A DNA stretch of 64,000 bases from Styela clava (lineage: Eukaryota): positions 8,432,001-8,496,000 of the forward strand of contig NC_135255.1 of assembly GCF_964204865.1 (NCBI RefSeq). The letters run 5' to 3'. Both the position numbers and the translations under genes were made by a program. The notes beneath the pieces are model-generated. The model saw nothing but the letters and a program-made list of their open reading frames with translations, made no database searches and was not told the origin of the DNA. Positions 1 through 64,000 of this stretch are shown here, piece after piece; position 1 is the first letter of the stretch; the number at the start of each line of letters is the position of its first letter.

Positions 1-224
1 ATAGCTCGATCTGATACCGAAAAATCCGATCAAATTCGACATTATGTTTAAAATTCTGTACTTTATTTCTAATGACACCACCACAATTCAAATTTCGCGA
101 AAAGCCATTCAAATATGCTCGCCTGCATATCTGCGTCAACCTGACGTTACCAATAACGCAAAGTAAGATCTGCACTGGCCTTTCAAAGTAACTGAAAAAA
201 TTACACCCAATAAGCTTGTGGCAA

Positions 225-300
225 CAAGTCCCTGCGAGAGTTCGCATCTCGTGGGGGAAAATTATGTGCGAGTGGCTTGCTGAACTCCTCGCCGTGATTT
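225..300 (+). repeat. tRNA-derived SINE-like fragment
   Basis: B-box-like 'gagagttcgcatctcgtgggg' followed by a GC-richer body. No cloverleaf. Confidence 0.3.
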
Positions 301-736
301 ACCTTCACGTAACCTCTGGTCATTTACGGCATCCTTTACTTTCAATTCCCCGTATATAAACAAGTTCGTACTCTTCACTTAAGTCAAAACGTCAACTGAA
401 TGTCTCAATGCAGAAGAGTCAAATGTCGTGAGTCGTGACTGTATAACGAATTACTAGAATTACAGACACAAATAATTCTCCGCGGCTGATAAATATATAA
501 CAATAAAAATATGATACCTCAAGTATGGAAACATTTATCGGGAAAAATGAAAATAATTTGAGAAATCAAAATCATCCAAATACGAGACCCAGTCTCCATA
601 ACGATCATGTGACTTTTTGAAACGACTCGACCGACGTATCTTTTCATTTCTTGATTAGAGAAGACGTTTCATCTGCTACCCTAACCAAGTCACTAGAAGA
701 GCGTCATCGTTTTTCGAATCGGAACTTTCAAACTAG

Positions 737-958
737 AAAGAAGCATTGAGAGGAGGTGATTCCGAAAAGGATTCAGACTTTTCCGTTGCTACACGCCTCT
801 CGTCCGGTTACCAGTCCATGTCGGATATGCAGGGCTGGATTAATCAAAAAAATAAACACGTGCTTAGGGCACCAAGGAAAAAGGGACACCTCAGAAATTT
901 TCATAGTCGAATTTTCAATGGCGCTTCAGTGCACAATGAATTAATTAGAATGGTCTGA
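737..958 (+). CDS. Possible terminal coding exon of a gene starting upstream of the window
   Basis: Open frame after AG acceptor (aactag|aaa, 734-736) reading KEALRGGDSEKDSDFSVATRLSSGYQSMSD...RMV*. No recognisable homology. Confidence 0.25.
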   Translation, partial: KEALRGGDSEKDSDFSVATRLSSGYQSMSDMQGWINQKNKHVLRAPRKKGHLRNFHSRIFNGASVHNELIRMV

Positions 959-2399
959 CGGCTCAGTGTCTGAGCTCAGTATTGTTCCGATTAAAATAAA
1001 TTTTTAATCTATTAATTGACCCTCATGTGCATTTTATATTTTTGGCATTCAAATTTTATGGGTGAGCAAATATAATTTTATTATGTTTTATCAAATATGA
1101 AATTCTCTGTTCAAACAACATTACCTGTGTCATGTAAGTGGACTATTAATACAACCACGATTCAATTCTGCCGCTTCAAGACATAAAATCAATGTTTTTT
1201 TTATATATTTGTGATACGATAAATATGTCCTCTGCGACAAATCTTATATAATGCGACATTTTAACTTACTCATTTTTACTGATTACCTTATCCCAGTGAG
1301 TGATAGTTTCGCAATATTTATATAATAATGCCTATTTATGTAATCTACATTTACTTTATATATATTACTATAATTTTGCGTGATTTTTGTTGATAAAATT
1401 TCTCTTCAATTCATTTGCACTGACTACATCAATACATGTCACTATACATGCACTCTGTAAATTAAGAATTACCTCATAATTTATTTTATTTGTATGAATC
1501 TTAATGTCACCAGTCATTTTAAAATGAATGGATGAATCTGTTTTGTAAATCTTATGACACTGGTCTGCTTGCAAAGTCTACTCTTGATACTTGTAATAAT
1601 TCTGGAATTACCTTATGTTCGTTTTTCTCGGCTGAGGATTATGGAGTTTGAGTTTAGCAGTTTCAGGGTCGGGGCTGAGGTAGAGTTGTCAAACTCCTCT
1701 GAGTTGGAGAATCACAATCTTATTTCTCGTTTTTACAACTGAATAGTTAAACAATATATATATCGAACTTCTTTGGCCGGAACTTCTAGTTACTTGCAAT
1801 AAATGCACTTTATATATCGTTGTCTTCATTTTAGGTATCGAGCACACCTCAGTATTGCCCTACTGGACATCGGCGTCCAACAACGCTACGATAGATTAGT
1901 GTAGTGTTCGTATTAGACAAGATTTCAATATTGAAAATATTTCTATTGATTGGGAGACTAGTCACCCTCCATCTACCGCAGCTTTTTTCAGGACCATCAA
2001 AATATGGGATAGGATTTCATATATATATTACATATATCACGACTGAGAGTATGGCGGCCCACACTCTCTGGTCCGTGAACTTTGATGGTGGACTACTATG
2101 AAAAGGGTCCAGCAAACCTTCCGCATATAAATTACCTCCTGGTATTCGAATCTTTCAATCCGAAGAAGGTAATGTCAATATCGGAATTTCGACTCCCTGC
2201 TTTTCTCAAACCCCAATCTGTAACTGGTGGTAGGTCGATTGTGATTATTTTTTGTAGTGCAGTTATGCAATCTGTCACAGTATAGGCCTACTACCAGTAC
2301 AGTAGTCTCCACGACTTGGGCTGACAATCAAATAGACTAACGCAAACTCGTACACAAGGTGCGCCATTTTAAATTTTGGCGACGCCATGGCACACAAAA

Positions 2400-2602
2400 A
2401 CAACCCCCATAGTCCACAGTTTTTGAAACGTAAAATATTAGCTTTCTAGAGCAAGATAAAATCTCTAACCCCTGAAAAATTCTGGGCAATTGGTCCAGTA
2501 GTTAATGAGAAAAGCGATTTTCCACAATAATAAGAAGAAATACGAACAAGATAAATAACAACATATAACAAAACGATCCGTCTGTACACTTCTTGTTCAA
2601 TA
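2400..2602. repeat. Dispersed short repeat family (other copies ~4810-5308, ~10865-10940, ~11700-11906, ~19290-19396)
   Basis: Shared end motif aacgatcc(a/g)t.tgtacact..gtgtccaataa and upstream ctgaaaatttc...attggtcc...gaaaag.gattttcc. Confidence 0.65.
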
Positions 2603-3967
2603 ATCTTTAATTTACTTGCATACTTGAGACACAGTATCCATTATCATTTTAATTCCCAGCATTATGTTCTACAATCCACGTTTTATACTTCTAAAATTGT
2701 GCCAGAAATCTTCAATCGTCAAACCAGGGGGATGCCTAAGCATTCAAACTAGTATTCTTTGCTCTAAATTTGTTACGAGATACGATGTAAGTTAAATCGT
2801 ATAAAACACTGTTTATTTGCTCGAAAATATTTTTTAAGATATTATTATAAGTGAAATAAATTAAAAATAAAATTAAGCTAACTTCCAGGGTTTGTTGAAT
2901 ATATCTCTGGTGATGCAAGTTTGATTTTTGCTGATGTTAGACTTGGCACCAGCGTTTAAATTTCAAAGGTAAAACCCGCCAGTCGAAATTATGAACCAAA
3001 ACAACTTGAAGTCGTATGGAACGGACTTGATTAAACATTTCTCCGACGTCGTGGCGCTGGTTGATCACGAATTACGCAAAATAGCCCTTGGTCATTCTGC
3101 AATTTACCCAGATTATTTTCTAGCATATATATTCTAGAATCTAGACTTAGTCTCTGAGAATAATTCATCTCTTTTATTTTGTGTTCGACATATTCTCTTC
3201 GAATGAGACTCTGACCAAGTTTGAATAATATGCTACTGAAAAGAATGCGTGATTTACTTTTAACCCTGCTTAAAATTTAGCATGTTTTTCTACTTTTGTT
3301 ACAAATAAAACAGCACAAATTAACTACATTTTTCACAGTGTACATAAAAACGAATCTCCGTGAATTCAGCATGTTACATTTCATGCAACTACGTTTGGTG
3401 GTATTACATTAGAATTTACATAAATATTTGTAATCTACATATTTCACAGTGTACGCTATGCTATAGTTTATGTATATATGAAGAAAATTTGCAGTATTAC
3501 ATTAAAATGCATGTGGACGATCTGTTTGACAATTGACTTTTGCTTGATTTTACATATGAACGTCTACTTTCATTCGGAGGTCGGAATTTCGCCATCGCTA
3601 TATATCCTAACTCTGATGTGAATACCAGTCTTCTGTTGGTGGTTATAACAAGGTCAAGCACTGGTGCATACACATAGTGAGCCCCAAGAAGTTCTCCTGA
3701 AATAGAAATAAACAACTGAAGTTATTTCTACGTAATTGTTTCCTGTGCATATTAGCAAAGGCCACAAAAACGCAAAAAAAGTACAAAAAACAAAACAGTG
3801 AACATACGCTGCATTTTCCAAATAGGAAGTGTAACATTTATTGTGACGTAATGAATCCGCAATACAATTGATGATTTAAGAAATCTTGCTATAATGACGT
3901 CACAATTGAATTCCCAATTTTTACACAATTTCTATTTCATTTTGCGACAATTCACACGAAAGGAAAG

Positions 3968-6900
3968 ATGTCAGGGTGTATCGAAGGCAAACCGCATGAT
4001 CGGGTGAGTTAAATAACAAATTGTAGTTGAATGAATACCTTCTAAAGACCATTCTCTGTCTATTAGATAGACTACAGTTCTCACCTAACTTTACCCCATT
4101 ACTACCGCAGTAGATTCTACCTCTTAAATTCGAAAACGCATTGCATAAATAAGCGCATTCTAAAAGGATTCAATGCTACCATATGTCGATAGGCAAGGAT
4201 GAGAGCAAACAGAAACACGACCTAAATTCGTAGGTAATCTCAATGGTTTGTTGGCACTTGATAATGTTTTTCGTCTCACTTCAGGAAATACCAACGATCA
4301 CTCACTTCTCGTCATTTGATAAAGGGGATATGGGCGTCGAAACTCAAAAAGAAAGGTGAAATTTATATTATTTATTGCGATGTGTTATAATTTTAATTTT
4401 TCAATTAATGGCAGTTGATGGAGTTGTATGTTTGTGTTTTATCCAGTGACAGCTTTCGCGTTGATGAAAACGATAAAAATATTCCGAAGACAATACGGAG
4501 CATATTGGAATTGTATACGAAAGATGTGATAGTCGAGGTAGATGACCTTGTATTATTTTTACTAATATTACTATATTAAAAAAATCAAAATTTCATGTGG
4601 TCAAGTTGATCTAGTCTAGTATATATACTACATTGAATACGTACGTACTCCAATAGATATAAGTGGTAATATTCTTAGCATAACTGGCAAACGTCGGTGC
4701 GGCTAAATGCAACTTGTTCGTTTATTCACGTCCAGGTAACGACATATTGAAGTATGATTGTACTTCTCTTATAGCTTTCTTATTTTATTTATATTAAGAA
4801 ATAAAGTAATAGCCCTCTAGCGAAATATACAATCTTTCACTACTGAAAATTTCAAAGCGATTGGTCCGGTATAGGTAATGAAAAAAGTAATTTTTTTTAC
4901 AATAACAAGACGGGAGAATGACTGACATGAACAACGAGATAACGATCAGAGATCGCCGGCTTATCGATCTAGCGGCGTGTATCCTTGGTCTGACTCGATA
5001 GCGACACCGCTGTCCCATCACTAATTAATTAATAACTCGCTAATTATACGACATAATTCATCCAAAATCAATAAGCTTCTGGTCCGAGATATGATGATTG
5101 CAAATGTAAAATTTAGAGCAAATTCAACCTCGCTTTCGTGAGATATCGCGTGTATCTAACAAACAAACAGACAAATACCTATCAACATACTTACCGATCA
5201 AGATCGATAAGTAACGACATCGATAAGTAACGACAAGATCGATAAGTAACAACAATATATATAATACCAAAACGATCCATATGTACACTTCCGTATGGAT
5301 TGTCCAATAATAACAATAGTTGATACTACAGAAGCCGAATTTAAATTATCCGGATAGTGAGTTTTTTTAGACCAATGTGAAAATACTATTCTGAAACTGT
5401 TCAGGCAATAATCACGAGTATGAAAATTGGAGAAAGCCGTGAATATTCATTTTCAATGAGAGGTTTATTCCATTGTCAATGTTGTTTGAACTCTTGGAGA
5501 AAAGGAAATAAAGATGCACCTTCTTGTTGTGTGGAGGTATTTATAGTTAAAATTTTCCAATAGTTAAAATTTTCCAGTAGTATATTAGTTGCGTCAAATA
5601 TTTTTGATCTCTTTTCAATTTCTAATCTATAAAAGTAGAATTTTGAGAACCTTTCAAAATTGGGCTAAGCGTATTCTTGAACTTGAAAAAGTAAAACATA
5701 ATCAAATATCCTTATTTATCAAGCAAGCTACACTGGCCCAAGATCATCTTGTACATCTGGGCAACCAGGAAGCTCGACATATTATCAAATTACTTTCTGA
5801 TGAATGCTTCACTGATGATTCCTCCGTCGCGGACGTTTTAAATTCAATCAATGAACACGAAGAAGACGGGGAATTTCGAATTCTATCGAGTAAAGGTCGG
5901 TTGGTTTTAATGATTTACAATCAAGACTACATTTAAATGATTTACAACCAATGTTTCGTTTAAATTTTTGAAAAATGATTAGAAAAATTTTAGATTAGAT
6001 TTTGAAAATGACAAGAAGAAATAATGACCCACAGTATAGCAGTATCCTATGAGAGGATGAGCTGGTAAATCTGTCCCACTACTGTAGGAATACACTGTAA
6101 AGCTTCATCTAATCACTAAGTTTTCTAAAAAAAATGGCGCCGACTGGCCTGGCGCAATGCTAAAATAAAAATAAAAATTCGAGTAAGTCGTTGAGCACCA
6201 CAGGACATGAACATAGGCGAAAATATATATATATATGATAGTAGTTGTATCGTTCATATTAAAGTACTAAAAATTGAAATCGATTGATTGGGGTCCAAAC
6301 AAAAACAAGAAAAAGAATTTTTCAAAACGATTGAGATACACCTCATGTTCAATAAATCAGGTGATAACGAACAATCTTTCCATTCAGCTCTAGAACCACC
6401 AGCGAACTATTTCAGTCCCGTGTTGATGACTTCACAAAGTGGCAAGACCATCTCAGGAAGTTTCAATTTTATTCCAACAACAAGGGAACGAAATTCGATT
6501 CTATTTTCACCCACATTTAATGGCGCATACAAGGGGAGAAGAAAATCAAAAAATCCACAAATTATTCCTATTTACGAAGAGAATACATTTTCTTGCTCAC
6601 GACATTCCAAAAAGAAATTGTTTTGTTTAGCTAGCGGTCAACCGATTGATTTTACTACGATATTTAGTACAGGACTGCTGGCGCTATGTGAAAATAGACA
6701 ATTCTTTTTTTCTGGGAGAATGAGGCAAGACGTATTTTTACCAGCATCGTGTGTAACAGACACCGGAATTATATACCAATGGAAGAAAAAGCACACAGGA
6801 ATTGAAAATGAAAAATTTGAAAACGTCGGTGAAATTTTTGTCAAAACCAAAAAGGCGTTTCCAGAGTTTGTACAAACCAACAGGGGCCAAAAATGCGAAT

Positions 6901-9900
6901 GGAAATTTGTTTTGGATCGTAAACTTGCCGAATTACCTGCAAAGTTTCTTCAGTATGAGGGAATAGACGAAGCGTATCGAAAACCTGGAATTTTGACGGT
7001 CTACATTGGCGGACAAATAGATGAAGAAGGGGCATTACAGCCTAAAAACAAATTCCGCATCCCGTTATCCAAAAAAGGTATGAAACGGTATATTTTTTTG
7101 TTTTTTCTGAAACCTAAAAAAGGTAAAATAACTAGAATTTATATGTAAGAGGCTAGAATTGTTAAAATGACTTATTCATTGTGTCTTACAACATCAATAC
7201 TGGAGTTTGAAAAAAGTTTGAAGCTAATATTCAATTTCTAGGTAAACTCCGAATATGGCCTAGAACTGGTGGCTTTCATAAAATTGTTTATGAAACATTT
7301 TCGGACTTTGAAACAGAATCTAGCATTTTTTCGCATGAAGATTCGCATGTAGCTGATTCTAACGATGAATTGGACATCGAAAACTTGACAGTAAGCACGT
7401 AAAACAGTATCGTTGAGTATTGATCATACATGGAGAACAACAATATGTGCATGGAGGCAAAATGTTCTGCGGCGTTCAAAATTAATACTTGAATCAGATT
7501 TTTCGGAAGATGCATATCAAAATGAATTTCTAAAATCAAAGTCTAGATATCTACATAATTTTCTTTCCATATTTCTCTGATTTATAACATAATTGGGTCC
7601 ATGCCAAATAAATTGAGACAGCCTTGATATGATTTGCTACCTGCATCCATATCAACAAACATGTGATGATTAAATGTTCAGCAGCCTTTCAACAACCAAG
7701 AAATTTTATTATCAGAGTATGCTAGTTGTTACAAAACAGTGTAATTAATTTCATATCAACAATACTTCTGCAACACTGGAATGTACCTGTCGATCGGTCA
7801 ATGCTAGTTTTTTTTGTACACATAGTACAGAAAAATGGGCGGATTAGTATTCCGTAAATGTTGTGTTGCTATTTATTTTTTTAAATTTTACTAATTATTT
7901 TTCTTCTTTTGCCATAACAGTTACAACCTTCTGGTACACCAGCTCCTGCAGTAGATTCAACAGGCAGATCATCAAGGAATATTAACAATGAATCCCCAAG
8001 TTCAAATTCTTTGCGAAATATGGATTCAGACAGAAGGTATTGCGTATATAGTGTGGTATTCGTTTATTCTTTTGTATATACAGAAATGACCAATTCACAC
8101 TGATTCAGTACAAAAATGCTAACATGGCGGCATCATAAGTAAATTAAATAAGAAGTTAGTTTCGTGAGCGCCCTAATTACACACTTCGGCATAAATTTAC
8201 GACCTCATTGCTCAACTGGTCTACTCCCATTTTTGTTCAGAAGCTAAGTTTTTCTGATGAATATATCTTTGAAAAATTCATGAATCAAATCTTCAATTTC
8301 ATTTTTCTTTTTTAAAATGTCTCGTAACTCGCTGTTTTTCTATATGAAATGTAGTGTGTAATCAGACATTACATACTTATACTAGCACAACACAAATAAA
8401 AACTGTGATATTGATTCTCTAATAACAGTTTTGGACGCACACCCAGCGTCGTATCGTTTCGCGAAATAGATAGCGTCAGTGAAAGAGAACTTCTCCAGAA
8501 GAGATCCAAGAATCTTCTTACCAGAAATCAAGACGTTATAAATACCACAGTAAAAAACAGAACAGGAAAACCGACGACAAAACCGGGATCACTCGCGGAT
8601 AGCGCTTCGGGTAAGGGAATTCTGATTGTACCTACTTATCTTGACTTATTCTACGAAAGATCTGTAGTCAGATAAATGTAAAGAGTTTGAAATAGACTGA
8701 TATTGGGAAATTTAAATTATTTATTGGACAGCACGTAGAGTTGTCCTCTCTTGCTATTATTACTTATCGATCTCAAGATCATTAAGTATGTTGATAGGTT
8801 TGTTTTTTGTCTGTTTGTTTGTTTGTCTGTTAGATACACGTGATATCTCACAAAAGCGAGGTTGAATCTGCTACAAATTTTGCATGTGCATTCATCATAG
8901 TTCGGAACAGAAGCCTATTGATTTTCGATGAATTATGTCGTATAAATAGCGAGGTATTAATTAATTAGTGATGGGACACACGGTGTCGTTATGGAGTAAG
9001 AGCGCTGTTTTGGAGGATCCCCTAACCTCCGATCGATAAGTTTTTAGTCTCCGACCGATATTCTCGTTATGAGAATTATTAAATTTAATCTTTTAACGCT
9101 TCGTATACTCAGCGGCCAAAGGCCAAGGAGAAACCACTCAAATTACTCCGAGACCAGTTACAATGAGTCAGAGACGAGAATCTACAGTAATATCAAACAC
9201 CAAATTTCAGGTATGTAAATTTTCAATACGAGAAATGTTATAGTATGTAATTTATAGCGTTTAAATTAGGGCAGTTAGTAAAGAATGGTGGTGTTGAAGA
9301 CCATGAGGTGGCTATATATACAAATCGCTGGTGTGTTTATTGCAGAATTACGACTCGAGTTCGTATAGTACAGGACAACCAAACAAAGTAACAAGTTCAC
9401 AGACTGGAGTTGGGAATCGAACAAGCGCCAGAAATTTTGATCCTTCAAAGAAAAGAAGTACAATTCTCGGAGAAGGTGGGTTATGTATAGAACAGTATGT
9501 ATTAACATAAGTTGTAGAGGCTCCAATTGACTTACAAAAGCTTTTTTGATTCAGTTTTCCAACTTTCCAGGTTCGAAAGCTACAACTCCTTCGACATTCG
9601 CAAGACAAAGGGAAATTCAGAAGAAAGTGAGGAAAGAAAAGGACGAAGTTAAAGCAAAATACCAGGATGCAGCTCATCACAGTATACGATCTGGTACAGA
9701 ACCGGACAATTTGACTTTGGGAGTTACTAAGACGAGTGCAGCCGCTTTGACAGCGATGGAACAAGCAGCTCTGGAACAACAAAATACTGATGCAAAAATA
9801 CCGGTAATGAAAGCACACACGGGTGAAATACAGGTGCCAAAACCGAGACGAAAAGCACGCAAAGGAGCTGCGTCAAAAATGAAAGTTGATGATTTACTGA

Positions 9901-11359
9901 CAAGCATTGAAGATGAAATACCACAGGCTGATACAAAAGAGGTGTTTTTTGTTTTAATGTATTTTTATTGAATAATCGGTACATTTTCCAGTAACCCAGG
10001 TCTCCCGTAAACAGAATGGTAATAATGGTATTCGTAAAATAACTGCGACACATTAAAAGTGTTAAATGATCAGGTGAATTATTTCGTCTTTGAATAGAAA
10101 CTTGGTAGCAGTCTGATAATTAGAAAATGATGTGGGCCACTCACTATTCAGAGGCAGTTGCGGTAGTTGTAAGGAATATAATATATATGTGTTGAAAATA
10201 TCCATTAATACTTTGGCTATGGTTTGTAAAATATCTGTATTTCACGATTGTAATGAACATAGATTAAGAAGCAGTAGTTTGAAGTGCATGGGCTGGGTTG
10301 GGAAAATTTATGATGCGTTGTATATATGACAAATAGCTTGTTATGAATCTACAGAAAATAATCGATCCCTTGTTGGAGGACATCCCATCGGAATTCATCG
10401 ACGATTTTTTCTTGAGCGACGACGAAGATTACAATTTTTCCGACTTGTCCAGCTTGTCAGATTCAGAAGAGGAAGGTGGAAGTAAAAGCAAGAAAAATAA
10501 AAGCACATTCTTCCCATTTTTGGACGGAATGACTGTTCTGAATTTCACTGAAAGTTTTAGTTTTTCTTACTTCATGATGCCAGGATACGTAAAAGAGAAA
10601 AACAGTAAGGTATGTGGACAAAAGAACAATGCTCAAATAGATGGACACGGTAGCGTATCGGTACCGGTAAGGCCTTGACTAGGCACCGAGCTGGATTTAA
10701 ATGATCGGCAGGCAAGCGTGGCAAAATAATATGTTTCCATACCGCATAAAATGTGTTCCAATGTATCAAAATAATGCAGCAAAATTTGGAAGAAATATAC
10801 TTGGAATTCAGAAAAACGTTAAAAAAAGTAGGCCTAAGAGCCCCCCAGCCACTTCGTCCATCCTCAAGTAGGCTACTGAAAGTTAGAAATCGATTGGTCG
10901 ATTTGTTGTGGAGAAAGGCGATTTTCCCTAAAACAATGATCCCTCTGTGCACTCCATATCCAATTATTGAAATAATATGACTAATATTACTTAAACCGTA
11001 AAAAAACACCAATGGGTAAGTACGGCATTGTCGCGAACTATCGTTACTCGTTTACTGATAAACATTATGTTCCATCAAATATTTACAAAACTGTCTTGTG
11101 CATTTAATATTCCCTTTTTTCGGACGTTACTACACGCTATTTTATTGGCCAAATCCTGTTTTTAATCATGACAACGGAAATGAATTTTTATATAGATCAA
11201 AAAAGGAATGCTCAAGCTACCTGTTATTGAGGCATCGAAAATAAGAAATGATGAAAAGAAATCCGAACGACGAAAGAGCAAAACCAAGACAGGTTTGATG
11301 AAAAGAATTGACAAATTGAACAAATTTGAAGGAGCAACCGACGCTCGTATGAGGCAGTG
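3968..11359 (+). CDS. Uncharacterised multi-exon protein: globular N-terminal half, low-complexity S/T/K/D-rich C-terminal half
   Basis: Phase-consistent GT-AG exons: 3968-4003, 4285-4355, 4447-4537, 4679-4735, 5405-5536, ~5589-5896, 6361-7077, 7242-7390, 7921-8036, 8429-8610, 9113-9210, 9346-9475, 9571-9941, 10355-10609, 11197-11359 (TGA). AATAAA at ~11475. Confidence 0.75.
4907..5213 (-). mobile_element. Non-autonomous Helentron-associated (HINE/DINE-1-like) repeat nested in another dispersed repeat
   Basis: Terminal short hairpin (acttaccgatcaagatcgataagt) next to an (AAAC/AGAC)n microsatellite. Inverted homologue at 8760-9060. Confidence 0.5.
8760..9065 (+). mobile_element. HINE/DINE-1-like repeat, second copy in opposite orientation
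   Basis: ttacttatcgatc...taagtatgttgatagg, (tgtt/tgtc)n, then a body matching the reverse complement of 5010-5213. Confidence 0.5.
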
Positions 11360-12140
11360 ACTGTCAAAATCAAAAAACTCTATTCATTGAGATATTTATA
11401 ATGCACTCGTTCAATTTATTTGCAGCGAATGTGGTTCGCCATGATTTTTTGCTTTTGATGTGTGTGTATTTTGAAATAAAAAGTTTTTGCACACTAGAAA
11501 ATATTTCTTCCTATTTCTAACAAGACAGCGATGCTCAAATAAATGGGCACGAATCCCAAAACAAAGTATCACGGATATGCAATCTGTAAGCGTAGACTAC
11601 CGGTACCGCAATTTTCACGACGTCGTCTGGCGACTAATGCGAATGCGGAACCGCCACAGCATGCGCATTTTGCAATTTTGACGACATCATCACACACGAA
11701 TTCCATAGAGTCCACTGAAATTTTCGAAATAAATGAAAGTATTAGACTTCTAGCGAAAAATACAATTGAATTTAACCACTGAATTTCAACGCCATTGGTC
11801 CGATAGTTAAGGAGAAAGGCAATTTTTTCCATAACAACGAGAAGAAAAAAATACTAACAACAACATATAACGAAACGATCCATTTGTACATTCCATGTCC
11901 ATTAATAATATGAGCTATTCTAACATCGCATGTTCATCTCGGCGGAGCAAGTATTATTAAAATGACCTAATGGCACGGTAATACAGCTTATCGTGCGATG
12001 ACCGGTTTTTTCGAGTATGGTAATAGCTAACCAGCAGTTACTAGACATTCTAGATGCACGAAATTGGAATATAAAAGATTTCAATACTATTAAATAACGA
12101 TACTCAATTTAAACAGCGTCAAAGAGTGAGAATATTCAAG

Positions 12141-15100
12141 TTAAAAAGCACGCAATGTCAGACTGTAGCGCATCTTTGAACACGCGATTCTTAAAATACT
12201 AATAAGACAAGAGTTAGTCTCATAAAGGACACAGGTCGTGAAAACCAATCTCCCTGTTTTAGACAGCAGTGCTATCATTTGAAAGGCTCACATCACACAT
12301 ATCAGTCAAGTTGTATGTTGATATCAACTCAACTTGCTTTTGATCTACAATATAACAGAAATTACTAATTCAAACCTGTTTCCGTGTCCCAAATAGTAAT
12401 CGAACGTTCCTTTGATCCCGTGAAAAGATAATTATCACCAGGAGAAAATTGTGCACAAGTGACTCCACTCTCAAGCAATGATTCAAAACGTAGTTCATGC
12501 TTTACCTTTGCGATACCATTCTACAACACATAAAAACATAAATTTAACATTTCAAATCGGTAACTCATAATTGAAAATAAAATTTTAAATTGAACTTTTA
12601 TTCATTAAATTTACGACTGGACTAGGTTTCTGCAAAGTGTGGTCCGTGAAATGAAAAGTAGTTGTGTTAGAGGCTTCAACACTCACACAAACGTACACAC
12701 TCTTTTATTAATGTGTGTAATGAATTATTTTACCATTGGTTAAATTAAGTTTACTGCATCTGCAACATCAGTTTATATACGATTCCGGTAATTAGCTACT
12801 AGGATTGTTAATGAAGAATAATGGACATTTTTGAACTATATTCAGCTCATAAATATTTAGGAATATTCAAAAATTTCATTAAACTAAATTAATCAGAAAA
12901 CTTCATGTTTCTGTTTAAAGTTAAAAGTATAAAATAAATCAATTTTCAATAAACGTTCAAAATTATTCGTTTATTTATTAAAAACCGCATAAAATAAAAC
13001 TAGTAAAGATTGGTTATTCAATCCAAAAATTATTTATAGTCTCCTGCAATGAATGTAAATCCAGCGTCTGTATTGACTATAGAATACAGAAAAATAGTGC
13101 GAGCCGTACTCTAGTAAAAAATTTCAATATGTAATTAACTCTTGAATTGATATATATAGAAACTACCTTCAACGTCCATATTCTTCGAACTCGTCCCGTT
13201 GATCCAGAAAATAGAAGGTTATCATTGTTGCTCACAGCTATACAGGTAATAGAATTCTGGTGACTCGAAAACGCCCCACTTTCACGATATTGCCCTTCGT
13301 TATTTTTAGAGTAAAGAAAAAGACATCCAGTACTAGTTCCAAGAATAATAGCATTTTCTATCGCACGTATCGCTGTAACGTTGCCAATTTCTTTGGCTTT
13401 GCTCAAGCTTATTCGTCGGGATATTGTCAAATCATCAGCATTTAGTAAGAGAATGCTGGAAGCGGTCTTCTCGTCAGAAGATTTAATGACAGCTCCAATG
13501 TATTTTTCATCTTTCGGAATAAAAATTAGGATAACGTGGATTCCTTCCTCAAAAAAACTTGATTGTTCCTCCATTTTAGGACAATTTGGCAAATCCTTAG
13601 TATCTTCATTCATGAATGAAATATCATTGCCAAACTTCATGACTTTTCCATTCATTTGCAAAACAATTACACTTTGGCCTTGGTTAGAGAATTTCACTGA
13701 TTTGACAGCATGAGAGTCTAAGCCGGGTATAATCTGAATGTTTTCATTTGATTCTTTTATATTATTAACGTCTTCAATGCACTGTGTGACCACTTTTCCA
13801 TCTTTTTCATAAGTTATATATTTTCCATCCGAACTCAGTGTGTTTGTTGTTTCCTCAAGTTGCAAGCTAGGATGCGGTGGTATAACATCTTCTGTGCGTA
13901 GATCCCATAGTTTAAGATAAAACATCTGAATTAAGTAAATTTTGATCAAATAAGAGCAAAAACAGAAATAATTGGGTTTGTTGAAATTACTCTATATTGT
14001 ATCTTTGAGTGGTGTTCCTTCTATAGGGGAATTTCGGTACTTAAGTACTAGAAAGCAGAAAAATATTTAAATTCTGCTATATTAATAATGACATCGATAT
14101 GAACACACTCGACAACGCGACGTCGCGCAGTGCGGACGTCTTTGTGAGCATAAACCTGGATACAAACTATCTTCTTTTTGTGGAAGAAACTGGATACAAC
14201 ACTACATTAATACGGTGAGATCGTTTCTTTATATTCGATCTGTATATATTGCTGTATATAAAGTGCAATTGACTGAAATCCGGTACAAATTTTCTTTTGG
14301 AGAGTGAACGTTTATTACGGATAAAGCTGTTTTATGTTATAAGATGGACGGCGATGAATCGCCAACTTCTTCCGGAGTGAAAAGGAAGGGGGACGATAGT
14401 AATTCTAATGCCCAAAGTAAAGTAAAAATTAACACAATAAGTCAAGAAAATGACGTTATTCAAAAAACAATGGCGAGTACTAAACTACCGTATGAGGAGG
14501 CAAAGAACCACATTAAGCAAACTATTTCAGAAACTGCGCAATTTTCGGCAAATGATTTTCCGGCTCTTCCCAGTAAAGTTCCTTTTCAAGGAAGTACACC
14601 TGTCCTTATGATTAGAAAGTCGAAAGATATATTGTCATCAGATAAGTCATCTCAACAAGCGCCTATTATAGGCCAATTTAGTCGCCCCAATTCGAAAGAA
14701 GTAAATGAAGATAAGAATGCACCTATATCTCTGGACCCAATACATTTTTTCGCATTTATCGCAGAAGTCATAAAAAATACGCTGGAGGTTTCTCAAAGTG
14801 GAAAAGAATGTGATGTTTACGCTATTGTCTCGATGTCCGCTGGCGCTCAATTTGGATTCGATGTCGACGCTGGCAACCTTAAAAATGCAATAAAACAACA
14901 TTCAACCAAAAAGTAAAATTAACTATCATCCAATGGAATTGCCGTAGTATATACCGGAAACTAGGTGAATTGAAAAACTTTATTAGTGCTTCACACCCGA
15001 AACCTGACGTAATAGCCATCCAAGAAAGCAATCTCACACCAAAGTATAATCCTAGCATACCAGGGTATACCCTAGTACGCAAAGATAGATTGATTAGTAA

Positions 15101-18100
15101 AGGTGGTGGCATCTTATTTGTTATAAAAAATAATATATCTTTTGTTGAAATACCTTTACAACCTCTAAATGGCGCAGAAGCTCAAAGTGTCAGTTTGGGA
15201 AATCTTAAGATAGTCAATGTATACGTCCCACCTGATGTTAGAATTTCTTAATATGCCTTCGAACGATTTTTTGATCAATTTTCACGACAAACAGTTTTTT
15301 GTGGGGATTTTAATTCACATCATTTCTTGTGGGGTAGCCCAACAAACAATCAACGAGAACTAGCTCTTGCTGGAGCTATTGGCAGCACAGATTTAGTAGT
15401 ACTTAACACCTCTGTTCCCACTAGGATAAATTTATCCCATAACAGAGTAAATAATTGGTCGTTATTGGATTTAACAATAGCATCTCCTGATGTTGCCCAT
15501 AGATGTAATACAATTGTGACCAACGAGTTACTGGGAAGTGATCACGTAATGGTTAAAACTTATTTTAACGTAACACAAGTCGGTGACACAAGTAATTACA
15601 TGGAATCATGGCGACTCGATAAAGCAAATTGGGATAAGTTCTCGGAATTAAGTAAAACGCGCATCAGTGAGAATATAGTCACAAGCGATACAAATGAATT
15701 CAATGATTTTCTTACAAATGCGATTATCTTAGCAGCAAATGAATCAATATCACGAACAAAATCCTACACAAAAAATGGCATCCCATGGTGGAATGCTGAT
15801 TGCGACAAAGCCATACGGCTAAGAAAAGCGGCGTTCCTTAAAATGAAAAGGTCGATGTCCATCGAAAATGTGATAATGTATAAAAAACGTAGATCTGAAG
15901 CAAGAAGAATAATATTAAAGGCTAAAAGGCAGAGTTGGCATGATTACTGTAGCTCACTGGACAAGAATGAAAAACTCAGCAACGTATGGAAAATGGTTAG
16001 GCGCTTCACTAAAAGCAAGGTATACGAACAAATCCCCGGCCTTAAACACAATGGTATAACAGCAATCGAAGATTCCGAAAAAGCTGAGCTTCTGGCGAGT
16101 TCGTTCTCGGCGGTCAGTAGCAATGAAAACTACACTCCGAAATTTCTTCAAAGAAAGATCGCATTCGAATCCTCACATGACGTAACAATCTTCAAGGCTA
16201 ATCACAAATTGGATAAAAATATCACAATGAAAGAACTTAATCAAGTTTTAAAACCAAGAAAAAGCACTGCTCCAGGACTAGACAAGATTTGCTACGCGAT
16301 GCTTATAAAATTGCCCGCAGAATGTAAAGACATATTACTCAAATTGTTCAATTTGATTTTGAACAAAGGGAGTACGCTCTGTTGTAATTCCGATTCTTAA
16401 ATCCAATAAACAAAAAGACCAACGATCTTCATATAGGCCTATATCTTTAACTAGCAATTTATGTAAGGTCTTTGAAAGAATTATAGTTCGCAGACTGAAG
16501 TGGTTTGTTGAAAAAAATGGCATATTATGTAGAGAACAGAGCGGTTTTAGGTGGAGGAGATCTACAACTGATGCATATCTAAAATTACACGATGACATAT
16601 ATAAAGCTTTACCAAATAAAAGATCTGTACTTGGCATTTTCTTAGACATGGAAAAAGCGTATGACATGGTATGGAAAAGAGGACTGTTATACAAACTATA
16701 TAAGATTGGTGTCACCGGGAAAATTTGGATTTTTGTTGCATCTTTTCTGACAAATCGTTCATTTCAGGTTAGAATAGGCAGTCGTCTTTCAAGTATATTC
16801 TCATTAGAAAACGGAATTCCTCAAGGGAGCGTAATCAGCCCACTGCTATTCAATATAATGATAAACGATATGCCTAGTACTATTTCATCAGATAATGTTG
16901 GATTGTTTGCAGACGATAGCGCTCTATGGCATATTGGTCTCAATATTGAAGATTTAATCATTTCCTCTCAGAACTCGTTGGATTGCATTCAGTCCTGGTG
17001 CAATCAATGGGGTTTTAAGATCTCGGTCACAAAATCAATAGTTGTACTCTTCACCCGAAAGAGAAAATTACCACCAATACAACTACACATAAACGGTGTA
17101 ATACTCCCAGTCAGGAATGAAGTAAGATACCTCGGAGTCTATTTCGATAGGCGCTTAAATTATAAGAGACATATCGAATATGTTGTACAAAAATGTAGTA
17201 AACGGATTAATCTGCTGCGTTTGCTTAGATCCCTAGTTCGACCCATTATTGAATATGGTATGGAAGCCTATTTTTCAGCATCAATAAATGCCATAAGAAA
17301 AATCGAAATTATCCAATCTCAAAGTCTACGCATCGCTGCAGGTGGCATGATGAGTACGCCTAAAATTGCTTTACAAGTTTGTTGTAATGAGATGCCATTG
17401 AGTATACGACGATTACAATTATGCCTCTTATATAAGGCTAAACTGCTAACATTTGTTGACCATCCTTGCCACGAAGTCATCGAACACTCATGGCATGAAA
17501 TATTTCCCAACTCTCCAGCATTTCGTACATTTGGTATGATTGCAAGGACTTTCGATATTGACTAATTGGATATTAGTATTATTAAAGCCGAAGAAATTCC
17601 CCCATGGTATTTGGACGAAATTAATATCGACGATGCATTATCGAATATACTTTTTCCTTGGTATACGCCTGACCAAACAAAAGCTATAAGTTTGAATTAT
17701 ATAAATGAATCCTATCAATCACACGTGCATATCTATACCGATGGGTCAAAAATTGATGACAAATGCGGTGCTGCGGTTTATGTTCCATATAATAATTCTC
17801 GTATGGGTTTTAGGCTAGACAAAGACTGTTCCTCGTTTGATTGCGAAGTTTTTGCAATATATAGTGCCCTTACATGGTCAAAAAATAACTATAAAGGGAA
17901 TATACTTGTCATATCGGATTGTATGTCTGCTATACACGCTATAAATAATAACTCGGATCAAATTAGTAATATATCTTCAAATATTCAGACTTGTCTTTTT
18001 GAGTTACAGGAACAAGGATGCAAAATCACACTACTATGGGCTCCAGGACATGTTGGCATTCCGGGTAACGAAGTCGCCGACAAAATATCAAAGGTATCAG

Positions 18101-21100
18101 CGGCGAAAGTCGATGTGGACAAAAGATTATCCCAATCACAAAACAAAGTCAAATCACAAATTCGACAATTCTGCGCTAATAAATGGGATCAACATTTTAT
18201 ACAAAGTGACCAAGCGTTTCATTACAAGACAATTTTCCCCTCAATTGAAGACAGCATCAAGAATTCCACTTGGTCACCACGAATAATGGACAAAATTTTA
18301 TTTCGACTTCAGACGGGACATTGCCGTTTAAATGGGCATCACCATAAAATAGGATGCCATAATAATGGACTTTGCGATTTCTGTAATGATCCAGAGACAG
18401 TGGAACATTTTCTAATGAACTGTCGTGCATATAGAAATGAAAGACGCATACTAAAGATGAAATGCCGCGATTATGGCATTGAATTTCAACTCAAAGCTAT
18501 CTTACGCGACCCTAGTATTTTCCCTGCTCTTGTTAATTTTGTGAAATCTACCAAGAGAGTCATATAGGCATATACAAAATTTTGATTTAAATTGTCTGGC
18601 GCAAAAGACTCAAATTGTTTAAAGCGCCATATATTACCATACCACACACACACATCGATATGAAAGTGGGTGTAAATCTAACCAGTTTTAACATTTCTGA
18701 AGCCGAAACAAGAATCTCCGAAAATAAAAGATTTTTGTGAATAATCTAATATCGTTTCAATCGATTTCAAAAACAACCATTTTTTGCATTTTTTTTTACA
18801 ATCAGAAGTTAGAATTAGCATAGATTTCTCACTTGGGAAGAAGCTGTAACTCCCACACGTTCCCCAATCTCAAGGTGATCGATCGAAGCTCCTGTACCTT
18901 CCCAAGTATTAATTATTTGTGACTGATTCCCATCTCTTAGCTTCCATAGAACAACTTTCTTCGTAGCGTAAGCAATTGCCAGGGTATGTTCGTCGACAAA
19001 TCTAGCCTTTGTAATGGCATCATGATGATCATTTATACTGTGGGTTAACTGAAAAAATAGGATTTTGGTATTGAAATAAAATGAGGAAAAAAATTGGGTA
19101 CTCTCGTAGTATGTGAACCAGCAGGATGGCGGACACCTGAATGTACGTGTGTACCTGATTAGGGTTGGGCCATAAATTGGAATAAAATTATGGCCTAACC
19201 CTAACCTGGTACACATACCACGTCCCGGTGTCCATCATATTGGTTCACATACTACGGGAGTACCGAAAGTTGATTTTTTCGATTCTCTTGGCAAAATTTA
19301 GCGGCTAGAAGAAATATTTTCACAACAACAACAATATAAAAGATAACAACAGCAATTTACCAACACGATGCATATGTACATTTTGTGTCCAATAATTGCC
19401 GTTTCAGGCCCTACTATATATGGTATTACTAAAGTACTCATTGCCATCAACTGTTGAAATTATATACCTTTATTTGACCATCTTTGACAATGTAAACTTC
19501 CACTGCATTTGAAAACGAAATTGATATTGAGAATCCATCACGTGATCGGTCACAATCGATCACGTCAGCGTTTTTGCTTGACGTAGTGCTTACGATTTCA
19601 AATGTACTGGCAAGCAATGATGATAAAGAGCCATCTTTCCATACAGCGAGAATATTATTAGTTTCAGGTTGCAAGTCAATTAAAGATAATATTGGAGTGG
19701 ATGAGTCCGATGGATGTGCCATCGATCCTGTTTCTTGACCTAGAGACAAGTGAAATTGGTGCATACTATGACACGTTGTATTTTCCAAATTATTTTGTGA
19801 AATCGTTCAACCGTCTGTACCCGGTTGAGAAATAGACTAACCATAAACAAGCGTCGAAAATGTCGACTTATCTTAAAATGACTACGACTTGAAATGTCGT
19901 ACTAATTTTTAACCTAGCCGTTCTGCCATTTTCGTCGGCTTGAAGAAACATCGGATTAAAAACTTATTTAATCTGTAGAGTATTTCCACCAGGGAAACTG
20001 GGGGAAATACTTCCAATACTTTACCATCGCAAAATTTTTGATGCCTATTTTGGGAGTTTTCTACGAGTACAAACTGGTTTATGTGTTAGAAACGAGCATT
20101 TTATTTTCAAATACTTACCTACTTGTTTGACAACCACATCACATAGTTTTGGACTAAAATCTATCAAGGACTTTTAGTGACTGTTTTGAGTTAAACTGAA
20201 ACCCTTCCAAATACAAAACGACCGCTATATTATTCGAATTACACTTGAATTTATGACTTATAACACGAAAATTACAAACAAAACTCAAAACTACGAAAAC
20301 GAGTCAATGTTTACGACCATGCTACTTAATTTGTCCGAGTGTCAAAATTGTGTCAAATGTCTTATTGCTACGTCATCGTTAATTTATTTCTTATTAGCCA
20401 CTATTACGGAAAAACAAGAAGGTAGTTACTATAGTAGTAACATGCATGTCTACTATCTAACCTGTCTCAACGTCAAATCCAACACATTTGCCGGTTTCTT
20501 GTCCAACGATGACCATGTTACGATCGGTAGAGATAAAACTTGTAGATGCAGAAACACAATTGTCAATACTGATCAATAATTTCGATTCTTTTGTGATTGA
20601 ATCCCAACATTGCAACTGAAGATTAAAGTATAGAAATAGCATTCAATAAAACTTGAATAACATTTATAACAAATAATAAATACCACGGGGTTTACTAATT
20701 AGAGGTCACGTCATTTAATACTTTACAATTGATTTTTAATATTCAGGGATAAATCAAATATTTCAAGTTCCAAAAAAATAAAAAAATAAAAAATCATGTT
20801 ATGTTTTTTATATGTAGTATACGTATAATTTCCCAGAAATAATGAAAATTTTAATTGATTGAAATTACACAAATGTTTGGTGTTCTTCAGTGCTCAGTGT
20901 TTATTCTTTGAATTTATGGATATTTCCTATTCGATGATGTTTCCCCGACTATCGACGTCTCTGTTTACTTCCGTAAAATTTGCTAATCGGCAAGATGTCA
21001 ACGTCTACGTAGCAATTGAAATTTTAGTAGCCGCTTTTCACTTTCAAATGAGGGTAGATATACCTTTTGAATTCAATATTGGTTTTCAGGAGTGAACGGT

Positions 21101-24100
21101 TGGGGAAACATCTATTACAGCAGGATTGTGAAAATTAGTCGACTAAATCGAGCCGAAATAAATTAATAAATGATGCTACGTTTGCTGAAATTTTTTTACT
21201 ATCGCATTTTAAAATTAAGGGAGTAACAAAATCTCACCAAATGATCTGACACGCAAACAATCTTATTTGCAGTCAAATGTAGTTTAGCATAAATCGTTGT
21301 CTCCAGTTGTGGCAGAATCGCTTCAAAACACTGATTTCCATTATCCAAATAAAACATTTTCACCATTTTATCTTTTGAGCATGTCGCTACTTTATTGTTC
21401 CCTTTTACTTCTGTAAAATACGATTTTTTGATGATCAGAATTATTATAGTGAGAGTCTGTTTCTCAACAATGAAATATTATTAGTATACATACTATTCCA
21501 AGGGCGAAAAATTCAAAGATAATATTAATAGATATAATATTAAAATTCAAACAGAGAGGACCTAATTGATTCTTCAGTGTGGCGATATCCTAGTCACGCG
21601 CCCAGCATCTCATCCCCGGCGTTTAAAATTGCGCAAATTGGGACAACGCCGAAACGGAAAAAAATCCGTTTTTACAAACGTATAGTAGCTACCATAGCTT
21701 CTTTCATAGGTTTTATGTGCAAACCGTCATTGCGAGTGAGAGGCGTGAGAACGTCGTATAAAACATCAATACTGTTGGATAAAAGTTTGGATAAAATATC
21801 AAAATATTTTATCTTTTATTTACCTAATTTTTAAAGCTGAACACTGTGTTCCATTGTGCATATACCACCTACCTGTAAAAGTAATATAAAGAACAGCGTC
21901 TGAATGAGCGTCAATCCTGTGCACAACCTCGTCGTTTTTTGTATCCCAAACCATCAAAGAACCATTCGAAGATCCAGCAGCAAAAATACTTTCCACGGAA
22001 GAAAATTTGACCTGTGTTACTGGAGTCTGAAAACCGGTGATCGTGGTACGTAGTGGTCCACCTTTAAAAATGTTTTAATCGGCAAAGTTAAATTCCTATC
22101 GTATATAAATAACGATATTTAAAAGATATTCAGGTGTCGAATAACATTTTCGTCGGCATGGTAACTAAAAGTGTCGTAGAGGAATAATTGTACGTCGTGT
22201 TTAAAGTATTTTGTGTCGGTTCATTTGTTTAAAAATTTATAGATAATATGTTAGATATGTAAACGTTCATCGAATACTATACATCACTTGGTTAGTGAAT
22301 AGAACCATGCTATTTCTATGAGATAATTAACAGTTGACCCGAAGAGATTGACCTTCCAAACTGCCCGTCTTTTGTTCCCAGTCCAAATATTGTGTCCCGT
22401 GGGATCGTACCGGAAAATAGTCGACCGTTTCATATGTCAATGAATATCTATATCACCATACTGCACAATCACGGCTGTATTGAACATTTCCAATAAAGAA
22501 AGTCTGCTATTTTAATACGCTTTACTTTACATGGATAACCCTACAGGCCTAACACGATTGTTGGCATGAACAAGCTTCCGGTCCGATTTAGTGCTGTAGA
22601 AAAATCTTAGATTTTCATTCAAAGATTGATATTAAATTATTTTGCACTCCGTTCAATGTACGTAATAACCGAATTGTTGTACGTAAGTTTACTTGTTGTA
22701 CTTCATAACTATAATACAAAAATACTCCAACACCTTTGTAAGCTCCGCCATAGAAAGTTTTCGCGGCAATAAATACACGCGATGTTGCACCGTTGTTGTT
22801 GCCATGTTATCATTACTGGACAAAGATGTTATGCATTTAGAATCATAGCGATTCATTTTCGCTGTACATATTCGTTGAGTTTCCCACTATTTAAGATTTT
22901 AACATTTCATATATATGAACAACGGTTTAAATCGAGTTCAAAGTTTATAATATCGTCACGCTACTAACCGAATTGCGTAAGTCATTTTTAGCAGTTTTGA
23001 GTAAATCGTAAAAAACTTCCTAATGATTTTGTTATGCAATTGAGAGTAAATAATTTGCCATGGTTCAATTTTTTGATCGTAGCCGGATTTAAGTTAATTT
23101 GTATGACGCAGTTAAGTGACGTCATAATGGCGCACTGTGACTTGGGCAAAAATGTGTCTATGACTTGGGGACATACGCAATTTTGCAACTTCACTATATG
23201 CACCAGTCCTGAAAACTAAACATTCCAAAAACGAATGTAATTCTCAGTATCTACAATGTGCAATCCCCAAAATAGCTAATCAGTTTCAATTACATTATTT
23301 TTTATGTTTAAAAATATATATTTTATCAATATAACACGTTCTGCACACCCACCGAAATAAGACTAAGATTAAATATGAAGAATAAAACAGCAAAGCACCC
23401 AATATAAAAGCCAACCAAGGTAAATTGTACTCGGACAGTGAATATTACAAGTGCAGGTCTTCCTATACTGTAGTAAAAATTCAAATTAATACGCGCTAAG
23501 CTAGAATCCGAGATGCAAAAACTCGAAAACACTTCGCCGAGGTTATTTTGCCTTTGTGACGTCACAATAGTCCCGCGGTAGCAATGATAATTCATTATGA
23601 CGAAACAATTGCACAAATGTGCATGTCATACTAAATCTCCATTTTTATGGGTTTCGGAATTCCTAAAATAAAATCTGAGTTAACAGACAGGAGCGCAGCA
23701 TGACATAAATACCTATTTTATAAAAAACTCAAAATCGCCAAAAACGACTTACGCAATTCCGTTATTAGCGTGACGATATATACTTACTCTCTAGTATTAT
23801 TCCGTCTCATTATATTGAATAACACTCATACCTGGAGGTTGAAAATACCCATTCAATGGCAAGAGGACTTCATCGTTGTCATCTTTCAGTGAGTTATAAC
23901 ATTGGTTGATTAGCTTTCCAAGAAATTGTGGAAATTCATCCGAGAAATATTTTAATCGACAAAACAATTCAGCAAACAGATGATTTCTCACTCCAGCTGT
24001 CAGAATAACATATGGACAGTATCATAGAACTTGGTCAGGCCTGCTGCATCGCTGCCCGCCAATTAACTGAACGGGGAGTCAGCAATCAGCAAACCCTAAC

Positions 24101-27100
24101 TACGAACTTGTTACCTGATCTTGAGAGCTGATCGTCTCATTTGCTGACACTAAAGTTGATGGTTTTTTGCAATTCAGTAAATAAAAAATATAAGTATGAT
24201 TCAGTACATCACCGATTTAAATAAATAAAAAAATAAATTAATGACATTTGAAGCAAAATAACTGATCTATGAAATATGAAACAATGTATATTATTCTGAT
24301 GTATATAAATATGATTTTCGCCGTCCAATACAATTATAATAAAACGGTACAAATGTAATTTTAATGAAACCATAATTTATCGGTACAAATATTGAATATT
24401 ACTTAGAAGTTAATCAATCAACACAAGGGTCAAATGACTGACTGCAATACAAATAACAGAAACGATGCGGTCCATAGTAAACATGACGTGCAACATAACG
24501 TTTATCTGATATTTGAATAATTCAAATCGTGTCCCACCACCGTAACAATTCACCGTAATGACGAGGCCCCAGAGTTGCCGAAAAGATGGCAGACTGGCCA
24601 AACGAAATGTCACAATATAAACTTTTTGAGGTAGAATATCGAGGCCCAAAAAAGACTTCTCCCATAAACTGACAACTTTGCGGAGCAATTTTTTTTTTAT
24701 AAAAACAACAACCACTCTAATCACCCCAATAGAAAGGACAACAATTTAGCAAAACTTCGTGTTCACTGAAAACATTTTATGCGGTTGCCAACCTCGTTTA
24801 TTTATTGATATATTGATATTTATCGTAACTGAATTTCACGAAATTTTGTGTTCAGTATAAGTCCATCCTGATAATGCAAATTGATATTTATACACTTTGA
24901 ATTTCATCCACATAAAACCGAAATACGTTGCTGAGAAAGTCAGGACAAATTGGGATAAAGTTTTCAATACCATACTCTTTCTATTTCTTCTATTTCTAAT
25001 ATCTACCTCTACATACATAAAAAAAATATCTCTAAATATAGAATTGATTATATTCCTACCTGGGAATTCCAATGTTGGTTTAGCAAGTTTAATAGCATCT
25101 CTGATTAACCTTGTTTCAGTATCGGGATGCTGTTTCAAAGCAAGATCAAAATCTTCTATCGCTTCTGTTATTAATATAAAAAGTTATTATTATTATTTTT
25201 GAATAGAATATAGCGGTAGGAAAGAAAATCATCATGAAAATCTGTGTATTTTACACGTTATATAATATATGCAATATAATATTGATGGAGAAAAATGCCT
25301 CAAGTTTAACCACGCGAAAATATTGGATGAGAATGCTTCTTGATCGCCGATATTGGCGATCCCAAAACAGAAATGTGAAAAAATACATGAGCCGCAGTGT
25401 ATATTATATAAATTTGACAATTTCTCAGATAATGCTTTTGTCTATGTGCGGAAGCCAATTGACCGAAATATACCCCTGGTATAATTTTGCGCATAATTGA
25501 CAATCGCGCGAACAAAATTTAATATTCACCTTTTATAGAAAATGCTTTAATTTTTGTCTTCAACCAGCGAGAATTCGCCAAAACATTTTCTCTCAATTCA
25601 TCCCATAATCCAGCTTGAAGAAGACAGTAAGGAAGTTCTCGCATCTTTCTCACGTTGAATACAGCGTTGGAAAACTGAAGAGGCTGTGAATGTTTATTAA
25701 ATTATAGGTTGTTTCATATTCTCGGTGGATAAACTGATGCCAAATGACTTATTTTCTCTATAAATTTTGATTTATTTTTAGTATAGTTTCTCTAAACAAG
25801 AGAGCAATGATCAAGTATATGGATACGAAAATAGCGCATCAGTGCTGGTTCAGTTAGGAGTTAGTTGCCTGTTTGGGCACCGAGTTTGCTGGAGAGATCG
25901 GCGGAAGATGTGATGGAATAAAGTGTCCCCTTATTCTATAGATTGTTCCCACGAAATAAATAAAACAACAGCATTTAGAGTTGTCCGGGGAGAGAAGACC
26001 GGGGCTATAGGCCGCAAAGAAAATTTAAAAAAATTAGAGTGGAACCTTCTCAAGGAATTTTAAATTGATTGGCTCATTATTTGCAAAGAAAGGGCGATAT
26101 TCATTTAGCAAAACGAGCCATAAAACTATTTCGTGTCCACAATTAAGCATACTAATACGTCACATCAAATTCACCTGATTTGCAACTCTCCTGTCGACTT
26201 CTTTGGGTCTGTCCCACATTTTCAGCGCCAAGCTTTTCTTTTGTCCTTCACCATACTTGTTGGAAAAATATTCACTTAAAACTTTATAAACTTTCACGGA
26301 ATCATCTTCTTGCAAATATCTTTGTCTTGCGACTTCTATAAATTGCCTGAAATGTTTCAAAATAATGCATGAAATACTTTGCAAGTTGGACTCTATGTGC
26401 CAATGTACCAATATAACGTCAAATTGTTGTACTGGTACAGATGTTAGTGATTTGTTCTATATATTTGAGCATTACTCTCCTTTTTCAATAACTCTGTCCA
26501 TGGTTTGCCAATTATTCACAACTTACCGATGATATAGGGCTAATACAGTATGTCCTGTAGCTTGTCTCTGCACTATGTATTCCCCAAGATCATAATAGAG
26601 TCGGGTCCAAGTGAAGGCAGGAATCCTAGCTACGTCTTGTGAAGGAGGAGACCAGTACTGGTAGACGTCGTGCATAACTTCGTCGTCGAGAGAAAGAAGA
26701 TCCTGTAACTCATTTTCTGTTACCCCATCCCTAGATAAATATGAGTATGATAACCAAAATGGTACGCATTTCGAACAATGATGAACAACAAATCAGGTGG
26801 AATACAACAGTTATTCACAGAACAGATCTGTCGAGTCCGAAAGATGGAACTTTATTTAATAGTAATAACCGGAGTCAAAACATTTAACAGAAATTCTGAA
26901 AAAACTAAGCGCTCTTATCAGTTTGTTACTATTATCAAAATTTGAATTCCACAGGAGGTCGGAGTAGTAAAAGAAGTCGGAGTATACATTATTACGAAGT
27001 AAAATTGTACATCACTGTCATCAAGTCAACGCCAAACTTGATGGTCTTGTTTGATTACCTCGCTGCGACAAGATATCCAAGCGCCCGAGATGCAAACATT

Positions 27101-30100
27101 TTTCCATGATCTTTCTCCAGTCTGTCATAAAAATTGGAAATTGCCTCTCGTGACGTTTCTGCCAGAACAAGGTCATCAACATTGTCGTGTGAGCGCCACT
27201 TTTTAGCTTCTTCCACCATAAGCTGAAAATTTAATCATATTTTCGTCGATACAGCGTTATGCAGATTTTCTGTCAATAATATATCCATGAAAAATCTTAT
27301 TCTCACCTTTAAAAACAAAGGTAAGGGTGATTTCTCAAACGCAGATAAAATTATTTTGGTTTGTGTTTCCGTAAGGCATCGATTGACATTCCCAAGACAT
27401 TTCTGCAAAATTTCCTTTGCTGTTTCAACATTTAAGCTGTTAACGTTCTTCATGTTTGATTCAGGAACATATTTCCTCATTGTTGGAACGATTTCAAAGT
27501 CCGGCTCTGGGAGTGAAGATATTACAACTCTTACATTCCCTGAAATGATCTTTGGCAACCATGTCATCCTGTATTTGTAGAAATCGGTATTGAAAATGTA
27601 TGTAAATTATGTACAATGTGCATAACAGCGCCGTGGTGTCGGATTTCATTATGTTTCCAGTGGAGCTGGAGTCGTATATTAAAAGTCGGGAGTCGAAATT
27701 CTAACTTTGTCAGAGTCAGAATTTAAGAATTTTCATTGTGAAAATTTCAAACACAAACTCAAAAAGCTAATGTTTACTAAACATATCAGTCTATTGGAAG
27801 GGGTTGATTGCACAAGCCAATTCTTCTGTTGTCAAAATTTAATATTTTCAGAGCTGAAGTGGGAGTCAAACTTATTAAAACCCTGTGTTACACACAGCTC
27901 TGGTTGATTTTATCTACAAAAATACGAGATTTACAGAATAAAATCCTGTATTTCAATTATAACTTTCCTACATGAATCTAAAATTCTAAAACACAATAAA
28001 CTACCGGTAAAAAAGTTGCATGCGTTTACTCGCCTGTGAGCACCGTCTTCAATTGATAATTGATCTATAGAATCTAAAAATATTGTCAATGTTCGGCTGT
28101 AATTGTTTTTCTCTAGAAGTTTGGAAATGTCTTTCAAAAGCTTGGAAAATAACTCGACAACATCGGCAAAGTTTTGAAGCCTGAATGACGGTGGTAAATC
28201 TTCTCCATATGCTGTGGATATTTGCAATATCAGACTCTGAAATAAAGTAAGGAAGAAACTAACATTATAGTTTACCTTTTTTTTACTATAATAATATAAA
28301 AACCGTATTACTAATGAAAAAAGATTTATATATATACGTTTCATGTCGGTTTAAATTGAAATAAAAAATGAGCGAAAAAATAATAAAAAAACAGTTGAAA
28401 AAAAAACAGTTACTTTTGTAATCAGTTTTTGTGACCTGCAAATGAAATTTAAGTCAGTATAGTGCTACATTAATAGCATTATTTCAATTACTAACCGTAA
28501 GCAATTTATGGATGTTAGATGAATCTGGTGAAGTCCCTAGGAACCGGTATACAACGAAAGATTCCGATGAACGATTTCGTTCTTTCTCGACTAATTTTGC
28601 CATGAGTGATGTTTTTCCACTCCCAGAACTTCCAACCAATACTATGGGATGCTGATTGTGCGGATCGTTAATGAGATCAGATATTTCGCCTGAAAAGTAA
28701 ACGTTTTCAATTCACAGGTAACTAAAATAGATTTTGTTATCTTAGCGACAACTCAATTCCAAATAAACGCGACAAAACGTCACATAAAGGCAGCACAACG
28801 GACCCAAGTAAGCATTACCATATTGATAGCATCCCATTCGAAAAAAAAAATATTATGAAACCATAATCGTATACCGTTCTATAACATTCACGATCCATCA
28901 CCTATATACAGTTCAATATGTAGTTTATTCAATATGATTTCCGGATTGCTCAATATTCACAGTTAAGCAAAAGCATAGCCAGCGTTCTGTCCAACTTACC
29001 AATCAATTGTTCTCGTCCACAGAAATCTGTGGTTTTCAAAACTTCAAAATTTGCATGGTGACCAACTTCTTCTAAAAGCGAGTCATCAGCCATCAACATT
29101 TTTGCATGTTGTTTTCTGTCCTCCATACATTTTACAATAATTCTTTTGATGTCTGATACAAAATCTCCACTCAGGACGTCTAAATACTTTCCTTTACCTA
29201 CATCTTCAGCATCTAAGTAAATCAATATTTTAAGCATAAAAAAATCAGTTCTAAGCCAAATTATATTCGAATCCAAAGTCAGGTAGGGTTTATAGAATAT
29301 CTTCTGTTTAGCATTGACCAACTCACCAGAATAAACTGCTTCCAATTGCTTAAATGTTACATCATATTTTTTGAACATCTTTTTACCTTCAGTGCGTTGT
29401 TTTACATTTTTCTTCAGATTTTTTAACAGTTTCTGAAAATACATATAGTTTCTGAATGGACATAGTAATAGTTATATTAAAAATTTATAATAGAAAATAT
29501 AACATTAATTAACGACAAATAGATGAATAATTAAGTCTAGAGAGCAAAGCCGAAAAAATACTCTTTTCATCTCAAATCGGTGACTAGATTAAAATTGCGG
29601 TAATGGTTTGCAGAAAAGAACATCATAAAAAAATGTCTGCTTTGAAAAAAGATTCAAAATTTTATATACTTGTCTTTCTTTGTCTATTGTGTCTTCTCCG
29701 TCTATCATATCTACATAGATCCCTGCTTTTGATTCACCAGTGTGTTTGAGCAAATCTGATATTTCACGGTTGTAGGCAAGAAATCCTCCTTCCCGATTCT
29801 GTAGTCCTTCTTCTATTTCCATCTGCGTGACTGTACAAAATACGGATGAAATTCAAATTCACGGCTCATTTTGAAGATAATGGATAAGATGCGTTTGATC
29901 TACGAAGTTATACGTTCTAGTCGAAAAGGACCTAGTTTTAGTCGAAGTGTCAGTAGAAGAATACACCATAGTAAAACTTGTTTTGAAATATTTTTGTTTG
30001 TGTGTATCGACAAGAGGCAGTAGGGATAGGCATTGACGGTGACTTATTCTCCGCACAATAACGGAAAAGAAGTTTTGAAGAGCAACTATGACGTTACATT

Positions 30101-32549
30101 GGACTTAAGAGCTAATTATGACGTCGTCGGATATAAATACTTCCAAACAATTTTCTTCTACAAATCCTTCGAAGGTTTTGGAATTTGACGCACAAATTTA
30201 AAGTTTAAGTAGCATTTTAATGATAGACATGGGTTATGAATGCCTGTGGCATCATCATCAATGGTGACGTAAATTTACACTTTGAAGATATCAACTTTGT
30301 ATACTTTGTACATTGGACTTTATTACTGTTGTAAAATAAAAACGCTTTTCTCGCAACTGTCAGCCTGATCGGTAAAAAGCTTCCGTACTTATAGATGGTT
30401 ATTGCCGCTTGGATTCTATCACTTTTATCTTGTCAAATTTTCTCCGAGTCCTATGATGCTCGATATTTCCTTAAAAATTTTGCTATTTCACGTATAGTGC
30501 ACCTCCTCGTGGCATTTCAATAGACCAGCCGCCTTTTTCGAAACAGCCGATGCTCACTTTTTTAAGACGGCCTTACCAGTACCGGTGTGAATTACTGATG
30601 GCAGTGATACTGAATTTGCAATTCAGGTTTGGAACTTTTGAATGACCAGATAATGGATTTTTATTTGTAATTTGCTTGGGCCACCGGTATTGCGGCGAGT
30701 TATTGGACATTCTGTCCATATATACTTGAGCAGTTCTCTCTTCAGAAAAACGCTTTAATATTATTAATGGAAATACCTTGTGCTCGTTATTAGATACTGT
30801 TTAAATAAGAATTACTTGATTTGGAAAATCCCACTTTAACTTCCCGAGGGACAAGTCCGCGGTCTGCAGCGATATTGGCCGTGTCTTTGATGACTGTTGA
30901 CAGTTCTTTGAAGGTCGTATTCCATCCTTGTCTATCAGCCTCTCTTTCCTCTTCAAATTCCTTTGTGATGTCATCAAAATGCGAGTAAATTTTTGTGATT
31001 GGTTCAAGTATTCTTGCATGGGGAATACTATTGGTATCTAGTTTATACCTGCAACGATGAAAGGGACTAAGTAAATATACTGATATTTGTGAGTAATAGT
31101 TACGTATGCAAGCGAATTCAGTATAGCTCACTTAATTTAGTTTGTCATCATTCAAACAATAGCTTCCTATAACTATGACTTGTCACTTGTGCGTTGGCTT
31201 ATTAATAAATTATAACATGTCGAAGAAGCTTTATTATATATTTCTACCTTAATCTTTAAAACAGTATTTATTTGAATAAAATTAAATTGAACAAATGTTT
31301 GGTCTACGCGGATGGTTCCCTCCCAGATATAAGACTCACCATTTGTCTAATAAACCACCTTTGTCCATTCCCAGTTCGATGGCAACATGATGAAGCTGCG
31401 TAAACACTGTATCCGGTATTGAATTAGGAAGAGGTTGATATCCGTATCGGTTTCCAAAGAATACCTAAAGGACAATATTAGGGTTTGTGATATTTAGTTG
31501 CGTCCGATAACATGCTCTATCTTTAAATTCCTCATACAACTCTACCTTTTTGAGTCAAACGGTAAGGAATACGTTGCGTGCTAGTTGAAAATAGAAACTC
31601 CTTTTTGGTAATGGAATGTTGATTATTACTCATTCGCAAGTCGCGTCGAAACAGGCCATAAATTTTTATTTTATTTTTTGACGTCAATTAACACGGAAAC
31701 AAAATAATTATTTACTGTTTTGATTATTTGTACATACCACAAAATAAGGACCCAAAGAAATCCGTTTGCAGTTTTGAACTTCAAGTAAACAGAGAGCAGT
31801 CGTTGAGTGATCAACAGATGCAGTATCTCTGACTCCCCATCTCATGTCAATTGCTTGAAACTCAAGTCCAAGACTCTGACAGAAGTTCCTCAATTCTGGG
31901 TAGGCATGAATGTAAAGTACATTCCTCTCATCCGTCAGGTCTGCAATAGCATTGGAAATAAATATTCCGACATTGACCACATGTGTTTGATTATAACCTA
32001 AGTCCTGTGCCGTCGAATATTCAATGACATATATATATCAATAAATTCGCATGTAGTTCGTATAATAGCGCGTTACTCGTCATAACAATGACCTGAGCAA
32101 TGCAATAACCTTTATCACTAATCCGAATACTCAAGCAATCTTTCTTAGAACAAATTTACACAAAGAAAAGCGTATCGCATTGCTAAACCTTACCAGAAAT
32201 ATGCAGATCGTTTACGAATCTTTTTACTACGGGTAAACCGGCATTTGAAAAGGCGAAAATGAACAATTTCACTTATAGGAAAATGCAACATGCATTGCAA
32301 ATTTAAGGCATCCAATTGCATTAATCTAGTAACGTGGACCTTCTCGACATTTTTACCGCTTCGGTATACGGGCAGAATAAAACCAATTTGAAAAGGTTTC
32401 AATCCATGTTTTATCACACATCCATCTTTTATACCTGAAAATGTTGAACTGACAAATATCCGAACAATATTCGATGACGACTTCTTTTCTGCGCGAATCC
32501 TCCCTTTCATCAGGTCATTCCGGTAATTAGAAGATTTTGTTGTTTCCAT
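12141..32549 (-). CDS. NACHT and WD-repeat domain-containing protein (NWD1/NWD2-like): DUF4062 + NACHT NTPase + WD40 repeats
   Basis: Exon 1 METTK...IVRIFVSSTFS; exon 2 DLTDERNVL...AIDMRWGV...LCLLEVQNC; GNRYGYQPLP (31464-31340); Walker A GSSGSGKTSLMA (~28600-28640); Walker B TIFLDSIDQL (~28060-28090); PLPLFLK; WD repeats (GSLMVWD ~21950, KKVVLWK ~18950, SITIWDTETG ~12390). Over 20 exons; the extreme 3' exon is uncertain. Confidence 0.9.
14344..14916 (+). CDS. LINE ORF1 (gag-like), internally deleted
   Basis: 190-aa ORF upstream of ORF2. Retains an IQKTMASTKLPYEEAK motif like that following the zinc knuckles of I-group ORF1, but has no CCHC knuckles. Confidence 0.6.
   Translation: MDGDESPTSSGVKRKGDDSNSNAQSKVKINTISQENDVIQKTMASTKLPYEEAKNHIKQTISETAQFSANDFPALPSKVPFQGSTPVLMIRKSKDILSSDKSSQQAPIIGQFSRPNSKEVNEDKNAPISLDPIHFFAFIAEVIKNTLEVSQSGKECDVYAIVSMSAGAQFGFDVDAGNLKNAIKQHSTKK
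14919..18567 (+). pseudogene. LINE ORF2 (APE-RT-RNase H), disrupted
   Basis: In-frame TAA at 15249-15251 and 17563-17565, frameshift/deletion at ~16370, short deletion near 17225 (LLRLLR/SLVRPIIEYG). Confidence 0.9.
19097..19264. mobile_element. Palindromic MITE with GG-starting TIRs and internal TTAGGG-like motifs
   Basis: ggtactctcgtagtatgtgaacca...tggttcacatactacgggagtacc. Degenerate 8-bp TSD aaaaattg/gaaagttg. Confidence 0.8.
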
Positions 32550-34417
32550 TTTTTATCTTTTATGCAAAACAGCTGAGGGATTCGGAGAAAGGTAAAGGGA
32601 AATAATAGATGAAACACGTTAGGTAGATATAATTATAAAATTTAAGAGAGTAAAAACCTTGATAACATTAAATATTTTAAACCTGATAACTAATATTCTA
32701 ATCTATAAACGAGTTATTTGTGAGTTTGTAATGGATTATTCAATATTTATTATAAAAATAAAAAATGCACATCAAAAGTACTGTTTTTGAAGATGACTGT
32801 GTCGATTTTTAATATGTGAATTATGACAGCGAATTTCAGTGGTAGTAATTTATATTTGTAGCTACTTGTCTTAAATTTATAGTGCTGTGTCGGAAAATCT
32901 GATGTCTACCATAATGATAAACGTAATATATATTAGTCAAATATTGTAATATGAATATCTTTTTCTTAAAATAAAACTTAATTTGCGTTCGGCTATTCGT
33001 TTCAGTTTCAAAACCTTTTGCATTTTGAAAGAGAGATAACAAGCTGGTAGGGTAACGGGGATCATAGATAGCCCTTGTATCATGTAACCAGTCCTCAAAT
33101 ATTCAACTGCCTTCAGTTCAAAGCTTGATTGGTCCTCTGTTCAATATCTTTTCCATAAGCTAAATATGCTAGTATTGAGCAACTCTATTAAACCTGCTAG
33201 CTTGATATATATAATTTTTACTGTGTAGTCAAGCGTCTACACTTTCACATATATCGCCGTATAGCTGCATATCAAGATAAATACGAGACCCGTAATTTCT
33301 CACGATTTACACTATTTAACATGACTGACAGATGCGAGAAATCACACTATATCTAACAATCATATACAATAGAAAGCTTTCCATGGCAAGACAGAACTCT
33401 CTATGGTGATTTACCTTTGAAGCGTTTGAGTTTGACGACTATTATACTCTTCATATTTACGTTCCATTGTTTGGTAAAGGCGAAGACTTATTGTTTACGC
33501 TCACGTAATTCATTCATTCGGCCCAACCGTGAATGAATTCCTTGTTGATCTTTTTATGACCTATCATTGCGATATAGTTACGTGAGTGTTGTTGCCTTTT
33601 GGGAACAACTTTTACTTGGATAAAACTCGTGAACCGCCCAGCCGTTAAATATACGGACGTGCCCCTAACAACTCAGCGAGCTAGTGTTGGCTTGCCAAAG
33701 TCAAATTCCAGGCTAATGGCTGGAATGGCTGGCACCGCCACAGCCTTATACAAGTCTTAAATATACAGTATTTTCCAAAATATCAGGGTGATTTGCATAA
33801 CTCGGTTGATTAGTACCAGCAGAATGCGTAACGGTACTCTCGTATCAATGAAAATATGTGGCGAAACAAATTTAATAATCCTGTGTCGAATATTTCATAT
33901 TCGAATAAAACTTTTTTCGTATTATAATATAATGTGACTGAAATGACCATCCAGTTCGTAAAATCTCGCTATATTCCTGTGAAATATTTATAAGCAAATG
34001 TATAATTCCAAGCTCAAGCACAATTTGATTGTGTAGGAAATCAAAATAGTCCTAATAAGAATAGCGTATACTGACGTAAAATTATAAATCTTGTTGCTAG
34101 ATTCATTTTGGTTAAATTGACAGCAAATCATCAATTCCTACTTAATCAAATCGATTTTAATAGGCTAAATCGTAACCCGTAACAATTTTGAATACTAACT
34201 GTATTTATCGTGGTGTATCATATTTATCAAGTATTCTAAATAAAGCCCAAGCCTTACATAACTTGAGTTACATTTATTAATTTACTTGCATATGCCCTAT
34301 GTTTGGTATAAGCAAAAAAAGTAAATTGACTTTTGTGAAACAGAAGTTGAACAATTGGCACTATGATTGAAATGACAAATGAAACAAACAATAATATTAA
34401 TGAATACTGATTAATAT

Positions 34418-37400
34418 TTAAGATTCATTTTCGGCAAAATACGACCTCTGATTAATGTAATCATCATTAGTTTTTGAAAGGAGCACCAGAGCAGTATCCG
34501 ATCCTTTGGATTCAATTTTGTATTGATCAGCATTCGGAACTCCACACCGGAAAAACTCAAGAACTTTTCCGGGTAACTTCTGATTATCGATTAAAGGAAC
34601 GAACAAAATTGGATTAGCTTTTTCTGGAATGTTGTTTCCTAAAACGAACAAGAAGAAAGTATAAAAATAACTATGAATTGGTAACATGCGATCCCATATT
34701 AAAAATTTTGGCCCAGAATTATATTGGGATTTGCAAGTCACGCATTTTACTAGAAATATATTAAAATGACATACGATTTGGTTTGATAAATTTTGATTGA
34801 ATATGGACTAAAAATAGAGCAACAGGTAGTGAAAAAAGTTTTCATGATGTGTTCTGGTAGGATACTCTCTCTCTCTCTATATATATATATCATTTTTGCT
34901 GCACGGCTCTTTCACTTCATTTATTGCATCTCATATTTGTATATACAGTACACATATCAGCCTTTTCTTCCCGTTAGTTTAGTCATATTACACCATGCTC
35001 TCAATCACACGAATACTGATCAAGAAGAAGAAGGAAAATCTCATGTTCTCAATTAGATACAAACGTCATTATTCAGACCCCTATTTATATAGAAAAAACA
35101 ATTATCGAAGAAGTGCCAGTATATCAATATGGTATTCAAAATTCAAACAAATTGATATGCCTTGAAATAATCATGTTGTGTAAAATCATTATCGCGATCA
35201 AATTACCAAAACTTTTTCAATGGTATAACGTTACCTGTGATGTATGACGCTATGACGGTGATCAGAATTGTCCAACTTGCGCCAAATAATCCATAATAGA
35301 GGAAAGATATTGAATAAAAGGTGTCTGCGATGTGTGGCCTATAAATATATACAGTTAATTGCACACCATCTTCATTCAAAAATATTTTTCACTTACAAAA
35401 TTTGGTAGAAATCATCAAACTGATTTAATTTTAATTCACTGAATTTTTTCATCTTAAAATTTATTTTTACTGGGGAACAAGAGTGCAATCTACAAAAACA
35501 TTCTCAGTGATAAGCCTGGTTTAACATCAGATATAAGAACCAAAATATTCAAACAAGTCTACCATATACGTAGAATAAAACATCACTACGAAACCCAATT
35601 CAAGGATGTAGCGTAAGTCATCACTTTAACAAAACAAAAGCTAAAAAATACAGAAATCTATAAGCTTTTCGATTGTTTCTTAAAAACTATATTATATATG
35701 TGGTCAATTGCTAAATGTGCGGTGACAAATATTGCACGACATGTCGCATCACACCACAGTCCACATTACGTCGAGATTACATTTACAGCTTTATAAAGTT
35801 GCTCAAAATGTACCATAATTAAATGTTTATGGCAAATTTTCAGTTTTTTTTACCATTAAATAAACGATTTAAAATATAGAGTAGTATGAATGATTTCATG
35901 CTCAAACAGGGGGTGTTACAGTCCAGCCAACAACAACGTCTTACCTATCGTGCTTGATTTCTTCTGAAATGGCATTGTTACCAATCGTGGTAGGATGAAT
36001 ATTGTTTATCGTTGTTGTGTTATTGATAAAACCATCAACTCTACAAGCGTCGGTTGAAATTGGAAGCATTTGTGCTTTCTCTGGCGACAAACCATGTAAA
36101 ACTGCTCCTATAGCCATCCAGAGGCTGAGAATGGAACCAAGGACAAATCCCGACAATACGCCCTGTAAATATGATTTTTTAATTCCAAAACGGGAAAAAG
36201 CGCATTTCAAATCTAATCGTAAACAGTAACAAGAGTTCAATGCTCAAATATAAGGAAAAAAGACTCGCTAAGGCCTAAGAGCACCAAGTTTGCGACAAGC
36301 AATACAGAGGCGGTCGAACAATGCAAAATGGAAGGTATCGTCTTTCATCAGATTCCCTTCAATTGAAATGAATCAGTAAAATGTTTGGTAAAATATCTGT
36401 TCCCACCGGACTCAGAGAAAATGATTTTACAACATATAAGTAATAGGCTGCTAGCAACTTCTTCCATGCTCAAATACGGAAAGTTTCAAATGAATTGGCC
36501 CATTAGTTGAGGACAAGGATTTTTTCCCGTTCCCGTAACAAAGTGTTTATATTTATGGTTTTAAAGTAGGGAAATAAAAAATGATTATACCGTGAATTTT
36601 GGAAAGAGGTAATTCTATTCAATGCAAATACCACAAAGCGGCTTATAGCAAATTTTGCTAAAGGATTTTATCGTGCTCGAGAAAGACCAAAGACTGATCT
36701 TTCCAAAGATCAATCATTTTTCTCCTTTGGCAATTGCCGTGTCAAGCATGCTAATTAGTCAAATGTACCATTCGAAACATTCCCCCCATACATGAAACAA
36801 AAATTTGAATTTTTCACTTTTTCACTGTGTTTGCTTATTCATGTTTTATCAAGAAATTTCATGCTTGTGGCTAAGGTACATCAATTATTTTTTATAAATT
36901 ACTCATCGGCACCGTCTAAGTCAACAATGGGGAATTTGAGCAATCCGATTTCGCGAACTTTTGGTGTGAACCATAACTAAATAATAACATTGGGAAAACC
37001 TCGCAAAAGAAATATTTACAACAATTTTGAATAACAAGAGGCTTTAACTGAGGTTACCAAAGTACCCCAAATAATACTTTAGTTAAAGGAATTGGCAGAA
37101 AACGAAACTGATTAAATTTATTTTTATTTTAATTAGAATTACCTTTTTTTGTCCAAATTTTTTAATTATATATGCAATTTTATTTCGAAGTTTAGTTATC
37201 AGATAACTCAAAGCCTAGGAAATTGTTATATTGTCGCCCACATACTCATGCAAAATATAAAATTTATTTACTATTTTATGGATGGAAAAAAACCAATCAA
37301 TATTATGTCTAAATATTACCGAATTCAATTATTCTTATGTTGCGGCAAGGCTTAGTTATATCATCTTAGACTTAAACTGTATTGAATGAAAGCATATTTG

Positions 37401-40400
37401 ATAATTTGCACAACATATTTTGACGAGTTTTATCGAAATAAGAATAACAAGAAGTTTAAATTATGGTTTCCCACTTTATACTTGATGCATTCGATTTTTC
37501 GATGATTCTTGTAAAATTAAATTAACAGTAACAACGTTAAACATTTTCACAAAATACAAGATTAATTCAAAAATTTGTGACGAGAAAATGACTCTTTCCT
37601 AATTCGAACCCAATTTTTACAAAGTTGTTTGGTGTCACCTTGACGTTAGTTTTCGGCAAAAACATTCCTGCCAGGAAGACCCCAAAAATTGGACCTCCAA
37701 ATGCACCAAATGTTGACGTTGCTATTTGTATAGTTGTTGATCCTAAGTGTCCTGTTATATACGCAATCACTGTCACGATGCACCCGATTATGATTGCTGT
37801 AATGTGGAAAAAGATTTTGATACTGTCACTGACTATGATAAAGAATTCCTACAAGAGAATTGGCAATCGGACGGAAGGATTTTTAGTTAGATCGAGTCGA
37901 TCCCATTTATCACATGTATAGAACAGAGGATGCAATCAGCATTAGTCGATCGTTAAATCGCTGGATTTATCTTGAATGACCAACACCAAGTAACGTTTTA
38001 GAATGACAGAGTGACCCCACAAAAACGTAACTCATAAATTTTTCAATTACTTTTATAAAAATAGATGAATGAAAATTTATTTAGCACTTGAGCTTCTGTA
38101 TGTGTATGATTGTAAGTTTCAGTAATTGGGGGCGCTTTGTGCAAAAAACAGGTTCTCTTTAGAAAACGATTCAAATGCCTTCTTTTTGTGTCACCCTGTA
38201 CTACATTTAATTACTTGGTTATTGGCCAACAGGTGTGTATAAGTAACTTTGAATAAACAAACTATACTGAAATTACAGAACTTTACTTTATTCTTACCAC
38301 AGAATTTTCCCATGGTAAGCTTCTGCCTCGGTGTAAGATTTTTCTTGATTTGAAAAATATAATCATGAAGAATAATAACAGATAGTGAATTGATTCCAGT
38401 TGACACTGTACTGGAGACAAATTCCGAGTTAGTAAACCACTTATCATACCTTGAAATCAAAACTTGTCACAATTCTTGTCGAATGTCGAGCCAGAACTGC
38501 ACCATTTGCTATGTATTTTAAGCGACCAATTAATTTGATATCAATATCACCACAAACGCATTGTTGCCTTAGTCGGACACACAACATTTTGAATTGTGCT
38601 CAAGACAAAGTCGGTTAGATGCCAGTCCAGGTTGTTTGGAGTATATATTAACAATCCATTAAGGTTTTCACCTCGTTACATTTCACTGTCAGGTATAAGG
38701 GTATCATTGGTATATTACAATCTGGTTATTGAAATTGAGTTTTCAACATGAATGGTTTCGAATAAACGGAAAAATCAATATTTTACATCTTTTATTTTCA
38801 TCAATATCTAAATACCTCAGAGTCCCACTACATGCTGCTGCAACAAATACTCCTGCCATGCCAGGAACGTGACGGAAAGTTTTCATCATCATATACGGAA
38901 TCGATTGATCGTGCTTTGCAATTTTCCTTGAAAGAATTGGATCGCAATCTTCAAAATACGCGTACAAAACACATCCGTTTGCTACCGACAATAAAAAGAT
39001 GATAGACGAAGGAAAGATGAACGCTATCAGAGCTCTGTTAAACGCAATAAAAATTAGGAACGATTCGGCATATTTTTTCTCAAACGCAAAGAACGAATAA
39101 TTTTCCTACTTTCTTGCATTTTTGACGGAATTACAGGAGACGACTCTCTGAACCATTGCCTGGTTAGTACATGTCGCAGCACTCTGTAACATGCTGTGTC
39201 CGACTAAAACAGAAAATAGTGAGCTGCGAATCGTTGGATCAAATGTAACTCTGAAAAATAAGGATTTTGCTCAAAATATGATTATGAAGATATTTTCTAC
39301 AAGAGCGAGATAGACAAATTAAAAAATAAGTTTTTTCTCACTTGAATATGTTCAGTCTCCCGCCTCTGTTAATTGCGTCCCAAACATCTGTTGGTCCGCC
39401 AACCAAAATAATTCCTTGTATTAATAAAGCTAAGGATCCAATGAACATTACTCCGGATTGAACAACATCGGTCCAAACAACAGCTTTGAATCCACCCTGT
39501 TATAATAAGAAATTCATGAATGAAATTGAAGATAGTCTACTTTGTTCTATGGAAACTCATAATAGGAACTGACAAAATATATGTAACATGTAGAAAAAAT
39601 ATATTATATATAACACGTTATTAAAATAACGTAGTATATTTGAAGGATGTGCCAAATTGACACAGTAACGACAAATTGACGATAGAGAACGACAGCTCAC
39701 AGTGAATCAAATAAAAATGAAGATTTTTAAGTTAAACAACTCCGAAAATTAGAATAACGAAGGTAATACTAGGGGTGGGATAATATAGGGGGGGTCTGTA
39801 GATCGTTTTGTTGTTTGTTGAATGGTTGTTGTTCATGTTGTAAAATTGTCTTTTCAAGTAAATTGATCCTATCGCATTTTTTGTATGATCAAGCAAATTA
39901 GTGTTTAATTATGAGGTTTTTCCTGAATCTAGGGGATATGCTCAAACAAACAGGTATCGCGGCGCATCACCTTCACCTTCATATCTTGCCTTATTGTTTC
40001 GCTGTTGTTTGATTTTTGAACGAATACAAGACAAATTAATAATATGAATCATCTTTATATATTGTGCGTGCGCTTGTGAAACAAATATTTTCAAACTTTT
40101 GGTATGTATGACGTTAATGAAGTGACGTCTTTACGAATTTCTTCACGTCTGGAAAACATAGGTTAGGGTTTTGTTCGATTGATTGCCGAATATTCGCAAC
40201 AACCAATTATTATATATTCCCAATATGACGAATGCATGCAAGCATGGTTACATTTAGATCAGGTTGCTCTAAGTCGCTGAAAACAAGGTGAAATAATACT
40301 TGTTGTGTTGTTTGGAACTCACCAGTTTGAAATGGGGCCATGGTTCATCTCCAGCTACAATTCATGATGAAAACATGATTGGTATATTTTTGGACTAGCC

Positions 40401-43079
40401 TTTTTAGAATGTGAGTATATGTATGCAGTTCGGGTTAAAGTCCAAATTATCACCAAGCTTCAAATCGTGTAACACTTCGGTTGTGTGGTGGTTACACAAT
40501 CGCTATAAGTAATGATTATACTCGATAGCTCAATACTTACCGTACATCAGATATATATGATTGTGAAACGTTACTATCCTTACAATGATATTTCATATTT
40601 GACACACAAATTTCTTTGGCATGTCACCGTTTCTATTTTCAATTCATTGCCCTATAAAGAGTTGAAAGTTTAACTAACATACGTATATATAAATTATTAC
40701 CAGAGTGGTGTAGAACGTGCAAACTAAACTGGTTAAAACAATCGTCCATTTTATATCCAGAGGCGTGACTGCGTTCAGTGCTAATGCTGGGATGTAGATA
40801 GCGAACCCCATGTAAAATACCTAAAAAAACGATTGATTTATAAATTTGCTCATGAATAACACTTATTCGACAAATTGTCAATTTATAGTTATTTGACTAA
40901 AATGCGAAAAAAACATCCGGGTTAAGTAATTCACGCAGAACACTCTGGCAAATCAAGAGAACTGGTCGGTGGTCGGTAGAGTTTATTCTAGAGATTTAAA
41001 AAATAATACCTGAAATATATATATCGTCTAGTATATCGGGATTATAGATAGTAAATCTGTGGAAGGGAATAAGAAAAAACGTTGGAGATCGTTACTCACC
41101 ATCATGATGACGCTGACAGAGGAGCAGCATATGCGAACTTTTCGATCATAACGCAATTCTAAATACTAAAAATGGAAAAAAGATAAAACATTACATGATA
41201 TTTTCCCCCCAGGACTATATCGCAATATCTAATATCGCGCCCAACCTATGCTAATGTAATATAGGTAACAGATGGGTAACGAAACTTGTGGACAATGAAA
41301 TTAGAGAGGCACATTGAAAATTATCCGATAACAGTCAGTAATTGTTGACGTACAACCACATAAGCTTTTCTTACTGGGAAATGCATATTTGTATGTGTAA
41401 AACGAACTAGGCATTTTAATTAGTCCTAATGATAACTTCAAAACTCAGCCAAACGATTTTACCTCGTAAACGCTTGAAATCTTCAATTTATAGAATAGTG
41501 GAACAAAGTAAGTGCAGGCGAAAGTGACGGCAACAATATTACCGACAACAACCCATGATATTACTGCGCCAAATAAGTAAACTTCTACTGGTGTGCCCAT
41601 CATCGTAATGGCTGATATAAATGAAACAGCCATGGAGAAACCAAGTGGTATCTAAAAATAGTATTTTTATTAAAGAAACGACAAAAAGCGCTTATTACTT
41701 GTTATGAAGCTATCAAAAGAAAACGCTAAAAATTATAAAAATATTAATTAAGCCAAGAGGGAGATGCTCATATATATGAACACTAAAGATTAATTGGCCA
41801 AAAAATAGGGCCACTTCAATGTCAGTAAGATTTCAACCAATTGTCAAAAGAATTGTGCCGGATATCGTATGATTGTGTGCCTTCCAAGTATTACCATACA
41901 AATTTGAGTCAAATGTCTAGTCCCGTCGGACTGGTAGATATTAGTATTCTTGTATTTACAAATATAATTTGCAAAAATGTATCCTTTTTTACATCCCAAA
42001 GACATCGTGTCTTGGTCCCAAAAAAACTTTTTGCAATTTCTAAAAAGGAAAGAAACTATCACGGAAATGTGAAATCAAATGAGTGCTTCGCACGTTTGTG
42101 CAAGTTTTCTCCTGTAATTAACTTCTTATGGAGCCAACATACGAAAAAGCTAAACAAGAGAGCAATGCTTTCCAAATAAAAACAATAATAATCTAGCATC
42201 CCCTACTTCGTGTGAAATAGAACTTCTGTTCTAAAATAATGTTTTGTTCGCGATCCGAAATTGATGCCACATATAGTTGTTATAGTTATATGTAGTTTTT
42301 TAACACGTGCACGTATACATGATTGTGTCTGGGCCTAAATATATTTTTGCGATTCCCAAATACAATTCAGCCGTATCGACAAAATAAACTTCTCATGTTA
42401 ATAAAGCCAGACAAAAATATCCATAACTGCAGATACTTAAAAGTATAGGGTATCATAACAGGTAATTTTCCCATCATATTACATGACAAGTCAGTCCCCA
42501 ACTCTGATTACACTTGACGAATAATAAGCCCACTGTGGTGGATTTTGTCACGTTCAAATATTGCCTTCTGAGATTAGCATGGTATATAAGAATATATACA
42601 AAAATCGCAATATCCGGAAAAGATATGTTTTCATATATGTTTCACTCACCGGTGACATTGACCTGTTTCCAAAATAGTAATTTTCTGTCGTTGTGGTATT
42701 TCTGTCTCTCACCGCACAATATATTCCAACAACCACAGAAACCAATGACAATCCTATAAATAAGTATATGTTTGAGTTAGTGTATAAGGTATTAAATTTC
42801 ACAGAAAATTAGTTCGTACATACAAAAACATGACTGCTCTTAAAATTATGACTGATGCTAGATTTAATTTTCCTCCTAGCTGAAACCAGAAGTAAATTCG
42901 CGGTTTACAGCAATTTCACTCCTAAAATTTATTTACTATTTATCGTACATGACTTCAAATGTATAATTATTATAAACTAGGAATTGACATAAAACAAAAT
43001 ACCAACCCGCAAACGCGGTAAAATCAGCAACACCAAACTGTTCAGCTTCAACATCCTCAGCTGCGTGGTTCATGACCAT
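34418..43079 (-). CDS. SLC5 family sodium:solute symporter (SLC5A8/SLC5A12/SLC5A6-like)
   Basis: 13 exons: 43079-43008, ~42754-42650, ~41650-41464, ~41164-41100, ~40820-40701, ~39496-39341, ~39249-39110, ~39033-38816, ~38410-38298, ~37795-37639, ~36162-35945, ~35338-35235, ~34638-34418. Motifs ENYYFGNRSM, SFISAITMMGTPVEVY, YLELRYD, GGFKAVVWTDVVQ, CDP, GVFVAAACSGTLSTVSTGINSL, GGPIFGVFLAG. Confidence 0.92.
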
Positions 43080-44734
43080 TGCGCGAGTATCAAAAATCAC
43101 TATTATTGCAAACACAATTTATTATAAATAAATGTCTATCTAGACTTTGTGTTAATACGAAATAAATAAAAACATGTTATTCTATTGTAACCAGGCACAT
43201 CCATTCTTAACGCGACTTCTTGTAAAGAATACACTTCTTTTTCACTTGTTTCGTAACTTCGGAATCAACTTCTAAGAGTCGAATATTGACGCAATCGAAA
43301 AACTTTGTTATATTTAACAAGGAAACAAGTAGACCTGGAAATGTAATTTTTTTTTTCAAGTTCCATACAAACTGCGACGAAGGTAGTTAAATTAAGGAAA
43401 TATTAATCAGTACTTTTAGAAGATGTTTCACTCTCTTGCATACACCCCCATTGGGGCATGATGCTAAAATAAGATCGCTGAGCGAAAACGCACATTTAAA
43501 ATTAACTAGTTTCATTTATAAACACGAAATCATTCTTAAAGTAATACATCACTGCAAATAAACTGCAAATAAAACGAACATATTGCTAATGAACATACAT
43601 CAACATTTGTACTTATATATAGCCTTAATCATGTCAAATATTTGGGTATTTCAACATCAAACGGAATCTGTTTGGGTGATTGATCACCTCCTTTCGTTTC
43701 CCGTAAAATCGAAATCAGTTGTCCGCGACAATACGCGAACAATGAAAGAGTTTTAAATTGCGCGTTGTGATAGCAAAACAAGCAATATATAAGTAGCGTC
43801 CCAATTGCCTTGATCATTTATACCTTACCACGAAATTAAAGTAAGACAAATGAAGAAGGCGAAGACATCTTCAACCTTAAATAATAAATCACATCCAAAC
43901 GTCAGTCTTCAAAACCATAAAATCTGTTTACGCAATGCTGCAAACCACAAGGGGTATTTCTAACTGCAAGTCGCGGCATGTTTTTGGTCTAATTCTGTTA
44001 CGCACGATAGTTCTTGCATGCAAGAGATTACTTCATGAGCCCGAAATAATTTAAGGCCGAATATTTGGTATCGTCATGTTTGGGATATGCAATGAACGCG
44101 AACATGTAACCAAGTAATTGGAGAAAAGTCGAATGTGGACAGTTCGTTTTTTTTTCGGTATTATATTTTTGAGGTCAAACTGAGAGGCAGATATTTCTGG
44201 AGATGTCTGGCAGGCAGTGAACACAAACATGTAATCACGTACTTGGGAGAAGTCAAAGGGAAAAGATTTTCTATGTTCGTTATCTCATTTCGGGGTTCAT
44301 ACTCGGATCGTAATTGCCACCTATTGTCCAATACCCCCTCTGGGGAACACATTTTGTGGAAATTGTGTTGCATTTAATCTTGTTTAAATTCTCACGCGAG
44401 TTAGATTACGGTCCAAAAAGTGAAAATAATCAGTTGAACTGCCCTTATCGAAATGCCCAGCAAAGTCTTCAAAATTTCAGCCGCCACTATTGAAAAGCGC
44501 ATTACCAATAGCATAAACTCTTTCTGCGGTATTTGCATTATTACGGTACGATTAGAGTAATGTAATTGATGTAATTACAAAGATAGCGCAACTGTTTTGA
44601 ACACTACCGTTTCACTATATTGATATCAAACTTACAATTCAGACATTTTGTTAGTTTACAATAGTACAACACAAACGTACCAACACTATACGCAGTAAAG
44701 CTCAGACTCGACGAAATCGCTAAGTCTACTGTAA

Positions 44735-44880
44735 ACTAGCTGTATATGCATATCTGGTTTGATCTATATGTTCATAGGTTTGCTGTATATGCATATTGAA
44801 TTGGCGCTTTATGTGTATGAGTTGGCTGTATATGACCTTGGCGCTATATGTATATGAGTTGGCTGTATATGTAGATGCAA
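44735..44880. repeat. Degenerate ~21-bp minisatellite (tggctgtatatgtatatgagt); related array at ~51575-51720
   Basis: Visible tandem units at both loci. Confidence 0.7.
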
Positions 44881-46431
44881 GATAGAGCAAAGTACTCGTT
44901 AGAAAATTTGTGCACTGTTGAAATATCTTTCCATCGATTCCAAAATAAATATTATATCTTCATTTGTCGGTGAGTTATAGCTAATTAACATGGCGGCGCC
45001 AGCAAAGAGAACAAAGTGATGGACAAAAAGTTGCGATCCCACAATAATAATGTTAAACGGCATATGGCGATTATTATTTGGTCCTCACCTCAAAATATAT
45101 AAAACACAACAATGATGCGGTGACCAATTGTATATGGCACAAACACTAGAAAATATAAAACGTAGAAAAATAAAAGAAACTTGGGTGAATGAAAATAAAC
45201 AAGAAATTAAGGAACAGTAGACAATGATAAGGTGCTGTCAACGATTATGTATTTTTATGTGATATATTTCTTCACATGGTGCAGGGGAAAAAGAATCGCA
45301 TAAGCTATCAAAAAGAATCGCATAATCGATATGATAAGTACTGGCGGCACATCTTATGACGTTGACCGCGACGCACAGCTGGAGGCCGCGATATCGACGA
45401 CACGCACGGCGACACGATGTAGTTACGCAACAACGTACGATCATTACGTATTGACGTAATATAGGTGCGCTCGAGCGTCGTTCGGTGGCAACAGGCAAAA
45501 AAAGCAACTTTTGCCAACTTTATCGCTTCGTCAAATTCAAATGCAAACATCATGCGTTTTTTGTGTATGAAAAGGTAAATATCTTGGTTACCCAACTGTC
45601 ATAACTAATTTATTGTTTTTACAGGAGAACGGCACTATTAATCGCCCCATTTTTTGTACTAATTTTTGGGGAAAAAACTTAACATATATTTTTTAACGAG
45701 CCTCATAGACAAAAAAAAATATTCGTGTTTTTCTTTATGAGAAAGGGGTTAATTGTTATCTGGGATTTCGGGGATTAGATTGAATTTCAATTTTTTCTTC
45801 TGTAGCTCATATGTAAATATATAACTACAGTTACTGGTGAATGTTGTTTACTGTTTGAAGTTACCTGCTCCTCATCACGTGACGAATGTTTTTATAATTA
45901 TCTCCATATCCCCCTGCATTCAATATATAGTTCAAAATAATGATTGACGCGTCATCATTTCGATCGGCGATGCAATGAGTTAATACAAAATTCAAGCGGT
46001 CGAAGTGCAACCAAATCCTGATACAATTCTTAATTGAAGGCCTCGCGCGAACAACTATTTAAATTTGGTCTGTTTTATACTCGAATGTTGTCGTTTCGAT
46101 CTCATCATCTCATTCAGCCCAATCGCCGTAGTAGAGGAAAATATATTCCTGTTCAGTCTGATATCAAACAATTTGTTTATTACAATATTTGGTTGCATGA
46201 GTATATTAGACGTATATTGACAAATTGTTCACATGAGTATAAATAGCGAAAATGCTTGCAAATTTATGCATAAAATTGTATGTAACTTGATTAGTAATTA
46301 TTAATACGAATGAAATTTGAGTCAAATGTTCGTACGTTCGTGATTTATTCAGGGTAACAGTATAATTTTTTATCATCATCATTTGGAGAAAATTATTTCT
46401 CCATCATATAGTTGGGCCCAGCCTTATACTT

Positions 46432-49139
46432 TCAAGCCCTCTTTTTTCTCGATGATAAAGCGGGAAAGATGAAGCTGTCGTCATCTTTTTTCAACACCAC
46501 TGACATAATCTCTATATCCCATGAAGTAGCCATCTCTTCCCTCGGTACGAATATAAGATCTCCATTGTCAGACGGAGCTGATACATACTGACTATTAGAA
46601 GTGCATTGTAAAGTTACTCCACCCACAGATTTACCGATTAGGAACGATCTAAAAATTGAATGTTTGCATAACACCATTATCAACTTTGCCAAACGCAGAA
46701 AGCTATTTCACTCACAAATCCCAATGAACAACATTTAAAAAATAAGTTTCACTAAACATACAAGTATCACTAAAAGTTGAATATGTTGCTAACGAATAAA
46801 CACACGTCTTCCTGTCGATATTATTGCATCATATCGGATAATTTCATTAGATGCACAAGTTATTTATGTTCTATCCATTTGGTGTCAGCTGAAAAATTAT
46901 AAATCAACTGGTTTATTCGACACTCGACTATTGGAGATTCTTTATTGGTCCAACTACTTTATTAACATAAAAGAATGATACTTACGTCCCAGTTTCTGAA
47001 AATTGTAAAGCATCATTCGCTTTAAAACTTCCACTTGAAACCCTGAAGTATGATTGTCTCCAATAGAAAGTGTCCATTCTTGATCACTTATGAGTTGCTT
47101 GGCCTGGATTTGTGTATTTATTTGAGCTCTCTCACTCATCCATTTCAGAATACTCAACTTTTGATGGATTTGCACGTTAAAGGGTTCAATCACGCTGCAG
47201 AAAAAAGACACTTCTCTGGTATCTTTGATATAAGTGATAGCTCAGTATTTTGCGAATACAGTATTACAAAAGTGGGAGTTTTTTTTATCTGAGAAGTCGG
47301 GGAGCGGATATTCGTACATGCGTCGAAATGTAAAGTTTTCTGGTGACTTATGTATTTATAAAGACAGCAATTAATGAATCATCCAAGTAACGTCATGTAC
47401 GCCGGTCCACAATATATAAATAGTTGTATAAAAGCAATTACTTACGCATTAATCATTTCAAACGACGATGCAATAAGCCAGTGCATATCATATGTTGGAG
47501 TGTCGGTCTTTACCATTTCCAGTACTTCGTTATTCTTTCCCAGATATCTATCATACGCGTTTTCAGCCCGCAGAAGTAATCCGAGCTCGGGTTGGAGAAG
47601 CATCGTAAAATACCTAGAAAAAAGTCTAATTCAGTGTCTAGTTGACTGACTTGGATATTGTGAAGTCATGTACCTCAAATAGAAGTTGGCTATTGTCAAA
47701 ACAGACATTGGAGACAGAGACGGGATATCATACTTTTAAAATGAAAATACCCCGATGACATTCCGCCGTGTCGTAGTTTCATACCGACTACAGCAGTGCT
47801 CGATAGACTTATTGAAAGGGTACACAGTTTTAACCCTCGCTCAAAGTCTGGTACACTCCACCCTCCGTATATACGAGGTAAGTAAAAACTAATATCATGC
47901 GAAAGCATTGCTGAACGTTTCAGCGTCCTAGGACCTAGGCTATTGATGATTCACGAAATCGATGGTTGTTTATGACTTTCTCCGTCATCATTATCAATGT
48001 TTATGCAAACTCAATAGTTGATTATTTATATAATTCTAACTTTGCTTTCAGATTTCATCGGCCAGTTGTGACAACGTCTTTTCCCTGGATAGGTAAGTAC
48101 AATGCAATACGTCTGGCTGCAGTGGGTCCCACACTGTCATAGGCCCCACGCTTATTTTAATTATTAAATATTAAATTTAACTTTTGTAAATTATAATTAT
48201 ATTGGTAAACGTGTTTATTCTGAGTGTAAAATAAAATTACTTTAATTGTGATTTTGTAACCCCACGGATTCATTTACTGTTATGAAATATTAATATTCAT
48301 TTAATATAGCTATCTCTGCGCAGACTGTGCCGCGCCCAATCCGTTTGCGCATAGGGCCTTTCAATAGTTTTCTTTTTAGACCAGATTCGTCATGGAGGTA
48401 AACGTTGAAAATGTTTGTTTAAGCGAATTTATTGTTTTATTACGAAAAGCATACAACCAAATTTTAGATAACTCTAGTCTAGGACAAAGCAATGGAAAGT
48501 TATCAAGATATTTTGTATATATGCATATATAATTCTTCATTTGTGACAAATTCAAGGTTAGCGTATTAGTTACATTGCTGTGATACACATTTTGAAATAT
48601 TTCGTAGTCTCCGGATTAGAAGCACCGCAATATATTGACATCGCGAGTTTGAGATGTTGTGTCAAAACTCCAAAGTCCCATGCTTATCATTTCTTTCAAG
48701 GTCTCTGAACATTGGCAAGGAAGATCGATGATTCACTTCCTCACATAGTACATATTTACGTTAAGGGAGGCCGTAACAAAATACGAGATCTCTTGAATTA
48801 TCACACTATTTATCACCTTCTCATTTCTTTATTGTTCTTTATATCGTCTTCGTATTCCAGTGTGACATCGTTTTTACTGTCGTTATAAGTTACGTACATT
48901 TTCTTCCTATGATCTGACAGAATATAAAAACTCCACAACGCGTTGCTGGTGGATCGCTCTATTCCCCACTCTTCAGCGGTCTCGGGATTCAATTTAACAG
49001 GAATACTATCATGTGGAGACCTGTTGCTGGAAATCCATTTGTTGCCTTCTCTGTCTGCCAATTCAACCTTGAAGGAGGTATTATGTTCTTCCTTTCTAAT
49101 ATTTTTAGAAGGGCTTCCACCGCATTTAAATTTTGACAT
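46432..49139 (-). pseudogene. Putative triple beta-trefoil-like protein gene, copy 1 (disrupted)
   Basis: Exons ~49139-48817, ~48790-48576, ~47860-47673, 47613-47445, ~47288-46965, 46648-46432. TGA where copy 2 has TGG (KY*AITY, ~47245), frameshifts, first intron shrunk to ~26 bp. Confidence 0.6.
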
Positions 49140-49576
49140 GTTTTTGTTGTAGCAAATCTATACAGTTGAACCATTAATTTCTAACCAATCCAACAAAAAA
49201 TAGGGAACTTGACTAAGCCAACTACCTCAACTCATTTCCTCGAAAATTTGATTTCACCTTCACAGAAGCAAATGTAAACAATAACGGTTTAAATAGGTTC
49301 TAAATGATAAATAGGTTCCGCTTGACTCAAAGGAAGTCACGCCTCCTTTCCGTGTGCGTCATTATCGATTCGGAACAGTATTGTCTACTTCCTAATCACC
49401 TTATTTTCATATATGGTTCTATTCCACATTTGCCAACTGAGTTTTATAGTTTGCCTTTTCTAGGAATCTATAACGGTTTCCGGGTAATATCAATTTATAG
49501 ATCTCAAGGCGTGAAATATAATCTAAAAACACGATAGCATGATAATATAACTAAGTTAATTTGCAAACGTTTAAAC

Positions 49577-50283
49577 CAGGGGTTGGCAAACTGCGGCAAC
49601 GTCCTGCGAACTTTAAATGCATAATACAAAAATTGATTATATATAAATTTATCGTTGTCTCCGCGGAAAATATTTTTCTTTCTTGCGCATTCCAAAGCAG
49701 GTTTGCTTGATATGCCAATTGAGCATCGCAGTTAGTAAAGGATTCGATGTTGAACGTCATCACAGAACGTATTACTGCAAACACGAAATTCGACCTCAAG
49801 CGCCACTGCTCTGTGCGACAGTGCAAACGTGTAATGTACAAGTCACATATTGTAGATATTGCTGTGAGCAGATTTATATGAAATGTATTACACTCACAAT
49901 AAATTTCGTACTCGCTTGTCAAATTGTCATTTGGATTACTTACTGCGGGACAACAAAGTTGTCCTTTGATTTCAACGCTTTCGCCGTGGCACAGAAAAAA
50001 AACATCAAGTAAATAAAAACAATGTACGGTTTGATAATATACATATTAGGAAGGGCAGCACAAACGCCTCATTGTAGCACAGCAATAGAGGGTACGGGTG
50101 CGCCATAATTTTAGGTTTAATGTTGCGATTGTTCGCAGGCAAAAATTTTAATGTCATTCAATAGATGAATGCTCGATATACCGCGTTGCTATTTGCTTTC
50201 ATTTTTTCAGTGGACCGCGAGTCACCAGAAAAATTGCAAGGGGACCGTTATGCATAATTTTTTAAAAAGTTTGTGAACCACTG
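49577..50283 (+). mobile_element. Non-autonomous hAT (Charlie/SPIN-like) element
   Basis: TIRs caggggttggcaaac / gtttgtgaaccactg. Perfect 8-bp TSD gtttaaac (49569-49576, 50284-50291). Transposase N-terminal remnant VCLICQLSIAVSKGFDVERHH. Absent from the paralogous site (~62545). Confidence 0.9.
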
Positions 50284-50871
50284 GTTTAAACAAACATGGG
50301 GTCTATCTAACAACGAATTATACACATGCGGCAGCAAGGTCGTTTCTTCATTATTCAGCAGCACAGCCATTTTCCATAAGAAAGCTATCAATTTAGCTTA
50401 TAATTCATAGGCACAGAAGCCTTCCTCGGACTCATTTATGTGCAAATCGGATTGTATTTTTTATTAATTTGTTAATATTAATGAATTTTAATCTATATTC
50501 ACCATGACGAAAATGTGACCCAATGTATGTAAAAGATGGTTTCTGCTCAATCGAACATAATGCCCCCAATGCATGAACCCCTTTTACATTGCGGCCATGA
50601 AGCCTAGCCTACTCAACGCAACATAAAGCTAGAAACGCTGCTATCCCTATTGCGGGGTAACCTACAATGTGGTATCATAGATTGGTACGTATTCTACAAT
50701 TATCAAGAACTGCGCACTGGCAGTTTTATGTCTTATGTTGAATGATGCTCATATCACGATATTTTATAACCTCTACTTTACGCTTGTTACAAGTCATTTC
50801 TCATATTTCAATTACAAGATGTTTTCAAGTTTCTGTAAGCGTAACGTTAATAGCCTCATCCTACAAAATAC

Positions 50872-51117
50872 GGGGCTCCCGAAGTATGCGAACCAGGATG
50901 GCGGACATCGGAATGTAATATGTGTACTAGGTTAGGGTTAGGCCATAATTTTAGGTATAAATACTACGGGAGGCTCTTGGCTAGTCTTCGAACTGATAAT
51001 AGGACTAAAATAAGGAAAATTGAAAAAAAATTATCGCCTAACCCTAATCTGTTTCGGAGTGTTACCCATGTTACGTTCCGATGTCCGCCATCTTGGTTCG
51101 CATACTTCGGGAGCACC
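50872..51117. mobile_element. Palindromic MITE (same family as 19097-19264; Merlin-like ends)
   Basis: TIR ggggctcccgaagtatgcgaacca / tggttcgcatacttcgggagcacc. Perfect 8-bp TSD caaaatac (50864-50871, 51118-51125). Confidence 0.88.
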
Positions 51118-51204
51118 CAAAATACTATGCTGATGCGTTTTAAATTTTTGCAAAGTGTGCAATGATAGTTTCTGCCAAACGTTATTTTGATTGGATTCCA
51201 GGAA

Positions 51205-51515
51205 CTTTATTGCCAATAGCCAAAGAATAGTTCTCTAAAAGAGCTTTTCAGCTAACACATTTCTCGTATTATCAACGATAAGCTGTTGTGGGGTATTATG
51301 ACATCATAAATTGGCGCCTCTATTGGACATTTATCAAGAACAACGCGCCCCGGCAGTTTTATGTTTTATATTTTCCACCAAGCGTTAATTCGATTATTTT
51401 TAGAACAGTTTATTGCCAGTAGACAAAAGATAGTTCACTGAAGAGAAATCTCAGCTAGCACATTTCTCGTGTTATCAACGACCAGCTGTTGTGGGTATCA
51501 TGGTATTATAGATTG
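51205..51515. repeat. Two ~200-bp direct units, plus a partial third at ~50670-50735
   Basis: tttattgcca.tag.caaa...cagcta.cacatttctcgt.ttatcaacga..agctgttgtggg occurs at ~51205 and ~51409. Confidence 0.7.
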
Positions 51516-51829
51516 TTACCTATTGTATAGTTATCATGTACTACATATATATCATAGTTACTATGCCTACTACTATATGCATATGGATTGGCAGTATTTG
51601 TACATCACCTTAATGGCTGTATTTGTATATTTGCATTTGACTTGGCGGTATATGTATATTTGGTTGGCTGTATGTTTATATGAGTTGGCGGTATATGCAG
51701 TCTTGGCAGCATATGTATGGCACCATTGGCACGTTACCAACCCTATCGCCTAAACACCTTCGTAATCATTACAATTGCATGTAAACATTACCAAAAATAT
51801 GTGATTCAAGCTTTTAATACAGTCTATAG

Positions 51830-52784
51830 CAGAGTCGTCCAACCCATGGCTCGCGGGTCATATGTGGCCCGCGGAAGCATTTCCTGTGGTCCGCGCTGTA
51901 TTTTTTTTTTTGGAATTAAATAAAAAAAAATTATTGAGTATGCCTATTATTTGAGTGATGTAGTATGCGAAGATGTGATACAAACGATTCGATTATTTTT
52001 TCGAAATGCGCTCTGCCAGCCCTTTCAAGTGCCATTTTTAATCGAAACCAACTGGGAGTAGACATCAATACAGATAGATATCGAGATATTGTGACCTAGT
52101 CGCTACGTACATACATAAAATCCATAATACTGTAATACACACATAAAATCGAGCTACTTCGTGGCAGAAATAAAAGCAAAACAGTCGAAGCCATTCTCAC
52201 ATTGAGAATTCTATATTATTAAGCGATGTTACGTTCGGGTTTCCGATGTTTTATGTCCGGAAACAAAAGAGGCATTTGCAAATATAAACCTATGAAGACA
52301 GACGATTCTTGTCGTGTTGAAGAGCTTGGGAATTCTATAGCAGAAACTTTAATTGCAAAAGCGGGAAAGTTTTCATCATATTCCTTGGTGCTTGACGAAA
52401 GTAATGACATGAAGTCTACTGCTCATCATGCGGAGAGTTGATGATGGTTTTGAAATTAGCGAAAGGCTCGCAGTCATTGTCCCATTTGATGACACGGCTA
52501 TGGGCATTGATTTGTTGGGAGCTGTGATGAAAATGATCAAGCGTCTTGGCTTGTCTTTGACAAAACTTTTGGGAATAAACACTGATGGCGACCCATCAAT
52601 GGTTGCGAAACAACAGTTTTATTGTTCTAATAATTGTGAAAGTTTTGCGTGAGGGTATTGTTTGTTTTGTCATTAACCCGTAGTCAGTGTAGCAAAACTA
52701 AAACATAACTACCATGTTAAGTGGACGGCGCACTTATTAGTAAATTACATGTGGCCCTTCGACTAAAAAGGTTGGACGACCCTG
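51830..52784 (+). mobile_element. Internally deleted hAT (Charlie/SPIN/GTF2IRD2-type) transposon
   Basis: TIR cagagtcgtccaacc / ggttggacgaccctg. TSD gtctatag/gtctaaag. Transposase remnants YSLVLDESNDM and LLGINTDGDPSM. Confidence 0.9.
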
Positions 52785-53078
52785 GTCTAAAGCAATATCA
52801 ATCAATAGTATAAAAGCTACAACCAGTTATGTAGGATCGAGTGTTTTTTTGTATTCTCTATGACAAATTGTTACGTTGCTAACTAAGCTAATATAATACT
52901 AAAAAACTTCTTAAATTAAAGCAGTATGATATATATAACTTGAATTTTGTTTAATACATTTCAACTATTTTTTGTTTTCTTGTGCTTTTCTAGTATATAT
53001 ATATAGTCTGGGTTGGCAAAGTTCTGTTCTACCTAGATGCTGTCCTTATTTTCATCTTGCCTAACATTTCGCCCAAAA

Positions 53079-53372
53079 ATGAAATTTATTGCGTTTGCCA
53101 TTGTATTTGTTTTACATGTCATTCTAAAGTTAACACCGTGTATCAGCATGCATGAAGAAGAATGTGTTTTGGAGAAGCCGAAGAATCAGTTACAATGAGA
53201 CAAGATAGATGGAAACAGGTACGATACTCTGACTACCAACGTAATTTGGACAGAGTCCTTGGTTGTATCAAAGCACACGGATTTTAATCAATTGACACGG
53301 GAGGATCTTTTAATGTGACCGATTACAATATAAGCAGGACAACATTCAAAAATATTATTTCTTACTTAGATG
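53079..53372 (+). pseudogene. Lipocalin (ApoD-like) first exon, disabled
   Basis: MKFIAFAIVFVLHVILKLTPC (signal peptide) ...CVLEKPKNQLQ*DKIDGNRYDTL, then after a frameshift LGCIKAHGF*SIDTGGSFNVT. TGA and AGG occupy the positions expected for W in the lipocalin GxWY motif. Confidence 0.5.
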
Positions 53373-53403
53373 TAAACGTTAATAGTAAATAAGTCATCGA
53401 AAA

Positions 53404-56400
53404 GGGGGGTCTCCAAAATGTCGTGTCCCATTTGTCCCATGTGTCCCATTTGTACCACGCGTACCACCTGTCCCACTTATCCCACGTGTTTTACGTGTCC
53501 CACTTGTCCCACATGTACCACTTGTACCAAGTGTACCACTTCTCTCACTTGTACCACGTGTCCCACTGTACCACGTGTCTCACTTGTCCCATGTGTCCAG
53601 CGTGTCCCACATACGGGTAAGGATCATCCTATTTTTCAATTTCAAATTTTGAATAAAGCGCGCCACCACCATTTTTGTAAATTTAGAATTGTCGAACCAG
53701 ATAAGTACGACTGGTAAATTTTGTATTCCATGGAAATTTTCCGAGATATTGGGGACGGGAGAAAATATTATTTTGACTACATAGAAATTCCATTATTGCC
53801 GATTTATTCAAGTATTTATATCAGTGTTTTATTCAGCTTCAAAAATATCGCATTCCGGGGTCAGTGATACTGTGTGCTTAAAATTGGGACCTTAATTTAC
53901 AAACTGTGATACAAATCCTACAAAAAAGATGAAAAGCAGCATAAAATTAATTTGTGTTGTGAATGCACTCCTTAATAGTTATTTTTGACATCGTCGCCGA
54001 TGTGAAATCAAATTTCTGTCCAAAAAATAAAACCAAACTGCGATATCCGCCGTTGCATGAGAATTAATATTTACTAGTATATACAAAGGGCTTTAATATA
54101 GTTTATCATCATCAATTGGGATGCCAAGCCGCCGAAAGGATCGCGGTGACAAAAATACTACTGCGGCCTTGGATTATGTGAAAAATTAGAAAATAAAAAT
54201 CGCTGCATTGTTGCGAAGTTTTCAGTCTTCAAGTAAATTTCAAAAAATCGTTTCGGTCGACATCCAAAATACGGTTGTTTGAAATGACAACACCCATTAT
54301 TCGGTGTTGTGTTAGTTGAAAATACTCGAATATTTCGACTAAAAAAACTATTTGCCCACCGCTAATCACGACACATGGTAATTATCATTGAATGGCAATT
54401 AAAAATCAAATTGTTTAGCATAAAAATCCAAGTAATAGTTTCACATTTGATGCATTTGATCGGCGCTGCATGCGAGCGTGTTTTTGTACTTATAAACGAT
54501 TTTGACGCTACTGACATCCGCGAGTTACACTTCTCTCAAAATTAATTTTCACGATTTCTAATGTTCTATTTTCAAATGCGGATACTGCTGACTACGGATT
54601 AATGGTCGATATTTGAAATAGTATTTGCAAAATATTCACCATAAACCGCCAGGCACATAAGAGGCGGGCTACACGGAACTGTGGAATTTCGCTGTGAACG
54701 ACGCATTCTTTTCAGTTTAATAAACGCCTTACGTCGTCGTGAATTGCACTTTGGGTGCTCTTTAATTTGGGTGTTTTGAGTTCACCGAAAATTTTGGCCG
54801 CGCCCATGTCGGTACCTATCCGATATCAACCCGGCTATATTCCGGCACTGATACCAAGTCATAATTTGTCACCCATGTCATCAATAACCAAAACTTTTGT
54901 GCTTGCTATTACCAGAAAGCCTATGTTGAATGAAATTGCGACCTGCGGTTTTACTCAGTTATCTTTATCTGGTCCTTCTGTATTAAATGTTGCACACCCT
55001 TGGTTTTAACTACTTAAATTGCTTTGAAACCTAGTTCTTCGCTTGATACTTATCATGTTTTTTCAATTTTCGTCATTTTTTCTGTAAATTTAGAGCAATA
55101 AGAGAATAGTTCAGGTAGTTTGTAGACAATATGATATGTAAAAGTTGATAAGGTCCCGGGCAGATGTTGACATTAACTATCGAACCAAGAAATTATTGCC
55201 CCATCTAACATGAATACTACCATATTATTTATGATATTTTTATGATTCTCCTGCATTTTTCCCTCCGATTTTATATGTATCTGCAATTCTGCCAAGATGT
55301 TTGTTATTTTATTGCAAGCATCAATTGCTTTTACTATTTTATACCAATTTCTTTTTATTTCTATACTAAGTTCCCTTATATTTTTCATCTTCAAGTCATT
55401 CGTACTTGATGATACTAGCCTAGTCAATTTGAAAAAATGCTACAATCACAATTTCTTACATCATTGTGATCATACATTTTTGGCGCACTCACGACAAAGA
55501 ACATAAAGTCATGTTTTTGATGGAATTAGTCTGCTTTACAAGTGCGTCTTTCTAACAAAAATAAACGAATTGCTTCAATTGAGCATTGAATGATTGAGCA
55601 TATACTATAGCTAAAAATAGTATTATTTATTACGTAATTTGTCTACAAATATCTCATTCATTGGAGGCACGTTTTCCAAACTGGAAAAAAATTCATCCCT
55701 GGCGAGTAACTTTGTCCTTTTGAAAAGGAATCGGCTTTGTATTTGCTGTAGCATTACTGATTTCCCAAAGTTCGCTCTGCCTACTATAATACAATGCACA
55801 CATCCAATTAGAAAAAACTGAAACTGTACAAAATCGGTTTTTCAACTAGGACACTAGACAAAGATCTAAGGATAAAATAATTACAGTAGTTTTTATGCAT
55901 AGTGGGGGAAGAATAAAAAGGTTGAAAGATTTGATAAGGGAGAAGTTTAACGGATAAGGTTTGGAATCACATGACTTTTACACCTACATCTTATTCATCA
56001 AATATTTTGTACACATGTATCCCATTTATCATACATACCATTTAACAGATGTTTTGTCCACCAACAGCTCATCCGTGAAATGTTTTCTTTTCATACATGT
56101 CGTTCAGGGGTTTTGTCCACATATATCTCATTCGACAGCATATTTTGTTCATATACATCTCGTTTCCTTGATGAAACAACAGCTCATTCGCGAAATGTAT
56201 TCTCTTCATACATTTTGTCCAGGGGTTTTGTCCACATGTATCTCATTCGCTGAATATTTTGTCCACATGAATCCCGTTTATCATACATTTTATTCACCAG
56301 ATATTTTGTCTATATATATTTCGTTTCCCTCATAAAACAGTTGCCGTGATTATTTGCTCGTTAAAAGAAAGACTTTTTCAGTGAGACTCTTCTGTGACGT

Positions 56401-56953
56401 ATAATATTCAATCCATGGTAATTAACTTAATTTTGTCTAACGTAACTCGCTGTGGCGACTTTTTAAATACATTGCTACTCAAAAAAAAAAACAGATGTAA
56501 TATGCGGACATAACCACATGAGATAAACTGTCTAATTATATTTAGTTTTGATAGGTATGTTTGCAATCTTGCTAATTCGTTATCGCCGTTAGGAATCCGT
56601 ATTTTTGCAATTTTGCGAATTAGAGAAATCCGTACTTGTAACACAGATCCGATCAATGCTGCAGATTATTTTGAAGATATAACCGTAATAATCGCACGAC
56701 GTAAAATCTATTTTAGTAGTAGTGGGGCGAGTGGGACACGTCATTTTGAGACACCGACGGGACAAGTGGGACACGTGGTACAAGTGGGACATGTGGGACA
56801 AGTGTAATACGACATTTTTAAGACACCGGTGGGGCAAGTGGGATACGTAGTACAAGTGAGACAAGTGGTACACGTGGCACAAGTGGGACACGTGGGGCAA
56901 GTGGGACACGTGGGGCAAGTGGACAAGTGTGACACGACATTTTGGAGACACCG
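53404..56953. mobile_element. Non-autonomous DNA transposon with GG-starting TIRs and subterminal 9-bp minisatellite arrays (Merlin/MULE-foldback-like)
   Basis: TIR ggggtctccaaaatgtcgtgtc vs the right end read as ggtgtctccaaaatgtcgtgtc. 8-bp TSD atcgaaaa (53396-53403, 56954-56961). Inverted (tgtcccac[t/g])n arrays at 53418-53610 and 56730-56945. Confidence 0.8.
55980..56335. repeat. Degenerate tandem repeat inside the transposon (ttttgtccacat-based units)
   Basis: Recurrent attttgtccacatg/tatctcattcg/aacagctcat motifs. Confidence 0.6.
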
Positions 56954-57150
56954 ATCGAAAATACAGTTACTTGGAATGACTAAATAAATAACATCGCGAA
57001 TGATCTTTCCATCCATCCACCTAATGCTATAATTAAAAAATTCGTCGAAGAAATACCCGAAAGGAGTTTTGTAATCATAATAAATGTGTTGATAATGAAG
57101 GGGTTAAAAAAGGTTCGAAAGCCTTATGGGTGTGTACCCGTCCTATACGT

Positions 57151-57220
57151 CAGTGGTCACCAAAGCGTGGGTCGCGACCCCAACTGGGGTCGCCTTAAAT
57201 ATTTCTGGGGTCGCCGAGTG
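57151..57220 (+). mobile_element. Left end of an hAT-type MITE
   Basis: cagtggtcaccaaagcgtgggtcgcgaccccaactggggtcgc terminal pattern. The matching right end was not found. Confidence 0.45.
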
Positions 57221-58181
57221 CCCATCGTTGTCTTTTCTTTTATTTTTATTACGTGCGTGACTTCTCGGCTTAACGCTAGATACTTCAAACAAAAAAATGA
57301 ATAACAAGCACGCAGACAGGTAATATCAAGAGCAATTACGATAAATCAATTATGACATCATAATCACAAATTTAGTCCGTGTCAAAAACAGTGTTCTAGG
57401 ACACAAATACACAACAGTGTGCAGTCTGCACTGTTGAGTTGAATAACGCTAGCAAGTTTCGATATTTCGAATTGGAGTGACTTCTTTTTTAATAAGGCTA
57501 TTGCGTAACGACAGTAATTTATATTTTGAAGTAATTCGAATTGGAATAAATTTCAATTTTTCTTCTGTAGCTCATTCTAATATATGTGAAAATATAACCA
57601 CGGTGAATGTGGATTATTGTGTGAAGTTTTCTGCTCCTCATCACGTGCCCACTGTATTTCTAATTATCTCCATCGCCGCCTACATTCAATATATAGTTTA
57701 AAATAATGATAAAAGTCAATATAAAATTCCAGCGGTCTAAGCGCTACCAAATCTAGATACAATTCCTTATTGAAGGCAACGCGCGCACAACTATTAGCCA
57801 TCGATCAAGTTTTTAAATTTGATCTGTATTATATTCGGCCCCATCGCCATACTAGAGGTACCGTAAATGCATTCCTGTTCAGTCTTACATAACTAAATAT
57901 GCTCATTACTGTTGGGTTTGCATGAATATATTAGATACATAATTGATAAATTTTAGCATGAATATAAATAGCGAAAATGTTTGAAATTTATGCATAAAGT
58001 TGTATGTAATTTGATTAATAATTTTTAATACGAAACGTTATTCACAAATGACATTTAGGTCAAATGTTCGTACGTTAGTGATTTATCCAGGTTAACAGTA
58101 TAATTGTTCATCATCATGTGAAGAAAATTATTTCTCTATCATCGTTGTGCCCAGCTTTATACTTTATAGTTCTCTCTTATT

Positions 58182-61100
58182 TTAACGACGATAAAGCGGG
58201 AAAGATGATGCTGTCGACACCCTTCTCAACACCAATTTTCCAATCTTTATATTCCATGAAGTAGCCATCTCTTTCAGCGGTACGAAGAAAAGATCTCCAT
58301 TATCAGGTGGAGCTGACACATACTGATTATTAGAAGCGCATCGTATAATTACTCCACCTCCACATCCATCGATTAGGAATGACCTAAAAATTGATCATCA
58401 TTGCAATCAACACTTCCAAACGTCGAAAGGTATTTCACGTATAGAGATTGCGCATACAAATCATGATGAACAACATTTAAAAATTGACCAAAGCTATTTT
58501 ACATACAAGTTCCACTAAATTTGAATGAAATGTTCTCAAATAAGCACATTTCTTCAACTGCTGTCGATATTACTGAAGGATATTGATAATTTCATTAAAT
58601 GCACAAGGTATTTATGTTCTATTCATTTGATGTCCGCTGAAAAATTGTGAATCTAATATTTAACTATATGACAAATTTTGATTTTTTATTTGTAATTCTA
58701 TTTAATATTAAATAGTCAAAATACCTAGAAATAGCATTTCAACTGGTTTTACTGCGGCTCGACTATTGATGATTCTTTATTCGTTCAAAAAATAAGAGAA
58801 TGATACTTACGTCCCAACTTCTGAAAATTTCAAAGCATCATTCGCTTTTAGACTTCCAACTGAAAACCCTAACAAAAAATTGTTTACAACAGAAAGTGTC
58901 CAATCTTGTTCACTGCTGAGTCCCTCAGCCTGGATTTGTGTATTTATTTGGGCTCCCTCACTTTTCCATTGCAGATTATTCAACATTTGATGGATTTGCA
59001 CGTTGGAAAATTCAATCACGCTGCAGAAAAAAAGACACTTCTCTGATATCTTCAATATAAGTGATCGCCCAGTATTTTGCAAATACAGTATTATTACAGA
59101 AGTATTTTTCTATTCGAGCGGAAGGAAGAATTCGGGGATCGAATAAAATTTTCATATTCATCTTGTAGCTCATTTTCAAAATATGGAAAAGGCTAATCAT
59201 AATTAATGGTGAATATGATAAGTGAAGAATCAATCCCTTTTTCTAATTATTTATTTTTATCGTCCACCACAAGTGCATTCGTACATGCGTCAAAATATAA
59301 AGTTTCCTGTTGAGGTATGTATTTATAAATAACGCTGATGTAATGAGCCAGTGCAAATCATATGTTGGAGCGTCGGTAGTCACCATTTCCAGAATCCCAT
59401 TATTCTTTCCCAGATATCTATCATGCGCGTTTTCAGAACGTAGAAGTAATCCGAGTTCTGGCTGGAGAAGCATCGTAAAACACCTAAAGAAAAAGAGTTT
59501 AATTTAGAGTCAGTTTACTGAGTTGGAAATTGAGATGTCGTGTAACCCGTATAGTTACCGATCGGTTTAACAAGCAACTCTTTCAACTTGACTTGTAGAA
59601 GTTAGGTATTGTCAAAACAAACATGAAGACAAAGAAGAGATATCATAATTTAAAAATTAAATACCCCAATGTCATTACCTCGTGCCGTAGTTTCAAACCA
59701 ACTACACCAGTGCTCGATAGCCTATTTGAAATGGTACACAGTTTTAACCATCACTCAAAGCCTGGTACATCCCACACATATATGTCAGTAAAACTAATAA
59801 CATTATTATGCGAAATTATTGCTAAACTTTTCGCCGTCGTAGGCTACCGATCATTCGCTTAAGCCAGGGTCGTCGAACCCGTGACCCGCGGGCCATACAT
59901 GGCCCGCGGAAGCATTTAGAGTGGCCCGCGCTGTATTTTTCAGAATTGAATAAAAAAAAATTGAGTAAAGATGTGATACAAACGATTTGTTTATTTTCCT
60001 GAAATGCGCTCTACCATCCCCTTCAAACGAGCCATGAGTGCCATTTTGAATCAAAACCAACTGGGAGGAGATATCGATACAAAAAGGTGACATACTCGCT
60101 TACTCTTGCCTATTCACAACTCTATATGATCTTATCGCAAAACAATCGAAGGAATGTATATTATTATGTATTGTTCGGGTTGCCAATGTTTTACGTCCGG
60201 AAATAAAAGAGTTTTTTTTTTTCAAAAATAGCCTGTCAAGACAGACCATAGCTTGTCGTGTTGAAGAGCCCGGGAAATCTATAGCGGAAACTTTAGTTGC
60301 AAAAGCGGGAAAATTTTCGTTGTATTCTTTGGCGCTTGGCGAGAGCACTGACATCAAGTTTACTGCTCAGTTGGCAACTTGACAATCTTCTTGCGGGGAG
60401 TTAATGATGATTTGAAATTACCGAAGAGCTATTGAGGGTATACGAATGGAGGCATTGATTTGTTGGGAGCTGTGATAAAAAAGATCAAGCGTCTTGGCTT
60501 TTCTTTGGCGAAACTTTCGGGAATAACCACTGATGGCGCCCCATCAATGATTAGGAAACAACAGTTTCATTATTCTAATAATTGTGAAAGTTTGGTGTGA
60601 GGGCATTTTTTTTTTCATTAACCTGTAGTCAGTGTAGCAAAACTAGAACATAACTACCATGTTAAGTGGCCCGCGCAATTATTAGTGAACTACATGTGGC
60701 CCTTCGACCAAAAAGTTGGCCGACCCTGGCTTACGTTTACGACATTCTCCACTGTCATTACGTTATCAATGTTAAAGCAAACTCAATAGTTGATTATTTA
60801 TTTGATTTCAACTTTGCTCTCAGATTCCATCAGCCAATTGTGACAACATCTACGCCCGGCAAGTAAGCACAATTCAATCCGCCCGGCTGCAGTGGCCCCG
60901 CACTTCCGCATGCCCCTCGCTTATTCTGTATATCAAATATTATATTTACCTTTATAAATTATAATCATATGGATATGGGTAAACGTGTTTATTTTGACTG
61001 TAAAATAGAATTGCTTTCATCGTGATGTTGGAACTATTTAAAAGATAATAAAATGCAAAATCGAATTCAATTACTGTTATAAAATAGTAATTTTTATTTA

Positions 61101-61935
61101 ATATAGCTATCTCTGTGCAGACTGTGCCCGCCCAATCTGTTCACGCATAGTGCCTTACATTAAAATTTTCCCCTATGACCAAATTCTTCGTGAGATTTAA
61201 CGTTAATAATGTTCGTTTATGCGAATTTGTGATTTTTCGCAAATTAATATTTTATTACGATAAGCATACAGCCAAATCTTAGGAAACTCTAGGGCGAAGA
61301 AATGGACAGTTAACAAGACATTATGTATAATTATATATATATGTTATGCTTTATTTGTGACAAATTGCCAAGGCTAGCGTATGTAGTTACATCGATGCGA
61401 TACACATTTTGAAACATTTCTTAGTCTCTGGATTAGAAACACCGAAATACATTGATATCGCGAGATTGAGATGTTGTGTCCAAAGTGGCATGCCTACTAT
61501 TTCTCCCTGGATCCAAACATTGGCAATGTATATGCAATGAAGACCAATGATTCACTTCCACATAGAGTACATGATTACGTTTGGGGAGGGCGTCACAAAA
61601 TACACTAGATCTCTTGAATTTAATGTATTAACTATGCATTTTATGACCGAATCGAGTTATCACACCATTTATCACCTTCTCATTCCATTATCGTCCTTTA
61701 TATTGTCTTCGTATTCCAGTGTGACGTCGTTATTACTGTTGTTATAAGTTACGTACATTTTCTTCTTATGATCTGACAGAATATAAAAACTCCACAACGC
61801 GGCGCTTGCAGATTGCTCTATTCTCCAATCTTCAGCCTCGGAATTCAATTCAACAGGAATACTATCATGTGGAGACCTGTTGCTGGAAAACCATTTGTTG
61901 CCTTCTCTGTCTGACAATTCAATAAAGTTTGACAT
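58182..61935 (-). pseudogene. Putative triple beta-trefoil-like protein gene, copy 2 (disrupted)
   Basis: Exons homologous to copy 1. 20-codon in-frame deletion near the N-terminus, +1 frameshift in an A7 run (~59030), stops in the exon 2/3 equivalents. Confidence 0.6.
59865..60728 (+). mobile_element. Internally deleted hAT element, same family as 51830-52784
   Basis: TIR cagggtcgtcgaacc / agttggccgaccctg. Degenerate TSD gcttaagc/gcttacgt. Remnant TTDGAPSM. Absent from the paralogous intron (~47945). Confidence 0.88.
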
Positions 61936-62639
61936 GTTTCTGTTGTAGCAAATCTATTAAAAAATATCTAAAAAAATTCGTCGAAGAAATACCCGGAAGG
62001 AGTTTTGTAATCATCACAGATTATGAAAACTGCATTATTTTCAGAGAAATTTAATTATAATTGTGGGTAAAATTAGGCAAAAATCCCGTAAATTCCCCGT
62101 CGTTCCCTCTTGCAAAGTAAGTGCTATCTACTTCGGATCGACCAGTTGAACCATGAATTCCTAACCAATTCAATAAAAAATAGAGAACTTAACTAAGCCA
62201 ACTTCCTCAGCTCACTTCCTCGATCATTTGATTTAACCTACACAGAATCAAATGATCAATAGCGCCTTAGAAAACGACCACGATAAGTTCCGCTTGACTC
62301 AAAGGAAGTCGCGCCTCCTGTATGTGTGCGTCATCATCGATTCGAAACAGTATTGTTTACCTTTTATTCATCTTATTTTCATATTTAGTTATATTGCATA
62401 TTTGTCTACCGAGTTTCACAGTTTGCCTATTCTAGGAATTTATATCGGTTTCCGGGTAATATCAATTTAGGAATCTCACGGCGTGAAATATAATCTAAAA
62501 ACACGATAGAATGATAATATAACTAAGTACATTAGTAAAAGCTCAAACTAACACGGGGCCTATGCCTATCTAACAACGAATTTCACACATGCAGGAACAA
62601 GGTCCTTTCTCCATCATTCATCGAGCACAGCCATTTTTC

Positions 62640-64000
62640 GGTTTCGTGTTCGTTGAAAATATTCGTATAATTCGACTACAAAATCTATTTGCCTGCCACT
62701 AATTACGGCGCATTTTAATTATCATTGAATGGCAATTAAAAATCAACTTGTTTAACATTTAAATCCAAGTAATAGTTTCACATTTAATGCATTTGATCGG
62801 CGCTACATGCGAGCGTGTTTTTGTACTTATAAACGATTTTGACGCTACTGACATCCGCGACTTATACTTCTCTCCAAAATTAATTTTCACAATTTCTAAT
62901 GTTCTATTTTCAAATGCGGGTACTACTGACTACGGAATAATGGTCGATATTTGAAATAGGACTTGCAAAATATTCACCATAAACCGTCAGGCAAAGAGAG
63001 GCGGGCTACATGAAACCGTTGCGTCGTGATTAGTGGTGGGCAAATAGTTTTTTTAGTCGAATTATTCGACTATTTTTAACGAACACAACACCGAATAATG
63101 AGTATTGTCATTTCAAACAACCGTATTTGGGATGTCGGCCGCCGAAAAGATCGCCGTGACAATTTTATTTTTCGGAATTTATTTGAAGACTAAAACTTCG
63201 CAACAATGCAGCGATTTTTATTTCCTAATTTGTCATAATCCAAGGCCGCAGTAAGTACTTTTGTCACCGCGATCCTTTCGGCGGCTTGACATCCCAATTG
63301 ATGATGATAAACTATATTAAAGCACTTTTTATTCACTAGTAAATATTATTTCTCATGCAACGGCGGATATCGCAGTTTGGTTTTTATTTTTTGGACAGAA
63401 ATTTGATTTCACATCGGCGACGATGTCAAAGACAACTATTAAGATGTGCATTCACAACACAAATTAATTTTTGCTGCTTTTTATCTTTTTTGAAGTATTG
63501 TATCACAGTTTGTGCATTAAGGTCCCAATTTTAAGCGAACAGTATTACTGACCCCGGAATGCGATATTTGAGAAAATATTCGTGAATGTGATAGTTGACT
63601 TTTTTATGCTTTCAATTTTATATCGTGTCCGTGTTACTTTCGTATTAATAATAATTAAAAACTCCGCAAATTGGTAATCTCTCTAATACTCAGTGTTGAG
63701 AATTAACGTAACTCAGCTTTGGAATGAAACACTGATACTAAATACTTGAATAAATCGGCAATAATGGCATTTCTACGTGGTCAAAATAATATTTCTCCTC
63801 GTCCCCAATATCTCGGAAAATTTCCATAGAATACAAAATTTACCAGTCGTACTTATCTGGTTCGACAATTCTGAATTTACAAAAACGGTGTTGGCTCGCT
63901 TTATTCAAAATTAGAAAATATGATAATCCTTACCCGTAAGTGGGACACGTGGTACAAGTGGGACAATTGGGAAAAGATGAGACAGATGGGACGAGTGGTA
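62640..64000. mobile_element. Rearranged second copy of the 53404-56953 transposon's left arm
   Basis: 62640-63017 is a direct copy of ~54300-54680. 63022-64000 is an inverted copy of ~54372-53600 running into the gtgggaca minisatellite at the window edge. Confidence 0.85.

What the first reader, a model, noticed from the sequence alone, without database searches (positions are those of the whole stretch)
46432..49139. Hidden gene for a leaderless protein with three tandem beta-trefoil-like (IL-1/FGF/fascin-fold-like) repeats
Seen: joining exons and comparing both paralogues gives three ~140-170 aa internal repeats that the ORF track does not show. Each opens with a hydrophobic-Cys motif (SKFKCGG...SFKVEL; SIYCGAS...YFKMCI; YFCN...YWAITY). 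Middle lobes align (LWSFYILSDHRKKMYVTYNDSKNDVTLE vs GVFSFKSMIS.L..VCFDNSQLLFE). Each ends in a similar last lobe (VFC.GLP.RKYVLCEE...TLEF; LLLRAENAYDRYLGKNNEVLEMV...HW; VTLQCTSNSQYVSAPSDNGDLIFV...SW). A phase-2 intron precedes the last lobe in all three repeats, which points to internal exon-block triplication. There is no signal peptide. Established: this hydrophobic-strand/Y-L/terminal F-or-W pattern characterises beta-trefoils, IL-1 cytokines are leaderless, and IL-1-like activity has been reported biochemically in tunicates. Inference: this may be an undescribed multi-domain beta-trefoil cytokine-, lectin- or fascin-like family.
Basis: partly seen in the sequence, partly recalled or inferred. 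Interest (0 to 1): 0.8.

Follow-up and report, generated by a model that had tools for sequence, protein, structure and literature searches.

The report
Sea-squirt double beta-trefoil gene family
This is a real, spliced sea-squirt gene (frameshifted in this copy) from an unnamed family of at least 22 copies, predicted to fold into two, not three, beta-trefoil domains and likely to act as a fast-evolving sugar-binding defence protein rather than the missing tunicate interleukin-1.

Summary
The gene is real, but it is neither hidden nor triple. RefSeq lists it as uncharacterised Styela clava LOC144424560. It has four exons and three phase-2 introns and encodes about 305 aa. An intact paralogue folds (pLDDT 82) into two beta-trefoils plus a C-terminal hairpin. 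The two halves are homologous and carry an intron at the same position, so this is an exon-pair duplication. The genome holds at least 22 loci, 10 intact and 12 broken. The window copy has a frameshift that is open in RNA contigs from other samples. Purifying selection acts at depth (dN/dS 0.21-0.32) and relaxes in recent duplicates (0.54-0.77). There is no significant Pfam or PDB sequence match, and no named homologue outside Styela clava. Fold matches tie among lectins, IL-33 and protease inhibitors. The IL-1 hallmarks (FES motif, signature, PDZ, 3-5 exons per trefoil) are not met, and neither are canonical ricin-B sugar sites. Best reading, 0.4: a leaderless two-domain lectin-like defence protein with non-canonical binding sites. 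The function is untested.

The parts
48817..49139 (-). Copy A exon 1 (323 nt): ATG, a disordered tail of about 20 aa with Cys and basic residues, and strands 1-7 of trefoil 1
   Evidence: (RefSeq X2)
47614..48816 (-).
47446..47613 (-). Exon 2 (168 nt): strands 8-12 of trefoil 1 and the linker
47195..47445 (-).
   Evidence: (skipped in 4 of 4 runs)
46986..47194 (-). Exon 3 (209 nt here, 210 in paralogues): strands 1-7 of trefoil 2; 1-nt frameshift near 47037, polymorphic
   Evidence: X5-X7 hold one more base, X8 does not; DNA contig of X1 as in the window
46649..46985 (-). Intron 3 (phase 2), at the same position in trefoil 2 as intron 1 in trefoil 1
46432..46648 (-). Exon 4 coding part (217 nt with stop): strands 8-12 of trefoil 2 and the C-terminal hairpin; contigs run on to about 46196 (3' UTR)
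61676..61935 (-). Copy B exon 1 (lacks the N-terminal tail); appears to serve as an alternative first exon for copy A exons 2-4
   Evidence: RefSeq X3; loose end at 47615 in X5-X7 equals the end of this exon
58182..59483 (-). Copy B exons 2-4, broken (exon-2 donor lost, 1-nt deletion in exon 4); transcribed, with intron 3 retained in one contig

Best explanation
The locus is one copy of a Styela family of four-exon genes encoding leaderless proteins of about 300-326 aa, predicted to fold into two tandem beta-trefoils, that likely act as two-headed glycan-binding (lectin-like) defence proteins. SHOWN: exon structure, splicing, homology of the two halves with introns at the same position (duplication of a two-exon unit), at least 22 loci with 10 intact and 12 broken, purifying selection at depth, and a segregating frameshift in this copy. 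PREDICTED: two trefoils (residues 21-159 and 166-283) and a C-terminal hairpin (277-295). INFERRED: the protein is made in the cytosol. In members with an N-terminal Cys/basic tail it may be tethered to membranes by acylation. It would bind foreign or exposed glycans through non-canonical polar pockets; the best candidate is lobe alpha of domain 2 (K181, Q194, Q197, Q202-x-W204). With two domains it could cross-link targets inside the cell or after release from damaged cells. Tandem duplication, loss and exon sharing between neighbours would diversify specificity. The window copy itself is a null or near-null allele in this assembly.
For: Top fold matches are mostly lectins or carbohydrate-binding modules: Mitsuba-1 Z 14.8 (rmsd 2.2, 117 aligned), 3vsf galactanase module 14.8, SeviL 14.5, PPL 14.3, MOA 14.2, CCL2 14.6. 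The best whole-chain Foldseek hits are the two-trefoil lectin HA33 (E 1e-7), then fascin and a T-disaccharide-binding agglutinin. In the ESM Atlas, 21 of 30 feature hits for domain 1 are RicinB_lectin_2 clusters, and 9 of the 10 listed structure rows are ricin-B-type clusters at TM 0.73-0.77. A Trp closes 4 of 6 lobes in 12 of 12 aligned members, with Q-x-W at domain-2 lobe alpha in 9 of 12, like SeviL, which keeps QxW in lobe alpha only (PMC7744527, passages). Leaderless trefoil lectins act in marine invertebrate immunity (MytiLec-1, PMC4882566, passages). Birth-and-death pattern.
Against: No lobe has the conserved acidic residue in its second strand plus aromatic residue in its third that ricin-B/CBM13 sites use, nor the WExF motif of CBM92 (definitions from PMC11039641, passages). 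Fold scores are tied within 1 Z unit with IL-33 (14.5) and macrocypin (14.1), so the fold does not pick the function. Atlas feature overlap (142-152 of 256) is below the 170 typical of same-family hits. No Pfam lectin model scores significantly; the best is CCL2-like at E 0.11. No tissue or immune-challenge data were available. The amphipathic-helix test on N-termini was not significant.
Confidence: 0.4

Rival explanations
1. A cortical protein-binding adaptor that works like fascin or hisactophilin: two trefoils bind actin or another cytosolic protein, and the N-terminal Cys/basic tail ties it to the membrane.
For: Fascin is the second family in the Foldseek list (E 3e-6; Z 13.4). Fascin/FRG1/DUF7910 clusters appear among Atlas feature hits, and DUF7910 gives weak Pfam hits (E 0.03-0.08). 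There is a Cys in the first 12 residues in 8 of 13 proteins. Hisactophilin as a model is recalled, not from a call.
Against: A separate locus with four Fascin-profile hits lies on contig C18, and none of the 5 Fascin hits falls on this family. The proteins are acidic (pI 4.9-6.6). High turnover (12 of 22 loci broken) is unlike a core cytoskeletal gene (inference).
Confidence: 0.2
2. A divergent, duplicated IL-1/IL-33-like alarmin: a leaderless cytokine released from damaged cells that binds an Ig-TIR receptor, and thus the IL-1 not yet found in tunicates.
For: Domain 1 matches IL-33 at Z 14.5, rmsd 2.7, 132 aligned, tied for first. It has no leader. IL-1anc was not found in Styela clava by a PDZ- and BLAST-led search whose authors warn it may miss divergent members (PMC13736523, sections 6 and 7). 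Putative IL-1 receptor genes are reported in Ciona (PMC5465252, passages).
Against: Strand 9 reads L/F-L/F-R-A, not (F/L)ES, in domain 1 and L/F-x-C in domain 2. The IL-1 signature is absent in 13 of 13. There is no PDZ domain. Each trefoil has two exons and one intron, against three to five exons and two central introns in IL-1. ESD and the TIR hits are not beside any family locus (weak evidence, because tunicate gene order is scrambled, own knowledge). IL-1Ra ranks 49th at Z 12.1.
Confidence: 0.08
3. A cytosolic protease inhibitor that works like the fungal mycocypins or cocaprins, using variable loops to block pathogen or lysosomal proteases.
For: Macrocypin gives the longest alignment to domain 1 (137 residues, Z 14.1-14.3); cocaprin scores Z 13.5 and clitocypin 12.1. 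Cocaprins are leaderless, acidic, tandemly arrayed and look like ricin-type lectins (PMC9104457, passages). An Inhibitor_I66 cluster is among Atlas hits.
Against: Those inhibitors are single-domain fungal proteins; there is no sequence link.
Confidence: 0.1
4. One reading: three tandem trefoils from exon-block triplication, the middle one decayed.
For: Motif-like resemblance by eye; a low-depth contig retains part of intron 1.
Against: Intron 1 scores like shuffled sequence against the family profiles. All 10 intact models have four exons, including the subfamily at about 20% identity.
Confidence: 0.02

Closest known systems
Leaderless beta-trefoil lectins of mussels and fungi (SeviL, MytiLec/CGL, CCL2, CNL, MOA)
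   Same: Beta-trefoil fold (Z 12.7-14.8), no signal peptide, Trp closing the lobes, QxW mainly in lobe alpha, lineage-restricted sequence
   Different: Two trefoils in one chain plus a C-terminal hairpin; no detectable sequence similarity; canonical acidic/aromatic sugar residues absent; binding untested
Two-trefoil lectins (HA33, ricin-B-type chains, T-disaccharide agglutinin 1jlx)
   Same: Tandem pair of trefoils of about 280-300 aa; best whole-chain Foldseek matches
   Different: Predicted domain orientation differs (whole-chain rmsd about 16 A); 9-14% identity; no (QxW)3/Cys pattern
IL-1 superfamily / IL-1anc (PMC13736523)
   Same: Leaderless 12-stranded trefoil; IL-33 ties as best match to domain 1
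   Different: Two trefoils, no PDZ or pro-region, no FES motif or signature, one intron per trefoil
Fascin / FRG1 / CBM92 fascin-like domains
   Same: Tandem cytosolic trefoils; weak profile and feature resemblance
   Different: Two domains instead of four (recalled for fascin); a separate fascin-like locus exists on C18; no WExF motif
Mycocypins and cocaprins
   Same: Leaderless, acidic, tandem-arrayed trefoils; high fold score for domain 1
   Different: Single-domain fungal proteins; no sequence link

Membership tests
beta-trefoil fold | 12 strands in three lobes, matching solved trefoils | tested here: met
   AlphaFold2 model of paralogue P0003, pLDDT 82, pTM 0.82; Z up to 14.8 for both domains
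   Two repeats align (prob 84%, E 7e-6, score 37 against a maximum of 21 in 40 shuffles); the third is intronic and at null level
IL-1 / IL-1anc | (F/L)ES motif in strand 9 | tested here: not met
   Strand-9 columns in 12 members; the only [FL]ES strings fall elsewhere
IL-1 / IL-1anc | PROSITE IL-1 signature (as quoted in PMC7144542, searched with an optional extra Pro) | tested here: not met
   0 of 13 proteins
IL-1 / IL-1anc | Trefoil encoded by 3-5 exons with two central introns | tested here: not met
   Two exons and one phase-2 intron per trefoil; criterion
IL-1anc | N-terminal PDZ domain (lost in a subset) | tested here: not met
   Only about 20-35 residues precede trefoil 1; no PDZ hit in Pfam scans
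IL-1anc | Linkage to ESD, GCC2 or an IL-1R-like gene | tested here: inconclusive
   ESD is on C18; TIR hits are on C10, C5 and C2:0.73 Mb, far from the family; GCC2 not tested; synteny is weak evidence in tunicates
IL-1 / IL-1anc | Receptor binding, immune induction, proteolytic maturation | not testable with these tools
   No tissue or treatment labels on the runs; no receptor sequence at hand
ricin-B / CBM13 (R-type) lectin | QxW in each lobe with paired Cys | tested here: not met
   QxW is common only at domain-2 lobe alpha (9 of 12); no conserved Cys pairs; criterion from PMC11212257
ricin-B / CBM13 (R-type) lectin | Acidic residue in lobe strand 2 plus aromatic residue in strand 3 | tested here: not met
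   Column table of all six lobes; criterion from PMC11039641
lectin (functional) | Reversible glycan binding | not testable with these tools
   Needs a glycan array
CBM92 / fascin-like bacterial domain | WExF at the end of each lobe | tested here: not met
   Lobe ends; criterion
fascin | Match to the Fascin profile PF06268 | tested here: not met
   0 of 9 members hit it; 0 of 5 genome hits fall on this family
mycocypin / cocaprin protease inhibitors | Protease inhibition through exposed loops | not testable with these tools
   Fold similarity only

The most novel reading that the evidence does not exclude
The family is a tunicate stand-in for, or an extremely diverged and internally duplicated descendant of, IL-1/IL-33: a leaderless double-trefoil alarmin that signals through a Styela Ig-TIR receptor and explains the old reports of IL-1-like activity in tunicates, the lineage in which the 2026 IL-1anc survey found no gene.
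Probability: 0.08. Interest if true: 0.85.

Novelty: new variant of a known kind. Interest (0 to 1): 0.38.

Why it matters
It assigns a predicted fold and an evolutionary history to a set of 'uncharacterized' Styela genes that sequence searches cannot place: a previously unnamed, rapidly turning-over family of tandem beta-trefoil proteins in the sister group of vertebrates. If lectins, they would be new glycan-binding scaffolds with non-canonical sites and part of ascidian innate immunity. They are also concrete candidates to test, and probably exclude, in the open question of whether tunicates kept an IL-1-like ligand. The locus also shows a segregating null allele and apparent splicing of one copy's first exon onto the next copy's exons.

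Tried and rejected
Single-sequence AlphaFold2 of P0003 failed (pLDDT 35); the alignment-based model was used instead. Sequence searches of the PDB and Pfam gave nothing significant; the weak hits (ribosomal S8, complement C5, Symfoil at E 0.07, CCL2-like at E 0.11) were not used as proof. PF00340 (IL1) and PF14200 found nothing in the genome; the first had a silent control, and both work exon by exon, so these blanks do not show absence. The metagenome scan found no relative (word-seeded, weak). The two Tetragenococcus hits in the prokaryote scan share one 8-residue word in what looks like an SPFH/band-7 membrane protein (family label recalled) and were rejected as chance. The viral fold search gave only generic trefoil hits. 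The amphipathic-helix idea for the N-termini was not significant (p 0.11 or higher in 12 of 12). Lobe-level internal symmetry was weak: only the two alpha lobes align clearly. No run is on record as RNA; I treat X5-X8 as RNA because their contigs skip GT..AG introns that DNA contigs keep. The 6% sample of raw Hi-C reads was too thin over the gene to type the frameshift. Three look-ups in earlier findings returned nothing. Literature: six locus or protein ids gave 0 papers; 'Styela' with 'beta-trefoil' gave 6 papers, 5 listed, none about this family by title or abstract start. Most subscription journals are not in the library and supplements were not read, so these genes could appear unnamed in expression tables.

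Full report
WHAT IS THERE. The window is G000:C6:8432001-8496000. The region 45774-49576 is duplicated at 57540-62548. Exon 1 retrieved RefSeq proteins named 'uncharacterized protein LOC144424560 [Styela clava]' (this locus, isoforms X2-X4) and LOC120331751. The gene is therefore annotated but uncharacterised, and the organism is the ascidian Styela clava by the sources' own names.

GENE STRUCTURE. Contigs of four runs guessed to be RNA skip 46649-46985 and 47195-47445 in 4 of 4 runs; DNA contigs keep intron 3. Intron 1 is 47614-48816. It is removed in RefSeq X2 and, from an alternative donor, in X5. The X5/X6 contigs that cross the main junction differ from the window's exon 1 by about 10% and carry the 5' end of the nearest paralogue, so they show the homologous splice rather than this copy's. 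The exons are 323, 168, 209 and 217 nt, all introns are GT..AG and phase 2, and with one N at the break the frame gives 305 aa.

THE FRAMESHIFT AND COPY B. Exon 3 lacks one base near 47037 relative to paralogues. Runs X5-X7 (one study) hold the extra base; X8 and a DNA contig of X1 do not. It is therefore a segregating allele, not an assembly slip. In X5-X7 a contig joins the end of copy B's exon 1 to a sequence at least 90% like A's exon 2. B's own exon 2 is only about 85% like A's, and RefSeq X3 models the same B-to-A join. B's first exon thus appears to be spliced across 14 kb onto A, which would give a tail-less protein of 284 aa from an open allele. This is partly shown, because the joint table was cut.

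THE THIRD REPEAT IS NOT REAL. Intron 1 matches only the two closest paralogues, at 70-88% nt and with stops in every frame. A low-depth contig that keeps part of intron 1 has stops in all frames.

TWO REPEATS ARE REAL. Profiles of the two halves align at probability 84%, E 7e-6, score 37, against a maximum of 21 in 40 shuffles; introns 1 and 3 fall at the same aligned position. The same three phase-2 introns occur in a subfamily only about 20% identical.

FOLD. AlphaFold2 on a 29-row alignment headed by the intact paralogue P0003 gave pLDDT 82 and pTM 0.82, with a disordered N-terminal 19 residues and a C-terminal strand pair at 277-295. Among 48,161 representative chains, 144 score Z 8 or more; the 50 listed are trefoil-containing proteins aligned to residues 21-159 or 166-283. 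The leaders are tied: Mitsuba-1 14.8, a galactanase module 14.8, SeviL 14.5, IL-33 14.5, MTX 14.4, PPL 14.3, MOA 14.2, macrocypin 14.1; CCL2 scores 14.6 in the second look. FGF4 (12.2) and IL-1Ra (12.1) rank 44th and 49th. Whole-chain Foldseek ranks HA33, fascin and a T-disaccharide agglutinin, but with a different domain orientation. The ESM Atlas, from its own model, points to ricin-B-type clusters at TM 0.73-0.77. The fold is well supported; it does not give the function.

THE FAMILY. Searches and fetched stretches show at least 22 loci on C2, C6, C8, C9 and C14, mostly in tandem. Ten give open four-exon models. Twelve, including both window copies, are broken in this assembly. Two of the broken ones have open versions elsewhere: this one, and LOC120336317 in an older record. 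Pairwise dN/dS is 0.21-0.32 for four distant pairs and 0.54-0.77 for five recent pairs (NG86). An exhaustive phmmer of 1.84 billion representatives gave 9 hits; 7 carry Styela clava names, one is the window's own isoform X4, and one (P0010) is unnamed. A word-seeded profile search gave 9 of 9 Styela clava. P0010's exons match G000 at 67% at best, mostly 35-60%, and it falls inside the main clade on the tree, so it probably comes from another species. A more sensitive profile search might extend the range.

WHAT IT IS NOT. Against the criteria in Fontenla-Iglesias et al. (PMC13736523; abstract, sections 6 and 7 and the first part of section 12 read), the family lacks the FES motif in strand 9, the PDZ domain and the 3-5-exon trefoil, and it lacks the IL-1 signature. 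That paper found no IL-1anc in Styela clava and warns it may miss divergent members, which keeps a small chance open. It is not the fascin orthologue. It is not a canonical R-type lectin or CBM92 (against passages of PMC11212257 and PMC11039641). PMC9020223, PMC7144542, PMC7744527, PMC9104457, PMC4882566 and PMC5465252 were read as passages only.

HOW IT MOST LIKELY WORKS. Failing membership lowers 'is a ricin-B lectin', not 'works like a leaderless trefoil lectin'. SeviL and MytiLec show that marine invertebrates have evolved such lectins with unrelated sequences and atypical sites. Here the conserved polar residues cluster in domain-2 lobe alpha (K181, Q194, Q197; Q202-x-W204) and domain-1 lobe gamma (R123, R130, Y131), which are plausible ligand pockets (inference). 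Two domains would allow cross-linking. Tandem birth and death with segregating nulls fits a defence gene (inference). Eight of 13 proteins have a Cys in the first 12 residues, five of them with 4-5 basic residues in the first 20, which hints at acylation and membrane tethering (inference, untested). I put the lectin-like defence reading at 0.4, a fascin-like adaptor at 0.2, a protease inhibitor at 0.1 and an IL-1-like alarmin at 0.08; the rest is unassigned.

VERDICT. This is a real, unnamed, lineage-restricted double-trefoil family and a new variant of a known kind. The headline claims of three repeats, a hidden gene and IL-1 kinship do not hold. Interest 0.38.

Noticed in passing
window 61676-61935 to 47613: Copy B's exon 1 appears to be spliced across about 14 kb onto copy A's exon 2 (RefSeq X3; loose ends in X5-X7), giving a chimeric, tail-less isoform.
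   Followed up: partly
window about 40600-43100, minus strand: Multi-exon sodium:solute symporter gene (Pfam SSF, E 1e-4 on one exon) just downstream of the family copy.
   Followed up: partly
window 51830-52785 and 59865-60729: Two copies (70-79% nt) of a high-copy element, one inserted in copy B's intron 1; the translated remnants look like a decayed hAT/GTF2IRD2-type transposase (recalled; no Pfam hit).
   Followed up: partly
window 50850-51130 and 19090-19270: Very high-copy palindromic repeat (extreme depth in DNA runs) with TTAGGG-like words at its loose ends; probably a MITE.
   Followed up: no
window 53422-53610, 56759-56934, 63938-63998: 9-bp tandem arrays inside a repeated element with inverted copies.
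   Followed up: no
G000:C3:10629261-10629482: A Fascin-profile hit in a 272-aa open frame, apart from the C18 fascin-like locus; possibly another trefoil gene.
   Followed up: no
G000:C14:16315700-16334000 (L063, L064): A broken family copy whose exons 1-2 and 3-4 lie about 17 kb apart.
   Followed up: partly
P0001, P0008, P0012: Several RefSeq isoforms skip a whole symmetrical exon (2 or 3) in frame, which would remove part of one trefoil; some of these models route round broken exons.
   Followed up: no
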